DNA of 64,000 nucleotides from Trichoplax adhaerens. Taxonomy: Eukaryota > Animalia > Placozoa. A program made the translations under genes and the position numbers. Shown here piece after piece: positions 1-64,000 of this stretch. The number at the start of each line of letters is the position of its first letter. Positions within the stretch are counted from its first letter, which is position 1. The notes beneath the pieces were generated by a model, which worked only from the letters and a program-made list of their open reading frames with translations, made no database searches and was not told the DNA's origin. The DNA lies in contig NW_002060947.1 of NCBI RefSeq assembly GCF_000150275.1, forward strand, positions 4,206,335 through 4,270,334, given 5' to 3'.

Positions 1-3000
1 TTTTTGTTTTCTAAAGCAATTGCTTTAATCGTAGTCATTTTTTCTTGTAATTGTAGATCAATATTTTGATTATCGTTTGAATTATCGGAATCTTTAGGTT
101 CCTCCGACATCTCTGGTTTTTGCTTGTCAGATGATTGTTGTATCGACTGAATAATGAGCTGTTGGTATTCATAAATTGTTTTATACTGTTCGTCTGTCAA
201 GTGTTGCTTTAGGAATGATATAATCTGAGGGATACATCGACCAGGAGCGTGTATCATACATTGCGTATGTCTTTGAAATAACAGCAATGTGCAAAGATGT
301 AAACACATCGCCGGTTTACTTTCTTTATTCAATTGCTCTATTAGACTTTGGCGGTGATTGAAGATTATTTGCCTATGAATACATCATCCACTATCAATAT
401 TATAGATTGTATTACAGCTTGTTATTGTGACGAAGTTAAAAGATAACAAACCTTTCTTTTTTCTTATCCAATTTTTTTATCATTATTTGGCAAATCGAAG
501 GTCCAAGAACAACGTCAAGGGCATCAAAGAATTGCTCAACATCCTATATGATAGTATCATTTTATAAATGATAATACCGTCATTAATACAAGATCTAAGT
601 GTCTACTACCGTATATCCCTGTATATGCATTACCAATGAACAGTTAATATTTGTTACTTTGCCGCTTAATGATTTTTCCAAGGCAGATGCAGCTTTTTTA
701 ACGTTATTAGGAAATTTCTCCAAAGCGGAAGAACGTGTCTGTATAACAGAAAGAATTTGTCACTTGCATCTAGGATATACAGTCCATGTACGTCATATAG
801 TATATATATACTGTCGGTTAAATATAATACATTGGGCTCACTTCAGGATTTAAAGAATTAGGATCACTATCAACCATAATATGTTCGCTAATTAATAGAC
901 TGAAAACGATATTGGTTATCTCTGTACATAGAGTATGCAAAAGATGTTTTCCAAGAGTGGTATGCGCGTCGCCTATAGCAATTTTAAATGGAAGTGAAAA
1001 TTGATAGTTCATTAATGTATGAAAGCAAATTTTTATCTGCTGTGAAGCAAGACTTTTACTTGCATTACCAGAAAAATGTTGAAGGCCTTTTCCAAATAAT
1101 TTAGCGTTAGTTAATAAACCATTAATTTTATCTTGTGCATCTGAATGAAGTTTACGTTTTTCAGAAGTAACTGAAGATGTTGATGCCAGGAATACTGATT
1201 TAGCAACCTCCTGATACTTTCTTTTGAGTGGACTACAGATATAGCAGAAAAATCAATGATCATTACCACTCAGTTATTACAATATGATTTCCTTACATCT
1301 AACTTGTTCAGGACGGCCAGTAAGAGAATGGATGAAGTATTATTTTCTTACCTAAATAGTTGAGAAGCGATTTCTTCTAAAAATTGATCTTCACAGTTTG
1401 AATGCTCTCGTTGCAATACTTCTATTATCTGAAATTTTGTGGGAATTCCGGTTATGAAAGTTTGATCTTTATTCATATAATTCAAATAAGTGTAGAGTTG
1501 AATTATGGTACTATAATATAGCTTTGTATATTCAAATACCTCGGGAATGGCCATAAATTCCAAGTCCTGCTTATTTTGTTTAATATGAGATCTGGTTGAT
1601 TCAAGGTCATCTGGCGTAGATCGGTCTTTGCCTTTACCCTTTCTTTTCGAACTCGTTGAATCATCTCCTTTCTTTTTTTTACCTCCAGTAACATTGGAGT
1701 CGTCATGTTTAGTCAGTGTCGAATGATTAGGATTGGTGGAGCTGGTAGATGCAAATTTTGCAGCTACTTTACCGGCATCCTGAATAGATTATGAGAAAAG
1801 AGTATTTTTAAATTGCGATTCAAAAAAGACTATAAATAGTAAATGAAAGTATACTTTTTCGGCTTTGGTCTTCATATGATCATCGAATAATTGTAAACAG
1901 TTTTGAATAAATTTGTTGCTGACAACGAATTTGTCGCAAAGACATTGTACGGATGTGTTATTTTTATTACTTTTTAAGCAATGCTTTTGTAACAACACTG
2001 ATGCATCTCCAGTAGTAAAGGGTGATGGCAGCAACGTCTAAATTTGAAAATAGTTCAGAATCTTAGCCCTACACCGACATTGAATTTGTAATTTTCATTA
2101 TAGTCGACGGCATTTACCATAATATCAACCCAAGAAGGTGTTGCGACAACATCTTCTATGGCTGCTTGCACTTGACCTAAAATGTTCTGTCCGCTAACAC
2201 ATGACTCTAGAAAAATGACGTTCTTATTCAAGCACTTTTTCAGGTAATTTTTGGGGTCCGTAATGTCTAGGCGAGTTAAGCTGTCGTATTCTATGAAAAA
2301 TGAAGCATTAATTTGTTATAATCACAATCAGAATTTTAAGGAAAATCTTTAAAATGACAGCTTCAAGAATCTGTGACATAAGGCTGATGGATAGATAACT
2401 TTACGTAAGTATAAAGCATGCATCATTGATATACACTCGAGTGTCTTACCAATATAATCATTCTGGCGAAAGAATGATAATACCCAATTCGATTGTGTTC
2501 GGGAATAGATATTTGGAGTATAAATTGCTTTACTTTGATGCCCTTGAACTGATCCTGCTAGTCTTTTCTCATCCAACAATTTGCGTAAAATATCTTGATA
2601 ATGTTGTTAATAAGGCTCAAAGTTATATTGTAATCGAGAATGTGTTAAAGTAACGACAGACTATGTTGCTATAACTGGTTTAGCCTTACCATGTAGTAAC
2701 GCTTCTGGAAAGCTATATTGATAAATTATTGATGATACTGAAGTCGGCCTATAAACGAAAGAATAAAGCGTCGATAGTTGGTGAAAGTAAACTTTTGCAA
2801 AGATGGAGAAACTGAAGCAATTGAATATAATCAGCCATTCTGTTACTTAGAGTCAGTCAATACTTATCTCAGTGTACATACTATACTCTAACCGATTGTA
2901 TAGATGCATGTACAAACCTAGTTATAGCGCTGAAGACCCCACGAATTTTGGCTGCATGGCGTGCCACATATGCTTCAGTATATATCGTACCACGTTCTAA

Positions 3001-4787
3001 CGGATTCACTTGTCCATGTATGTAAATTCCCATTCTTTTTTCAATATTCTAATGTAGTTAAATTAAATAAATGGCCGTCTTATAAATTGACACAAGATAC
3101 AAAAAATTTATAACTGCAGCAATTACCGTTTGTAAAAAGTCTGTAGGTAAATTAAATGTCTTTCCCAATTCAGATACAGAAATTTGACCGGATTCTTGCA
3201 GAATATCATTAATTTCTTCGGCCAACCTATCTATATAATCCCTAAATAGATTGATGTCAAGAGCATTTACTACATTAATGTCTATAGTATTGATAATATG
3301 GCATTATTTATTGCTGGAAGATTTTCGAACTATATAATTGATGAAGTTGTTACAAGTGATGTAATGATCAAATTCTATTAGTAAGTTGCGGTACTATTTA
3401 TCTGACTTTAGTAGGATAAAATAGTTTGAAATTAACGCTACACTGGTAGTATTAACAATATGAAGCTAAAGTGAATGGATTAAAATGCTTTGATATCAAT
3501 TACTGTACCTATCGATTAAGTCTCCTTGTATCAAGTATAAACTTCGATCGCCTCTTAACATTTCTTTGACTTTGCTATCGATATGAGTTAGATCCACATT
3601 TATAACCTAAAAAGACATTCACTCGTTACAATAGCCATCTTATCTTGGGTAAACTGGTATTGATTACTATAAAGGGAGTTGCATTTTTACATCAGACGTA
3701 GACGGAAATGAGACATGAGAGAGACACGTTATTGCATAAAATAAATGCGTATGGAGTGTATTGACATAAATACGTATTCACGTATACGCATATACCGCAA
3801 TGTAGGGTTAATGAATCAATCCCTATGCGACTTATCATCACATCCTACTTGTTACTTGTAATGACTGTTGTATTTGATATTTCGTTCAATCATAAAATTG
3901 GCCTAAGAGTATTCTGCAGCACTACAGCACCGACTTTAAGTAGACTAATTATGGTAGGTACGAGTCGTAGGCACCCTCAACTGATCGTGGGGTCGTGCAT
4001 GCTAGGTTATTCATCAGGGGAAGTAAGCTTTATCATTGAGATTTGTAATTTATTACACTGTAGGAGAATAAATATGCTTCTTGTTATTTTTTACTTTGTA
4101 CCTATTACATAAAAGTAAAATTAACCCTACTACTGTACTCTAAATTGTATTTATTGCATTGTAGATTTCGATGCATATGGACTGATGAACGATAGGCGTA
4201 AGTATAATTTTATAAAATAACTGGATTGAAAGGCTATCATTGATCCGTACATTGCACTACTTAAGAAATGCAATTTTTCAGTCAAGGTATACTGATTCTG
4301 TAACAATCCATACAGCATGTAAAGTAAAAATGAAAGCGAGCATGAATTAGCATGTATTTAGTAAGAAACAGTACCAAGAATATCAAGTAAATTTATTTAC
4401 CTGTTGTAACTCTACCAAATTGATACGCCCTACAATAATGGATGATGAAAATGTCGATTAATTACAGAGTCTGATTTTAATCCGCTTCCTCTCTTGACTG
4501 TCATCGATTGCATGATAATGTACTGTGATTGGAATGGATTTTTCAGTTACTTTACTACTATCCTTACCGCTATGGACAAATAATTCATCTCTTATTTCTC
4601 GTTCTAATTGCTGCGGTGTAAGATATTCTTTGCCATCAATGGTATACATCACTTGGACCTTGTTCATTGCAATCAATTTGGTTATTATTTCGATACAATT
4701 TCTTTCCGAAAGTTGATGAGCGCTAGCTGTCAACTGAATGCGTTGAAAATCAGCAGCTAAACGTTGAATTTCGTTCCAGTCACTCAT
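1..4787 (-). CDS. UFL1: E3 UFM1-protein ligase 1, multi-exon; stop codon lies just beyond the window start
   Basis: Exon 1 (4568-4787) [19 protein letters not shown]...[13 protein letters not shown]...[10 protein letters not shown] matches the UFL1 N-terminus. Later exons read [10 protein letters not shown] (~4401-4430), [12 protein letters not shown] (~2919-3048) and [24 protein letters not shown] (~2449-2600). GT-AG introns throughout. The reading frame is still open at position 1. Confidence 0.95.
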
Positions 4788-5547
4788 TTTGACGCTTGTA
4801 TTCGATGAATTCTCCTTGGTAAGCTATTGCGTTTGTAGGACGATGAAATAATATTTGCTTGTATGCAATTCTGCAATCGATTTTTCATTGAATTGCTTCG
4901 GCCCAAGTTTTTTGGGGCTGGTGCTGTACGAGTGTGCGTGTGCTGTTGTACTAAACGCTAAACAGATCATCGTCTACGGTTACAGACTAACTGACTGACT
5001 GACTGAGTCAGTCGGCCATAACACGTTTTCAGGCTTTGAGTCTGTCGGCAGCTCCCTATTCGAATCATTGAGTGATTTGTACAATTTGATACAGTGTAAC
5101 TATCGCTGTACTACTGTAACAGTAGCAGTACAGTACTGTACTATGTACGTCACAGGGTAAGGGTGAGTGGGGTCTACTAAAAAGAAGACCTGGCTGGACA
5201 TTAGAGGAGAGTGTCCAGTCCAGTTTCAAGTGGTCCATGTTTACGTCTCGGTCCGGGACCGAACTATGTCTCGTACTTGTGGTGACATCATTTTATGGCG
5301 TCATTATGTGGTCCGTCCAGTACTGTGGTGTCTTGTCAGTCTGTCACCCTGTCCGCTGTACAGTATGCTATAGACTATCATGGAAAAGACTTGCACGTCT
5401 ATACTGTGGCATAGAGTAGAAGAGGAAGAGAAGCAACGCTGAATGTTTTCAAGCCAACTCTTGGACAAGAAAGCATCAAGGCAAGACGCTGCAACGACTG
5501 GATTGATTAACTGGAAGGAATCATTGCTTTAGTTTAGACAACCAGCC
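4788..5547. promoter_or_regulatory. Putative bidirectional promoter between divergent UFL1 and TFG
   Basis: Start codons are 760 bp apart, head-to-head. The region is visibly more GC/CpG-rich than its flanks, with an (ACTG)n run at ~4985-5013 and a TACTGTA/TACAGTA cluster at ~5090-5150. Confidence 0.6.
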
Positions 5548-8500
5548 ATGAATTTGAATCATGCCGATATCATGAAATTGGATACCAATTTCTCACAAAT
5601 TGATTTAAGCGGTAAGCTATTAATTAAGGCACGCTTGGGTGAAGATGTACGCATGTTTCCAATTCATAATGAGGATATTACCTATGATGAATTGCTACTG
5701 ATGATGCAGCGCGTCTTTCGTGGTAAACTGGGCACATCGGATGAAGTTGTCATCAAATATCGTGATGAAGGTGAGTCATCGCTAGACGATGGATGCTGTT
5801 GATTTACTCCAATTTCAATCAGTTTTCCTTGTAGAAATAAGACTACTGGTAGTGAGTACGAGGAGCATTTGTCCTTGGCTTTGATTGCAGTATTGGACAA
5901 TGACTAGCCAATACAATCTTTCTGACTTTGAAATATTTCATGCTGATCAAACCCGTTGACACCGATCGACCAAAATAACACCAGATATCCAACCTATATT
6001 GAAAACGTACTTAGTAGTATTTGTCGTTGGCTTTCTTTGGACGATGAGTAGCCAATACCATCTTTCTGACTTTTGAAATGTTTCATGCTGATCAACCATG
6101 ATGTCATCTTTAACTTGTTAATCTGTTGATACCGATCGACCAGGAGAAGGGAATGTATCCAACCCATATTGAAAATGTATTTAGTAGCATTTGTCTCTGG
6201 CTTTCTTTGGACGATGAGTAGCCAATACAATCTCTCTGACTTTGAAATATTTCATGCTGATCAACCATGATGTCATCTTTAACTTATTAACCCGTTGATA
6301 CCGATCGACCAGAAGAAGGAGAGATATCCAACCTATATTGAAAAACGTACTTAGATTGATAATCACTTGTCTTCCAAATGCTTACAATTATTCCATGCTA
6401 AAAAACCAGAATGGACGACCTAGTAACTGCTGAAATAATAAAAAATATCTTGCATCGTAAGCGTACACCGATTACCTTCATCACTGTAAGCATCAAGTAA
6501 TCAAGCTTATTTCATGATCACAATGAAGAATCATTATCATACAATCAACTTAGATCAAAAGTTATCCATGGTGATTTGTGATTCGTCAATATCATCCATG
6601 ATCCATGATGGATGATATTGACTGAAAGATAAATCATAATTAAGCTTATGGTAGTGCATCAAATATATGAAGTGTGAGTTCACGTATCGTATTATTAATG
6701 AAAGAAAGAATACAGTAATAAATTGAGTGCTGCTATCGTGGTAACGCTCGTTTATGAAATATAGCAGTTTATTAGGACAGTTGAATAGATACTTAAAGAT
6801 CAATGTATAGACAGTACGTTTACTATTGTAAGCAATCGTAGACAGAAAGTTGACTTTAAATGCTAAAGGGATACTAAATATTAGGTTGACTACAAATTGA
6901 ATCAGCTTTCACCCAACTAAGATGATTCTGTAGTGTATATATATAATTATTGATTATCCCCATTTTGATTACTGTCCTGTCTCTAAGTAGCACTAAATAT
7001 ACACATAAGCTATACAATTTCTTCAAAAATAGCACTGATACTAGCATGGTACTATTTGGTTGCAGCAAGATAATGTTGAAGATAATGGTCACTACTCCAC
7101 TAAAGTTACAAGATGTCTCACGACAAGTTCTACGGGGTATAGTCCAGTAGGGTTGATAGCGTTGTAGATCATCGAACAGATGAGCTTTTACTACCCTTTC
7201 AGACAATTGAATTACAGCTATGAAATCACGAAAGACCAAGCGATTGCCAGATGCTGCAAATTTGTAATTCTAATTCCGATTTCGGATATTTTTGACCTTA
7301 CTAACCCTTAGAGCTCGATTACATACTGTTAATATACTGCAGTGTATCTCTAACTGGTTAGATAACATGTACTACGACTTCGATATAGTTTGACATTGAA
7401 AAGTTGATGATTTACTGTATGGTTAAGGGGCCTGAATACTATATTAATGGATGTATATTGGAGTCAGTTACAAAGTTTCGGCAATACAGTACTGTATTAC
7501 TCTATAACGTTATAATGATGTCCTATTTTCAGGTAATAACTCTATGAGATAGGATATGAATTAAAAATGATAGACAATGTATTGCGACTAGGCAGAAGCA
7601 CGCTTTTAACAGGATACTGCATGAATGAAACGGAAAATTAATGTTAATAGTTTCGATTATAATTTTATTAAGAAAGGAGTAATACGAGTATAATACAGTT
7701 TATTCGTATATTCATACATTTCAGTATATATACAATATACCTGGCTACTTATACTGTAAATCAATTTCATTGGTTGTAATGATGGGTTATTATTACTAAT
7801 GACATCTTGTCAAGCGGTGTGACATTATGCCGTAACAGAAGCTAATTTAGTCGCATCATATTTCGATTTCATGCTTTTGCAAAATAAATACTGTCTGCCT
7901 TGCTAATCAATCAATATTTATCCTTATTTATAGATGGTGATTTAATTACCATTTTTGATAGTTCAGACTTATCCTTTGCTAAGCAGTACAGCAAACGTGT
8001 TCTTAAAGTCACTCTCTTTGGTAAGTAGACTTGCCTGTTCTTTCTGGAGATATTGATCTACTGTACGTTTCAAATTTTACAGCTTAATACAAAATATAAA
8101 TATTGTATAGTAGTGGTATTCTACTTATACTATTTTGTTGTACTAGAGTATTAACTAATTAGAACCTATTCTGTATTGTTGTAAACCCAACTTAACTGGA
8201 TATTTAGAGCTCTTGACTAACTGCAGTATGAAATTGAATAATTTATTAATTTCTTATTATCTCTATACAACAGTTAATGGTAAACCAAGACCTTTAGAAA
8301 GTGATACTGTTAAGTATTTAAAAAAAGAACTATCTCAGGTCAGAGATACAGTAAACAAACTATTGGATAAACTGGACACATTGGATACGGTAAAAAGAGC
8401 CGGTGGCTTTGGTAAAAAGCAAGAGGAAGAGAATAACGTCGATAGCAAAATTATAAAAGGTATTTTCAGTTGGCTATAGACGTGTATACTATTTTGATTG

Positions 8501-9332
8501 AATTAGCGGTTAATCCTCTGTATTAAAATTAGCGAGTATGATACAAAGTCTTACAACTCTATATTGGCTTCGATTATAGTTATTATATCATTGAAGTCAG
8601 TTATGTCAGCCATTTTCCAAGCTAATAAAATATTTGTGACATTTATGTTGATAATATTACAGCTGAAAGTTCCAACGCAAACACTAAATCGCAAACTCAG
8701 CCTGTCAACACAAACGTTACTCAAACCGCCATGTTCGATCCATTGAGAGCAAACAGCAACGAAAATTTAGAAAAAAATCAAGCGTCTGGAAGAGGATCAA
8801 CATTTTCTATGTGTTAGTAAACAATATTATTCATAAATTAATAATTTTATTCTAAATGATTGATATCGCTCTTTAAATAACTTTAGCTTCAGCAAGTAGC
8901 ACTGCTCAAACTGGAATAACAACGCAGGTAAATTCTAGTAGTGCACCTATTCAAACTCAGACATATGCGTCGTTACCACAGTCCCAGCAAAAGATAAACT
9001 ATAATCAATACCCAACGTCTCAGCAACAGCCCCCAGTACAAAATTTGTCAACTTACAGCGGTGTTCAACAACAGCCACCACAATCTAAGCAACCAGTTTA
9101 CGGTAATACTGATGCTGCAAAACAGGCGACCACAGGTACTTCTCAGCCCAATGCATCTTACGCGATGGTTTATCCTAATCCGAACTTTCAAAATACTGAT
9201 GCCGTCTATAATGCACCTGGACAACAACCACCGCCGGCACCGGGACAACAACAATCGTATGGTACTTATTACAATCAGCAACCATCTCAAGGTGTACAAT
9301 ACGATTATGGTTTCACGGGATACCAGAAGTGA
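5548..9332 (+). CDS. TFG: TRK-fused gene protein (PB1 domain, coiled coil, P/Q/Y-rich tail), 5 exons
   Basis: Exons ~5548-5770, 7934-8020, 8273-8459, 8663-8812, 8888-9332. [60 protein letters not shown] and [20 protein letters not shown] are close to human TFG. The Q/P-rich C-terminus ends GYQK*. Confidence 0.95.
5905..6352. repeat. Imperfect tandem triplication (~144-170 bp units) in TFG intron 1
   Basis: tagccaatac.atct.tctgact(t)ttgaaat.tttcatgctgatcaa recurs at ~5905, 6049 and 6219, each followed by accgatcgacca and atccaacc.atattgaaaa. Confidence 0.85.
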
Positions 9333-10975
9333 TTAATACAATTCAAATTCTGGGTGTTCCTGATAAGTTTTAAGTTGAATTAAATGACTAGAGGAACGTA
9401 TAAAGATATTAAGATTGTATGACGTAAAATGTATGTATCGATCTCATATTTAAAAGCCTTCTTTGACTTCGCATCGAATTACGATCTGAGGCTAGACTTG
9501 ATCAAAAAGTCTCAATTACTTCACATATCAGAACATCATTACTATAGCAATTTCTATTGAGGCTTAATTACTATTAATATCTAGATGTTTTAGATTAATA
9601 TCTGTATCGTGAATTGACTGTACTATTTTCAACTGCATTGTAGGTTTAGTACTAATTATTTTTAATAACTCCTTATTATCGGCGTAAATTAATTGATGTT
9701 ATCCTTAAAATGAGTGCACCATGCTACTTTGATGTTTGGTGGGTGAATTGTAGTTCTATGTCTATCTCTGACGCTATTAAGCAATAGTATTTAGCCCTTT
9801 AGATTATGCTAGAATATGCCTAGACTACTAATAGTAGTCATTTCCTTCTTTGGTTTGCATTATAGTCGAGTTGTATCGATAATGAATGTATATGTCTATT
9901 TACATACGTATGGTAGAAGGCATTAACGTAAAATGATATCGTATTTTTACCTGTAGTCTATTGATAAGCTGCGAAGAATCAATGCATGAAAATTTCGAAA
10001 ATTTAACATTTAAATACCATTATATCTCTCAATCTTAGATTTTTATTGTATCTACAGACTATGTACGTAAATATAAGCTCATATGCATTTATTAACAAAA
10101 ACAGAGATAATGATACTCAATTCAAACTTAGCATTCGTGATGCAATAAAAATTTTCTTAAATAAATTTATATCTCGGAAGCAACTATAGTTGTGATATTT
10201 CCGATTTTGATTTGCAAATCTGTGATACAAGACATTACTGACAAAAGCTTTGTTGACTGTAAAAGCTCTTCTTCTATGCTTGATAAATAATTTAGACGAC
10301 AAACTTGGTCTCGAATGTTATGAAGGTCGGCTTGTAACATCTATAAATAGTGGAAACAATGTAACGGTTAAAAAATTTTCAATAGAAAAATTGATTGGGT
10401 AGGTAGACTAATCACAACAATTTTAAAAACGGCAGCTCGTGACCTATAATAATTTCAATATGCGTGTATTGTACATGTTACTTTCTTGACTTTATACGAT
10501 TGCAAAAGTTAGAAGTTATAGCAGTACATTATCAGTACATAAGCCTTAAATCATACCCGTCGGTTAAACTTGGTAATTTCCGTCGATAGCGTAAATGGCT
10601 TCTGAAATGAAGCTCGTAAAATTTCCTAAGTAGAATAGTACATCTTAGAGAAAAGTTTATATTCCTTTCGATGACATTAGCGTATGACATATTGGAAGAT
10701 ATTTTATTAAAATATACCTGCAATCTTCTTGAAATAGTACAGTAAACAGATAATAAAGTAGGTACAGACATGGATGAGATATGAAGAGTTATACTTGAAA
10801 TAACTTGACTATTATTTCCACGATTTTCTTCATCGCTAGGAATTTCTGAATTGGATTTCTCTAATATTATTCTATTTCATTATGATTTAAAATTATAGAA
10901 CCAAAAAAAGAAATTTCTTCAATTTGATCATCAATATTATAGGTTAATAATAGTATTAATGAATATTCTAAATCA

Positions 10976-13638
10976 CTATAACCTACTGCACCTTATTGCA
11001 ACTTGTAATTCATCAAAGAATACTAAGGATATTTCATTCGCTTCTTGATCATAGTGATTTATACAATCAGAATTCTTATTTAATATATTATGAAGAATTT
11101 GATCACGAAATGTAGGCAAATCCACAGGTTCATTTGTTATTAATTTGATTTGTAGACTTATATTTTTCCATTCTACTTGATTGGTAATATTACTTTCGGA
11201 AACATTCGGCACTGGATTATAATTCTTTTTATCATAAAGAATCCGTTTCAGTAACATCATAGTTCCTTCAAAGTTCATAGAAATTGGTATAAGATCATAC
11301 ATGTTCATGCCTAATCGTTGGTGCATCAACTTTAAAGGTGGTTTTCTACCAATAAATGATCCAGTAACAAAGTATAAACTGTCAATAATGCGTTGAGATA
11401 TAGTGATACACGAAGAAAGCTGCAGCATTTTATGACTTCCCTTCTTTAAAAATTGGGATGAATCTCCTCCATTTGAGGTTACTGAAGAGTTTAAGCATAG
11501 CAAACATTCCACTGTCAATGTAAATAGGATATTAAAGTTAATTTCAGAATATCCAGATAAGGTGATAACATTCCCAAGTAAACGCTTGAACGGTATATTG
11601 AATGTCATTCGCGTAGGGGGTCGATCTCGTAAAGGGTACGAAAAGGATGCGATGTCTTTACATAACTTGCCTGATCGGTGCGTATAACCAGAAACAAGAA
11701 CGAGTAGAGAGTAGCTAGAGTTTATCAAACCGATATCGTCTATCATACGAATTACGAGTGCTCCACTCTGATTTGATAAACTATCAAAAGAATTATATTC
11801 AACGTGTATACCTATTTTGAGTTGGAAATCGTTTAACTGCTTGCATCTGTTGATCCTATGATATTGATAAGCAACATTGTTAAAGAACTTGGTTCTATTA
11901 TTACAAGCTGATATTGCAGACACTAATTCTGTCTTTAAATTATTTAGATTTGTCAGCTGATTTAGTCTTTTCGAAATTTCCAATTGAGGATTTAAATCGC
12001 TTTTTTCCAAATTGCTTTTCTTCATAAATATAGACAAGCCAAATTTTATTATCTGTCCAGTAGACTTGATTGCTACAAAACCAACGTCTTTTTCATTTTC
12101 ACATATGAAAGGTAGTATGGAGAGAATATGATCAATTCTTTCACTGACTGGATGTAGTACCTGAGGCAGCACTGGTAAGGAATCCAATTGATTCTTAAAT
12201 TTTTCTGCATCCTCATCAGTGTTATCTGATTTATTACTTTCATTATGAGATATAGCTGCGATTGATAAATAGTAAATTATTTTTTATTAGTTACATTAAT
12301 TTCAAAATGTTAATGCAATATATGTGGGATATATCTGAAATCGAAATTATGCACAATTACTTTTTAAATAGTTGCAGGTAGCACTACATTATAGCAGCCA
12401 ATATTGAATTATGAAAATGTCACTAATTCAAGTAATATTAACGAAGCCCGAATTTATTGATAAAGTTTCATTACTTTCTATCGAGCTTAATGCTTGTACG
12501 AATATTCTGTTTCTCTCACCTGTAGTTTCTGTATTACTATTAAATCGAACAAGACGAAGATCATTTGTAGAAGCATACAGTAGCGAGCTAGTACCATGTT
12601 CATCTTGAAATAAGCATTGCGAAGTTACTGGACCAAAGAGATTATACTGCCTAAATACAAGGCCAATCGTATCATTGCCAATTATACCACGGCATGCAAT
12701 TATTAACTTTCCTTGAATACCCAGTAAAAGTATTGCATTATTGACCACACTCTGATTACCGTTAACATTTGTGATCGGAATTCGAACAGACGTAATCGCT
12801 TTTGGTTCCTCACACAAATCATAAAAGATTTCTGCTGTCTTTGGAAAATTTTGCATGTTGCATGAGTATATACGAATCTTACCATCAATACTACCGTACA
12901 TAAAACCGTACGATTTGGCCAACATCGCGTCTAAGCCGAAAATATTGATAAATAGGCTTCGATCAATTTTGCAATTAATACAATTTCCATAGCACATTTC
13001 CTTAAAATCTGATGGATAGAAACTTTGTACAACTAAATCTGTTGCTGAATTTTCATCTTTCTTACTATTATCAATCAGTTCAGTATCAGTTATAAATTGT
13101 AAATAAACGGAATTTTTTTCCATGGAAGGCATTATCTGGAAAATTTTTAGCAAATATGGATTGGTGATTGCACCATAAGTAGCCCAATATTGATGGAAAA
13201 ATATTGTATTTACGGAGCAATTCGTAGACAATATAATTTTAGCATCCAACTCTGCTACTGTTAAAATTTTGATATTGTCATTTCTTTGATGTTCTTTAGG
13301 AAGTCCTGTAGAATCCCATTGTACGGGATGATGATAGCGTGCAATAGGATTGTGTTGTCCATCATTGTTGGCATCCATATCTGTTCTTTTCCTATAATTG
13401 AGTTAATTTAATAAGTAAAGGTACCGGTATGCATTGTAAAAGATCAATTGGGTCATTATATCAATATGAGTTTCCCAAGAGAAGAAAGATACCTTTTGCC
13501 AGCATTATCTATTTTATCCATTAGGATATCATAGCTGATCGACCAAAGCTTTCCGTTGGTATCATTAACCAGAAGTACTTGTAGCCCTGTATTGAGTATA
13601 CTGAATGCTTGGATGACATCAGGAAATTTGCAAATTAG
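10976..13638 (-). CDS. FAAP100: Fanconi anemia core complex-associated protein 100-like; 5' and 3' ends unresolved
   Basis: Exons ~13493-13638 (LICKFPDVIQAF), 12475-13391 and ~10990-12257. Motifs IFGLDAML...YGSIDGKI, DLCEEPKAI, LLLGIQGKLIIAC, FRQYNLFGPV and YASTNDL match, in order, human FAAP100 LFGADATL...CGLPDGQL, LEEPVIFI, VAFGHHGRMLAI, REYCLPGPV and HSTPSDL (recalled from memory). Further small exons likely lie toward ~10120 and upstream of 13640. Confidence 0.72.
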
Positions 13639-15399
13639 CTATAGAAAGTAATAGGAGTTTGAGGTTAAAGTCTCGAATAAGACTTTGTAGTAAGTTAGAG
13701 TAACCTACCCTGCCAGCTTGTAAAATATCAAACAATTTACATTACAGTGTCATTTTTTAACTTAAAAATATAGTGGGCCGATGCAAGCTTCCTCTACATG
13801 CTGCCTGTATATGATAGTATAGCCCCAAGTAGATTAAAGATATTTAATATACTGGTATTTAGATACAAATTAAGATTGCAGGAAGGATCAACTATTTCCA
13901 TTTTAGCCTTTAGCTATTGTATATTAAACTAAATTAAATAGCCAATAACTTCTTCAACGTTTCGTTAGTTTTTAGCAGCATTATTTGAAATATCATTTTT
14001 AAGATTGATGTTATCCACTGCTCTAGCGTCGATGACAGTTGATTAATTTGCTATATTTGTAATGATGATAATATCATTGCTATAGATTAGTAAGATAGGT
14101 TATTGCATCGACATATCTTGATCTTAAAAGAATTAATTAACCGCCTTATAGCCAAGTTATAGGCGATTTTCGTTATGCACTATTCAAGAACTAAATACCG
14201 TTCAGTAGCATCGTAGTCTCTTTAGTGAGCGTGGTTCAATCATAACCGATATTGAGTTACTACAAGCATGAGTATGCATACATAGAGTATAGGTAAACAT
14301 CGGTGAAAGCAAATATGAATCAGCCATGATTGAAAGTGTTTGCGACTTACTGAATAACACTACACCAATCGATTTTGACTATTGATAACTTAATACTGTT
14401 ATAGATATATATTGATAAATTTATACAAATAGTATTTTATAAAATATCAAGCTCACCAAAAGTTGCGTCGGTGTGCCAATGTATAAGCTATCGTTAACGT
14501 TGATGATCAATAAAGCTTGATGGTATTTCTCATCCTTTACAGACGACGCTTTAATTACGTCATTATGTGATACAGGCGCTAATGACCATTTAAAAGTTTC
14601 AATCCTCTTTGGAGATACATTCATGATAGAAGCATATCACGACTACGATACAGTATTGAGTAATTTGAGTTGCATTGCAAGGCGTATGGAAGTATTAATA
14701 AATGTAGTGTTGTTGATGCAATGAAAAGAAAAACAGTTTTCGTTTTCATACAAATTGTTCATTAATGAACGAAGCAGGCTGAGGTCAGTTAGCTCCCGAG
14801 AGAGTAAACTAGGCGAAGTAGGCTAACCAATTCCAATATCAATTATTGTTGAGGTAAACGATATCATGTGTTTGCATCTTTATATTAGTGTCGACTATTG
14901 GATCGATAGAAGATTGCAGTTGGATGGGGTTTGTAAATTATGGTATGCAAGAATGAATTGATCCAATGCAGACTTGCTGTTAGTTGAAAGGAAAAGCAGA
15001 GAAGGTGAATTCAGTTGTTCTGAAGATGAGGTAAATTGAATGGATACTTTCGCCTTTGCATCAAAAATTATGAAGTTGATCTGAAATAATATCACCTGGT
15101 TGAGTTCATTAAAATGGAGAGTAGTAAAAAGATAAAGTTAAATTAGCAAGCGTCTTAATTTTAGTATAATTTTATAATGGAAAGATAGACCAGCGACTTG
15201 TTGATTTGGATCCAAGCGCAAGTAGGAGATAGTACTTCACATTTGAAGCGAGTAGAATCTCGTTCATTTATAGCCGTTACTTACTGTGTATTGCAGACTC
15301 TAACAAGACTAGACTGTATAATATCGGATTCTCTTGAGTGGACGCTATCAAAACTGCTCCATAATTGATCGATCCATCACTTTCTTTAGCCTGGGTTAA

Positions 15400-16190
15400 C
15401 TCGATGTGTGGCCATTTTGCGACTTGCTGGCGCAGACAGCTGGACATCAAGACAAGATTTGACCTTGAGGCACGATTGGCGATTTTCTTTTCATTTGGCT
15501 ACAGTACAATACACTGTGTTTGGTAGTCTTGGACTGTAGTAGAGGTACTGTACACTGTACAAGGCTCACGTACACTCTACTACTTGCAGTACTGTATTGG
15601 AATACGATCGTTTCTAGTGTAATCCCTAGAGTTCTATCGGGGGTACGCGTAGTGATATAGTGTCTAGTATGGCATGCTCAAGGGCAGCCTACAGCCATTT
15701 CTAATACTGTCCACGTTGTCATGTCGGCTTGCCTATACTGTAAACTCTGTCCATAGCGAATGTATGCGTAGTTAAACTAAATTCGCCTACAGTGCAGAGG
15801 ATAGCCTATTCCTATACGAAAACCCGAAGCCAAACTTGTCGTCTATACTCGTTCTAGGCTGAAATAGTCTACCATGAGATAGTACCCTATGGAGAGTCCA
15901 GCGCTGACTATCCCGGCCAGAAACCATCCGTTGCTCCAGCTTGGAGATGGCTGCTGCTGTGGAGATTTGCACTGCAAATTGAGACGATTAATCTACTCAT
16001 CGACGAGCTTGGTTGGCAATTGATTGCTTTTTAAAGCTTCTTAAGACAGAATTGGAACTGATTGTGTTGCTCAATACAACTTGTACTCAAACTACGTTGT
16101 TCAGATCAATGTAGAATAGAGTGTTAGCGTTGATGTTGCGCGTATTCTTGCTGATCAATAACGATCCAATGTGTTGACTACAAGATCAAC
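15400..16190. promoter_or_regulatory. Putative divergent promoter region for FAAP100-like and TMEM39
   Basis: Relatively GC-rich island between divergent genes, with a TACTGTA/TACAGTA cluster at ~15500-15600 resembling the UFL1/TFG intergenic region. Confidence 0.45.
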
Positions 16191-16191
16191 T

Positions 16192-19100
16192 ATGCCTTCT
16201 AAACATCGACCATATCGACATAATCATGCTCCATTCAGCAGTAATGGCAAGCAATCCCATCGTAAATCGACTATACAACCTGATCGGTGTACCGATGAAA
16301 GAAATCACCAGAAGCAACCATCGGATAATGTTGAAATTCAATCATTGATAACGTAAGTTATTGCCATCGTATTGCTCCATTTCTTCTTCCTTGATCTTGT
16401 CATCCACCTTGACGATGGCCGATGATCAGTCCTACAATCCAATCCTTCACATTATTCGACGTTACGATTGGAAAGATTGCCTACGATATAGATTCTTCAT
16501 AAATGATCATAATAGCATTTGGATAGTTGGATAGATTATACTGTAGGCTATCTTTTCATGTTGTTTTTTATCCTTCTTGCCTCTCGGACATGTTGAATTT
16601 GGATGACTATTTCGTCCAGCAACCAAAAAAGAATCCAATTATAATCAATCTGTACTATAAACGTCCCCATTGCGTCTACACAACACAGACGTCAATTCAT
16701 TTCATCCTTGCCTATGCCTAGAAACCTATTAAATACTATGTATACTGTCAATAGTATCGTTTGGTAGGGTCAAAGTTTTGGGGGGATTGCCATTGATTCA
16801 TCTCAAGTTGTTAGCCAACAACTTACAGTACTGTAGTCGCCAACACAGAATTTCTTTCGCCTCGGCTTGACTGCAATCATGGATTACAGTCACTAGTAAT
16901 CAGGATCAATGATGATGGCTATGATCTGCACTTAATGCCAAATGTTTCTATACTTGTATTTTTGCCTAGGCTTACTGGATTATTACTGTCCATACCATTA
17001 GAGGAGTAAAACATTTTTTATACACTCTTCAGCTATCCCCCAACGCATACCTCACAACCCAGTCGCGAATGATTTCCTCCCTCTACCAAACTTTCACCAT
17101 CATATTTTGGGAAATACAGTAATGACTCTGATCCGTTCAATCGATAGCAAATGTCCAACACTTCTACACTGAATAGATTTATTTTACGCGCATTTTCACC
17201 AATTAGTTCTACGCGTCCACTCGATTTCATCACTGAAAGATTTTACAGCCTCATATTTGATGCATCCCAATCGATAGTGGATCATGCTGTTGCCAACAAA
17301 TCTTTTCTTTCATCTGCGCCTCTACTTCCAAATAAGAATTCATTCCATCGCTGGACATCATCGTCAATACTTCTGTTTTATTGACATTATAGTACTATAA
17401 GCAACACGTCAAAGACATCCTTGTCCCTTTTTCTTTTACCAAGCTCCTGTCGTACGGGCTTTTGCGAACTTAGCAAATGATGCCATCTGCAGACTTTGCA
17501 TATCTTAACTTATCTCATACAGTTCTTATTTTACAAGCGATAGAAAACATTTCCGATCGCACAAATGTAGTGGATTATTATCACTGCCTGAACTCTTGAT
17601 CGATGAAAATCATCAGCCTTCAATCCCGTTATCAATAATGGTGTTTATCACGTAGGATAAGACATGCTTCCTTCGATCTAAGCGTGGAGATAGCTGTCTA
17701 GTTTTATTAGGTATCAATAGATATGATATGCAGGTTATCTCGACGTTCATTTGTAATACTGTATTTCTTAATAAAACATCCTGTGATGATTATACCCTAT
17801 GTTGCTAACTAATCCACACAACTGTACTACCAGTCAATTTTCGATTCTCTATATCAATTTGAAAAGTCGCAGTAGAACATTTTATTTCAATGGCCGTTAA
17901 GCATAAAGATTATACTGTCAAATAGCCGAGATACGATTCTATTCAAGTCGGTTGCCATAATAACCACACGATATCTAAAATGATTGAATGGACGCGTATT
18001 TTATGGAAATGAGTTATTAATATGAAATTAAAATCAACCATCTTTAGGGAATAGGCCTTCCGGTTCAAGTAAAATAATTACATGAATGAGAAAGAAATAA
18101 CCCTTCTTTAGTATTTATCGACATGAGATTATTTTCTATTATGATTAATGTCTAATTTTAGATTTCGATCACTCCAGTTGGAGTTTGTTGTTTATTATTT
18201 ATGCTTTAGTTGCTGTATCAAAAAAACTAAGGTAACGATATAGATACATAATCATCCCTCTCTATCTGATTAAATGTAGTGGTGAAATGGATGTCAATAA
18301 TGGAAATCCACCCTTAGTCAACAAGCCTAATAGCAGTCAGGATGGAGACAACACCTCCATTCGATTTGCAACAATCGAAGCTATTAAACATCAACCGGTC
18401 TCTCTTGGTAGCCAGCTATCATCGGTACTATTTGAAATATCGCTTCTTCTTTACCAAATCCTTGCATTTTATCTGCAATGCTGCGTCATTTATCAAAGTG
18501 TAAGTACATCATGACAAAGTGGAATAGAAATCTTTCGTAATTGTGTAGTCCTGTTATGATACTAATCATATAATAGTGAATAGCTTGAAGACAGTATGAA
18601 ATAATTATGATATTTGAATGCCGTATTACAGTAGAACTTAGGCTACCGTGTAGACAAAATGGCAGACAATCTATAGAGATTGATATTGTACTCTCGACTA
18701 CATTAATAATGATGTATTGTCTACGTTATTGTTTACCCTGAATAGAAAAGCGTAAATAGTACCAAATATGCGATGATGATTTATGGATCGTTGCAAGATA
18801 GAATAGGATAGTATGATAGCTCTATTTCTGAATGATCGTAAATTCAAACCCTTTAGTTTTACAATATCAGCATTGGATGATACAGTATTGGTCACAGTTT
18901 CAGGATGGAATGGATCCGTACGATTAAGCTTATTTACAATCGCAGTAAATTCAATTTCTTCCATAGTAAACTCTCATTATGGAATGATGCCACCGATAGT
19001 TTCAAGGAGAATAAAAAATAAGACGATGACACTAATTTGCAACTATAGTAAATTAGATTTCTTGGATAGTAAAATATCAGCATTGGATCATATTATTACC

Positions 19101-21963
19101 GATAGTTGCAAGGTAAAATAAGACCATGCGATAATACTGATTTTGAAATGTAGCAAATTGAAATCCTTTGATATGTACAATAACAAGATTTGAAGGTAGA
19201 AGGTAGAATAGGAGAGTGCGATGATGCTGATTTAAAATCACAGCAAATACAATTTCTTGGACAGTAAAGTATCAGTATTAAATGATATTATCAATAGTAT
19301 CAAGATGGAATAGGATAATACAGTTACCTTTGTTTCTAAAGAGAGTAATTCAGACTTCGTATTATGAAGGTTAATTTAAGACAGAATATGACATTATCAG
19401 ATCTAGAAGAGTTTATTATGATTACTCTAATTTAATGACGGATTGAAATTCCATTATAGTAAAATAATTTTATAGCAATAGGGACATTTAGTATTAGTAA
19501 AGATAGTTTTAAGATGGAATAGGATTGCACGCTAACGTTTTAATGGTGCCAAATTGAAACTCGTTTATACTAAATTATCAGCTTTTGAGAATATTGCCAA
19601 CAATTTCAAGATACATTGAATATAAGATGATCGAATATAAATGAAGGACACTGGTAGATTACATTCGCCTTTAATCACTGTAAATTAGAAATTCCTTCCT
19701 AATAGAATATCACTATCGGCTGATATTAACAAATAATTTCAAGATCACAGAACATTTAAACTTTTCCAAAATTTACATATCAAGTGAGAATAGTGCATTT
19801 TACATCGGATTTACTAAATCCATACCCTAGGTTGACAATCTAGCCTGCCCATGATTTTTTGCCTACTATCATGTTGTGAATATGTATACTGTAGAATGTA
19901 GAACCTACTATACTTTTACTTTTATGCTAAGTTATAGCATTATAAACAATAATACAGTCTTAACACTGGATATTATTTTATTATCAGAATTTTTATTTAA
20001 TCGATCGACATTTGATGGTATTTATTGGAATATTCATTGCTAGAAGATTTCTATGGAAAATACTAAGGCTTGTACGTGAAAGAGATATAATCAATTTTTT
20101 ATATTTTCCACTCAAGATAAATTGAATCATGTTTTATTATAATCGTACCCCTTATAAGCGGTTAGAAACCAATACTAATGTACGTTATATCGTCTACTGA
20201 TATCGTGTATATTGACTCTATTACTTCAAATGTAGACAATGTTCTCAGAAGCCCAATTTTTTGCTGGATCCTTCATTATACAACTATATCGTTATTTGGT
20301 TTTACTCGTAATATCACTATTAATATGTTGGATATTTGCACATCTTTGCTTCACTCTGTCAAAAGAATGTCTATTTCTATTAATCATACCGTAAGTTTAA
20401 TACTATGTTATGCATAAAGGAGCTATTTCTTTCCCATCGTACTATATTACTTTTGCATTCGATTTCATCATTAAATTGATATTCGTACCAGTGTAACAGA
20501 TTTAGTCCTCTTTCTATTTTGAAGGGTCGCGGCGTACATCCTTGTATTTGGACTGGGCTTTGAACCCCAACATCAAATGACAAAGAGGAGCAATATTCAC
20601 CAAAGAGCTAGAATTTTTAGTCATAATTCCAACCAATGCTCAAGTTCAGACCTAGATGGAGAAAATAACATGCACATACATGATAATAATAAATTGAAAC
20701 AGTCTATTGATACTTACTACAATTATGATAGTAATGACAATAACTACAGCTGTAGACAAATTCAATTAGTACGATGCACACTTGATCCATATCTGGTTCG
20801 GCATGAAGTAGAAGTATTACATTGGGATTTTATTGATAGAATCAAACATAGTATTGCAAATTGCATTATTGCCGCTTATTATATTGGTTATTTACCAACA
20901 AAAACTGCTAAGGTGAGCAGTACTTTATTAAGGTTTACTTGTATACATATAAATTATTGGTTTAAATTGTTACATTTTAAAGTAAATTAGAGCGCTTAAT
21001 TTGATCAATTCAATTTTATGATTAGTTCATCTCAAGTCATGATAATATTTTTTTATTTTTTTAATAGACACAAATCTACTTCAGTGTATGGCATTGTTTT
21101 CTATACACAATTTTATTTTGCTTAAATTTATTCGTGGCTTTCTTGATGCAATTGTTTTCTTTACGATACTGTGATGAGTTGCATATGGCTGCTATTCATT
21201 TGGGTCAATGGAAGAGAATTAAATCTACAGATGCTAAGGATGCTCTAACGTAAGTATGCTGGCAAGGTGATTATAAGAAATTTGCTATGGCATAAGACTG
21301 TTTACTTACCTTAAGAAGAGTATTCTGTGTTGAAAAAAAGTCAATCGCTCACTTTTATGACCCATAGTTCTAGTTTAGCACAGTATAATCAAGATAATTT
21401 TTTCGTCTAAATTAGTATACCTACAGTATATAGTTGAGGAGGAATGTCATCTTTTCTGTTCATTTTTTTAGATGGTCTTCTCAAATAACGTGGCCTTGTG
21501 GAATGACAGTAATATACGGCCATAACCACTATATTTCAATTGGAATACAAAACGTAGCCATTCCGGATAGCATTTTACATTCAATATTTTATGTAAGTAT
21601 CGTATTAAATTGTGTAATTTTACATATAGTGAGAACGGTAGAAGTGATATCCTTAGGAATTACTAAATTAGAGTCTTTGTAACATGCACTTATGTAAATA
21701 ACTATATACAGTAATTGGAAATTGTCTCCTCTTTCTTTCTTGTATCGATATAGGTTCTGTTCAATACCCCTTTCAAATTTTTACAGTGGATAATAATCTT
21801 GCATGGATTATCTTTATTATATCATTTATCCCTTCTGTTAATCTCTCCGACACTAATCCAGATAGTGCTTTTGTCTATTTTGCTGTTGATTAATTACCAT
21901 ACATTTTTTGTACTCCTACGCAATTATTGGATTACAAAAGCATTACATAATGATAAACATTGA
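16192..21963 (+). CDS. TMEM39: Transmembrane protein 39 family (TMEM39A/B-like), multi-exon
   Basis: Exon 16192-16352 (MPSKHRPY...) splices in phase to 18280-18498 (VLFEISLLLYQILAFYLQCCVIYQS). Later exons: CTLDPYLVRHEVEVLHWDFIDRIK...AAYYIGYLP (~20770-20912), YCDELHMAAIHLGQW (~21068-21249), WSSQITWPCGMTV...NVAIPDSILHSIFY (~21472-21592), and last exon 21754-21963. All match TMEM39 conserved blocks. Confidence 0.9.
18790..19750. repeat. Highly decayed ~100-105 bp periodic repeat inside a TMEM39 intron
   Basis: A caagatrgaataggat-like motif occurs at ~18794, 18901, 19003, 19108, 19200, 19301, 19511 and 19607. An aaatatcagcattggat-like motif occurs at ~18862, 19072, 19267 and 19572. Confidence 0.6.
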
Positions 21964-22895
21964 GATAATAAAGACAAAATTTTGGCGATAATTAACGTAT
22001 CTATTACTGTTCGACTGGCAATCTACGTATTTTGTCTGAATATGATCTACTCGTGCGTAGTATTTCTAGAGCTCAATTTTAAGCTAAGATTTTTACTTCA
22101 TTTATGGATATTTAGCTCTACAGTATTTGTTTATATCTTTTGGAGGCTACGTATTTGAATATAGTTAGACTTGCTCTACAATTGAGTTAATGGTAATCTA
22201 TTCACGTAGCAGCATCTACTCGTATATGCGCATGTTATTCATCATAATAAGTTTTGGAAAGGCCTGTATTTCCGGCGTATTTTTGCAATCGTATCATCTA
22301 TATGAGTGCATCTATCAGATCGCTAGAATTTGATTGGTTTATGATTCGCATTGTACTGTTACCATCCTATGCTATCGAACAAAGTATTAAGTATAGTGAT
22401 GGAAAGAGAATGCAAAGGAAGAAAGCCATACCATTTGATATGCACTTTTACTGTAGCAATATGCATTGCAATTTTATTTAAGCAAGTATTCCATTATTTA
22501 TTACCGTTATGATCAATAGCCCTATAGAAGACGTCTTTATTTACTAGTAGAATACGTGTATACGTATACATGCATTTTTTCTATTCATCATGATAACCAT
22601 CAACTTGTAGCCAAGCATTGAGCAGAAATTTGCAATCTTTTAATCGATTCATTGAGACTTGCTTTCCATATCAAACTGATCGATTTGCAATTGCAGCAAT
22701 CTATAATCTTACTTTAGGAGGAGTATCCGTTTGCTGATTATGGACAGCATTAGTAACCGATAATGTTATTTCAAGATGAGTGTCTATTTGCTGATCAGTA
22801 CTGTTTACTAATTTCCATTTTATACGGAAATGTTATTAGGAGTACTTTAAATGGAGAAGTTTGTCTGTCCAATTATAATTATATTTATCCACTCC

Positions 22896-24300
22896 TGAGG
22901 ACAGTATTGCAGCCACACCTATCTGGAGCAGAGCGCCTATTTCCTATGCATACCCATAATATTGTCAGAATTAGAATGCAATCGCTAGCAACTGGCGATC
23001 ATTACTAGCTCTCCCTCTTATATTGATCCATTCCTACGGACAGTATTGCAGCCACACCACCTGGAGCAATACCTATTTCCTATGCATACCCATAATATTG
23101 TCAGAATTAGAATGCAATCGCTAGCAACTGGCGATCATTACTAGCTCTCTCTTATATTGATCCATTCCTATGGACAGTATTGCAGCCACACCATTTGGAG
23201 CAGAGTGCCTATTTCCTATGCATATCCATAATATTGTCAGAATTAGAATGCAATCGATAGCAACTGGTGATCATTACTACCTCTCTCTCTACTATAATCT
23301 GATAGGAGATGTTATTCGAGCTAGACCATAACCCATAATATTGTCAGAATTAGAATGCAATCGTTAGCAACTGGTGATCATTACTACCTCTCTCTCTACT
23401 ATAATCTCATAGGAGACGTTATTCGAGCTAGACCATAACCCATAATATTGTCAGAATTAGAATGCAATCGTTAGCAACTGGTGATCATTACTACCTCTCT
23501 CTCTACTATAATCTCATAGGAGACGTTATTCGAGCTAGACCATAACCCATAATATTGTCAGAATTAGAATGCAATCGCTAGCAACTGGCGATCATTACTA
23601 GCTCTCCCTCTTATATTGATCCATTCCTACGGACAGTATTGCAGCCACACCACCTGGAGCAATACCTATTTCCTATGCATACCCATAATATTGTCAGAAT
23701 TAGAATGCAATCGCTAGCAACTGGCGATCATTACTAGCTCTCTCTTATATTGATCCATTCCTATGGACAGTATTGCAGCCACACCATCTGGAGCAGAGTG
23801 CCTATTTCCTATGCATATCCATAATATTGTCAGAATTAGAATGCAATCGCTAGCAACTGGTGATCATTACTACCTCTCTCTCTACTATAGTCTCATAGGA
23901 GACGTTATTCGAGCTAGACCATAACCCATAATATTGTCAGAATTAGAATGCAATCGTTAGCAACTGGTGATCATTACTAGCTCTCCCTTATATTGATCCA
24001 TTCCTATGGACGGTATTGCAGCCATACCATCTGGAGCAGAGTGCCTATTTCCTATGCATACCCATGATATTGTCAGAATTAGAAAGCAAATCGCTAGCAA
24101 CTGGTGATCATTACTAGCTCTCTCTTATATTGATCCATTCCTATGGACAGTATTGCAGCCACACCTATCTGGAGCAGAGTGCCTATTTCCTATGCATACC
24201 CATAATATTGTCAGAATTAGAAAGCAAATCGCTAGCAACTGGTGATCATTACTACCTCTCTCTCTACTATAATCTCATAGGAGATGTTATTGGAGCTAGA
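22896..24300. repeat. Composite tandem array: 11 copies of a ~62-bp core alternating with two linker types (136/107 bp units)
   Basis: Core acccataatattgtcagaattagaatgcaatcgctagcaactggtgatcattacta starts at 22952, 23088, 23224, 23331, 23438, 23545, 23681, 23817, 23924, 24060 and 24198. Confidence 0.95.
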
Positions 24301-24655
24301 AGACTGCTGCCTATCTCCATCTTTCCATTTCGCTCCGTACTATTTTCACCACACCGATCTTCATTACAGGAGTCATTACGTATGGACAATATCGATAGCT
24401 TGCGATAGTATATAGCCTACACTATTAGCTGTCCGTACGTCGCCTAAGGTGATCAAGATATAATTAGGAATCTGCCGTAGTGTAGGCTATCAAGGCACTG
24501 TAAACACTATTTGAGCAAGTCGATTACACCACATAGCTATCAGGATAAAATGATGGATTCAAAAGTTCAACTTTCTTGGCCATTAGTCGATGTTTCCTTG
24601 CTAGCTGGCTAGGTTGAATAACTGCTCCAAAATGTTCTCCTAAACTCATCAAGAA

Positions 24656-27600
24656 ATGGCTGACGAACTAGAGAGATTTCGTAAAGATTGGCTGCATGAA
24701 ATCGATCAGGGAGTTGAAAAAAATAGCAAGAATTTAAAGGAATTAGGCAGTACAACATCAGAAGTTGGCTCAGCTAAATTTTCACAAAGTTTACAGGATA
24801 TTGTTGGCACCGTTTTACCCTATCGTCGCTATGAGCAATTGATCCATCAATCTTCTAGTAGTCATCAACAAGATTTATCCAGCAAGGATCAATTAGGTAA
24901 AAGGAAAGGAAAGACAGATGAAGTAATTGGTCGTAGGAAATTGCCTAAGCATGATTTTGTTAGCGCACTCATTGCAGATCTGGTAAGTATATAGTATGGA
25001 TTTCAAAGTCGGTTTTGCTCGTCGAAGCAGAGAGATTTTTTCACTCTTGCAGCTAGATGACCTAGTTGATATTCCCCACTATTTTATCCTTTAATAATGA
25101 AGAAATAACGAATCCAATCCAGTAATCAACTGTGTTATTTAGATAGGGTTTGGCTAGTGCTGATCTTCTTTTCGCGACTACAGATGTAAAAGTAAATTAG
25201 TTGCGCTCGTATCGAAATGTTTTTGTTAACTGGTTTAGCTATATAGCATGGATCTCCAGTAGTTCTGCAGGTTCACGAATATACTCGTAGTCGATCAAGG
25301 TTCCCTTCATGCTGACTAGTTTAGGTTAAGCAATGATCAATCCAATTTAATTCTATATGTGGAAAGACAAAGTTGAAAATAAACCCAATAGATGAGTATA
25401 ACAGCAAGGCACAATATAGAGCACTAGATTAGTTATTAAAAATTGCCTAACCATCACTCTCATCACTTATAAATTCGAGTACAGCAAGACATTTTTGGAC
25501 TTTACAACTGCAATAAATCAACATTCCCTTCGATACTGTATCACTTAAGAAAAAGAAAAATATAAAAGGATAAATTTTACTCGTAGCCCTACAACTAGAG
25601 AAGGTTACCATTCCTCCATTATTGCCTGGTAGTAGAAACTTTTCGATAAAATAAAAGAAAGAGGAAGAGAAGTCTCTGCTAGTGGTACTGTATTATTAAT
25701 TAATTATAATTCTTGGAGTAATGATGAATCCAACTTAGTCAGCTGGTAACCCTGAAATTATAGTACATCAACAGTCCTCCATCAGTACGTAAGCAATGAT
25801 GAATCCTATTTAATTTACCATAAAATTTTTTCTATTGCATGAATCTGTTAACTCTTTTATTGCCAATCTTGTACATGAAAGTCAACCGTACTCTTGTGGA
25901 GAGAAAATAGATTTTTTTTATTAGTACTCTCAGTCTTTATCTTCAGTCAGACTTATAAAGTCAATTCTAGCTCTTAAAGCTGCAAGGTAATCTGACCTAA
26001 AAGTCGATAATACTAAAATGCAAGTAATTTAGATTCCCACAGTAAACAAATCAAACTGCAGGTTGGTGTTTTTACGCAGGCTTTAGATTTGTGATAGGAG
26101 CTCTTAAAATTAACCAATCGAAAAAATTTCTCCTAACACAGTATTCCCATTACTTAACCTCTTGTTATTTTTTAATTCAATCATCAACAGTTGCCATAAC
26201 CTACGTAATTCGTACTCTCGGGCTAATTATTTACAACATGACGATAAACTTTCAAAAAATTGAATATTGCATGAGTGTATTTCTCCCTAGGACTGGAATG
26301 AATGAGTAAATTTACGTGTACCCCTACACGACAATACGTTAACTTATATGCCTAATATATTTTAGGACGAGGTTTATGCTTTGCCCTTTTTTGATCTTGA
26401 ATTACCCAAAGAACTTTGCTACCAAATATTCATATATCTCAGCTATCAAGATTTATGTCATTGTAGCCAGGTAAGACATGAATAAGATTTTACCATCTAG
26501 CAATAAGTAATCCACTTGATGGGTTGCATTAGTGGTAATCATTTACAAATTGAGGTTACGTGCACGATGCATAGTGCATATATAATATTATTGGTATCTC
26601 ATATCAACCTTATTGCTATCTTAACCGTTTCTTCATCTATAAAATAGCAAATAACTCTACGGATCGATTTTAATAGGTTAGTAAAAGTTGGAGGTCTCTA
26701 GCTGATGATGACGCCTTATGGCACAACTTATGTATAAAGTTTGGATTTACTGATCAAGATAATACAAGCGAGTCAACTGAAGACCCACTAGAAGGGTAAA
26801 TACTGTTGCTATTAACCAGTATACAGTACTAAAACAGAAACAGCTGTAAAATGACCAGATAAAATAGTTCCAATTAAAAATTTAATCAAGTACGCTAAAA
26901 GAAAAGATTATTCAAATTTTTGCTTGTTCATTTCAATATACTAAAACTAAAATATTCATTTATCCTAAAACAAAAATACACGCAGTTCATCTACATTTGA
27001 AGGCAGCTACTGGAAATCGATTATGCGAAAGAATATTACTTCTCAACGAAGACTCAGGAAACATTGGAGGGTAACTGCTAATATTGTAACAAAGTAATTA
27101 TTACCATTATAAATAACAGATGGGGTAAATTTACAGGAACGAATATGCAAAGTCCAAGAATTTGAAAATACTCTTGGAGGCGTTTTATGTTCAGTGGCAT
27201 TATCCGACAATCATCTATTAGCAGGGTAAAATCACGACTTTATGTCATAATATATTTTCTGTAAGCTCGTAAGGAAATGAAAAGCGATTGACACAATATT
27301 TTAAATGTAGCTATGGCCTAGGTGAAGTCAAATTGTATAATATCCATGATGCAGAGTTTGTTCGTACCTTTAATCCTATTCACCCCACTTTTGACTATGA
27401 TGAAGATGGAATCATTGACAAAAGGTCTCCTGTTAATTGTGCAGCAATTAGCGGAAATTTAATTGCTACTGGACTTCGATATGGTACTTTCTAAATAAAT
27501 AATTTAATGTGGCATTCCTAATTACAGGCAAATTGTAATGATTGATTATTTGACTGATTCTATGTATTAAATACATTCTTCAGGTAGTGTAGATATATGG

Positions 27601-29333
27601 CATATTGACTACGGTCCAACGCCAATTCATCATTATAAATTAGAAGATTCTGTAAGTAATATAGCAATCGAGACTGAAAGGGACTTAGTAGTTGCTAGCT
27701 CAAGCAATAATTCCGTAAGAGCCGATATTTCAGACATGAACGGCCAATGGCAACTAGCAACTTCGTTTGATTTGTCTCATAATGTAAGTTGCAAACTGTA
27801 GTAAAACCTTGATATTATTTTATGATTGATACAATGATGGATAGCTCATGTTTATAAAATTTCAACTAAAATGATACTCTCATTTATTGTATTCATTGTA
27901 ACGTTTACACCTTTCCACTATAAATCTTTCTAGATTACCAATTTAAAAATATCCGGTAATAAAGATGGCCTCCCAATAGTCGTTGCATCTTGTAAAGATG
28001 CCATTGTAATTCATGGATTCGATTCTGCAGATTCATCGATAACACTAGAAAAACTATATGGTGCTAAAATTACCAGCTTAGATGTAGCAGATGATTTTCT
28101 CGCCTGTGGTATTAGTCAACTAGGCTTCGAAATTCCTTCTGAGGCCCATAAGGTAATGGATAGACAACTATTTTGACATAATAAAGCCAGGGCTTATAAG
28201 TAATATCCTGCGGCATCATATCAAAAGCATTTTCAAGTTTAGTGAACTTTTCCTCAATGTATAATAACAGTTGTAACTTTTGACTTACACATAGCTCAAA
28301 ATATTTTCCCTCCATACTGGAAAAATAACAAGTGTATTAAAGGGACACTTTGGAGATATCACATGTATAAACGTTTCAGAATATAAATCAAATTCGATCA
28401 TCACTGGTTCTTCCGACTGCAAGTAGGCTATCCTCTCATTTCACTGGCCATAGAAATTGTTACAATCTTACATCGTTATAACACTAACGCTATAAGTTTA
28501 TATTAAATACAGAAAAATGTTTGCGCTTCTATTTCTATTTAACAGGGTTCGAATATACGATCTTCGCTCTGAAAAGCCTGTCAATACTTTTCGGGGTAGT
28601 AGATCAAAAATTAATACTGTACAATCAGACGATGTAAAAGCCGTAAGCGGTTGGTAAGTTAACTATTTTCTGAATAACCTGTCGGTTTGATTATAAATAT
28701 ATATATAATTATTGATCATTTTTTGCGTGCACATAACTCACTCATTAATTTTGTACCAATTTTTGTAGTGAAAACGGTAAAGTATCAGTATGGGATAGGC
28801 GAATGTCTGCTTTATTATGGGAAACTTCATTCTCGTATGATAATAATAGGCATAATAATCGTCTTATAACCAAATACACATATATTTGATATGTTATTAT
28901 TTCAACGTGTTAATACTTGGTCCTTTTCATAATTTAGATTCCCTATAAAATATTGTCACTTTAATACCTCATGCCTAGTTTTCGCTAATATTCCTGAAGA
29001 AGAATGTCAAGCTGAATCACCAATTGATGATATTGTATGGAATAGGAGGTTAGTAGGTGGTATGTAAACCCCGTTGTAGTTTTGGAATAATATTCTCTGG
29101 CTTAAAATTGTTAATTCTTAATTATTTGGAGTCACTCGGTGAATAGTTAATCCAGTTTAAGCTAAGATCATTTATTTTTCAGAAACAGAGGTAGACTAAG
29201 GTTACTCGATTTTTCGTCTGACGAGTATCAACCAGAGGAGATTGGTTTACCTTCCATCTGCTCATCTAAATACGATGAACCAATAGGATACAATTACAAT
29301 ATTCATTTGATGACACCATATGATCAAATCTGA
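24656..29333 (+). CDS. FBXW8: F-box/WD40-repeat protein, FBXW8-like, multi-exon
   Basis: N-terminus MADELERFRKDWLHEI. FVSALIADL|DEVYALPFFDLELPKELCYQIFIYLSYQDLCHCSQ|VSKSWRSLADDDALW (exons ~24656-24982, 26366-26470, 26677-26794) matches the FBXW8 LIRDL..VPFFDIQLP F-box. WD40 exons span 27136-28833. The C-terminus YNYNIHLMTPYDQI* ends at 29333. Confidence 0.85.
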
Positions 29334-29680
29334 AAAAGTTGCTTATTAGTTCTCTCATACGAAAGATTGAAAAGAGCTATTCCTACGTTGATATACAACG
29401 ACTCTTTTCGAGCAAATTATCCTTCGGGCATGGAATTAAAGCCAATAACCTTGTAAATTTTATTGCAATATCTTAGAAATCCTTACATTAGCTACATTTG
29501 TTGTAAAATTATACGACTGCAGCTTTATTATGTAAGCCATATGAAAAGTGTATTGTATAAAGAACGACTTTGATGTAAAAACGAATTAAGCCTGCTAAAA
29601 TAATGTATTATATGCTGCAAACAAGAATTTGCTACAATACTAGTTTTAATTATTTTAACTCATTTCACTTCACTATCACA

Positions 29681-29760
29681 TGCATTATAAATCATCAAAA
29701 TTCCTAACGAGGAAACGATTTCCTTTGCATCAGGATTTATCAATAGCTGCAATTATAGTG
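29681..29760 (-). promoter_or_regulatory. SECIS element (type 2) in the 3'UTR of the selenoprotein H gene
   Basis: Minus strand reads UUGAU-AAAUCCUGAUG-C-AAA-GGAAAucgUUUCC-U-CGUUAGGAAUUU-UGAU. This gives a UGAU/UGAU quartet, an ~11-bp helix II with one bulge, unpaired AAA and an apical mini-stem. It lies ~230 nt downstream of the stop codon. Confidence 0.8.
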
Positions 29761-29987
29761 AAACTTATTCGAGTTTTGTTGTAGCTTTTATATCTTGATA
29801 CAGACGCAGTATTTATATCACGTAAATTTTTTATACTGCAAGTAACCAGAAAATATTTTTAAGTAAAACATGATGGGAGATTAAAACTGCTCTAGAAATT
29901 ATGCTATACAGCATTGCGAACCCAAAAATAAAAATGTAATTGGATTGAATAATAACTTTGCTTTTGCTGAAGTTCATAATAATCTTA

Positions 29988-31073
29988 TTATTTGGCAGTG
30001 GTAGTTTGTATTGCTTCCTTAGCAGCTTTGATGATGACGTCAGGGTCTGGAAATTTTAACTTTCTTGGAGGACCCAGCTTGATGCCACTCCAAAGGAGTA
30101 TCTCTAAAATTCAATTATATTCATCGTTTAAAAATGTAAAATTTAGACTTAGTCAACATTAACTTATTGCAGTTATAAGTATTAGCTTTTCAATGGTTTC
30201 AAAATTATTTTTATACTAACTATCGCCATCTTCCTTTGACAGGTAACATTCAAAACTTCCACGACGAGGCTTCTCAGGGTTGACTTGGCTTTCTATCTTT
30301 GGAAATGCCGTTTGCAGGGCTTTCACAAGCTCGTCGCTTTTACGTTGATATACGCGTCAGGACATGCTAATAAACAAGAATACATAACCTTAGTTTTAGA
30401 GGTCTTTTCACGACCCTAAATCCACACATACGCGTACAAATATCCATAAGAGTTGTCCGCATGTTCCATATGTTACTCGGTAGTAATCGCATGAAAATAA
30501 CTGAATAGATTACAATAATATTATTCTTAAATATTGAATTGAAGAATAAGCAAGAACATGTCATACTGTACCCCATTGCTGCACAATTATATAATTATAT
30601 CTAGTACCTAATGTCGAGGATAAAGTTATCATGGTTGTCATAATGGAACCTAATGAGTATATACTGTAGTCATACTGTATTACATCTAGGCAAAGCTGAC
30701 GATAGAGTGCAGGATAGGATACCAGAATGATTTATAATGAGGAATTTTTTTAATATTTTCGTAGGCATGGGATAATGTCTTACTAATTATATAAACTTTT
30801 CGTGTTGGTGATGAGGTTACTAAGCATGCCAGAATAAGAAGAATCATTTAGCAAATTGCTATGTCTTGTTATTGAATTATACCTACAGAGGGTAATTTTA
30901 ACAGGTTAAGGAAGTCAAGAAGGGTTGAATCCTTACCATCTTTCAATGATAAATTGCCCGTTAGTTTGAACTTTCGTCCGTTTCCTTTTTTTACCAGTCT
31001 CTCCTATATCATCGCTCGCTGCAGTATCTTTACGAGCAACTTTTTCTCCAACCTTTCTTTTCTTCGGTGGCAT
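29988..31073 (-). CDS. SELENOH: Selenoprotein H (Rdx/thioredoxin-like fold, CxxU), 3 coding exons, 132 aa
   Basis: Exons 30937-31073, 30221-30366 and 29988-30103 splice in phase: MPPKKRK...FIIERCMSURVYQRKSDELVKALQTAFPKIESQVNPEKPRRGSFECYLSKEDGDKILLWSGIKLGPPRKLKFPDPDVIIKAAKEAIQTTTAK*. In-frame TGA at 30357-30359. KPRRGSFE and LW.GIK.GPPRKLKFP are SelH signatures. Confidence 0.95.
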
Positions 31074-32164
31074 AACAACTTTGAGGATTATTTAAGATCT
31101 GAAAGCAATATAGTGCGAAAGTAGTCAATCATATACATTGTAATTGAATATCTTGACTGCGAGGGAAAGGCTTGAAAAAGGCATTATTCTACTTTCGTAG
31201 TGCATCTCATTGAATTAAAACAAGTTGTAAGCATTTCATAGCAGTGCAGCAAATAGCTAAATCTATTTACAGCCAAAGTACAGTGGATAGATAATATCGA
31301 TCACACATGCTATCTATATGCTAATCTCTATTGGGTATTACTACTCTAGATACCACTCCAAAATAGGATTGGATTTTAGTTGCATTTCCAACTATAGTTA
31401 CTATTAGTATTTGATAGAGGAGTCAATTGCGAGGTGTAAAGTAGCTTACGTTTGCAGTTGCATTTTATCATAGTAATCTGTTAGGCTACCTTACCGGACA
31501 TTAGAACATTTTTACATACTGATTTATCGTTACATCGTACCTGTCAACAGCTTCTACAGTAGTACAGTAATTATAAAATTACAATTATATTAATTAATTA
31601 TAGGAGACTTGAAAGTCTACTGTGCGTTGTTCTATAAAGTCATTCCATTGCATTTCTACTGTATCTCTATCATCACATTAAAGTACTAGCAAGCTTGTAA
31701 ATCTAATGTTCTATTAAGGCATTCTACATCTAGAAAGGGCAATATGAATTTTCACTGCAACTATGAGTATCTGGTACAATTTCTCATATTAAGTAGCTCT
31801 TAAAAATCTCTATCATCGTATTACACTTCTAGTAGCAGCCCTTGGATATCTACTGTTCATGTATTCTTACGTTCTTCTATATCGAGAAATAAGCAACATG
31901 AGTTTTTCAAAGAGTAGTTTAAAGGCCATATTTATCTTCTATTGTATGTCATCATGATACTCCTCTACTAAATTGTTCAATGTGAAGAAAATAGCAAATG
32001 AGTTTCTGCATGAATAACTGGAGCAAATTGATCATTTTAAGTTGAGCAATGATTGATCACTATCTTTGCATCATGAATAATTCAATATTAAGTTGCTGTC
32101 CACAACCTCTACCTCGTGTTCAACGTAGTTCTAGACTTATAGAAGACTCTAGCTTGCTGCTCCC

Positions 32165-32470
32165 TATTTGATCATCTCATTCTACACATGGAAAAGGCGG
32201 CATGAGCTTCCACAGAACGGTCTCTACTGTCACTAATTTCTTCATTTTAGCTGCTAACGTATTTTGTAGCCCATGTCTATGATCTCATTCTACGCCTAGA
32301 AAAGCATGATTTTCATAGGACGGTGATTATTATCTACTGTGACTAATTTTTTCATTTTAGGTGCTAACGTGTTTCGTACTCCATCAACACATTCTACTCC
32401 TTGAAAAGGCGGCATGAGCTTTGAAAGTGGTGACTACTGTAACTTGCTCATTTTAGCTACTAACGTATTT
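32165..32470. repeat. Degenerate tandem triplication (~105-110 bp)
   Basis: cattctac...gaaaag(gcg)gcatga...ctactgt.act....tcattttag.t.ctaacgt recurs three times. Confidence 0.7.
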
Positions 32471-32838
32471 CAAATCGAGGACAAACTACTAATCCAAATA
32501 GGAAATCTGTTTGTCATCGTTTATCATAGCTTCATCGATATTAATGAAAACATTAGTGCTAGATTTTGTCTACATACCAGTCGCAGCTATCTAATTTTAT
32601 CGATAAATTGGCCAAGATATCGTCGAAGATTGGATTTGCAGCTATTTTAGCTACCTGACAAACTATTGGGCCTCCAAGATCACGTTTTGATCTGGTTAAT
32701 TTTGGGAACGGATTGTAAACAAAATTCCTTTACACATGCGTGAGAGCACATCGCTGCTAAGCAACTGGTACAGCATATTTGAGCTCTTATCCTGAGATTG
32801 TGCAAGGTTAAGAGAAAATAAGAATAGTTGAATTAATT

Positions 32839-33657
32839 TAATGAATTAATGAGGGATTGATGAATTTAATTACTCGTACATTCAATTTAATAATATTGAT
32901 GAGGCAAGGTCCAGTATTGCTCAACGATAGTCATTTAGTATGGTTTTATTCAAGCAGTGAGTTCATTTACCGATTCGGATGACAAATTTATCTAAAAAGA
33001 TTTCAGCTAGTTCATAAAATGAAGTTTTGCCTTATGAAAGTCTACTGTGCATTATTTTGAAAGCATATGAGGATGTCTACAATTTTCTGTATACTGTATA
33101 CTTGTCTTTCATGGATGATCTGATTACGTATAAGCCATCCATTTCATCCAGATGTCATGCTATTAATGCTGTGAAGCTTAACCATGGACTACCGCTACTA
33201 AATATTACAAGGCATATTTAGTTCTCCATCGCTTAACAAACATTTCGGATATAATGAATTAATGAGGGATTGATGAATTTTAGTACTCGTAAATTCAATT
33301 TAATAATATTGATGAGGCAAGGTCCAACATTGCTCAACGATAGTCATTTAGTATGGTTTTATTCAAGCAGTGAGTTCATTTACCGATTCGGATGACAAAT
33401 TTATCTAAAATGATTTCAGCTAGTTCATAAAATGAAGTTTTGCCTTATGAAAGTCTACTGTGCATTATTTTGAAAGTATATGAGGATGTCTACAGTTTTC
33501 TATTTTCTTTATACTTGTCTTTCATGGATGATCTGATTACGTATAAGCCATCCATTTCATCCAGATGTCATGCTATTAATGCAGCGTAGCTTAACCATGG
33601 ACTATCGCTACTAAATATCACAAGGCATATTTAGTTCTCCATCGCTTAACAAACATT
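32839..33657. repeat. Near-identical ~410 bp tandem duplication, intergenic
   Basis: 32839-33245 is repeated at 33251-33657 (taatgaattaatgagggattgatgaattt ... catcgcttaacaaacattt) with few substitutions. Confidence 0.95.
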
Positions 33658-34459
33658 TAGGTCTACTTAATCACTTTTAACCATCCATGAAATGATGGAT
33701 GACATACTTGTATCAAATCAGACATGATAAAACTCAAACACTTTTAATACTATTTCCCTTCCAGGAATGCTTTCCAAAGAATGGAGAAAATCCTCTACAG
33801 CTAGACCGAAAGTATGAGCTATAAGGCTCTTTCAACAAAAGTTACTAGCCAAACATACTTTAAGGATGAAAAAGTAGAACCAAAATATTCGTAAAATTAT
33901 CAAAACTGGAGTGTTAACATTCTACTTTGCAAGATGTATGCAAATACTATCATACGTAGATTTAGACGACGGTGATTCATAGAATGATACCTATAGAAGC
34001 ATATAGTAAATTAATTTTACGTGAGTGATTCTCATCGACGAAAATTAAGGACTGTTAGCCTACACCAATAAGAATTACTAGCTAGAAAACGTTGATCAGA
34101 AATATCTATAAGATTTCTATCTTACCACTACTGTATATATTTGCTATCATATACAAATATTTGGATGACGGCGATAAAATAGCACTGGAGATATTGAATT
34201 AATTATCGTCGAGTGATTTCATGAACGTATGATGGATAGACCAGTGATATACAGACTAAAATTAATTACTCCCTTTCAATTGATTCATTTAATGAAATCG
34301 CAATTTTAACATACTGTACAATACTAATAGTTATCCTCGTTGTGTTTCCACGCTTAGTTGTTAACGTTGGCACGAGGGACTTTGATGCACTTCACCTAGT
34401 AGACTTACTAAAAATCACTTTTTATTTAGGACTTACTGCATTTAAATAGTATAGCTGCA

Positions 34460-34829
34460 ATACTATATTATACTTATCTATCACAACACATTAGAGATGC
34501 AGTACTATACAACAAGTTGTTGTATTCTTACATACATAATAATCCTCAGCGTAGGAATAAAAACATGTTAAACACGTAAAGTATATTCGGAATAAGCTGA
34601 ATTATCATTTGATACTACAAATATAGTTGGATTAATACTATATTATACTTATCTTAGTAATTCATTACCTTATCTATCGCAACACATTAGGGATGTAGTA
34701 GTGTACAACAGGTTATTGTATTCTTACATATATAATAATCCTCAGTGTAGGAATAAAAACATGTTAAACACGTAAAATATATTCGGGATAAGCTGAATTA
34801 TCATTTGATACTACAAATATAGTTGGATT
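34460..34829 (-). repeat. Tandem duplication of the PARP gene's last ~22 codons and proximal 3'UTR
   Basis: 34460-34634 matches 34635-34829. The copy encodes NPTIFVVSNDNSAYSEYTLRV* versus the genuine ...AYPEYILRV*. Confidence 0.9.
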
Positions 34830-37800
34830 AGTGTAATTATCAACAACAGAATGGATTCGTTCTGATTGACTTCCTGGGATAAGTGTTAAATTAGGCTTAT
34901 TCGAACTACTAATTCCTGCTTGAACATAGATACCCGTTAGAACGCGAGCTATTAATAGTGTATTACCATAAGTGAGTGATGTTTTTGCACGGACAGCAAA
35001 ATAAGTTCCTGTTCCAAGCATAGAACCTATAGAGCAAAGTAATGTAAAAAAAAAAGTCACCTACCGTTAGAATGACTTGAACTAACCTTGAATACAGATT
35101 GATAGCTATAGGCTAATGATAACAAAATAAGGGAGATTGTCACACTATACTAACACTACCAATTCCATCTTGATCTAACAACGTTAAACGTCTTAATAAC
35201 TAGCACATACACTTTTATTTAAAGCGCGGAATAATACATAGCATTAGTGTTATACTGCTTTATTTTCATTTCTAAAAATGCTCATTATTTCTACTACAAA
35301 ACTGCATTAGAGTAATAGCTGCATATTTTCGATATAATAATCTCGAAATATGTTCGTTTAATTTCAACCTCTGTATACAATATCAACGATATTCAACGAT
35401 CTCTAAACATGTTAATTCATTTCGATTACAATTTACGACCTTTAACATCTTAATTTGCCGGTACTTTTATTATTTAAACGACAACATACTGTATTATGCA
35501 TTACAATACAGCGACACTAAATTTATTAATAACTTCAATTTAACTGTAATATATGACATCAATAGAGGCAAACTACGATAATATCTCCTCAAACACGTTA
35601 ATTTATTTAATTTGACTATCATTTAGACGTTAGTGGTATGTTGCGATCACTAAAGACGTTAACTAGTTACTTTTATTTCACTGCCTTACAAAATTAACAA
35701 ACTAGAGGAAATATTTTACTGTTGTACAGTACAGTGTTATAATTATCATAATAGTGAATGATACTATCTCTAAACATGTTCGTTCAGCTTGACTAGAATT
35801 GGCTGCTTCAACTTTATGTAACATACCCGCAAAGCTCTTTATTGCATTAATTGTAAGCGAGGTATATGATCTTAATGGTATATTGAGATACCATAATCAC
35901 GAAACATATTATCCGCCTTAACCTAGCCGTAATACATGATAGGGTATATTCGATGTTGCGACCTTTAACTACGGTAATTGCTTTAATTGAGCCCAAATAG
36001 ATAACCTAAATTGTAGTACACACTACGACCTTCAAATATTTTAATTACCTTAATTTATAATATAGGGTGATTAATGGCAGTAATGGTATCTGGATGTGTT
36101 GCAACATTGCGACCTTTAAACATCTTAACTACTTCAATTCGACTCTAATAAGATATTACCCGTTCTAGCTACTTCAGTGCAACTTATAATTACATTTATA
36201 CATGTAAATAACATTAGTCCTAGATCAACAGGACTGTATCGAAATATTGAGTCTCAACTAACCAAATGATTTTCCTGAGTAGTCCCTATCAAAGCCCCTC
36301 TTACATATACCATCGATATTCGATCCTGCTGTACCGTGAAACAACAGCTTCTCAACTGGAGTGCCAGGTTTGTATTTCCGGATTGCATTTTCAACATCTT
36401 TTTTCATGATTTGATAGCGACGATACAAATTCCAGTTTTGAATACGTGTTATATTGCGAACACGAAGCCCAGTGAATCCAAGAAGACTTGTAATTTCACT
36501 TATTTCGTGTTGATTAGTAACATCAACAGCGTGATAATAACCATTAGTTGTTTCACCCATTTCATCCCAATACGGAGGTACAGTGATCTCGTCATCTATT
36601 TACAATATTAGATTGATTCATGACCATTTAAAAGTTTTTAAACTTTTCAACCGTTTTAATGGACAAATTTATACTGGCAGATACCCCCATTTATAGTACC
36701 GTATTTGCTAATACGTAGATGAGAAAGAGAGATTGATTTATCGACATATCGTCATCCCTGTCAAAAGTAGAGAATCAAATCTACTGTATCTTACTCACCG
36801 GTTGACATAAATCTTCCTATCGGATACTGTTTTCCAGAAACTGTCATAATCATGTTTTCATAGTCAATCGATTTTATTCCTGAATCGACCAAAAAAATCT
36901 TATTGGTCTTATCTTGGAGATAGGTTTCATAATTTTTAATGAGGTCATAATTCATCTTACTATCAAATTTAAATTTGGATTGACCAATAATGGCATACCA
37001 GGAAGTAGTTTTAGCTATCGCTACTTGTACTTCGTTAGCGGCTTTTTCTTTCAACCGTGAAGCAAATAACTTATGAATAGCTGATATCGCATTTAAGATA
37101 TCGGCTTCAAATCCATGAATTTTTATCATTTTATTTCGATGGTAATAGACTAGGATTGTATTATATTTGCACCAAAATTGTAATGCTATATAATGCCAAC
37201 GATTTAGGTCGATATCGACGAAGTAATCTTCGTCAGTAATTTGGTGGCACCTCCAAGTATCAGCACAATCATTCACAATTGATCGCATCCGGTCTATTTT
37301 ATAGCGATTCTGAGATGCGTAGATAATTTTTAAACCAAATTGGGGGTTTGCCATACTAAAAGTTATTTCCCAATGCAACTTTAGCTTCTTAATCTCTTGC
37401 CCTATCCATGTTGCAATCTCTTCCACTCGATCTCTTGAACTTAAGGCAAAATCAACACAATTCAATCTGGTCTTATCATCTTCGTGATTAAACAAGAATA
37501 ATTCAATCGCAAAGAGTATCTGGTGGATATACTCCGCGTTTAATTCTATACTTATTAATGGGAATGAAACAGAACGATCACCACTTGCATTAATATAGCT
37601 TAATAACTGACCCACACCGGTTAAACAGCCATATGGACATATCTGATATAAGTTACAATTGAGTTGAAAATTTGGCAAACACTGCAAAGTTTCCAATGTA
37701 TGCTGAGAATTACAATTGTCCATAACACCATCTAATGTCTCTAATTTGCGATGTTGATCACATAATACTGTTAAATCAATAATGGCATCGCTTGTAGCTG

Positions 37801-40800
37801 CAACAATATTTCCATGATAGAGATTAACATATAATGGTTTATCATTAATATAACAGCAAGCGGTAAAGTACAGTACATAGCTACCGTTCGAGCTATTTGC
37901 AAGATTACTACTGCTACATTTTGTAACTAATTCAATCTCCTTGCGATCTGGCATTAAAACAGGTTGCATAGCTATTGGTGGTGTAGCAGGTATACTGTTA
38001 AATGATAGGAGAGATGATGATGACGGTGATTGAGTGGTAGTGACTAATGGCACAGTCTGATTTGGTGCATTTAATCCAGTTGATCGTTCATGTAATAGTC
38101 TTATAAATAGTTGTTGATGATTAATTTGGTTATCTAGGATAACAAAATAAACCGTCTTTAAGCAAATTTCTTCCTTAAGCTGCCGACTGAAACTAGATAC
38201 CACATCGATCATTCCTTTGATCACTTCATCAGCCTTTAACCGACTTCCACCAATTCCAATCATGGGTATAGCTATAGATTTCATCAATTCTATTTTGGCT
38301 TTTTCTAGGCAACGCGCTAACCCATCCTTTAGCCACTAGAATATAAAATTGATCATGAGAATACAATACTTTATTCATATCTCAATGGTTAATGAGCTTC
38401 GATATGAATTAGCTTAGCCTGCAGGAAGAATTATAATGATGAAAAATTTTACAGACTTACTGTGATCGATTTACTGGAACTTAAAAATGGCAAGTGATAT
38501 ACTTTTTTACATCCAAAATAGCTCCCACCAGTACTACCAATATCCTTGATACCTAGAAATTGTAACTGAATTTCACATTCAAGTTGATAACCTAGACCAC
38601 CAGCTTTATGTAATGCGGTAGCGATGGCGCCATCGTAATAGGATTTCAGCTTCATAGAATTGACGATAACATCAGCCTAAAGATGCAAGATAGCATAATA
38701 TAAATGAACTTTATTTATGTGTATAGCTAATTTCGCAAAGTGTAATTTGAATGAAGATATTTCAATATTTTTATAACAAAATTTTTAACATAATTATAAC
38801 TTTACGCACTACTCGCCCTTCTTTCTCGATACTTCCTATTACCAATTTAATAGCAACACGATCATTTATATTATCCGGCGTGGCTTTCTTAGGCAAAGTT
38901 GACGTTAGGGGTAGTTTATTTATAGGAGTATTAGGGATGACTGTTTGCGCGGATAATTCATTATTATTAGCGAGAATTAATTTATTTGATACTTTATCCA
39001 CATCAGATGTCGTCGTAGTTTGTAAATTACAACTTGCTCTACCATTAGAATCTATAACTTTCTGAATCTTTACTTCATTCCTTTTAACCTGGTTCATACG
39101 CTTTGAGCCCTTCAAATTGGTTGATATACTACTATAAATTATTAAAATATAGAAATTATATATGTAAAAGCAGCAAATTAAATTAGTGCTTGATATTAAT
39201 AATTGAATAATATCTAGTCATGCTAACATATTACAGAGACAATTTTTAATTTCTAATACTGATTGCAGATCAGTAGCTAGTAAAATTAAACTTGTAATAA
39301 TTTACGTAAATGTACAGCGCTATTATTAGTACTACAGTATACCGTACTCCAGTTAATTCATCATTTTCAGATGAGTGTGACGTACTCAAAAACATTGACG
39401 ATGAATTATCAACTACTACCAAAGCTTAAAGAAAAGAAGTTACTATGGGTAAAAAAGCAGCCGATGGAATTAAAATATGATTGCCAATATTCTCATAATA
39501 CCTAATCAGACCACAATCGATTTCTGCTATCGAACACGAATTAAATACAGTAACCGTTATAATCAATTAGTTCCTTAAAAATTCTGATGACGGATAACTC
39601 AGGTTTCAACAAGATTTAAAGAAATTGTGTGCAAGAATAGTCTTAGACTAAAACTTAACGTGAACTTGGTATTATAATTACCACTTCCATAACATCTAGT
39701 CAGATAACTTTCGATTGTAGATACTTATCGAATAACTGTTTACGAGAATAGACTGTAATAGCATTAACATTTCAATGATGTATTAATTAATTTTTATTAA
39801 TAATGCAATACGAGTATATGAAATATGAATCAGTAGTGAAAAGATTTTTATTATTATCAACATTTTGCCCATTTAAGGAATATTTACTAGCCGAATCGTT
39901 TTCTTAAAATCAATATGAGTCATTTATAACATAGAATATAGGATAGCAGTCTAACATCGATTTAGCAATAAATACATCTAGTTACAGTTTGCTAACTGAT
40001 ACCTTTGATCTTTATCGTCTAGAATGATAGTTATGCAGTCATTTTCATCTTGTAAAGATTTCAATCTCATCTGACAATGGCTTGATGTTAAAAATCTTCC
40101 CACCTTACAACCTGTACTAATAAACTGGTCCTCTTCAACAATAACTTTATTTAACAGCTTATAAATCTCGTTCATAATAGATTCTCTATTTGATGGATTA
40201 CATTGAACTTTAATTTGATGATGACAGATAGACGTATGCAGACACTTTTTCTCGTCTGCTTTCTCAAATAGGATAACGCAATTATACTGATTTTCAAGTT
40301 GAAGGATTTCATGCATCAAATGTAATCGCAAGTATTCTATTTTCAAAGCTGAAAAAAATATCCACCGCATAAAACATAGTGAATTACTTTTCGTTATAAA
40401 TGCGAAATAGATGCAAGTATTTTTAATAGAACTCTTACATACCTTGTTCAAGAGTTTTTTCCTGAAATAGCGCAAAATGATCCTGGAAATAGTTGCTATC
40501 AAGCGATTTTGTTTCTTTTGTATTAGAACTTAAAGACGGAGATTTACTAATATAACGTCAGTAAAAGACTATTAGTATCAACTGGTAAAAAATACCCGTT
40601 CATGTGAACGGAGGATGATTTTTGTTGGTTGGCATTCGCGGATATTAGAATTTAGATTTCTATTACTACGTGGCATTATTCATTCATTATTTCCTCGATG
40701 TACAGTACAACTCAATTTGTATTCACTAATTTTGTGTTAGATTCCTATCTGTGTCTAGCGTTATCCTTTTCCCACGTTGATGCTATGTGAATATACTGCC

Positions 40801-42964
40801 GTACAATAACCATCCTGCAATACCGTATGTTTAAACAATTATTATTATACAATTTTAGCTTAATTAGGATTTTATCCACTTTTAACGCTTGTGTTTTTTC
40901 ATTACGCTATCTATGCACTAATTCAATTTATGCCCATTCGATAGCGTGCAACGGAAACTTCATATAGTTTACATTAACCTTTGTTATTACTATATATGTA
41001 AAAAGTAGGGTACATTTACCATTAGAACACCACTATGATGCCCGAATCAATCATTACGTTGTATAATAATTAAAAAAACATGCGGCAGCAGTAGCTATAA
41101 ATCGGATTGTGCAGAAGTTTGCACACACAAAGCTCCATTATAATATGATGATGATGATGACGATATATATATGTAAGACCTTTACAATTTTACTAAGCAG
41201 CTGCAGAAAGATGTCGATTGTGCAGGAGTTTGCACACGCAAAGCTCCACTATAATACGATGATGATGATTATATAAGACCTTTCTAATTCTAGTAAAATG
41301 TTCGAAACTAATTTTAATAAAAATTTTCCCTTCTATTTCATATGTCGTAGAACTTGAAGATCGTAATTTGCTAAGATAAGGTTAGCAAACAACCTTAATA
41401 TCTATTTGCAAGTAAAATTTTGATAGTCTTTCTAAACTGATAATAACGATATAAAGCTGTAAATTTCATTTCCAGTCAATAATTACTGTAAGTTGCAGTA
41501 CAATCAATTTGTTCCACTCTGATTCGTATGTATAAAAAATTTAGAGTAGGCTTGCAAATACAATAATTTCAGTATCAATTCGTAAGCAATTTAAGCATAA
41601 TTCTTTTAATCTAATAAAAACTTGTAGGACGAAATGAATTTGGGGAGAATATTTACCTCTGATATTTAGCTGTTTTTACTACATCGTTGATTGTATCTGA
41701 CTGTTCACCTTTATCCCCATCATCTGTAACATCAAATTAACCATATTTTTAACTCTTTAATAAAATATTACCTAGCAATTTAAGAAGTATACAGTACCTT
41801 GAGTTAGTATGCTTTCTTCTTCTATCGATAACGGTTGATTTTGCATATTAGATTGTTCTGATTCTTGCGCATACTTTTAACGATATAAATTCGAAAATAT
41901 ACTCAATAATTTACTAGTTGAAGGTTTTCTTCAAGTTTGTTCAATCAATTTTTTTAATTTAGAATTTAGTAATGGAATATCGATGATCTCATCATAATGA
42001 GTAACTCTCTTTGATAAATTAAGGAATAAATTTCATTATTTAGCTGATAAAAAGATCGACGAATATCGATAACTTAGCCATACACAATAGTATGATAGTG
42101 ATGCGAAGCTAATACAGAAATAGTAATTCTAACCATAAAGTCTATCATACGTACACTTACTAGACTTTGATGACGATAGTAATTAGATGAATAAATTAGC
42201 CGGCTATTAGCGCCCTATCCTAAATGAGATTCCCTTACCTCAATCGATTGATTTTTACGGCTCAAAGTTCTATTTAGCAAATCGAAATTATGATTATCTA
42301 CTACGCATTCTTCATCGCTACCGCTATCGATAATAACGATGGGAGGAGATAGTTTTGAAGTAGTTTCGTGGTGATACTTTAACGGGCTATGCAGTGATAC
42401 TTTGGAAGACCGACATCGATTAGGCGATGGATGTAATGTTTGGATAGTCATTTGATGATTATTATCACCATCGATTACAATCACTTGATTGGAAAGCGTG
42501 TGAGATTTTGTTGTCTTTTTGCTGTCCTTCTTTTTTCTCTGTAAGAGATGGTTGGAATTACTCTTACTTTTATGGTGTTGTTTAGACCATGCATGGGATT
42601 TTTCGGTAGTCAATTCAATCGTATTTTGATCAACTAAGTTAACATAACCCGAAGTTGAAGGCATCAATTCGCCTCTTGATTGATCAGTAATGTTTGCATC
42701 ATCTAGACATGGTAATGGATCGGTTAGTAAGTCTAATCCAGATGATCTTTGATGCTGATATTGGTACGGATGGAGTCGTTGATAATTTGTAGTGGCAAGC
42801 GATTGGCTCCAACTATCACCATGTTTTATCTTCTTACGCTCTTGACAGTAGAAGAATTCTTCTGCTGCATCATGTTTTTCCTCACCTTGATCAGTCCATT
42901 CCTCAATGGATTTCAATTTTGTACTCTCTACTTGACCCGGAGCAGGATTTTTACAGGGGTTCAT
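34764..42964 (-). CDS. PARP14/15-like macrodomain-WWE mono-ADP-ribosyltransferase, multi-exon; linkage of exons upstream of ~39130 is tentative
   Basis: Macrodomain: IKLVIGSIEKE|ADVIVNS...GAIATALHKAGG...|SIAIPMIGIG (38789-39130, 38460-38676, 38336 downward). A degenerate second macro (VNLYHGNI...SVSFPLI), a KH-like segment (IKIHGFEADILNAISAI) and a WWE domain (SWY...FDSKMNYDL...IDYENM) follow. Catalytic domain: VPPYWDEM...RIQNWNLYRRY...LLFHGT...GFDRDYSG (~36271-36596) and GTGTYFA...ARVLTG...IFVV...AYPEY (34764-35027). Low-complexity exon at 42238-42964. Confidence 0.85.
41085..41290. repeat. Short direct duplication (~115 bp spacing) with (GAT)n tract
   Basis: gattgtgcag.agtttgcacac.caaagctcca.tataata.gatgatgatga occurs at ~41105 and ~41216. 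Confidence 0.8.
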
Positions 42965-45282
42965 TGGGTCTGTAATAAAGAAAAATACTTGAATAATTAC
43001 CCTAAATCAATACTGGGCTACTTACTGGAAGGCAGATACAAGAGTACAAGTATAAGAGTACAATGTTAGTTAGCCAGCAGATCGAATGAACTTCATTTGC
43101 AGTACAGGACAGTATAATTAAATAATTATTTTTAATTTTTCTCAATGTGTCATAACAGAAACATATGAAAACTAGTATTTCATTAGTTTCGATCTCTATT
43201 TATTTTTTCCCCCTAAGGATTGTCTACCTTGGAAGAATGCGTCACCATGGTTATTTTTTTTTACCCCTCCCATAAATATGAAATATATAATGAGTTTACT
43301 TCCAGGATCGCGTTTTACTGCTACTTATATAGGTAAAATGTACTATGATTAGTTACAATCTAAACTATAACTATGCACATCGTAGGCTAGATTGCGTCAT
43401 GACTTGTTTTCCTTTCCTCATTTATATTTTGCTTGTACTTGCTTATTATGCTGTGCCTGTGGGTGCGATCTACCGCAAAGTACAAAATTATCCAGCTTTA
43501 CCCCTTGAATAACAGTAGTATCCATCCATAATGGATTCCATACTGATCGCGGTGTATCTTAAGTTATTTTAGGTTATCTAAAGTTACACAAGCTATAAAA
43601 GTGCACATCGTAAAGTGCGTAATTATAGCTAAGGCCTAACTACTTGTAGAAGCCAGTGGAAATTTATACAACTTAAATGCGTCAATAATTTTACTACGGT
43701 AGACCAGAGTTTGTAGTTGTAGAGCATTAGAACGGACCACAGAACACAATTCTGTAAAAGATTCGCAGGATTGTAGTCATTCCTAATAAATATCTTCATC
43801 CATTTTAATCCAGTTAAATGAAAATCTGAATACCCAGATTGCCCAGCCTACTCAGTATAGTATCATTCACTGAGATGCAAAGGAGTATCGAAATTTTATT
43901 GACACTTTAGTCATTGCCACCGTCCATTGACATTTATGATAAAAAAAGGCATTTGGTTAAGTACGGACAAAGAAGTTGAGAAGTCTCCTATATCCAAGAG
44001 TCCTCCGGCTATTAAAGGTAGCATTTGTTGTAACCAAATCTTAAGATTGTATACTATATGGACTTTTCACCGTTGCGCTTCTCTGCTTCTCACAATTCAC
44101 AATAATATCTAAAATGAATCTCACACATGAGCTGTATTGACATTAGCCTACCTAATTATGGGCTCCGTATTGAAGCTGAGTGCCAATGTAGCATTTTAGA
44201 ACGAGGATAAATTTGATAATGTTGACTCTCTCACGCAGCAGCTATGGTGTGTAGTTCAAGGGTTTCAGATATTATTTCCTATAGTACCTGCTTTTCGAAG
44301 TTAGTAAAATTTAAATCCTTCGTTACTCTCAAATTCCTCAATTATGCATTATAATTTCGTTTCCGAATAACGTTACTGTTATATATCTGAATCTTACACT
44401 TAGTTAATGTTAGTATATGTTCCCCACGAAAATACATAGCAGTTACAATCTTAATATATATGTATTTAGCGTATCATATGCATACCATTTGCAATATTAG
44501 AAATGGAATACTTAAAGAATATAATGGAAGTTAACGCAACTATAGATCATGTTATTGCTCTTTGATTAGATATCAACAGATAAAGTCTTGCGCCTTCATC
44601 TTTAACGTAAGCTGAAAACTAATTAATCCTTTTCAACATTAGGAGTGTGTCGAAGCTTAACTCTTGCAACCGTATAATATTCCAACAGTCAAGGCAATAA
44701 AAAACTTATAAGGTGGTAAAATTTTATAGAAATTTCTTTCCAGTTGCACTTTTCTTTAAATGCAATGCACTGACAGATAGGATTTCGACCTACTTTCAAT
44801 CCACTGGTTGAAATGATTTGGATAAATTCGTTCATTTTTATTAAGACATTAAAAAGACCACAATTATAGCTCGGCTATAATATCAGTATTCTGTTATCAA
44901 TAAAACGCTCATTTTTCATGACTATTAACAAATACCTTTGCTACAGTAGGCTTCTTTTAAATAAAAATGCTAACATTTCACGAGTAACAACAAATACACA
45001 TGTTATTAGTACAATATTATAAATAAAAATACTTCAATTTGCATTATTATTTACAAATAGGCATGTTGTTGCATAAAGCTTTAAAAATGAAAATGCTTCA
45101 ATGTCACCATTTTTAAGGTTAACAGATAGATAGAATAGATCATGAAAGAGTATCATCATATGTATCATACATTATTTCTATTTTGTAGTATTGCGGTTAA
45201 TAGCAATTTAAATAAATAGTAGCCAGGAAAAGAGAAATTCCACACCACTAGGGTGGACATGCCCTAATAAAAATATGACTAT

Positions 45283-48200
45283 TTACAATATATTACAACA
45301 TTGGCTAACATGAGGATTAGACGTTGTCCTTGTACGTGGCAATGCAGAAAATAGCGCATCTTCAAAAATTGAAGATCCTATCGAAATATTGTCATATGGA
45401 TGGAAACGAATATGATTTCCAGAATGACCACCACCATTAATATTGTGATGATTGGTATTATTATGATCAGCATTAGTGCTGGAATAATGATTACTATTAT
45501 TATTAGGATTAGGCGAAAGATTATTCGTGGAATCATTTTGATTATCTAGTGAATTGCCGGATGTTATTTGTTCATCGCTCAGTTTAACATATTTATTGAT
45601 TCGTTCAATAATCTCCGAAAATTTCTCGCGTGGCGATAGATTTCTACCTTTACCTCCATGACCACCACCTTGGCCGCTCATATCGATGTAAATAAGTTGA
45701 GAAAAGCTAATAGCCATTGCACCTGGTGGTGGCCAATCGACCTTTTCCAACATGACAGGCACAATCGGCTTACCTAACATATCAGCTAAAATAATCTCTT
45801 TACTACAACTACTAGAAGAGACATACTTGGAGGTTACACATGCAATCACTAATTGGGCCTCTTTGATACCGTCGTAAATTTTTTGATATAGAATATCACC
45901 GCCACCCATTTGACCAATATCAATCCAACATTTATAGCCATACCTTCCTAATCGACTACATAAGGCTTTAGCTTCAGCTTGATGGTCCCATTGATAGCTG
46001 ATAAAAATTTCTGGTGAGGGTGTATCGGAGCGGACAATGTTGTTATTATTACTGTCTGAATTTTGAACGATACCTTATGATTGAAATTGAGCGTAAAAAA
46101 ATAATTGTAAGCTTATTTAATGGTATTGATACACTCTTAATATTCCTTCCAAATCAGTTTCAATCATTTAGTTAACGATCACAATACAGCTATCAAACAG
46201 AAGTCAACCTATACATTTATTTCGTGTTCGTTGTAATTGAAATAGAACATGAACTAAAATTCTAACATGACTGATTTCTTATTAGTATATACTCTATTAT
46301 AGCATACCTTTATTAATCTCAATTTCCTGCATTATGTGCATAACATCGTCGCGTTGTATTGACTGCAATATTTGATATAAATCATCGATGGTATTACTTT
46401 TACTCCAATCATTCAATATTGCATGTGCAGGATCTGCTGTTAAACTCCAATTACATATATCGATCTCACTATAGCCCATTTTTCGAGCCAATGTGCGCCA
46501 ATTAGCTTTACCAGGTAAAGTTAATAAATCGGTAACTTCATGGGGCCATTCAAATTCTTGTTCATTCTATCAATTTATTAATACATATGTTAGCTACTAG
46601 TTCTAATATGGAAGTCAATGAATGATAGTTTAATTATTTTAGATTTTTTCCAACATATACGAACTACATCATTAATTGTATCTATATCAAGACTTTAGTC
46701 ACTATAAATAGGTATAAAATAAATACCTTGCTACTGGACTTAATTAAGGATCCTAAGCTTTTCTTGTCTAGATTAAACACGGTAATAAAAAAAGCAATAG
46801 AAATTTAGTTATTACAAAATAGTGCCGGTATATTAATGATTGTATATTGATTAGCACTTATGTACGTCGATATCTAAAGATTTTAACTCTCAGTGGTCAA
46901 TATAGAACAACCTTTTTTAACTTCAGGACAAAACCACTTTTTATATGGTGCTGTACGAATTCTTCTATGATCACAGAGGACCAGCTAAAAAAATGCAATT
47001 TTTATGACCGTTTGATGACATATGTATAAAGATCTCTTCAATATTATATAAAATTCTTATGAATATAATCAAAAAGATGACCGTAGGCACAGCGTATTGA
47101 TTTATGGTTTAATTGATAATATTCCGAAGTAATAATCTCTTTTAAAGTGCAAAATAAAAATTTGTCATTAGTACTAAGCTAACCTTTGCAGACTTGCAGA
47201 GTTCTAATTCATGAAAATGCAAACACTCTTCTCTTTGACAACCATTAATGTTATGTTTTTCACATAACTTGTTGCATGTACAGGCTACAACAATTTGATA
47301 ATTAAGGTGACGGATCCAGGCTTTACGCAAGTTAGCCAATGTCGCTTTAACAAACTGCAAAACCTGTAAATAAAGTATTTAAATAAGAACTGTATATATT
47401 TCGGTGTTAATACTATTTACAGAGACTAATATATTTGCCAATCTTTTAATGAAATCATACCTTTGTACATGCTTGTCTATTTACTTCAATAACAACTCCT
47501 TCTTCCTCATCATCGAAGTTTGCTCGTTGGACAACAACCTATTAGTAAGGGTGTCATACAGGGTATCATTTATAGGTTAGGATTTACTTCTTATTTATAG
47601 TGAGCCAGACTGTAACAACAAAAGCATCTATTGTAGCCATTAACTGGTACATTACAAAACTATTAACCTTTATTCGTGCAAATCGCATAGGTGCTCGATG
47701 TAGTATAAAATCATGATCTTCATCTAAATAAAATCGAGCACAGTTATTATATAAATAAGGCTCTCGACCACCACATTCTTGTGTCCATCTAACGACATGC
47801 ATTAATAAGCGATTATAAAATCCATCTGGCAGAAATCCGTCAAAGTCAACATAGAACGATATATCCCAGTTATTATGAATGTAGATATCTTCAATCCTCT
47901 TGGGATTTTGCAACCGTGATGGTAAATAATACGTATTTCCACATTCCGCATAATCAGTACAATCAGATGATCCCTATAAAATAAGAATAAATTTAAAAAT
48001 AAGATAGTAAATAAAAGATGACTGACATTTAGGTAGAAATTGATAAAACAGCTAATGAAAGATAGTTATTTATTTTCTTAGGTGCTATAGTGAATTTGTT
48101 GGACCTTTCGGGGAATTAATCGACGACATAGCAGATCAAACGATTCCATTAAATTTAGTAACATTGATTTATGATCGATGATATCACCCCACATATAATT

Positions 48201-51200
48201 GATTAAATCGTCAGTCAATATTCCTCGTTTATTAAGTAATTCTAATGAATTCGATTTCATGGAAAACTGAAATAAGATAAGAACAAATTTCAAAATAGAT
48301 ATTTATAAGCTTTAAAGTTTCATCATTACTAAACAATTGAGTTTATGTTCGTTAACTAATAGTCAAAAATATGATTACATTTTATCCGTAATTATACCAA
48401 TCATGTACTAACGTTATTGCCTATGTTTTTCAAAGTTAAAATTTTAACAAAAGAATCAGCCAACCATAACGGATCAAGAATAACAGTAATATTGTTGGAT
48501 GTATTCCCGACTGAATCTTGATAGTGTACAATATTGCCAAGATCGTGATAGTATTGTAACATGACTTTAATAGCAGATCGATCGATAATATGCGATTCCG
48601 ATGCAATTAACTGATAAACCTAATAATACATAATAATTTTTAGTATGAAAAAGATTAGTGCGCAAAGATAATATCATCCGTATCACAAAATGAATAATGT
48701 TATTGTAGTAATGAAAATATGCTATAGATATGGTACAGTATTTGTCAATGCAAGAGTAAAAAAATGTGACAGCACTGGTAAATCGAGTTACAGTACAATA
48801 TTATTTATGTATCTATTGAATTTAAAAACTATTCAAATGGCTATTTATATAACCTTAAAATAATTATTATCAATCGATAATTATTGTTTGATTGTTATAT
48901 TTCTTTTACGCAATTAAAACTATGTTCAGTCTAGTCTTATTAGTTAATCAATACTAAATTTAATTATACTTATTAAACGCTCACTGAACTGACATAAATA
49001 TTCTTATTCCAAGAAATACTACCTTATCGTCTAGACAATAAACCTATTTACTTATTTATTTATTAATTTGTCCGCAGAAACGGTGTCAATAACCATACAC
49101 AATTCAGCTATAAGTCGATTTTAATCATGAGCTTAATTGCTTTAGCACTGACCTCATCGGATGATATTAAATGCTTTCCTTCTTTCGTCATTTGTCGAGA
49201 TAGGCATTCAAATTTTAGCCACTGGATCGGTATCTTTTCACTGATAAAAGGTTGTGATTCTACAGCATTGTCGATGCTTTGAATAAGTTTGGCCAACTAC
49301 ATAATATCATAAAAAAGAAATCTTATTTAAATTCTTTCCATGACATTAAATCCACTGTTCTCATCAAAAAATAAAATAAATCTATTAAATTGCGAACATT
49401 TTTTTACTTACCTCCTCGTCTTGATCATCATCTAATTGATCATCAATTGCAAAAAATATTGGGGCCATATGCCTAGCGTAAGGTTTACCCCGTAGGTTTT
49501 CCTGTATCCTATCAAATCTATAGTTTATTAATTTGTTACGTTCCTAATAGGAAGCAAAGAATTGTCGTTAGAAAGAGCTTATATTCTATCATATCTCAAT
49601 GGCCTTTACATTAATAATAATACAATCAAAAATTTTAAATATGCTCTTAATTTTTTATTGTTGGAGGTTAGCTATTATTTACCCGAATATAAACAAAATA
49701 ATATTACATACATTTTTCGACTTACTGTGATATTACTACCAAGTTTATTCTTGTTAATGCCAATGATAAATACGGTAGGTGTTAGAAGAGTAGCTTTACG
49801 ACTGGGGTTTTGACCAACAGCGCAAGAGTAAATGGAGCTCATCCAGTATAAAATAAAATCCAGTACACATAATTCATTTCCCTCCTATCAAAAAATTTAT
49901 AATTTGAGTTAAACTTCATATGCATTCACTTAAAGTTTTTTGTGTCAGGGACTACTAAAAGAAGTAGTCTCTGTTAGTATGGATATATAATTAAATAAAA
50001 AATAAATTAAAAGTAAATTGTTCACTACGAATGTCGATTCTAATTAGTACAATTGTAAAACGACTAAAGTTTAATTTTAGACACTATACCGATTCTTCAA
50101 TATCTTCGGTTAAATCGAAAGCGATGATATAGATTGATTTATTGTTGCAAAACATCTACATTATCCAGATAATAATAAAATGGAAATTAATAGCTAATAA
50201 GGGGAAATTTCTGATTTAGAGTGAACGATTAAATATAGGAAGTGCAACGATGGTTTCAAAAGTTTGGCGATCGCAATTAACTTACACGATAAGATAAATT
50301 GTGTATAGGTTGTCCACTTAAATCCCAGACATCATGAGTTTTTAAGATCTCCTCATTGGGCTTAACTTCGATATTATTTTTTTCATGATTATCAATATCA
50401 CAATTTTCAATCATTTTGCATACAATTTGTTTCATTGTAGGGGCTAAGCTGTTTAATATTGCTTCATGCTGTTGACTAGCTTGCAGGGTCGAATCGGAAG
50501 TTTGTAATTCCTTCGACAAATGCCAGCTAGGAGAATAACTTGGTTCATCTTCAATATCACAAATATCATGATCGTCAATATAACGATCTTCGTCATTGAC
50601 ATTCATATTAGATTCATCAATATCTTGATTATCGATTATACTTTCTAATTTGGTAACAATGCTTTTAGCTAATGCTTGATCTAGTTGTTCTTGAATTTTT
50701 TCCATTTCATCTATTTTAATTGACAATAAAATCATAATTGAGAATGTACTATAGATGAATTTCGCTATACCGCATATTTAAACAACGAAAGGGGCAAGAC
50801 TTCTGAGTGTCAATACTGCATCATCATTTTAGGTATTGATTATAGCTATTTTACATCTTTATTTATAACAGCATGATAGGTTACCTTCTATGGTGGAAAA
50901 CGAATATTTCTTATCCAAAGCATCTTTTCCGCCTTCTTCTACTAAAGGACTTAAATTACCTTGACCTAAAGTATCAAAATTGTTCATTGCGAAAATTTTA
51001 AAAACAAACGAATTAATTACAATAAATATTTAGTAGATTTAACAGTTCCATGTACTTTATAACTTTTAAGCTACTTGTACAGAGAAATAACGTAGTTATA
51101 AATATGATGTAGATATGTATTACCTTTCAGGATTTTACTAATTGTTTGTCGGGGAAGCTGATCTTTACTTAAGATTACAAAGCGAATTCGACGAACATTT

Positions 51201-54200
51201 CGACAATCAAACTGTGAAGCTTTATTATATGCTGCAATAGCATCTTTACCATGTGCTAAAATTTCCGGTGGAACTTATGGTTTGACAGAAGAGCGAGAAT
51301 GATACAAATCAGAAAATTGGATAATATAGATTTTGATCAATGTCTATGTAGTTCTATAGCAGGGAATATTTCAAGAAAAAGCTTGCATTTCTTGAGTAGT
51401 CCCTGTTTAAAGTACTATCAAGCAAATAAAACTTTAGTCTATTCGAACAGTACCAAATACGATATTAAAGAAAGTAATGAACATTTATGGTAAACTTCTA
51501 TCCGTGCACGTTTGATAGGGAATAAAAGATCTTTAAATAATATCGCAGATGTTTATTGTAATAAAAAAGATACTACCGGTAATTGTTGCAAAGACATTAT
51601 TCGCTAGGCGTTTCTTTATTTCATTTACATTTAATCTAATAATTTACATTATAGTTTCAACCTATATCTAAGGAAAACCTCTATTACGATCGTTAACCAT
51701 ATCTCTGGTTTGGATTAACTTACTATTTTCATTCCCTTCCGGCACGATGGTAGCACAATCACAGTTACCATACAAATTAATAATGCCATAGACGTTATTA
51801 GTAACATCCGTAGCTATCGCACCTAGAAAGACAAAATAAGCAGTATCGTTGGAAAATGCATTAAAAGTGTAAAGTAGTTCATAGTTATATTTAATTAATT
51901 TGTCAACTCGGATTTTTCAGCGGCACCATAGTTAATCAAGTACATAAACTATTTCTCTGTCCTAACTGTTACTCTAATTAATAATTATCAATCGGTATTT
52001 TGCTTTAGATAGATACAATCTCCAGTATAAGTACGCCATATTTAATTTGAGTTATACCTATACTATAACAAATTAGTAAGGTATGATGTTTCATAGCAAC
52101 AGCTACTTAACTCATCAATCAATATTTACTTCCGATAAGCAATATTATTAGGTCAAGTTAATAAGCTTCGCGTGAATATTATCATGTGCAGCTACTACAT
52201 ATTGAATTGTAATAATTGCCAAATGTTGTACGAGAATTTTCGATTTGATTTAGTAATAGAGTGTTAACGTGTTTACTATTCGCTTTGTAAATTATACTTT
52301 TATAACGATTCCTCATTAAAAATTTCTAATTTACCAGAACTTTATGATAAATGTAATCATAAAGTTACGTTCTGAAATATATCTCAAATGCCACATGAAC
52401 GTAAAATAATTTATGCCATCTCAGTCCCCACTACCGTAAGTTATGCTTTAACGTACGATAAATATAGATTATTTCATAAATGTGAGAAATTAACCTAAGT
52501 CATTGCCATTAATGTACGCATGAACATGACCATTTGTCTTTCGACTAATACCAAAATAATCGCCCATCTTCAAAGAATGCAATCCTTGATGATGGCAGTA
52601 ATTTTGACATTGACCATGGACATAAAGATTTTTATCGCTGAGAATCCAATTTGGAGATTGTTGTATTCCTACTAAAGAGCGGGGGAATTGTAAACTGGTT
52701 GGTGATGCAGTTGTTAAACCAATTTGTAAGTTCCCATTCCATCTTGTCATAACATTGTCAATTCTTAACTGAAATAATTCATTATCTTGTAAAGGACGAT
52801 TTGTCATAAAAGTAGCAGCATCGAATTGACTGACTGCATTTTTACGGCTAGCAATCGTAAAATCGGACGATAACATGCCATTTAATCCATGTCTAGAATA
52901 AAAAAGTAAAGGAGTTCGGGGATTCGAAGCTGAAAGTAAAAATAAAGGCAAATAGATATTAAGAGAAAGGCGATAATCAGTCAATATTAATCTCTTTTTT
53001 AGCTTCATTGATATTTACCATTTCACAATATTGCTATTACTACAGATTCCTTTTACATTTAAAGTTTACGGAGAAGTTGTAGCAATCAAGTATTAGAATA
53101 TTCTAACGTATAAAATTTATTAGAAGAAAGATTTACCTGCAGGCTGTTCTCCAAGATAGTCTATCCTTACTTTACAATCGCCAATAATTGTTGATATCAT
53201 AGGATAAAGAATTTTTCCTTGTAGTCCGTGAAAGGCAATCCCTAGGTTAACACCATTAACTTCGTAAGATAAAGTTCCTCTATCCATATCTAAGATAACG
53301 CAAAATTTCTTAAATCTAGATAATTCTTGATTTAATATGTTACTGCCATCTTCGCCATCTTGATTCTGGTTATGCAAATGATTAAGCATCGGGTAATGGC
53401 CTTGTTCAATATTTGCATGTATTAATACTCTTTTGCTGATATTCCATCCCCAACTATTAGTACTACAACCAATTAGGCTGGTATAGCCTGTACAATGCAG
53501 ACACTCTTTCTTGTTACCAACACCGGCAACGGAATGAGATCCTAAAAATATAGGTATAAAATCATACATAGGATCAATTAAAAATTCATCCCAATAATTA
53601 AGAGCAATTTCTGTTTGAAACTGAATTACTTGATTAGTTAATAAATTAAAACTTTAACTATATTACTTTAGCATTTCCTTAAGCAATATTAATCATGATC
53701 AATCTATGGTCGTTATATCAAAATGATTCAATATATCTTAGAACTACTCTATACCAGAGCCGATAGTAAATAGGCCACTCTTGATTCAAAATTGATCAAC
53801 AAAATAGATTCACAGTAACATGAACTAGCAACATTATTGAAAGACAAGGACTGAAGTAAAAATTTATATGTATGGTATGTTTTATAAAGAGAAAAGATTA
53901 CATGATAAATAGTGATACTATGTTTATTTGATATCATCAAATAGAGATTTGCGACCATTTCTCAAGAATAATTCATCAATTCCACTATGTTCATTACATG
54001 TTTAATATATGGTATTAAAATGACTAGACTTTAGAAGACTCGATTTACGTATGTGCATGCTGATCATTGATTAATAAATGACTGAAACAGATTTGAAAAT
54101 CGAAGCCTTAAATTACAGCAATCATAAAATGTAATTTATCATCGCCATTAGCAGAAAGAAACGAAGTACAAAATGACAGTAGTGTTAACATAACAAATGG

Positions 54201-55583
54201 ATTTACCATAGCAAAATACACATTACTCGTATAATGATGCATGCAATGGTTAATAATTTACGAAAGATAACGTATGTAAATTAACGTTTTCGTATATGGA
54301 GTATGACTGATTCATAATTATTATCACAACAGACTTAATCTATTGATTGTGATATCGGGTATGCTATATGTATTGCCTAGAAAGATTGAAACTAACTACT
54401 ATGATTCGTTAATTCAAATTTAGTAGCAGTAATTTACAGTGATACCACTCCAACACGTTTTCGGGATAGGGATAATTACGTTCAAAACTGAACTTGATAA
54501 TAAAGCTATTCAGGATCAAATAGAGGACGCAGATGACATAAAATCTATTTTTAAGATAGAACTCAGCAAGAAATTAACGGAAAAGATACTAACCTAAATC
54601 TCCTTGCCATGTTAATTGCCAAACATGTCTACCATTCTCTATGCTTCGATTACATCGAATAGCATCAGTTGATTGGACTGCTTTCTGCCTCTGACAAGCA
54701 TGAAGATCATCGTCCAGAACATGAATATTAACTGAACAATCATCTGGATTCCATGTATATAGATTGGCCATTTCTTGACCTGGCCGACGGTTGCCTGATG
54801 ATCAATAATTTGAGTAAATTATGAGGATAGAATATCTTCATGAATTAATGTCCTTACTAAACGACATACTATATGAATTATTATTAGCTTAATCAAAGCT
54901 ATCCTGAAATAACAGGATAGTTCATAATGCTTTAGGATTACTTTGTTAAATACTTATTTAAGGTTACCAAGAATGACAGTAAACTTACCAAGATAAATGA
55001 TTGAAACTTCTGCATTGCCATAGACTTCGCTAACCATTGGATAAAGAGATTTTCCAACTAGCCCAGTACAACAGATACCAAGATATTTACCCTCAGCTTC
55101 AAATGCTAATGTTCCATTTTCCATATCCAGATAGACTATAACTTCACTCGGTGCTTGGTAATCAAGAGCCATAGACGGATAGCAAGTTAATGATTTCTTT
55201 CCTGCACTATAGCTAATCTTGTTAGTAATATCCCAGCCCCAAGCGTTAGGGTCTTGCTCAATTAATGTTGTGTAACCTTTACAATGTAGTATGGCTTCTT
55301 TTGAGCCAACACCTGCTACTGCATGGCTACCTCGTGGAGTTAACCATTTTAATTTCCAAGCATGATGGCCATGAGTATAGCCATATCTACCTCTAATAGC
55401 ATCGGTTGATCGACGAGCTGGCCTTCGATAAAAGGTTAATGGGTCATCGTCTTTAATGTAAATATTTTTGGAATGATCTGCGGGATGCCAAGAATGAATA
55501 ATTTCCTGATTGAGTTCATTTTTACAAATCGAGTCGTGTTTATCACCATGGCGGACGACATGATCACGACTAGTTGTTACCAT
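45283..55583 (-). CDS. Roco-family multidomain protein: SPRY-SPRY-NHR(neuralized)-Roc(degenerate)-COR-Death-TIR, ~19 exons
   Basis: SPSB-type SPRY1 (54989-55583; HSW...STDAIRG...GSHAVAGV...LDMENGTL...LYPMVSEVYG). SPRY2 (54594-54796 plus 53138-53541). NHR (52496-52929 plus ~51724-51822; FMTNRPL...LRIDNVMTRWNGNLQIG...VYGIINLYG). Roc (51124-51273 PPEILAHGKDAIAAY; WDLSGQ ~50310; IYIIAFDLT ~50120; YWMSSI...VFIIG ~49765-49850). COR (KIPIQWLKFE; YYHDLGNIVHY...ILDPLWL; YYLPSRL; FLPDGFYNRLL). Death domain (~46305-46566 NWRTLARKMGYS...LQSIQRDDV). TIR (45283-46073 IFISYQWD...CWIDIGQMGGGD...CSKEIILA...IVPV). Splice phases are consistent at most junctions checked; the one near 51640-51720 is ambiguous. 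Confidence 0.82.
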
Positions 55584-58500
55584 CTTTCTTTTTTCTCCTT
55601 GGAATAATATAAAAGTAATCTTTACTTTAAGTTGGCTTAATAACAGTTGGGTAGCTAGAGCTAAATTTTAATGAAGGAAAAAGTAACGAATAAATTTATA
55701 GCTATAATATATGCCAACATTACGGGAAGAAAAGTTATAACTTCGATAATGACACATATAGGTGTACAGCAGTAGTCCGGAGTCATAAAATTAAAGAAAT
55801 TTGCTAAAGAAAGGGTGAGGTAATAACTGCCATTTTCACCTTCCTTTTAGTAAATCATTATCTTATAAATGCCCAATTTTCGGCTACTGTACGTTAAATG
55901 TCACTTTAATAGACTTTAATAAAAATGAAGGATAAACTCATTAAGTGACCTAATAAATATTATTAAAATAAACCAATTATAGAAATGAAAGAAAAGCTTC
56001 TAAACAGTCTTATGAAAACAATTTTATAAGGAGAATTTTAATAAATCATTAAAAATGGAAAATAAGACCTGAAATTAATTTAAATTTTTCCTGCTTATTG
56101 GATTATAAACATGGTTGAATAATATTCCCGTACTACTTATTTTTCAATATGCATATTAAAATTCATATTAATAAACGATAACAAAACTTATCGATCATGA
56201 ATATAAAGTACGTATATAAATCTTGGGGTATTTTCGAAGGATATTAGGGAGAATTTAAAGAGGGATCAATAACGAGATTTTTCTCACATACGTATAGTAT
56301 AGTGCACGGTACAATTGTCTATTGTATCTCTATCCATAAAAATGTCAACTATATTATTGTATATGGTCTTTAGATTCTTTACTGAAGTTAAATTCAATGA
56401 TTCATAGCACAGGATTTAACTATGTTAAGGCAAATGAAAGATTCTTCGGTATAAAATAAAAATGTTCAATTCTCGAGTACCGGTAGCTTAAATCTTCAAT
56501 CGGTTTTATGCCTCTATTATTAGAGTCATAATTTCTTTAGATTATTCTTACTGTGAGTATAGGAAATTACTTAAATTAATTGAATAATTTCAACTAGAAA
56601 AAGCTTTTCTTTTTTTTCTCGATCTAAACTTTAGATAGATCTATGCAAAAATTTCTACTGCGTTGCTACTAACTGCTACGGGATAAGCTTTATATGATCT
56701 TTAATAGAATTTCATCGCTTCCTTAAAAGATGCCTATTTCGTTTATCTTCAATACATATTTGCTTCATACCACCTTCATATATAGAATACTTTTGATTAT
56801 AAATAAATGATTAGTAATTTTACCGTCAATTCTCGACAAACTTTACGGGTAATTTATCAAAGATTTACTGCAGGACAGTCTTTAGTGTTGTGGGGGTCTA
56901 GAAAAGGAGTTATTATAAATACCCTTTAAAATAGTGTGATAAGCTGCTTAAATTTATCGACAAATAAACCTAAAGTCAGATTTTTATTAATAATGTTAAT
57001 AAAAAAAATTTTACAAACGATATAACAACCAAAACTTTTGCAGTTAGTGTTATAATTTCGACAAAACCTTTATGACTCTAGTAAGAGAAGTAGTAGTATT
57101 TAATTAATAGAAGCTCCGCTGTACAGTATATTTCACGTCCTACACATATACGTGTATCATACTTATTATGGATAACTTTTGCAAGTATGTTTATTTTGAA
57201 GAGGATCACATTAACTTGAGAAGATATGAAGTTCTCTTAAGTAAGCTGACAAATGTCTAAAATTCAACATCCGTTTGCAAAAATAACTGAAAAGCTATCC
57301 TTATTAGTTTTAAAACGCACAAGTACGGTATAATACGTATTAAGATTAAGGTATCGTTTTAATGCTAGTCTATATAACGCCTATTAATATAACATCAGCA
57401 TTGATCAACTAGAATATTACGTTAATATTTTTCTTACCTCTTTAGAAAAAAGCGGGGTTTTAAGGCAAGCTGTTATCGAAAAATATTCTAGTTGGATTCG
57501 ATAAATAATGTTTTTTGCTGTATTTGATCTAAGCCTCTAAGATTAGAAAATGATACCAAAATTACTCGCTAAGTCACTGAATTTTTCTAACGAAATGATA
57601 GGTCCTTCACTTTAAAGTAATAGTATTTATTATACAATTAAAAATATCAATGTTTCTATGTTGTTATATGCGATTTTAAGGGTTTGAGCATAAAGTTGTA
57701 ACAAACATTAGGATGGATTGTTACCTTTTTTAGTGTAATGCATAGAATTTATACATACTACAACCTACCGTAGGTAAGTTTATTAAACTTATTTCAATTG
57801 GCCATTTTTAAGGTTTAAAGTAATGTTGATGCTAACGAATAACCATGGAAAAGAGCTTTAATGAACGATTTTAATAGTAAATTTAGCTTGTTTAAAAGTC
57901 CAATGACTCTTTAAATGTTAATGTAAGGCCCCATCGCATAAGCTATAGTAATATTGATAGAATTTTAAGTCAACAAGCATTTCTAATCGAAGCAAATTTC
58001 GATGTAATATTGTAGATAGTTATTAGGTAGATGTAATTGCCTTGGTAAAAGTTATGTGATACTTGCTGTATTCGCAGGGAACGTAAAATGAACGAGATAA
58101 TAAGAATAAACATTCAGTAGTACTTTACCTTAGTAGTTTAGTTGTTAGAATATGGCAGCGCAGAGACAAGAGTCAACAAATAATTGTTGTATCAAGTAAT
58201 CATGCAATATACAGTAAAGATAAACCGATCCGGAGAAAATAGGAAGGAAATAATGACAGCTCGTAAAGAAGTAAAATAAAATTTTACAAGAAAATTTATA
58301 TATATCTGCAAATTAAGATATGGAATAGCGTCAAAAAAGAATGTATATAATTTAATATGGCAGATGGCTTCCCGACATATTCGACATGTCTACGCAATGG
58401 CTTAAAAATTGAATACTACCTTAGTCCTTTACAATTTTAGCTGTATGGGACAACAGTCTAGTACAACTACTAAATATGATAATATCTAGTTAACTACTTC

Positions 58501-60439
58501 ATCAAATTGGTTAATGTTATTAGACAGACAGAGGAAGCCAGATGTTATTTATTGTATAAAGCAAATAAATAATTATTTAGAGAATAGATTTGTCGTCTTA
58601 AGCTATTGATCAAAGCAATAAAATACCTAGTGTGCATAAGGCAGGAATTGTATTATTCTTTTTGCTATTGTTAGTACAGAATCTGCTATTTTCTAGATTC
58701 TAAAATAGTCTATTCTTCTGATCTCAAGGTTGCCACCTATCTAGTTAACGATTCATTGAAAGCAACCAACATGAATGATAGTTTAATATAATTTTCTCTT
58801 AGAGTCGGTTAATAATAAAATTGCTGACCTGCCCCTTTATTGTCATCATGTAACCGGCATTAGTTCCAACTTGAACAGTTCAATAAAATTTTACTCTTTT
58901 CTTTTTAAATCATTACGATAGAATTCTATAAAAGCTTTTATTAGTAGATTTGGATGAATAGTAAAATTGTTCATAAAGCTATCATTCAGTATGTAGTTTG
59001 TATGGCTATTATCAAGTTTTTAGTCTATAATATTAGCGACTATAATGCTTACTTCTTTATCCACTTCATAAATGGACATTGTCATTGAAGAAATAGGTAT
59101 GGTCATGACTGTAAGAAATTATATTTGATTAACGTTATATTAATAGATAGCTCATCTTCTTTTCAATATCACTTTACAGATATGACAAATTCTTCTCGGT
59201 TATAGGAAATACGTAGAATTTGAGCGTAGCGATAGGATACAATAATGCTCCCCTTTATATTCAATATCTGCTATTGGAAAGGCTTATTAACTGGTTGATT
59301 ATCATGTTATGCAAATAGCAAAGGATATTGATCAATACACGTAATACAAGAAAGTTGTTCTCTAGGATAGGGATGATAGTGATCATTGTAGTATATTTAT
59401 ATCCTCTCCAACAACAAGTATGAAATTAAGGTAACACATAGTATAATTACAGCAGTGATTAAAACCATAACATCTTCATTGATCAATGACGGTATAGAAT
59501 ATCAACTAACAGTCTATATTTTGGTTACAAAATTGTAGAGAGAATGTAAAGTAAATATAAAATACAGTATTGATGTATTTTTAAACCAAACAATTATTAT
59601 ATATAACACCATACCGAAATTCATTTTTCAATTTACGATACTGTTTAATTTAAATTAGTAATTACTACTTTATGCCATTTGTGTACAGATAGTGCGGCTA
59701 AGTATGTTTATTGATAGATAGAAGCAAGTCTTTGACAATAATAAGAAGTCTTTCATTTTGTTGAAAAAGTTGATATTAAAAATCAGCATTTATAAACAAG
59801 TTCTATTAAAATAAAATTATAACAAAATTACAAATAGTATTATTATTGATACCTTAATTTTGAGATAAAATTTTTGCGTGTCTTCACAAGCATAACGATA
59901 GTTTGGACATGATGTTTATAAATTAGGTGTTGAAATAATCGATAGGTTTCACTGCAAATAGTCTGAAACGGGGGTTTATCCTATAATGAGCTATTAAATG
60001 TTTGATGGGATACTTGTTGTAATAGTTCTAAAGATAAAATTAGCTAATCTGCCTCTTAAATTAGATCTCATGGCTGCTATGCGTACATCTGAATGGCCTA
60101 CGTATGTGCGCTAAAGCTGGAAAATAACTTTATTGATTTCTAAATTAATGGTGACTTTCGTTTGTGTTGTGCTTTTTGGAGCATTTCGTTACTTGATTTG
60201 ACTACGACTACTTATTGACATTTTCCTAAATTAGCATTAATTTCATGTAGCTTAGAATATGAAATTCAGCATGTAGTCAATACAAAGCTGTGATTTCCCT
60301 TAATGCAAAGAGAAAATATCAATTTTAGCACGTGCGTGAACAGTATAGGTATAGTCATAAACGGTAAAGTAGGATAGGTACGAGAGTAAAGTAAACTTAA
60401 TAGCATGGACTTGATGTATCTAGTAAATCATGTTAATAG

Positions 60440-61560
60440 ATAAATATGGTACATGTACATTGTACAGTATGTTCTAAGCTTGACGGTGAATGTCCTGTAC
60501 ATTATTTCTGTTCATGCCGGCGTAAAGTGGAGTGTCCTAAAGTTACAGTACCGTACAGCAGATCGCACTACAGTACTGTAGAACACTCACAGATGCATGA
60601 TTTGAAATTACTGTCCAGTACAGCTATTAAGCTGTTTATCATGTTCTTTCTTGATTTGTTAAGAGCCCCACAGAGTGGGGCAACAAAAAATTGGTTAGAA
60701 ACTCATCTGTGTTCCTCTCCACGGAAATCTTTAGTAAAAGGCGAAAGATTTATACGATCTGAAGAGAAACCAGAGTGAAGAAATGGAGATCAATTGAGTC
60801 CTTATAAGCAGTTCATACGTGCTTTCAATTATGGTTCTACTCATTAGCATACGTATCGTACAGTACATTGCATTGCAACACACGGTGCAATGTACTATAT
60901 TTCACGGTACTTCGTACTGTACTGTACAGTCATACCGAACTGTACAGAGTACTGTACAGTGTACACTTGTACTGTACGTACGGTCTGTACTGTACAGGAC
61001 AGTACTGTACAGTACAGTAAAATTTATGGTCCTGTCAGGTCACGGACTACGGGTTAGGGTTAAGGTTTAGGGTTACGGTGCGATCCTCTCGGACAGACGG
61101 AGAGAAGGTTTAAAATGTCTGTCCATCCAAGAGTGATCAGTCCAAGTTTTCTTTTCGTAATTCATGCACTCAGTGTACTCTTAATCTCTTATTACTTTAT
61201 CAACAGTTACTGGAGCCGACGATGAGATCACGTGGTTTCTAGTTGGAATAGCTACAAGCCTTGCTGACACGATGACTAGGCAAAGGACTACTATGGACTG
61301 CAGTGGGCCAGTCGAATCAATTTTGCCCTCCTCTGTACTACAGTACAGTATACTGTACACTTGTACAGTACTGTACTGTAATTAGAAACTCCCTTAGATC
61401 ATCCGCTGCACGAGCATTAAATGAGCTCCCGTTGAAATGCAGCACAGCCTATCATTAGCAAATGAACAACATTATAACCACTGTACTGTACAGTGTACAG
61501 TATGCCAGGTTCTACAGTCTCACTTGCAGTGTACTGTACTGTACTTGCAGTGTTCGACCG
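60440..61560. promoter_or_regulatory. TACAGTA/TACTGTA-rich, relatively GC-rich island; candidate promoter, possibly of the Roco-TIR gene via long 5' introns
   Basis: Dense gtactgtac/gtacagtac arrays at 60900-61020, 61330-61380 and 61480-61550. Same signature as the two divergent promoter regions. An AG acceptor sits just upstream of the ATG at 55583. Confidence 0.4.
61051..61078 (+). repeat. Short degenerate telomere-like (TTAGGG)n tract
   Basis: gggttagggttaaggtttagggttacgg. Confidence 0.6.
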
Positions 61561-61693
61561 TAATTTAGGTACGTTCACACGATGAAGTTTTTGCAGGACT
61601 ACCATAAAGACTTCAGTCAAATCCTGTATTTTTGTCTTGGTCAAGGACACTGGAAGACAAGGGCTAAACGTGACGTGGTGGGCCCAAATAGAA

Positions 61694-61891
61694 AAAATAT
61701 ATTGAAAAGGAAACGCCAACGAACTTACTTTATTTACCTAGCTTACAGCGTGATCACTCAAAATATATTGAAAAAGAAACGCCAACGAACTTACTTTATT
61801 TACCTAGCTTACAGTGTGATCAGTCAAAATATATTGAAAAAGAAACGCCAACGAACTTACTTTATTTACCTAGCTTACAGTGTGATCAGTC
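61694..61891. repeat. 3 x 66 bp tandem repeat
   Basis: aaaatatattgaaaaagaaacgccaacgaacttactttatttacctagcttacagtgtgatcagtc; tatattgaaaa starts at 61698, 61764 and 61830. Confidence 0.95.
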
Positions 61892-62893
61892 ATAGTAGGG
61901 TAATCAACGCAACGTAGAAAGTCCAAATTCTATTAATAATATTTCAGCTTACGGATTTTATACTGTACGCTGTATAACTGTAATGCTTCATTTCCGCTAT
62001 CTTCCTTCACTGAAACTGTCTTCGTCATCCCAAGTTTCAAACTTCTAGGTCTTCATTTCTGTCATGTTATGACGTTGCTTACAATTTAATATAACAGACA
62101 ACGTCCTACTTTAAGGGAGAATACTTATCCAGAGTAATGACTGATAAATTCTGGTTCATATAGCGTGGCTACGTTTACAACGTCATACGTTCAACAACGA
62201 GAGCCTACAATATAATATCAACTCGTACATTATTTTATTTAATTTTTATCCTGATAATTTTGTACATAAACCATGTTTGCTAAGATGTACCGTATTATAC
62301 GTATAAGTCAAAGGCATCCTGATTGTTAGTTATAATTGAAAGTACTTACTGAAAACGAATGGTAAAATACCAGCAGGAAACTCGTTACTTTCATTGTTAC
62401 GAAAGTGTTTATGTAAAGAATATAATCGAATGGGTTGAAAATAAATCAATGTCAATTATAAAGATACTATTAACATCTTTTCTTCGTAATGGCCATGTTT
62501 GTGCTATAATTGTCATACAGTAATATTACTTTGCTATTCTAGCTACTTTTCAGATTCTCAATCATGCTTTCCCATGAATTACAGAACTAAAATCGCTTAC
62601 AAAGTTGACAATTTACGCTGATATCGCTAATTTCATACTAGGTGCTCGTACCAAAGGTTTCATTCTTTCTACTTTATACATGAAATAGAATTCATAATAC
62701 AACTATCAATTAATTTTCTGTCTTACCATTAGCAGAATTTCGTAAATATTTATGGAATAGGAGAATGAAATTGTGTTAGCGTAAAAAAGTACCGTAATTT
62801 AGATATTTCTAGGACAGTCTTTTGTGTTATCACCAACATTTTAACGTTGTTCCAGTCTCACACTATTTTCCAATATTACTAAGTAAAGCGATT

Positions 62894-63164
62894 CTTAATA
62901 TTAAGAAAGAGATAAATGCGGATATATCTGTCGACTGAATATTAGTACGCCATCATTCGCGTAGTAATGTTCAGTCGACTTAATATTAAGAAAGAGATAA
63001 ATGCGGATATATCTGTCGACTGAATATTACTACGCCATCATTCGCGTAGTAATGTTCAGTCGACTTGATATTAAGAAAGAGATAAATGCGGATATATCTG
63101 TCGAATGAATATTACTACGCCATCATTCGCGTAGTAATATTCAGTCGACAGATATATCCGCATT
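62894..63164. repeat. 3 x 85 bp tandem repeat with internal inverted repeat; last copy completes a 36-bp hairpin
   Basis: Units start at 62894, 62979 and 63064. 63085-63120 pairs with 63129-63164 (one mismatch, 8-nt loop). Confidence 0.92.
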
Positions 63165-64000
63165 ACTATAACTTACAATATGTGTATTGTCTTAGGTGGA
63201 GAATAGAATGATTGCATCCGATAATTAAATATGGCTTACGAGTATACTGTGTTAAAAAATACCGACTACTCCGCCCTAATAAGAATAAAAATGATGAAGC
63301 TAAATTGTTCCATTACACCTCTAAAATTCTTCGTATCATACCCTGGTAGCAATAAATATGATTCACTTTGCCTTACGTGAAATGTTACTATATTTTCCAA
63401 TAGTCAAGAATAATCTGTATTGTTAATCGGGCCACCCGAATAATCCAAATTTGAAAATCGATTTTATAGCTATCGATTAAGTTACCTGGTAACGATTCCA
63501 ATCAAAGAAATCATACAGCGATACATGCGTAAATATTTTCAGGCAGCATACGTATAGAAATTGATAATATTGGGGTTGTTACAATTGCTAGATTATAATG
63601 CTCCTGATGACGTTTACAGAAGATTTTTTTAGAACTAATTAAGTAATAGATATTTTATTAATAGCTACAACACAAGAAATAAATTCTTCTCTTAATTACA
63701 TTGTTTAATTAGTTTTAGTAATGCTTTTGTTTTAGCATTAACGTTAGTAACAAACATCCTCAATTTTTAAAATGATATACACGTACAGTACTTAGTTTGC
63801 ATTGAATTCGTAGCCAACAAAATAAATCTTGCCGACGCGGTATCGTCTGTGTTATTAGACATAAGATAATAGAGATAATCCAAAAGTTAGTTTCATTGAT
63901 CAATTTGTTTATCGGTTTAGACTACAACAACAACGAGCTTCTTTAGTTTTCAAAAGATTTATTTAGTACATAATTAGTTCGTTGCTAGTGCAGTATATTT

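What the first reader, a model, noticed from the sequence alone, without database searches (positions are those of the whole stretch)
45283..55583. SPRY-SPRY-NHR-Roc-COR-Death-TIR: a candidate all-in-one innate immune or cell-death receptor
Seen: collinear, same-strand exons giving two SPSB/Gustavus-type SPRY domains, a neuralized homology repeat, a Roc-COR tandem, a Cys/His-rich segment, a death domain and a C-terminal TIR, with no intervening terminal exon or SOCS box. Known: vertebrate Roco proteins (LRRK1/2, DAPK1, MFHAS1) lack this combination, SPRY and NHR are peptide-recognition modules, Roc-COR dimerises, and Death and TIR domains polymerise in immune signalling. Inference: a sensor-switch-effector layout analogous to NLR/STAND receptors but built on Roc-COR. 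Related invertebrate proteins may exist in databases, but I know of no functional description.
Basis: partly seen in the sequence, partly recalled or inferred. Interest (0 to 1): 0.88.

Follow-up and report, generated by a model that had tools for sequence, protein, structure and literature searches.

The report
Placozoan SPRY-NHR-Roco-Death-TIR signalling gene
This is one real, expressed 1,662-residue gene that adds two peptide-binding SPRY modules to an old, unstudied invertebrate protein family combining a Roco core with a death domain and a SARM1-like TIR domain; it probably acts as a membrane-tethered cell-death or immune signalling device.

Summary
Window 45283-55583 (minus strand) holds one gene: 21 coding exons, all GT-AG, 4,989 nt, 1,662 aa, plus a 5'UTR exon ending at 57438.

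- **One transcript:** spliced RNA contigs from three studies join SPRY1>SPRY2>NHR>Roc.
- **Domains, tool-verified:** two SPSB1/4-type SPRY domains with no SOCS box, one NHR, Roc, COR-A/B with a Cys/His elaboration, Death and TIR_2.
- **Family:** it is the single-copy counterpart of a conserved, uncharacterised bilaterian family, NHR-Roc-COR-Death-TIR (about 1,250 aa; amphioxus, hemichordates, echinoderms, molluscs, annelids and others). That family is already in databases and is catalogued in an Aplysia immunome paper. No listed member carries SPRY.

New here:
- The Roc P-loop is lost (SKDQLPRQ), while 20 of 20 orthologs keep GxxxxGKT.
- The TIR is closest to SARM1 and bacterial NADase TIRs, and the catalytic Glu is invariant.
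- The family ends in a CaaL prenylation box (CNIL here).

My reading is a membrane-anchored, ligand-gated Death/TIR hub with probable NADase output. Its GTP switch is probably dead in this species. Single-copy status and strong conservation argue against a diversifying, NLR-like pathogen receptor. Function is inferred, not shown.

Verdict: new variant of a known kind; interest 0.55.

The parts
57438..57538 (-). 5' UTR exon. The 3' end is at 57438 and the donor GT at 57437-57436. The 5' limit is approximate, because at least about 100 nt are seen in RNA.
   Evidence: Loose ends of the X6 and X4 contigs at 55662 match the genomic sequence that ends at 57438 and is followed by gtaaga. This exon carries an in-frame TAA, so ATG 55583 is the start codon.
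54989..55660 (-). Exon with the rest of the 5' UTR, the start codon (55583-55581) and SPRY1, an SPSB1/4/Gustavus-type SPRY domain encoded entirely in this exon.
   Evidence: Pfam SPRY 2.9e-10. PDB SPSB4 2.6e-49, SPSB1 1.1e-48, Gustavus 1.2e-44. RNA joint 54988>54793.
53137..54794 (-). SPRY2 in two exons (54594-54794 and 53137-53541) separated by a 1,052-nt intron. It is followed directly by the NHR exon, with no SOCS box.
   Evidence: Pfam SPRY 1.6e-6. PDB SPSB4 3.1e-22. About 40-53% identical to SPRY1. RNA joints 54593>53540 and 53137>52929.
51724..52929 (-). Neuralized homology repeat in two exons (52495-52929 and 51724-51822).
   Evidence: Pfam Neuralized 1.3e-23. The nearest solved relative is the NEURL4 (KIAA1787) NHR, 5.6e-16. 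RNA joints 52493>51820 and 51724>51273.
49412..51273 (-). Roc-homologous region in six exons: 51124-51273, 50885-50965, 50286-50710, 50090-50155, 49726-49884 and 49412-49543. It includes an acidic insert of roughly 100 or more residues between switch I and switch II.
   Evidence: The exons align collinearly to ortholog profile positions 157-538. Pfam Roc hits the orthologs but no window exon. RNA joints run through 50089>49883, and the X4 loose end confirms 49726>49543.
51146..51169 (-). The P-loop (Walker A) position of Roc. It reads SKDQLPRQ where the orthologs have GQDRVGKT.
   Evidence: 20 of 20 orthologs keep GxxxxGKT. No other Walker-A-encoding frame lies in the Roc region; the only GK[ST] strings in 45000-58000 lie in SPRY-coding or intronic sequence. 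The RNA contigs list no difference at these positions.
50310..50324 (-). Switch II DxxGQ motif, retained as DLSGQ.
48105..49296 (-). COR-A in three exons (49153-49296, 48413-48619 and 48105-48266).
   Evidence: Pfam COR-A 3.9e-10 (40.2 bits, cut-off 35.3) and 0.015. Ortholog profile positions 537-709.
46912..47973 (-). COR-B (47668-47973 and 47461-47538) with its conserved Cys/His elaboration (47184-47363 and 46912-46984).
   Evidence: Ortholog profile E=5.8e-38 and 7.7e-19. The AF2 model of the same region in the Haliotis ortholog has pLDDT 90.8 and best matches the C. tepidum Roco COR, LRRK1 and LRRK2. The Cys/His pattern is conserved in most orthologs.
46727..46767 (-). 41-nt linker micro-exon. 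It is placed by splice sites and reading frame only.
   Evidence: GT-AG borders and the frame is kept. There is no RNA evidence here, because it lies outside the laid stretch.
46308..46566 (-). Death domain exon.
   Evidence: Pfam Death 2.7e-13. Nearest solved structures are the p75NTR death domain (3e-5) and the MyD88 death domain (3e-3).
45283..46073 (-). Last exon. It holds the Death-TIR linker (with DSNNNN at 46039-46056), the TIR_2 domain, a variable Asn-rich tail, a conserved C-terminal block, the CaaX box CNIL (45286-45297) and the stop codon (45283-45285).
   Evidence: Pfam TIR_2 1.2e-23. Ortholog profile 3.2e-77. Placozoan-like homologs P0253 and P0254 keep the TIR, the linker and the ...HVSQCCNIL ending. 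32 of 33 bilaterian orthologs end in C-x-x-L.
45796..45798 (-). Codon of the TIR glutamate (residue about 1492 in my model numbering). It aligns with the catalytic Glu642 of SARM1.
   Evidence: HMMER alignment to the SARM1 TIR. The residue is invariant in the 20 orthologs and in alignment A2. The Cat1 alignment pairs it with the E of Cat1's CwdEL stretch.

Best explanation
The locus is a single expressed gene encoding a 1,662-aa cytosolic multidomain protein. The domain order is SPRY(SPSB-type) x2, NHR, Roc (P-loop lost, acidic insert), COR-A/COR-B with a Cys/His elaboration, Death, TIR (SARM1-like, catalytic Glu kept), an Asn-rich tail, and a CaaL prenylation box.

It is the single-copy counterpart, in what is probably the placozoan Trichoplax, of a conserved but uncharacterised invertebrate family, NHR-Roc-COR-Death-TIR-CaaL. 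It carries two lineage-specific changes: an N-terminal tandem of SPSB1/4-type SPRY domains without a SOCS box, and loss of the Roc Walker-A motif.

Proposed mechanism (inferred):
- The geranylgeranyl-type C-terminus tethers the TIR end to a membrane.
- The SPRY and NHR beta-sandwich modules bind short peptide motifs of one or more ligands, more likely conserved or endogenous proteins than variable pathogen molecules.
- Ligand engagement is transmitted through the Roc-COR scaffold, which here acts as a structural or dimerising pseudo-GTPase rather than a GTP timer.
- This drives clustering of the Death and TIR domains.
- The clustered TIR signals by NAD+ cleavage, as in SARM1, and/or by recruiting Death- or TIR-containing partners, giving a cell-death or stress/immune output.

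Shown: gene structure, splicing, domain identities, orthology, motif states.
Inferred: prenylation, loss of GTP binding, NADase activity, ligand gating, biological role.
For: One gene:
- 21 GT-AG coding exons keep the frame with no stop.
- Spliced contigs from X6 (on record as RNA), X4 and X7 remove nine introns from SPRY1 to Roc. A 5,145-nt X4 contig is long enough for the 5' UTR plus the 4,989-nt CDS.
- The 5' UTR exon carries an in-frame stop.

Domains.

Orthology:
- The exons map collinearly onto profile positions 2-1230 of 20 bilaterian proteins.
- The best matches of the amphioxus protein in this genome are this locus.
- There is no paralog for the SPRY1, NHR or TIR exons.

Family architecture. 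No precomputed Pfam list among the listed members contains SPRY.

P-loop loss. DxxGQ is retained.

TIR type:
- The SARM1 TIR is the best sequence hit, with the Glu aligned to E642.
- The profile search ranks Cat1, AbTIR, PdTIR and SARM1 at 1e-8 to 1e-6 against MyD88 at 0.3.
- The AF2 model (pLDDT 77) best matches the SARM1 TIR and the SPARTA TIR.
- The Glu is invariant.

CaaL box: the window ends in CNIL, and 32 of 33 bilaterian orthologs end in CxxL with a second Cys upstream. It is kept in placozoan-like homologs.

COR-B and the Cys/His segment fold as a Roco COR domain.

Established knowledge, from memory: SARM1 E642 is catalytic; CaaX with X=L directs geranylgeranylation (RhoA, RhoB); the P-loop Lys and Ser/Thr are needed for nucleotide and Mg binding in Ras-like GTPases.
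Against: - No biochemical or genetic data exist for any member of the family (literature).
- A conserved catalytic Glu is necessary but not sufficient for NADase activity.
- Pfam's Roc model does not hit the window exons, so Roc rests on homology to orthologs.
- RNA evidence was laid only on 49700-55690. Continuity of exons 12-21 rests on frame, ortholog collinearity and contig length.
- The CaaX a1 residue is Asn, which is unusual though tolerated.
- The ligand(s) are unknown.
- Nothing shows whether the role is immune, developmental or metabolic.
- The species name is my inference from assembly size and contig count, not a tool result.
Confidence: 0.6

Rival explanations
1. It is a MyD88-like scaffold adaptor of a Toll/IL-1-type pathway. 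Death and TIR serve only as homotypic interaction modules that bridge an upstream TIR or SEFIR receptor to Death-domain kinases. There is no enzymatic TIR activity. SPRY and NHR only localise or regulate the adaptor.
For: The Death-then-TIR order is the same as in MyD88. The MyD88 death domain is among the nearest solved death domains (3e-3). The Aplysia immunome paper files the mollusc ortholog under MyD88-like proteins (PMC9334734). Kamm et al. suggest that placozoan TIR-domain proteins may act as alternative adaptors (PMC6321704).
Against: The TIR profile matches enzymatic TIRs (Cat1, AbTIR, SARM1) five to seven orders of magnitude better than MyD88 (E=0.3). The SARM1-type Glu is invariant from the placozoan to amphioxus. 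Placozoans lack canonical TLRs and death-domain IRAKs (PMC6321704).
Confidence: 0.22
2. It is a pathogen-sensing, NLR-analogous innate immune receptor. SPRY and NHR directly recognise variable non-self ligands, Roc-COR works as a nucleotide switch, and Death/TIR execute.
For: The sensor-core-effector layout is there. The genome holds at least 49 COR-A loci, many joined to death-fold domains (earlier notes; Civiero 2014). Relatives in other phyla swap in other sensor-like modules: a RIG-I-like helicase in P0200 and a Macro domain in P0134.
Against: The gene is single-copy here, and the database listings show mostly one locus per species (impression not counted). The TIR and COR-B are strongly conserved. 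That is the opposite of expanded, diversifying receptor families. The P-loop is destroyed, so a nucleotide switch is unlikely in this species. SPSB-type SPRY and NHR domains classically bind conserved endogenous motifs (from memory).
Confidence: 0.13
3. There are two genes: an SPRY-SPRY gene ending at the in-frame stop just after 53123, and a separate NHR-Roc-COR-Death-TIR gene starting at ATG 53008, as in bilaterian orthologs that begin with the NHR.
For: Without splicing, the SPRY2 reading frame runs into a stop 5 codons past the donor. An ATG lies 39 codons upstream of the NHR. In the orthologs scanned that have an NHR, it starts at residue 2-7 (P0130: residue 30).
Against: Spliced contigs in three runs from three studies join 53137 to 52929 with GT..AG ends, and single contigs also span SPRY1, NHR and Roc. 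The ATG at 53008 lies in the polypyrimidine tract of that intron.
Confidence: 0.03

Closest known systems
Uncharacterised bilaterian NHR-Roc-COR-Death-TIR proteins, for example 'neuralized PATS1' of Saccoglossus kowalevskii (P0087), Branchiostoma LOC109482588 (P0002) and Haliotis LOC124147603 (P0093). The Aplysia ortholog is catalogued as a ROCO-type MyD88-like protein.
   Same: The match is collinear from NHR to TIR. They share the acidic insert in Roc, the Cys/His elaboration of COR-B, the invariant TIR Glu, the GGHGG motif after the TIR and the C-terminal CxxL box. It is the reciprocal best match in this genome.
   Different: The window protein has about 420 extra N-terminal residues forming two SPSB-type SPRY domains (none seen among the listed family members). 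It has lost the Walker-A P-loop, and GTH[RK] is replaced by GINK.
SARM1 (NAD+ hydrolase; ARM-SAM-SAM-TIR)
   Same: The TIR domain is its nearest solved relative by sequence and by fold, with the catalytic Glu642 position conserved. In both, a regulatory N-terminal region precedes an oligomerising module and a C-terminal TIR.
   Different: There are no ARM or SAM domains. Oligomerisation would have to come from Roc-COR and/or Death. The protein has a C-terminal prenylation box, whereas SARM1 has an N-terminal mitochondrial targeting sequence (the SARM1 detail is from memory). NADase activity is untested.
SPSB1/SPSB4/Gustavus (SPRY plus SOCS-box substrate receptors of Cullin5 E3 ligases)
   Same: Both SPRY domains are clearly of this subtype (2.6e-49 and 3.1e-22). 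SPRY1 keeps most residues that I recall as contacting [DE][IL]NNN peptides: Arg, Pro, Tyr and the Val-x-Gly loop, with Trp changed to Tyr.
   Different: There is no SOCS box, so no Elongin B/C-Cullin5 recruitment is expected. The domains are tandem and fused to a Roco protein. The only stand-alone SPRY plus SOCS-box gene that this scan found in the genome is SPSB3-like.
Roco proteins with death domains (DAPK1; invertebrate Roc-COR-Death proteins; the Trichoplax ROCO expansion described by Civiero et al. 2014)
   Same: A Roc-COR tandem followed by a death-fold domain. The COR-B of the family folds like the C. tepidum Roco, LRRK1 and LRRK2 COR.
   Different: No kinase, LRR or ankyrin repeats. 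The gene has many exons, unlike most of the other COR-A loci in this genome, which lie in long open frames of about 700 aa without stops. Its Roc lacks the P-loop.
The LRRK2-NEURL4 interaction (Imai et al. 2015, PMC4565672)
   Same: The NHR here is closest to a NEURL4 NHR. NEURL4 is reported to bind the ROC domain of LRRK2 (abstract). An NHR-Roc partnership therefore exists in trans in mammals and in cis here.
   Different: This is only an analogy. No test of NHR-Roc contact was made here.

Membership tests
NHR-Roc-COR-Death-TIR family (uncharacterised; 'neuralized PATS1'-like) | Full-length collinear similarity from NHR to TIR | tested here: met
   Profile of 20 orthologs against the exon pieces: hits in order from profile position 2 to 1230. 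The TIR exon scores 3.2e-77 and COR-B 5.8e-38.
NHR-Roc-COR-Death-TIR family (uncharacterised; 'neuralized PATS1'-like) | Reciprocal best match and single copy | tested here: met
   The best own-genome hits of amphioxus P0002 are the window's TIR and COR-B exons. The window's NHR, TIR and SPRY1 exons have no close paralog.
NHR-Roc-COR-Death-TIR family (uncharacterised; 'neuralized PATS1'-like) | C-terminal Cys-x-x-Leu box with an upstream Cys | tested here: met
   The window ends ...SQCCNIL. 32 of 33 bilaterian orthologs end in CxxL.
NHR-Roc-COR-Death-TIR family (uncharacterised; 'neuralized PATS1'-like) | NHR at the extreme N-terminus | tested here: not met
   In the orthologs scanned that have an NHR, it starts at residue 2-7 (P0130: residue 30). 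Here two SPRY domains precede it, joined by RNA-supported splicing. This is a variant architecture.
Roco proteins | Roc GTPase domain directly followed by COR | tested here: met
   COR-A is above the Pfam cut-off. The Roc region is homologous to ortholog Roc domains that do pass Pfam Roc. The family's COR-B folds as Roco COR. Pfam Roc itself gives no hit on the window exons.
Roco proteins | Canonical nucleotide-binding motifs: G1 GxxxxGK[ST] and switch II DxxG | tested here: not met
   G1 reads SKDQLPRQ. DxxGQ is kept as DLSGQ. The G4-equivalent GTH[RK] reads GINK. No alternative Walker-A exon exists. Actual GTP binding cannot be tested with these tools.
SPSB (SPRY plus SOCS box) family | SPSB-type SPRY domain | tested here: met
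   SPSB4, SPSB1 and Gustavus at 1e-49 to 1e-44 for SPRY1 and about 1e-22 for SPRY2.
SPSB (SPRY plus SOCS box) family | C-terminal SOCS box | tested here: not met
   SPRY1 is spliced to SPRY2 and SPRY2 to the NHR with no intervening sequence. The own-genome SOCS_box scan has no match in the window. It is therefore not an SPSB family member.
SARM1 / enzymatic (NADase) TIR domains | TIR fold with the conserved catalytic glutamate | tested here: met
   The Glu aligns to SARM1 E642 and is invariant in orthologs. The profile prefers NADase TIRs over MyD88. Foldseek's top hits are the SARM1 TIR.
SARM1 / enzymatic (NADase) TIR domains | NAD+ hydrolase or cyclase activity | not testable with these tools
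   This needs an enzyme assay.
SARM1 orthologs | ARM repeats and tandem SAM domains N-terminal to the TIR | tested here: not met
   The Pfam scans of all exons show no ARM or SAM.
NLR / STAND receptors | NACHT or NB-ARC STAND ATPase core | tested here: not met
   No such domain appears in any exon. The resemblance is architectural only.
CaaX-prenylated proteins | C-terminal Cys-a-a-X, with X=Leu for GGTase-I | tested here: met
   CNIL is followed by the stop codon. The motif is present, but prenylation itself cannot be tested here.

The most novel reading that the evidence does not exclude
The whole NHR-Roco-Death-TIR-CaaL family would be a second, SARM1-independent, membrane-anchored NAD+-cleaving death or stress switch of animals. 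It would be conserved from placozoans to amphioxus and lost in vertebrates, insects and nematodes.

In the placozoan the GTP switch would have been replaced by captured SPSB-type SPRY modules. These may hold the enzyme off by binding the conserved DS[NH]NNN linker just upstream of the TIR, until a competing ligand releases it.
Probability: 0.15. Interest if true: 0.85.

Novelty: new variant of a known kind. Interest (0 to 1): 0.55.

Why it matters
TIR domains that destroy NAD+ are executioners in bacterial anti-phage defence, plant immunity and animal axon degeneration. In animals only SARM1 has been studied.

This locus anchors, in one of the simplest animals, a deeply conserved single-copy family. 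That family couples a SARM1-like TIR and a death domain to a Roco core and a lipid anchor, and nothing is known about its function.

The placozoan version is a natural experiment. Its GTPase P-loop is dead and it has gained two SPSB-type peptide readers. It could therefore show how Roco scaffolds (the LRRK2 family) control an output domain without nucleotide cycling, and what ligands gate such a device.

The concrete handles are the Glu codon, the P-loop-equivalent residues, the CaaX cysteines and the SPRY grooves. They make the hypothesis directly testable with ordinary assays.

Tried and rejected
- **Complex prediction, SPRY1 exon against the first 30 residues of the last exon (DSNNNN linker):** 'no answer', score 0.01. 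This is not evidence either way.
- **[DE]xNxN motif count:** three matches in 1,653 residues, against about 1.2 that I estimate by chance. The linker motif is not statistically remarkable on its own. In P0253 and P0254 the Asp sits one residue further from the NNN, which weakens a strict SPSB-ligand match.
- **Search for a public full-length model of this placozoan protein:** two full-length searches found none (P0002 with the whole region, and a mixed alignment with exon rows). The single-exon search found only exon-sized relatives at 77-82% identity from ENA and Logan contigs. Given the tool's word and length filters, this blank proves nothing.
- **Pfam Roc and Pfam COR-B on the window exons:** no hit. 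The domains are accepted on ortholog and structural evidence instead.
- **Kamm 2019 Figure S1 (TIR proteins of Trichoplax sp. H2):** held only as an image, so I could not check whether this gene is drawn there. Gerdol 2017 (ecTIR-DC families) is not in the library.
- **The search of earlier findings near the place:** nothing.
I redid it with coordinates only.
- **Exons were never joined.** All searches were exon by exon, by reference. Protein length and residue numbers come from coordinate arithmetic.

Full report
**Scope and method**

The window is G000:C1410:4206335-4270334 of a 105.6-Mb, 1,414-contig, AT-rich assembly with short introns. From memory, those figures fit the placozoan Trichoplax adhaerens; no tool named the organism. 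All protein searches were done exon by exon, by reference. I never joined the exons into one sequence. Length, reading phases and residue numbers come from coordinates only.

**Is it there?**

Yes. Stop-to-stop pieces on the minus strand between 45286 and 55667 give these Pfam hits:
- SPRY: 2.9e-10
- SPRY: 1.6e-6
- Neuralized: 1.3e-23
- COR-A: 3.9e-10, above the cut-off, plus a second piece at 0.015
- Death: 2.7e-13
- TIR_2: 1.2e-23

Pfam's Roc model hits nothing in the window.

**Is it one gene?**

Reading the sequence and checking by coordinates gives 21 coding exons. All have AG/GT borders, all phases are compatible and there is no internal stop. The CDS is 4,989 nt, or 1,662 aa, from ATG 55583 to TAA 45283-45285.

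Contigs of four public runs were laid on 49700-55690. X6 is recorded as RNA. X4 and X7 are evidently RNA, because their contigs lack the introns. X6, X4 and X7 (three studies) show the same nine joints, all GT..AG on the minus strand:
- 54988>54793
- 54593>53540
- 53137>52929 (SPRY2 to NHR)
- 52493>51820
- 51724>51273 (NHR to Roc)
- 51122>50963
- 50885>50710
- 50286>50155
- 50089>49883

The fourth run, X8, gave only unspliced pieces and looks like DNA.

One X4 contig of 5,145 nt carries all nine joints, and its loose end beyond 49725 reads the start of the next exon (49543). Its length fits the 5' UTR plus the 4,989-nt CDS plus a short 3' UTR. Continuity through exons 12-21 is therefore likely, but I did not observe it directly.

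The loose ends at 55662 match a 5' UTR exon that ends at 57438 and is followed by gtaaga. That exon has an in-frame TAA two codons before the junction, so Met-55583 is the start. This disposes of the two-gene alternative (stop after SPRY2, restart at ATG 53008): that ATG lies in the polypyrimidine tract of a spliced intron.

**What are the parts?**

- **SPRY1 and SPRY2.** SPRY1 occupies one exon and SPRY2 two. Both are of the SPSB1/SPSB4/Gustavus subtype (2.6e-49 and 3.1e-22 to solved structures), and they are about 40-53% identical to each other. No SOCS box follows either one.
- **A separate SPSB gene.** The only stand-alone SPRY plus SOCS-box gene that this scan found is SPSB3-like, at G000:C1413:9545041-9545652. 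As far as this scan shows, the SPSB1/4-type SPRY exists in this genome only inside this gene.
- **NHR.** It is closest to a NEURL4 repeat (5.6e-16).
- **Death domain.** It is closest to p75NTR and MyD88.
- **TIR.** Its best solved sequence relative is the SARM1 TIR. The alignment puts the window's K-E-I on SARM1 K641-E642-I643. I checked the numbering against G601, K597 and W638 in the same alignment; the identity of E642 as catalytic is from memory.
- **TIR profile search.** A profile of seven family TIRs ranks Cat1, AbTIR, PdTIR, a Hydra TRR-2 TIR and SARM1 at 4e-8 to 2e-6. TLRs score about 1e-2 and MyD88 0.3.
- **TIR model.** An AlphaFold2 model of the window's TIR (pLDDT 76.8) best matches SARM1 TIR structures, then the SPARTA TIR-APAZ, plant RPS4 and Cat1.

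**Relatives**

The COR-B exon, searched against 1.84 billion representatives, found about 1,250-aa proteins. Their Pfam architecture is Neuralized-Roc-COR-A-Death-TIR_2, with the NHR starting at residue 3.

A word-indexed search with the amphioxus member listed about 47 near-full-length members. They come from cephalochordates, hemichordates ('neuralized PATS1'), echinoderms, molluscs, annelids, nemerteans, a priapulid, a centipede, a barnacle and a flatworm. None has SPRY in its precomputed Pfam list. The cnidarian hits have other layouts, such as kinase-Death-Roc-COR-TIR.

A profile of 20 members maps onto the window's exons in order from position 2 to 1230. The amphioxus protein's best hits in this genome are this locus. 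The NHR, TIR and SPRY1 exons have no close paralog. The gene is therefore the single-copy counterpart of that family.

Exon-sized homologs at 77-82% identity from environmental and Logan contigs (P0253, P0254), presumably other placozoans, keep the TIR about 98-100% identical. The Asn-rich tail, by contrast, varies freely.

**What differs here?**

1. **Two extra domains.** The two SPRY domains are an N-terminal addition not seen in any listed relative.
2. **A lost P-loop.** All 20 aligned orthologs have GxxxxGKT. The window has SKDQLPRQ (51146-51169). The RNA contigs covering that exon show no difference there. No other Walker-A-encoding frame lies in the Roc region; the only GK[ST] strings in 45000-58000 lie in SPRY-coding or intronic sequence.
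3. **Other Roc motifs.** Switch II DxxGQ is kept (DLSGQ). The family's GTH[RK] is GINK here.

The other Roc exons remain recognisably conserved, and the gene is spliced and has an open frame. This looks like a pseudo-GTPase, not a pseudogene. Loss of nucleotide binding is an inference.

- **A prenylation box.** The protein ends ...HVSQCCNIL. 32 of 33 bilaterian members end ...KCxxCxxL (CVIL, CTIL, CAIL and similar), and the placozoan-like homologs keep it. This is a CaaX box with X=Leu and an extra upstream Cys, as in RhoB (from memory). It predicts geranylgeranylation and membrane anchoring of the TIR end.
- **A Roc insert.** All members carry a charged, low-complexity insert of roughly 100 or more residues between switch I and switch II of Roc.
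- **The Cys/His segment belongs to COR-B.** It is part of a compact COR-B module. A model of that region in the Haliotis ortholog (pLDDT 90.8) matches the C. tepidum Roco COR, LRRK1 and LRRK2. Amphioxus and hemichordates have a 12-13-residue deletion that removes about four of the Cys/His positions.
- **An invariant motif.** A GGHGG motif follows the TIR in all members.

**How it probably works (inference)**

- The lipidated C-terminus places the Death-TIR end on a membrane.
- The SPRY and NHR beta-sandwiches bind short peptide motifs.
- The Roc-COR body transmits or scaffolds. In bilaterians this is plausibly under GTP control; in the placozoan it is not.
- Clustering of Death and TIR then signals, most likely through Glu-dependent NAD+ cleavage as in SARM1, and/or by recruiting Death- or TIR-containing partners.

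Single-copy status and very strong conservation of the TIR and COR-B argue for a conserved ligand and role.

The report that the LRRK2 ROC domain binds the NHR protein NEURL4 (PMC4565672) makes an intramolecular NHR-Roc contact worth testing.

A conserved DS[NH]NNN stretch in the Death-TIR linker resembles the [DE][IL]NNN ligands of SPSB SPRY domains. The match is imperfect, it is not statistically unusual, and the complex prediction gave no answer. I keep it only as a speculation.

**What is already known**

- Civiero et al. 2014 (PMC4104024) reported at least 17 ROCO genes in T. adhaerens, with TIR among the domains.
- Kamm et al. 2019 (PMC6321704) counted 16 TIR proteins in Trichoplax sp. 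H2. Eight belong to conserved 'ecTIR-DC' families with no known function.
- The Aplysia immunome study (PMC9334734) draws NHR/ROC/COR/Death/TIR proteins and lists one as a ROCO-type MyD88-like adaptor.
- I found no functional study of any member.
- Two earlier notes of this scan describe other Roco-death-fold loci in the same genome. That is consistent with the at least 49 COR-A matches.

**Verdict**

- Novelty: a new variant (SPRY x2 fusion, dead P-loop) of a known but unstudied family.
- Interest is moderate to good (0.55). The core architecture is already in databases. The SARM1-like TIR, the lipid anchor and the natural P-loop loss nevertheless make it a tractable entry into an unexplored animal TIR system.

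Noticed in passing
G000 genome-wide, e.g. G000:C1372:8262-8747, C1397:1152495-1152980, C1392:14373-38210: At least 49 COR-A matches in this genome. Most lie in long open frames (about 700-800 aa) without stops, and several are clustered on the same contigs. This is a large expansion of Roco genes that look intronless, in contrast to the 21-exon gene studied here.
   Followed up: partly
L001:925-1668 (+) = G000:C1413:9544924-9545667: A stand-alone SPRY plus SOCS-box gene in one open frame. It is closest to SPSB3 (1.1e-35). It is the only SPRY plus SOCS-box gene the scan found, so the SPSB1/4-type SPRY seems to exist here only inside the Roco fusion.
   Followed up: yes
window 10979-13402 (-) and 36794-43006 (-): Large open frames (435, 324, 514, 148, 183 and 263 aa) with no Pfam match at E<=0.001. 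They are probably exons of neighbouring genes of unknown family.
   Followed up: partly
window 20523-20987 (+): An exon with a Tmp39 (putative transmembrane protein) Pfam match, 1.5e-10.
   Followed up: no
P0200, P0134, P0136 (Amphiura filiformis and Antedon mediterranea proteins): Echinoderm relatives join the Roc-COR-Death core to other modules. P0200 has RIG-I-like helicase, CARD_2 and RIG-I C-terminal domains. P0134 has Death-TIR-Macro-Roc-COR. This suggests that the input and output modules around this Roco core are exchangeable.
   Followed up: partly
P0002:855-946, P0084, P0086, P0087: Amphioxus and hemichordate orthologs carry a 12-13-residue deletion that removes about four of the conserved Cys/His positions in the COR-B elaboration. 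Echinoderms, protostomes and the placozoan keep them.
   Followed up: no
window 45298-45420 (-), and P0253/P0254: A block just before the CaaX box (…YDNISIGSSIFEDALFSALP…) is nearly invariant among the placozoan-like sequences, although the Asn-rich tail before it varies freely. Gastropod orthologs have a loosely similar SEPSMDVLLSRISES block. It may be a short linear motif or an amphipathic helix.
   Followed up: no
window 51306-51627, 51807-52026, 54229-54516 (table 8): Low-depth unspliced contigs (depth about 2.6, against about 29 for the spliced contig) cover introns in the same runs. They are either pre-mRNA or traces of DNA. Run X8 gives only unspliced pieces and looks like DNA.
   Followed up: no
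P0150, P0152, P0143 (cnidarian proteins and Logan contigs): The nearest cnidarian relatives have kinase, Death, Roc-COR, TIR and SH3 domains rather than an NHR. The searches turned up no NHR-bearing ortholog from cnidarians, sponges or ctenophores.
   Followed up: no

Follow-up and report, generated by a model that had tools for sequence, protein, structure and literature searches.

Can a Roc domain lose its P-loop and still be retained by selection, and if so, in what capacity? For LRRK2, the Parkinson's protein, and its relatives, the binding of GTP by Roc is regarded as indispensable to stability, the dimer cycle, and output. The question arises in the window (the whole 64,000-nucleotide stretch of Trichoplax adhaerens DNA that was analyzed), where a Roc-like exon had been predicted from the letters alone to carry SKDQLPRQT in place of the P-loop and to serve as part of a maintained, noncatalytic scaffold.

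The locus is one multi-exon gene on the minus strand, predicted from the DNA, that encodes two SPRY domains, a Neuralized domain, a Roc-like domain, COR, Death, and a SARM1-like TIR in that order. We built the gene model from genomic sequence and ran all searches exon by exon. The model comprises the following segments.

54957-55583 (3′ end approximate), minus strand: predicted first SPRY exon (Pfam SPRY PF00622, E = 2.9e-10, 40.7 bits).
53123-54801, minus strand: second SPRY, as two open segments (54801-54592 and 53653-53123) with approximate splice sites, assigned by Pfam and by eye.
52493-53014, minus strand: main exon of the Neuralized homology region (NHR; Pfam Neuralized PF07177, E = 1.3e-23, profile positions 1-119 of 149).
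51724-51826, minus strand: NHR C-terminal piece, kept in ortholog L007 with 91% amino-acid identity and the same donor.
51124-51273, minus strand: Roc-like exon 1, with pre-G1, strand 1, the dead P-loop, and helix 1; identical in orthologs over the last 24 codons.
50885-50965, minus strand: Roc-like exon 2, 85-92% amino-acid identity in orthologs, splice sites kept.
50286-50710, minus strand: Roc-like exon 3, with the acidic insert, strand 3, and G3/switch II; its tail matches paralog L003.
50090-50155, minus strand: Roc-like exon 4, with strand 4 (SIYIIAFD); conserved in orthologs.
49726-49884, minus strand: Roc-like exon 5, with helix 3, an inserted loop, strand 5, and a degenerate G4; matches L003.
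49412-49543, minus strand: Roc-like exon 6, carrying the C-terminal portion of the G-like domain (..PIFFAIDDQ..); 91% identity in L010, splice sites kept.
49296-49111, 48619-48404, and 48302-48081, minus strand: COR-A region, as three open segments (Pfam COR-A PF16095; PDB 4WNR).
47145-47973, minus strand: probable COR-B region (47973-47587 and 47378-47145), assigned by its position after COR-A and a pattern seen by eye.
46300-46566, minus strand: Death domain exon (Pfam Death PF00531, E = 2.7e-13, 50.3 bits).
45283-46074, minus strand: TIR exon, which also holds a low-complexity tail and the stop codon at 45285-45283 (Pfam TIR_2, E = 1.2e-23, 84.3 bits).

The probable start is the ATG at 55583, within the first SPRY exon. 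In the second SPRY, segment 53123-53653 gave a Pfam SPRY match (E = 1.6e-6), and segment 54801-54592 looks by eye like the N-terminal part of the first SPRY exon. Roc-like exon 1 has no in-frame ATG and must therefore be spliced to an upstream exon. The NHR C-terminal piece ends in a phase-1 donor (A followed by GTAAGT) compatible with the phase-1 acceptor of exon 1 and sits 584 nt upstream of that exon in L007; comparison with orthologs showed no conservation of the read-through beyond its donor.

We then placed exon 1 in the Roc register. The 50-residue peptide first described for this exon is real and reads on the minus strand at 51122-51271; the range originally given for it, 51124-51273, was off by 2 nt, and that frame has stops in both orientations. 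The final Gly is a split codon made of G at 51124 and GT at 50965-50964 of the next exon. Along the exon run the pre-G1 motif PPEI..G..AI..Y, strand 1 (IRFVIL), SKDQLPRQT at 51169-51143, exactly where it had been placed, and helix 1 (ISKILKG). The secondary-structure elements named here and for the other Roc-like exons are putative and were read from the alignment. A MAFFT alignment of exon 1 with canonical paralogs of the same genome (VGLGGAGKT and VGLQNIGKT) was gap-free and paired S with G, P with G, R with K, and Q with T. The profile made from this alignment matched LRRK1 and M. barkeri Roco2 (4WNR) across a gap-free stretch of 49 positions that runs from pre-G1 to helix 1. Two claims of the original prediction were borne out by these alignments to Roc domains: pre-G1, strand 1, and helix 1 are in register, and GxxxxGKT has given way to SKDQLPRQ, with all four consensus residues replaced in register with paralogs and solved Roco proteins.

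In-register replacement would be an over-reading if exon 1 were merely a helical, TPR-like linker that lacks strand 1, P-loop, and helix 1 altogether. Searched alone, the exon gave no significant BLAST match to any paralog and only chance matches in the PDB (a designed TPR, E = 0.5), and its profile found no relative among 1.84 billion representative proteins, returning four multi-stretch repeat-type matches at E ~1e-4. TPR clusters in the ESM Atlas scored 0.88, under the 0.9 reliability threshold, and were discarded as spurious. The weak outside matches are thus all TPR-like; however, they span only the AIAAYNKA helix, whereas hhalign of orthologs against paralogs puts PPEI..G..AI..Y in the paralog register up to strand 1 (E = 1.6e-5). 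Given also the gap-free spacing of motif, strand, and helix 1 relative to paralogs, MbRoco2, and LRRK1, we consider a TPR-like linker improbable.

A canonical P-loop supplied by an alternative exon was one of the outcomes that the original prediction had said would overturn it. Exon 1 is short and the gene model derives from genomic sequence, both of which leave room for a wrong model with a missed exon. We searched 44000-58000 (14 kb, all frames, both strands) and the ortholog contigs for [GA]xxxx[GA]K[ST] and found no instance apart from GEQPAGKS, which is in the tail of a SPRY exon, 1.9 kb upstream. Moreover, in all lineages exon 1 lies between a conserved AG and a conserved GT whose phases match, and we regard a missed P-loop exon as highly improbable.

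The domain is recognizable as Roc only through its paralogs. No exon matched Pfam Roc (PF08477) at E ≤ 1, and the window’s domain was not among the 151 Roc matches that a genome scan returned at E ≤ 1. Homology was detected by the hhalign comparison above and by BLASTP against L003 (E = 2e-4 for the tail of exon 3; E = 4e-4 for exon 5, in the strand 4/helix 3/strand 5 region). A tblastx comparison of the gene with four paralogous loci returned no significant match; the paralogs having diverged too far for it, we turned to motif-level and profile comparisons. Exon 2 completes helix 1 and continues into the switch I region (..KYSFSTIE), in which the G2 Thr appears to be kept, judging by a by-eye alignment to ST(V)G of paralog L006. 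In exon 3, an acidic insert of ∼110-115 residues precedes strand 3 and DVWDLSGQ (G3/switch II), and the intron 8 codons after GQ has the same position in paralogs L003 and L004. The predicted retention of G3 was confirmed: WDLSGQ (50327-50310), which does not vary among orthologs, aligns to WDFAGQ of L003 and L004. Exon 5, with 94-98% identity in orthologs, supplies helix 3 (LDFILYWMSSI) and strand 5, with ∼10 inserted residues forming a loop between them, as well as the G4 position. There, too, the predicted degeneration was found, since IIGINKNKL (49767-49741) sets GINKN against GTHCD of L003 and L004; a one-residue shift gives NKNK, and the Asp is absent in either register. Exon 6 showed no recognizable G5 motif. 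The residues expected to bind nucleotide are lost in this alignment, namely all four consensus residues of G1 and the Asp of G4.

The inserted loop of exon 5, GQNPSRKAT, is Walker-A-like and invariant across lineages. A PDB search with this exon returned the Walker A region of SMC1 at E = 1.5, which we rejected as a chance match.

To place these changes in an evolutionary frame, we compared the gene with its counterparts in two other lineages (Logan read assemblies, marine-biofilm metagenome); profile scans of JGI metagenome contigs with exons 1 and 5 yielded no further orthologs. Every GT/AG splice site and its phase is shared by the three lineages, conservation among orthologs is confined to exon blocks, and the dead loop is identical letter for letter despite the divergence. 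Across the 24 codons of strand 1, dead loop, and helix 1, there are 7-8 synonymous and 0 nonsynonymous differences (Fisher p = 1e-5 to 2e-6). Estimates over the three lineages gave dN/dS of 0.015-0.026 for the G-domain core (∼0.02) and 0.06-0.09 for all Roc exons, at dS of 0.5-1.6, which is near saturation between the window and the others. Exon 3 has no indels over 141 codons in the three lineages (dN/dS 0.11-0.16), and exon 4 has 100% amino-acid identity in all orthologs alongside 7-9 synonymous differences. The gene is under strong purifying selection, a pattern of neither chance nor decay. The missing consensus motifs and the lack of a Pfam Roc match are what a decaying pseudogene would give, but open frames, kept splice sites, the absence of indels, and dN/dS of 0.02-0.09 in three lineages at dS ≥ 0.5 effectively refute that reading. 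The same data uphold the earlier claim of an intact frame that is maintained rather than decaying. Among paralogs, the canonical loop G....GK[ST] is kept in 33 of the 40 COR-bearing loci surveyed, most of the paralogs having GPxNVGK[ST], in a genome with at least 50 COR-A matches. The apparent P-loop loss in the window gene is rare and selection-maintained.

Invariance of the replaced loop across lineages argues for a constrained, possibly new, role of the loop rather than mere loss. Together with DxxGQ and the probable switch I Thr, this invariant loop is also compatible with a pocket that has kept some binding capacity. One such account holds that the Roc-like domain still binds guanine or another nucleotide noncanonically, as an atypical switch or class ii/iii pseudoGTPase instead of a nucleotide-free scaffold, using Arg for the P-loop Lys, the next Thr, the switch I Thr, and DxxGQ. 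This is unlikely in our judgment. Both P-loop glycines are gone, the second now being Pro, which cannot donate a backbone NH to phosphate, and the G4 Asp is gone as well. In favor of such binding, neither the replaced loop nor switch II varies among the three lineages, and DxxGQ is kept at G3. The invariant GQNPSRKAT loop of exon 5 can be cited in its favor too, but its likeness to Walker A is not significant (E = 1.5), and it lies between helix 3 and strand 5, off the canonical pocket. A bolder account, which we think has little chance of being correct, is that the Roc pocket has been repurposed: SKDQLPRQT, the switch I Thr, and DxxGQ would jointly receive a nonguanine ligand or a partner, and Roc-COR would still be a conformational switch with a new input. 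One candidate ligand would be a nucleotide signal from the protein’s own SARM1-like TIR. If true, the Roco/LRRK2 family would have its first re-wired switch.

The domains downstream of the Roc-like exons fit a Roco protein. COR lies directly C-terminal of the G-like domain, as the Roco family requires. Its COR-A segment at 48404-48619 matched Pfam at E = 3.9e-10 (40.2 bits; cut-off 35.3), with a second piece at E = 0.015, and COR-A matched the RocCOR of M. barkeri Roco2 (4WNR) in the PDB at E = 0.005. The first COR-A segment is 94% identical in L010. For COR-B, the half of COR that dimerizes, the probable exon at 47587-47973 had no Pfam or PDB match, the PDB giving zinc-finger noise only; a COR-B-like pattern (YLPSRL ... 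FLPDGFYNRL) was seen by eye, and the probable COR-B region is single copy in the genome. The Death domain, at 50.3 bits, exceeds the curated Pfam cut-off of 22.6 bits. In the PDB, the TIR exon came closest to the TIR chains of SARM1, a weak match at E = 1e-4. The catalytic Glu of SARM1 resides in its KEI segment, on which the KEI of the query falls, so that in the alignment the TIR Glu occupies the predicted catalytic position of a SARM1-like NAD+ hydrolase.

We next considered what the protein may do. A Roc-like domain joined to COR, the in-register loss of G1 and G4, the failure to find an alternative P-loop exon, and purifying selection all speak for the scaffold that was originally proposed; nucleotide-independent Roc-COR dimerization, also proposed there, may then control the effector domains. 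Our preferred reading, to which we assign a probability of about 65%, is that of a class-i-type pseudoGTPase: a Roc-derived G-like domain that would no longer bind or hydrolyze GTP canonically, with Roc-COR acting as a fixed structural and dimerizing hub rather than a nucleotide-timed switch. The SPRY and NHR domains, N-terminal where other Roco proteins have LRRs, would be probable sensors of ligands or partners, and the hub would couple them to the C-terminal Death and SARM1-like TIR domains, whose probable output would be cell death or innate immunity. The loss of nucleotide binding, dimerization, the sensor and effector roles, and expression are all things that we infer from sequence.

On this scaffold reading, a Roc domain without G1 and G4 under very strong purifying selection offers a natural test of a nucleotide-independent Roc-COR scaffold and lets the structural need for Roc parts such as switch II and the core strands be asked apart from the catalytic need. 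It would also place the Roco family among the G-protein families that have yielded pseudoGTPases. Finally, in an early-branching animal, the repertoire of Roco-based, NLR-like receptors would gain an undescribed architecture, in which B30.2-type sensors, a pseudo-Roc-COR, Death, and a SARM1-like TIR are combined.

Comparison with known systems sets these features in context. The class i pseudoGTPases AAGAB psGD and p190RhoGAP pG1/pG2 have lost their G-motif residues and are kept as protein-interaction modules (PMC12490416, PMC5593906). They share with the window gene a maintained G-domain derivative without those residues, but they belong to other G-domain families, and their nonbinding was shown biochemically, whereas that of the window gene is predicted. 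Literature searches turned up no paper linking Roco proteins to pseudoGTPases and nothing relevant on a degenerate or inactive Roc. Many Roc-COR genes of Trichoplax adhaerens are combined with CARD, Death, TIR, TPR, or LRR (Civiero et al. 2014, PMC4104024); the passages of that paper retrieved by term search do not include the SPRY/NHR-Roc-COR-Death-TIR architecture or P-loop loss. A term search of a placozoan immunity paper (PMC6321704) returned no ROC, COR, SPRY, or SARM. The conserved Roc motifs are G1-G3 according to a review of the Roco family (PMC6337361). With the solved Roc-COR proteins (M. barkeri Roco2 4WNR, C. tepidum Roco, LRRK1, and LRRK2), the window gene shares the pre-G1/strand 1/helix 1 spacing, DxxGQ, and a COR-A after the G domain. 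Unlike them, it has a destroyed G1 and G4, SPRY/NHR for LRRs, no kinase, a large acidic insert between G2 and G3, and a domain unrecognized by the Pfam Roc model. DAPK1 carries Roc-COR followed by a death domain, along with a kinase and ankyrin repeats, and its canonical P-loop binds GTP. Coupling of Roc-COR to a C-terminal Death domain is common to both proteins; in contrast to DAPK1, the window gene lacks a kinase, its P-loop is dead, and it carries a TIR in addition. Among solved structures, the TIR exon has its best relative in the TIR of SARM1, a protein that is regulated and oligomerized through its ARM and SAM domains. In place of ARM and SAM, the window gene carries Roc-COR.

The domain that lacks a canonical P-loop lies in a minus-strand gene, single-copy in its genome, whose exons we searched separately for domains and homologs. 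The window is AT-rich (about 31–33% GC), its introns are short, and it comes from a 105.6-Mb assembly of 1414 contigs (G000:C1410:4206335-4270334).

Parts of the gene in order of transcription (window positions)
ATG start at 55583, minus: SPRY exon (Pfam SPRY)
Two pieces, minus: second SPRY (Pfam SPRY)
53014-52493, minus: Neuralized (NHR) exon (Pfam Neuralized)
51826-51724, minus: C-terminal piece of the NHR, with a phase-1 donor (A/GTAAGT) at its end
51273-51124, minus: Roc-like exon 1
50965-50885, minus: Roc-like exon 2
50710-50286, minus: Roc-like exon 3
50155-50090, minus: Roc-like exon 4
49884-49726, minus: Roc-like exon 5
49543-49412, minus: Roc-like exon 6
After Roc-like exon 6, minus: COR-A (Pfam, 40.2 bits vs a cut-off of 35.3), then probable COR-B
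46566-46300, minus: Death exon (Pfam Death)
46074-45286, minus: TIR exon (Pfam TIR_2)

Exon 1 is not the first exon, because a stop codon immediately precedes its open frame and an in-frame ATG is absent. Its phase-1 acceptor is compatible with the donor of the NHR-end exon, and these two exons are neighbours in an orthologous contig too. Roc is normally preceded by LRRs; upstream of this domain LRRs are absent, and the sole remnant is the LRR–Roc linker motif PPEI..G..AI..Y. Elsewhere in the window, four minus-strand open frames of 174–498 aa (10976-13378, 36791-38287, 39978-40502, and 42215-42964) had no Pfam match at E <= 0.001, and an unrelated neighbour gene contributes a plus-strand exon (20577-20990) that matches the Pfam family for putative transmembrane protein 39 (Tmp39) with E = 4.8e-10.

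Loss of the P-loop, the core of the original prediction, was confirmed. MAFFT aligned exon 1 with the canonical paralogs L003, L004, and L006 without gaps, placing G->S, G->P, K->R, and T->Q in the loop, and the position proposed for the replacement SKDQLPRQT (51143-51169) is exact. The range 51124-51273 failed as the frame of the exon, having stops on either strand, but the peptide assigned to it stands and is found exactly at 51122-51271 of the minus strand. According to a Roco review, the conserved Roc motifs are G1–G3 (PMC6337361). As predicted, G3 is present (WDLSGQ, 50327-50310, minus) and G4 is degenerate (IIGINKNKL, 49767-49741, minus); GINKN aligned to GTHCD of the paralogs, so the specificity Asp has been lost. 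An alternative exon carrying a P-loop would have undermined the prediction. When 44000-58000 was scanned for [GA]xxxx[GA]K[ST] in all six reading frames, and the ortholog contigs on their plus strand (gene sense), a single match came up, GEQPAGKS (53152-53129, minus), leaving no exon able to supply the canonical motif. GEQPAGKS belongs to the tail end of the second SPRY frame, upstream of the NHR and with two stop codons right after it, and was judged to be due to chance. Because both P-loop glycines are gone (the second is Pro), Arg stands in place of the Lys, and G4 has lost its Asp, canonical GTP binding by the domain appears very unlikely.

Exon 3, used as the query of a word search, retrieved two proteins at ORF level, 74% and 70% identical. 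The contigs that carry them derive from Logan assemblies (SRR30664515-17) and from a metagenome of marine biofilm (SAMN08714533 / SRR6854575). DNA similarity between window and orthologs is limited to precisely the modelled exons; all AG/GT sites and phases are kept, split codons vary synonymously only, and the Roc exons contain zero indels. Over its final 24 residues, which span strand 1, the dead loop, and helix 1, exon 1 is the same in all three lineages (the window and the two ortholog sources), with 7–8 synonymous and 0 non-synonymous differences in the corresponding codons (Fisher p 1.3e-5 and 2.0e-6). By the Nei–Gojobori method, dN/dS was 0.015–0.026 for the G-domain core (dS 0.5–1.3), 0.06–0.09 for all Roc exons (dS 0.5–1.6), and 0.11–0.16 for the exon with an acidic insert (dS 0.6–1.5), values that are approximate for the window versus the others because dS there is close to saturation. 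The picture was unchanged when the two non-window lineages were compared together (dS about 0.5). A pseudogene is excluded by the low dN/dS, which holds in that comparison as well; the claim of a maintained gene rather than decay was borne out by this and by the preserved splicing and lack of indels. The metagenomic contigs (L010 and L011; ENA ERZ23499115, SRR6854575) are animal (placozoan-like) sequence, making marine-biofilm metagenomes a source of sequence from uncultured placozoans.

The Pfam Roc profile did not detect the Roc-like domain of this gene. Canonical motifs do occur in three paralogs of that genome, all of them multi-exon: L003 and L004 carry ..PPPEI..G..AI..Y.. and then KLMMVGLGGAGKT, WDFAGQ, and GTHCD, and L006 carries KLMFVGLQNIGKT, WDFGGQ, and GTHFD. 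In hhalign, the three orthologs matched L003/L004 with E = 1.6e-5, and the register holds from PPEI through strand 1. A mixed-alignment profile matched 49 gap-free positions in M. barkeri Roco2 (4WNR) and LRRK1, so that the spacing from pre-G1 to the loop and helix 1 equals that of solved Roco proteins; since the paralogs are part of the profile, this match backs the register and not homology itself. The exon tail with G3 matches L003 (E = 2e-4), as does the exon with helix 3 and strand 5 (E = 4e-4), and the intron following G3 lies 8 codons beyond GQ in the window, L003, and L004 alike.

Two inserts interrupt the domain. Exon 5 contains VGQNPSRKAT (49818-49789, minus), about 10 residues extra compared with L003/L004 and invariant in the three lineages; it bears a faint likeness to a Walker A (non-significant hit on the Walker A region of SMC1, E = 1.5) and is placed after helix 3 and before strand 5, at a distance from the canonical pocket. 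The acidic insert (50708-50370, minus; roughly 110–115 residues) separates switch I from strand 3, is probably disordered, and is indel-free in the three lineages. Intronless Roco paralogs have long inserts at the same place.

T. adhaerens is reported to carry 17 or more Roco genes, combined with CARD, Death, TIR, TPR, and LRR (PMC4104024). At least 50 matches to COR-A were found in the window's genome, and many of these fall in open frames without introns, about 700 aa long. We surveyed 40 further COR-A loci, three of them unscorable. G....GK[ST] occurs in 33, mostly as GPxNVGK[ST], and one (L012) has GKA. L040 (C1396:1059362-1062072) reads GPSDSGKN and WEFGSK, and the tandem pair L050 (G000:C1391:708454-711209) and L051 (C1391:662578-665321) reads GPNHEDKS and WNFNNH. 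Each of the three has an open frame of about 545 aa, and comparison of the two tandem copies gives a dN/dS of 0.32. As these loci are partly degenerate, G motifs decayed more than once in the Roco expansion. Among the surveyed loci, the window's gene alone has zero of the four G1 consensus residues. Upstream of their canonical Roc, the LRR-Roc-COR-...-TIR paralogs L003 (3460-3560) and L004 (2956-3050) have an EF-hand-like loop (D.D.NG.LD..E) flanked by two LRR blocks.

The sequence shows a Roc-derived domain that is maintained and lacks both G1 and G4. COR comes after it, with SPRY/NHR on one side of Roc-COR and Death and TIR on the other. At the level of sequence and evolution, the pseudo-GTPase reading is well supported, and the domain would be a class i pseudoGTPase as the term is applied to AAGAB (PMC12490416). 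Our literature search found no paper combining Roco or Roc-COR with pseudoGTPase, and a term search of a placozoan immunity survey (PMC6321704) returned none of ROC, COR, SPRY, and SARM. The full invariance of the replaced loop and of switch II is also compatible with two other readings, a repurposed pocket or a structural role at the Roc/COR-A interface.

In work on a bacterial Roco protein, the dimer is reportedly the nucleotide-free state; since the Roc of the pseudo-GTPase would be permanently nucleotide-free, its Roc-COR would be expected to form a constitutive dimer. Such a dimer would fix the geometry of the Death and TIR domains, with regulation moved to the SPRY/NHR sensors, a proposal in line with the inference drawn in the original prediction. 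That bacterial Roco protein is reported to pass between monomer and dimer as GTP is turned over (PMC5714945). Among solved relatives, the TIR exon matched SARM1 TIR chains only (E = 1e-4). The KEI segment of SARM1 contains the catalytic Glu, and the KEI of the TIR exon aligns with it, which makes NADase competence of this TIR plausible.
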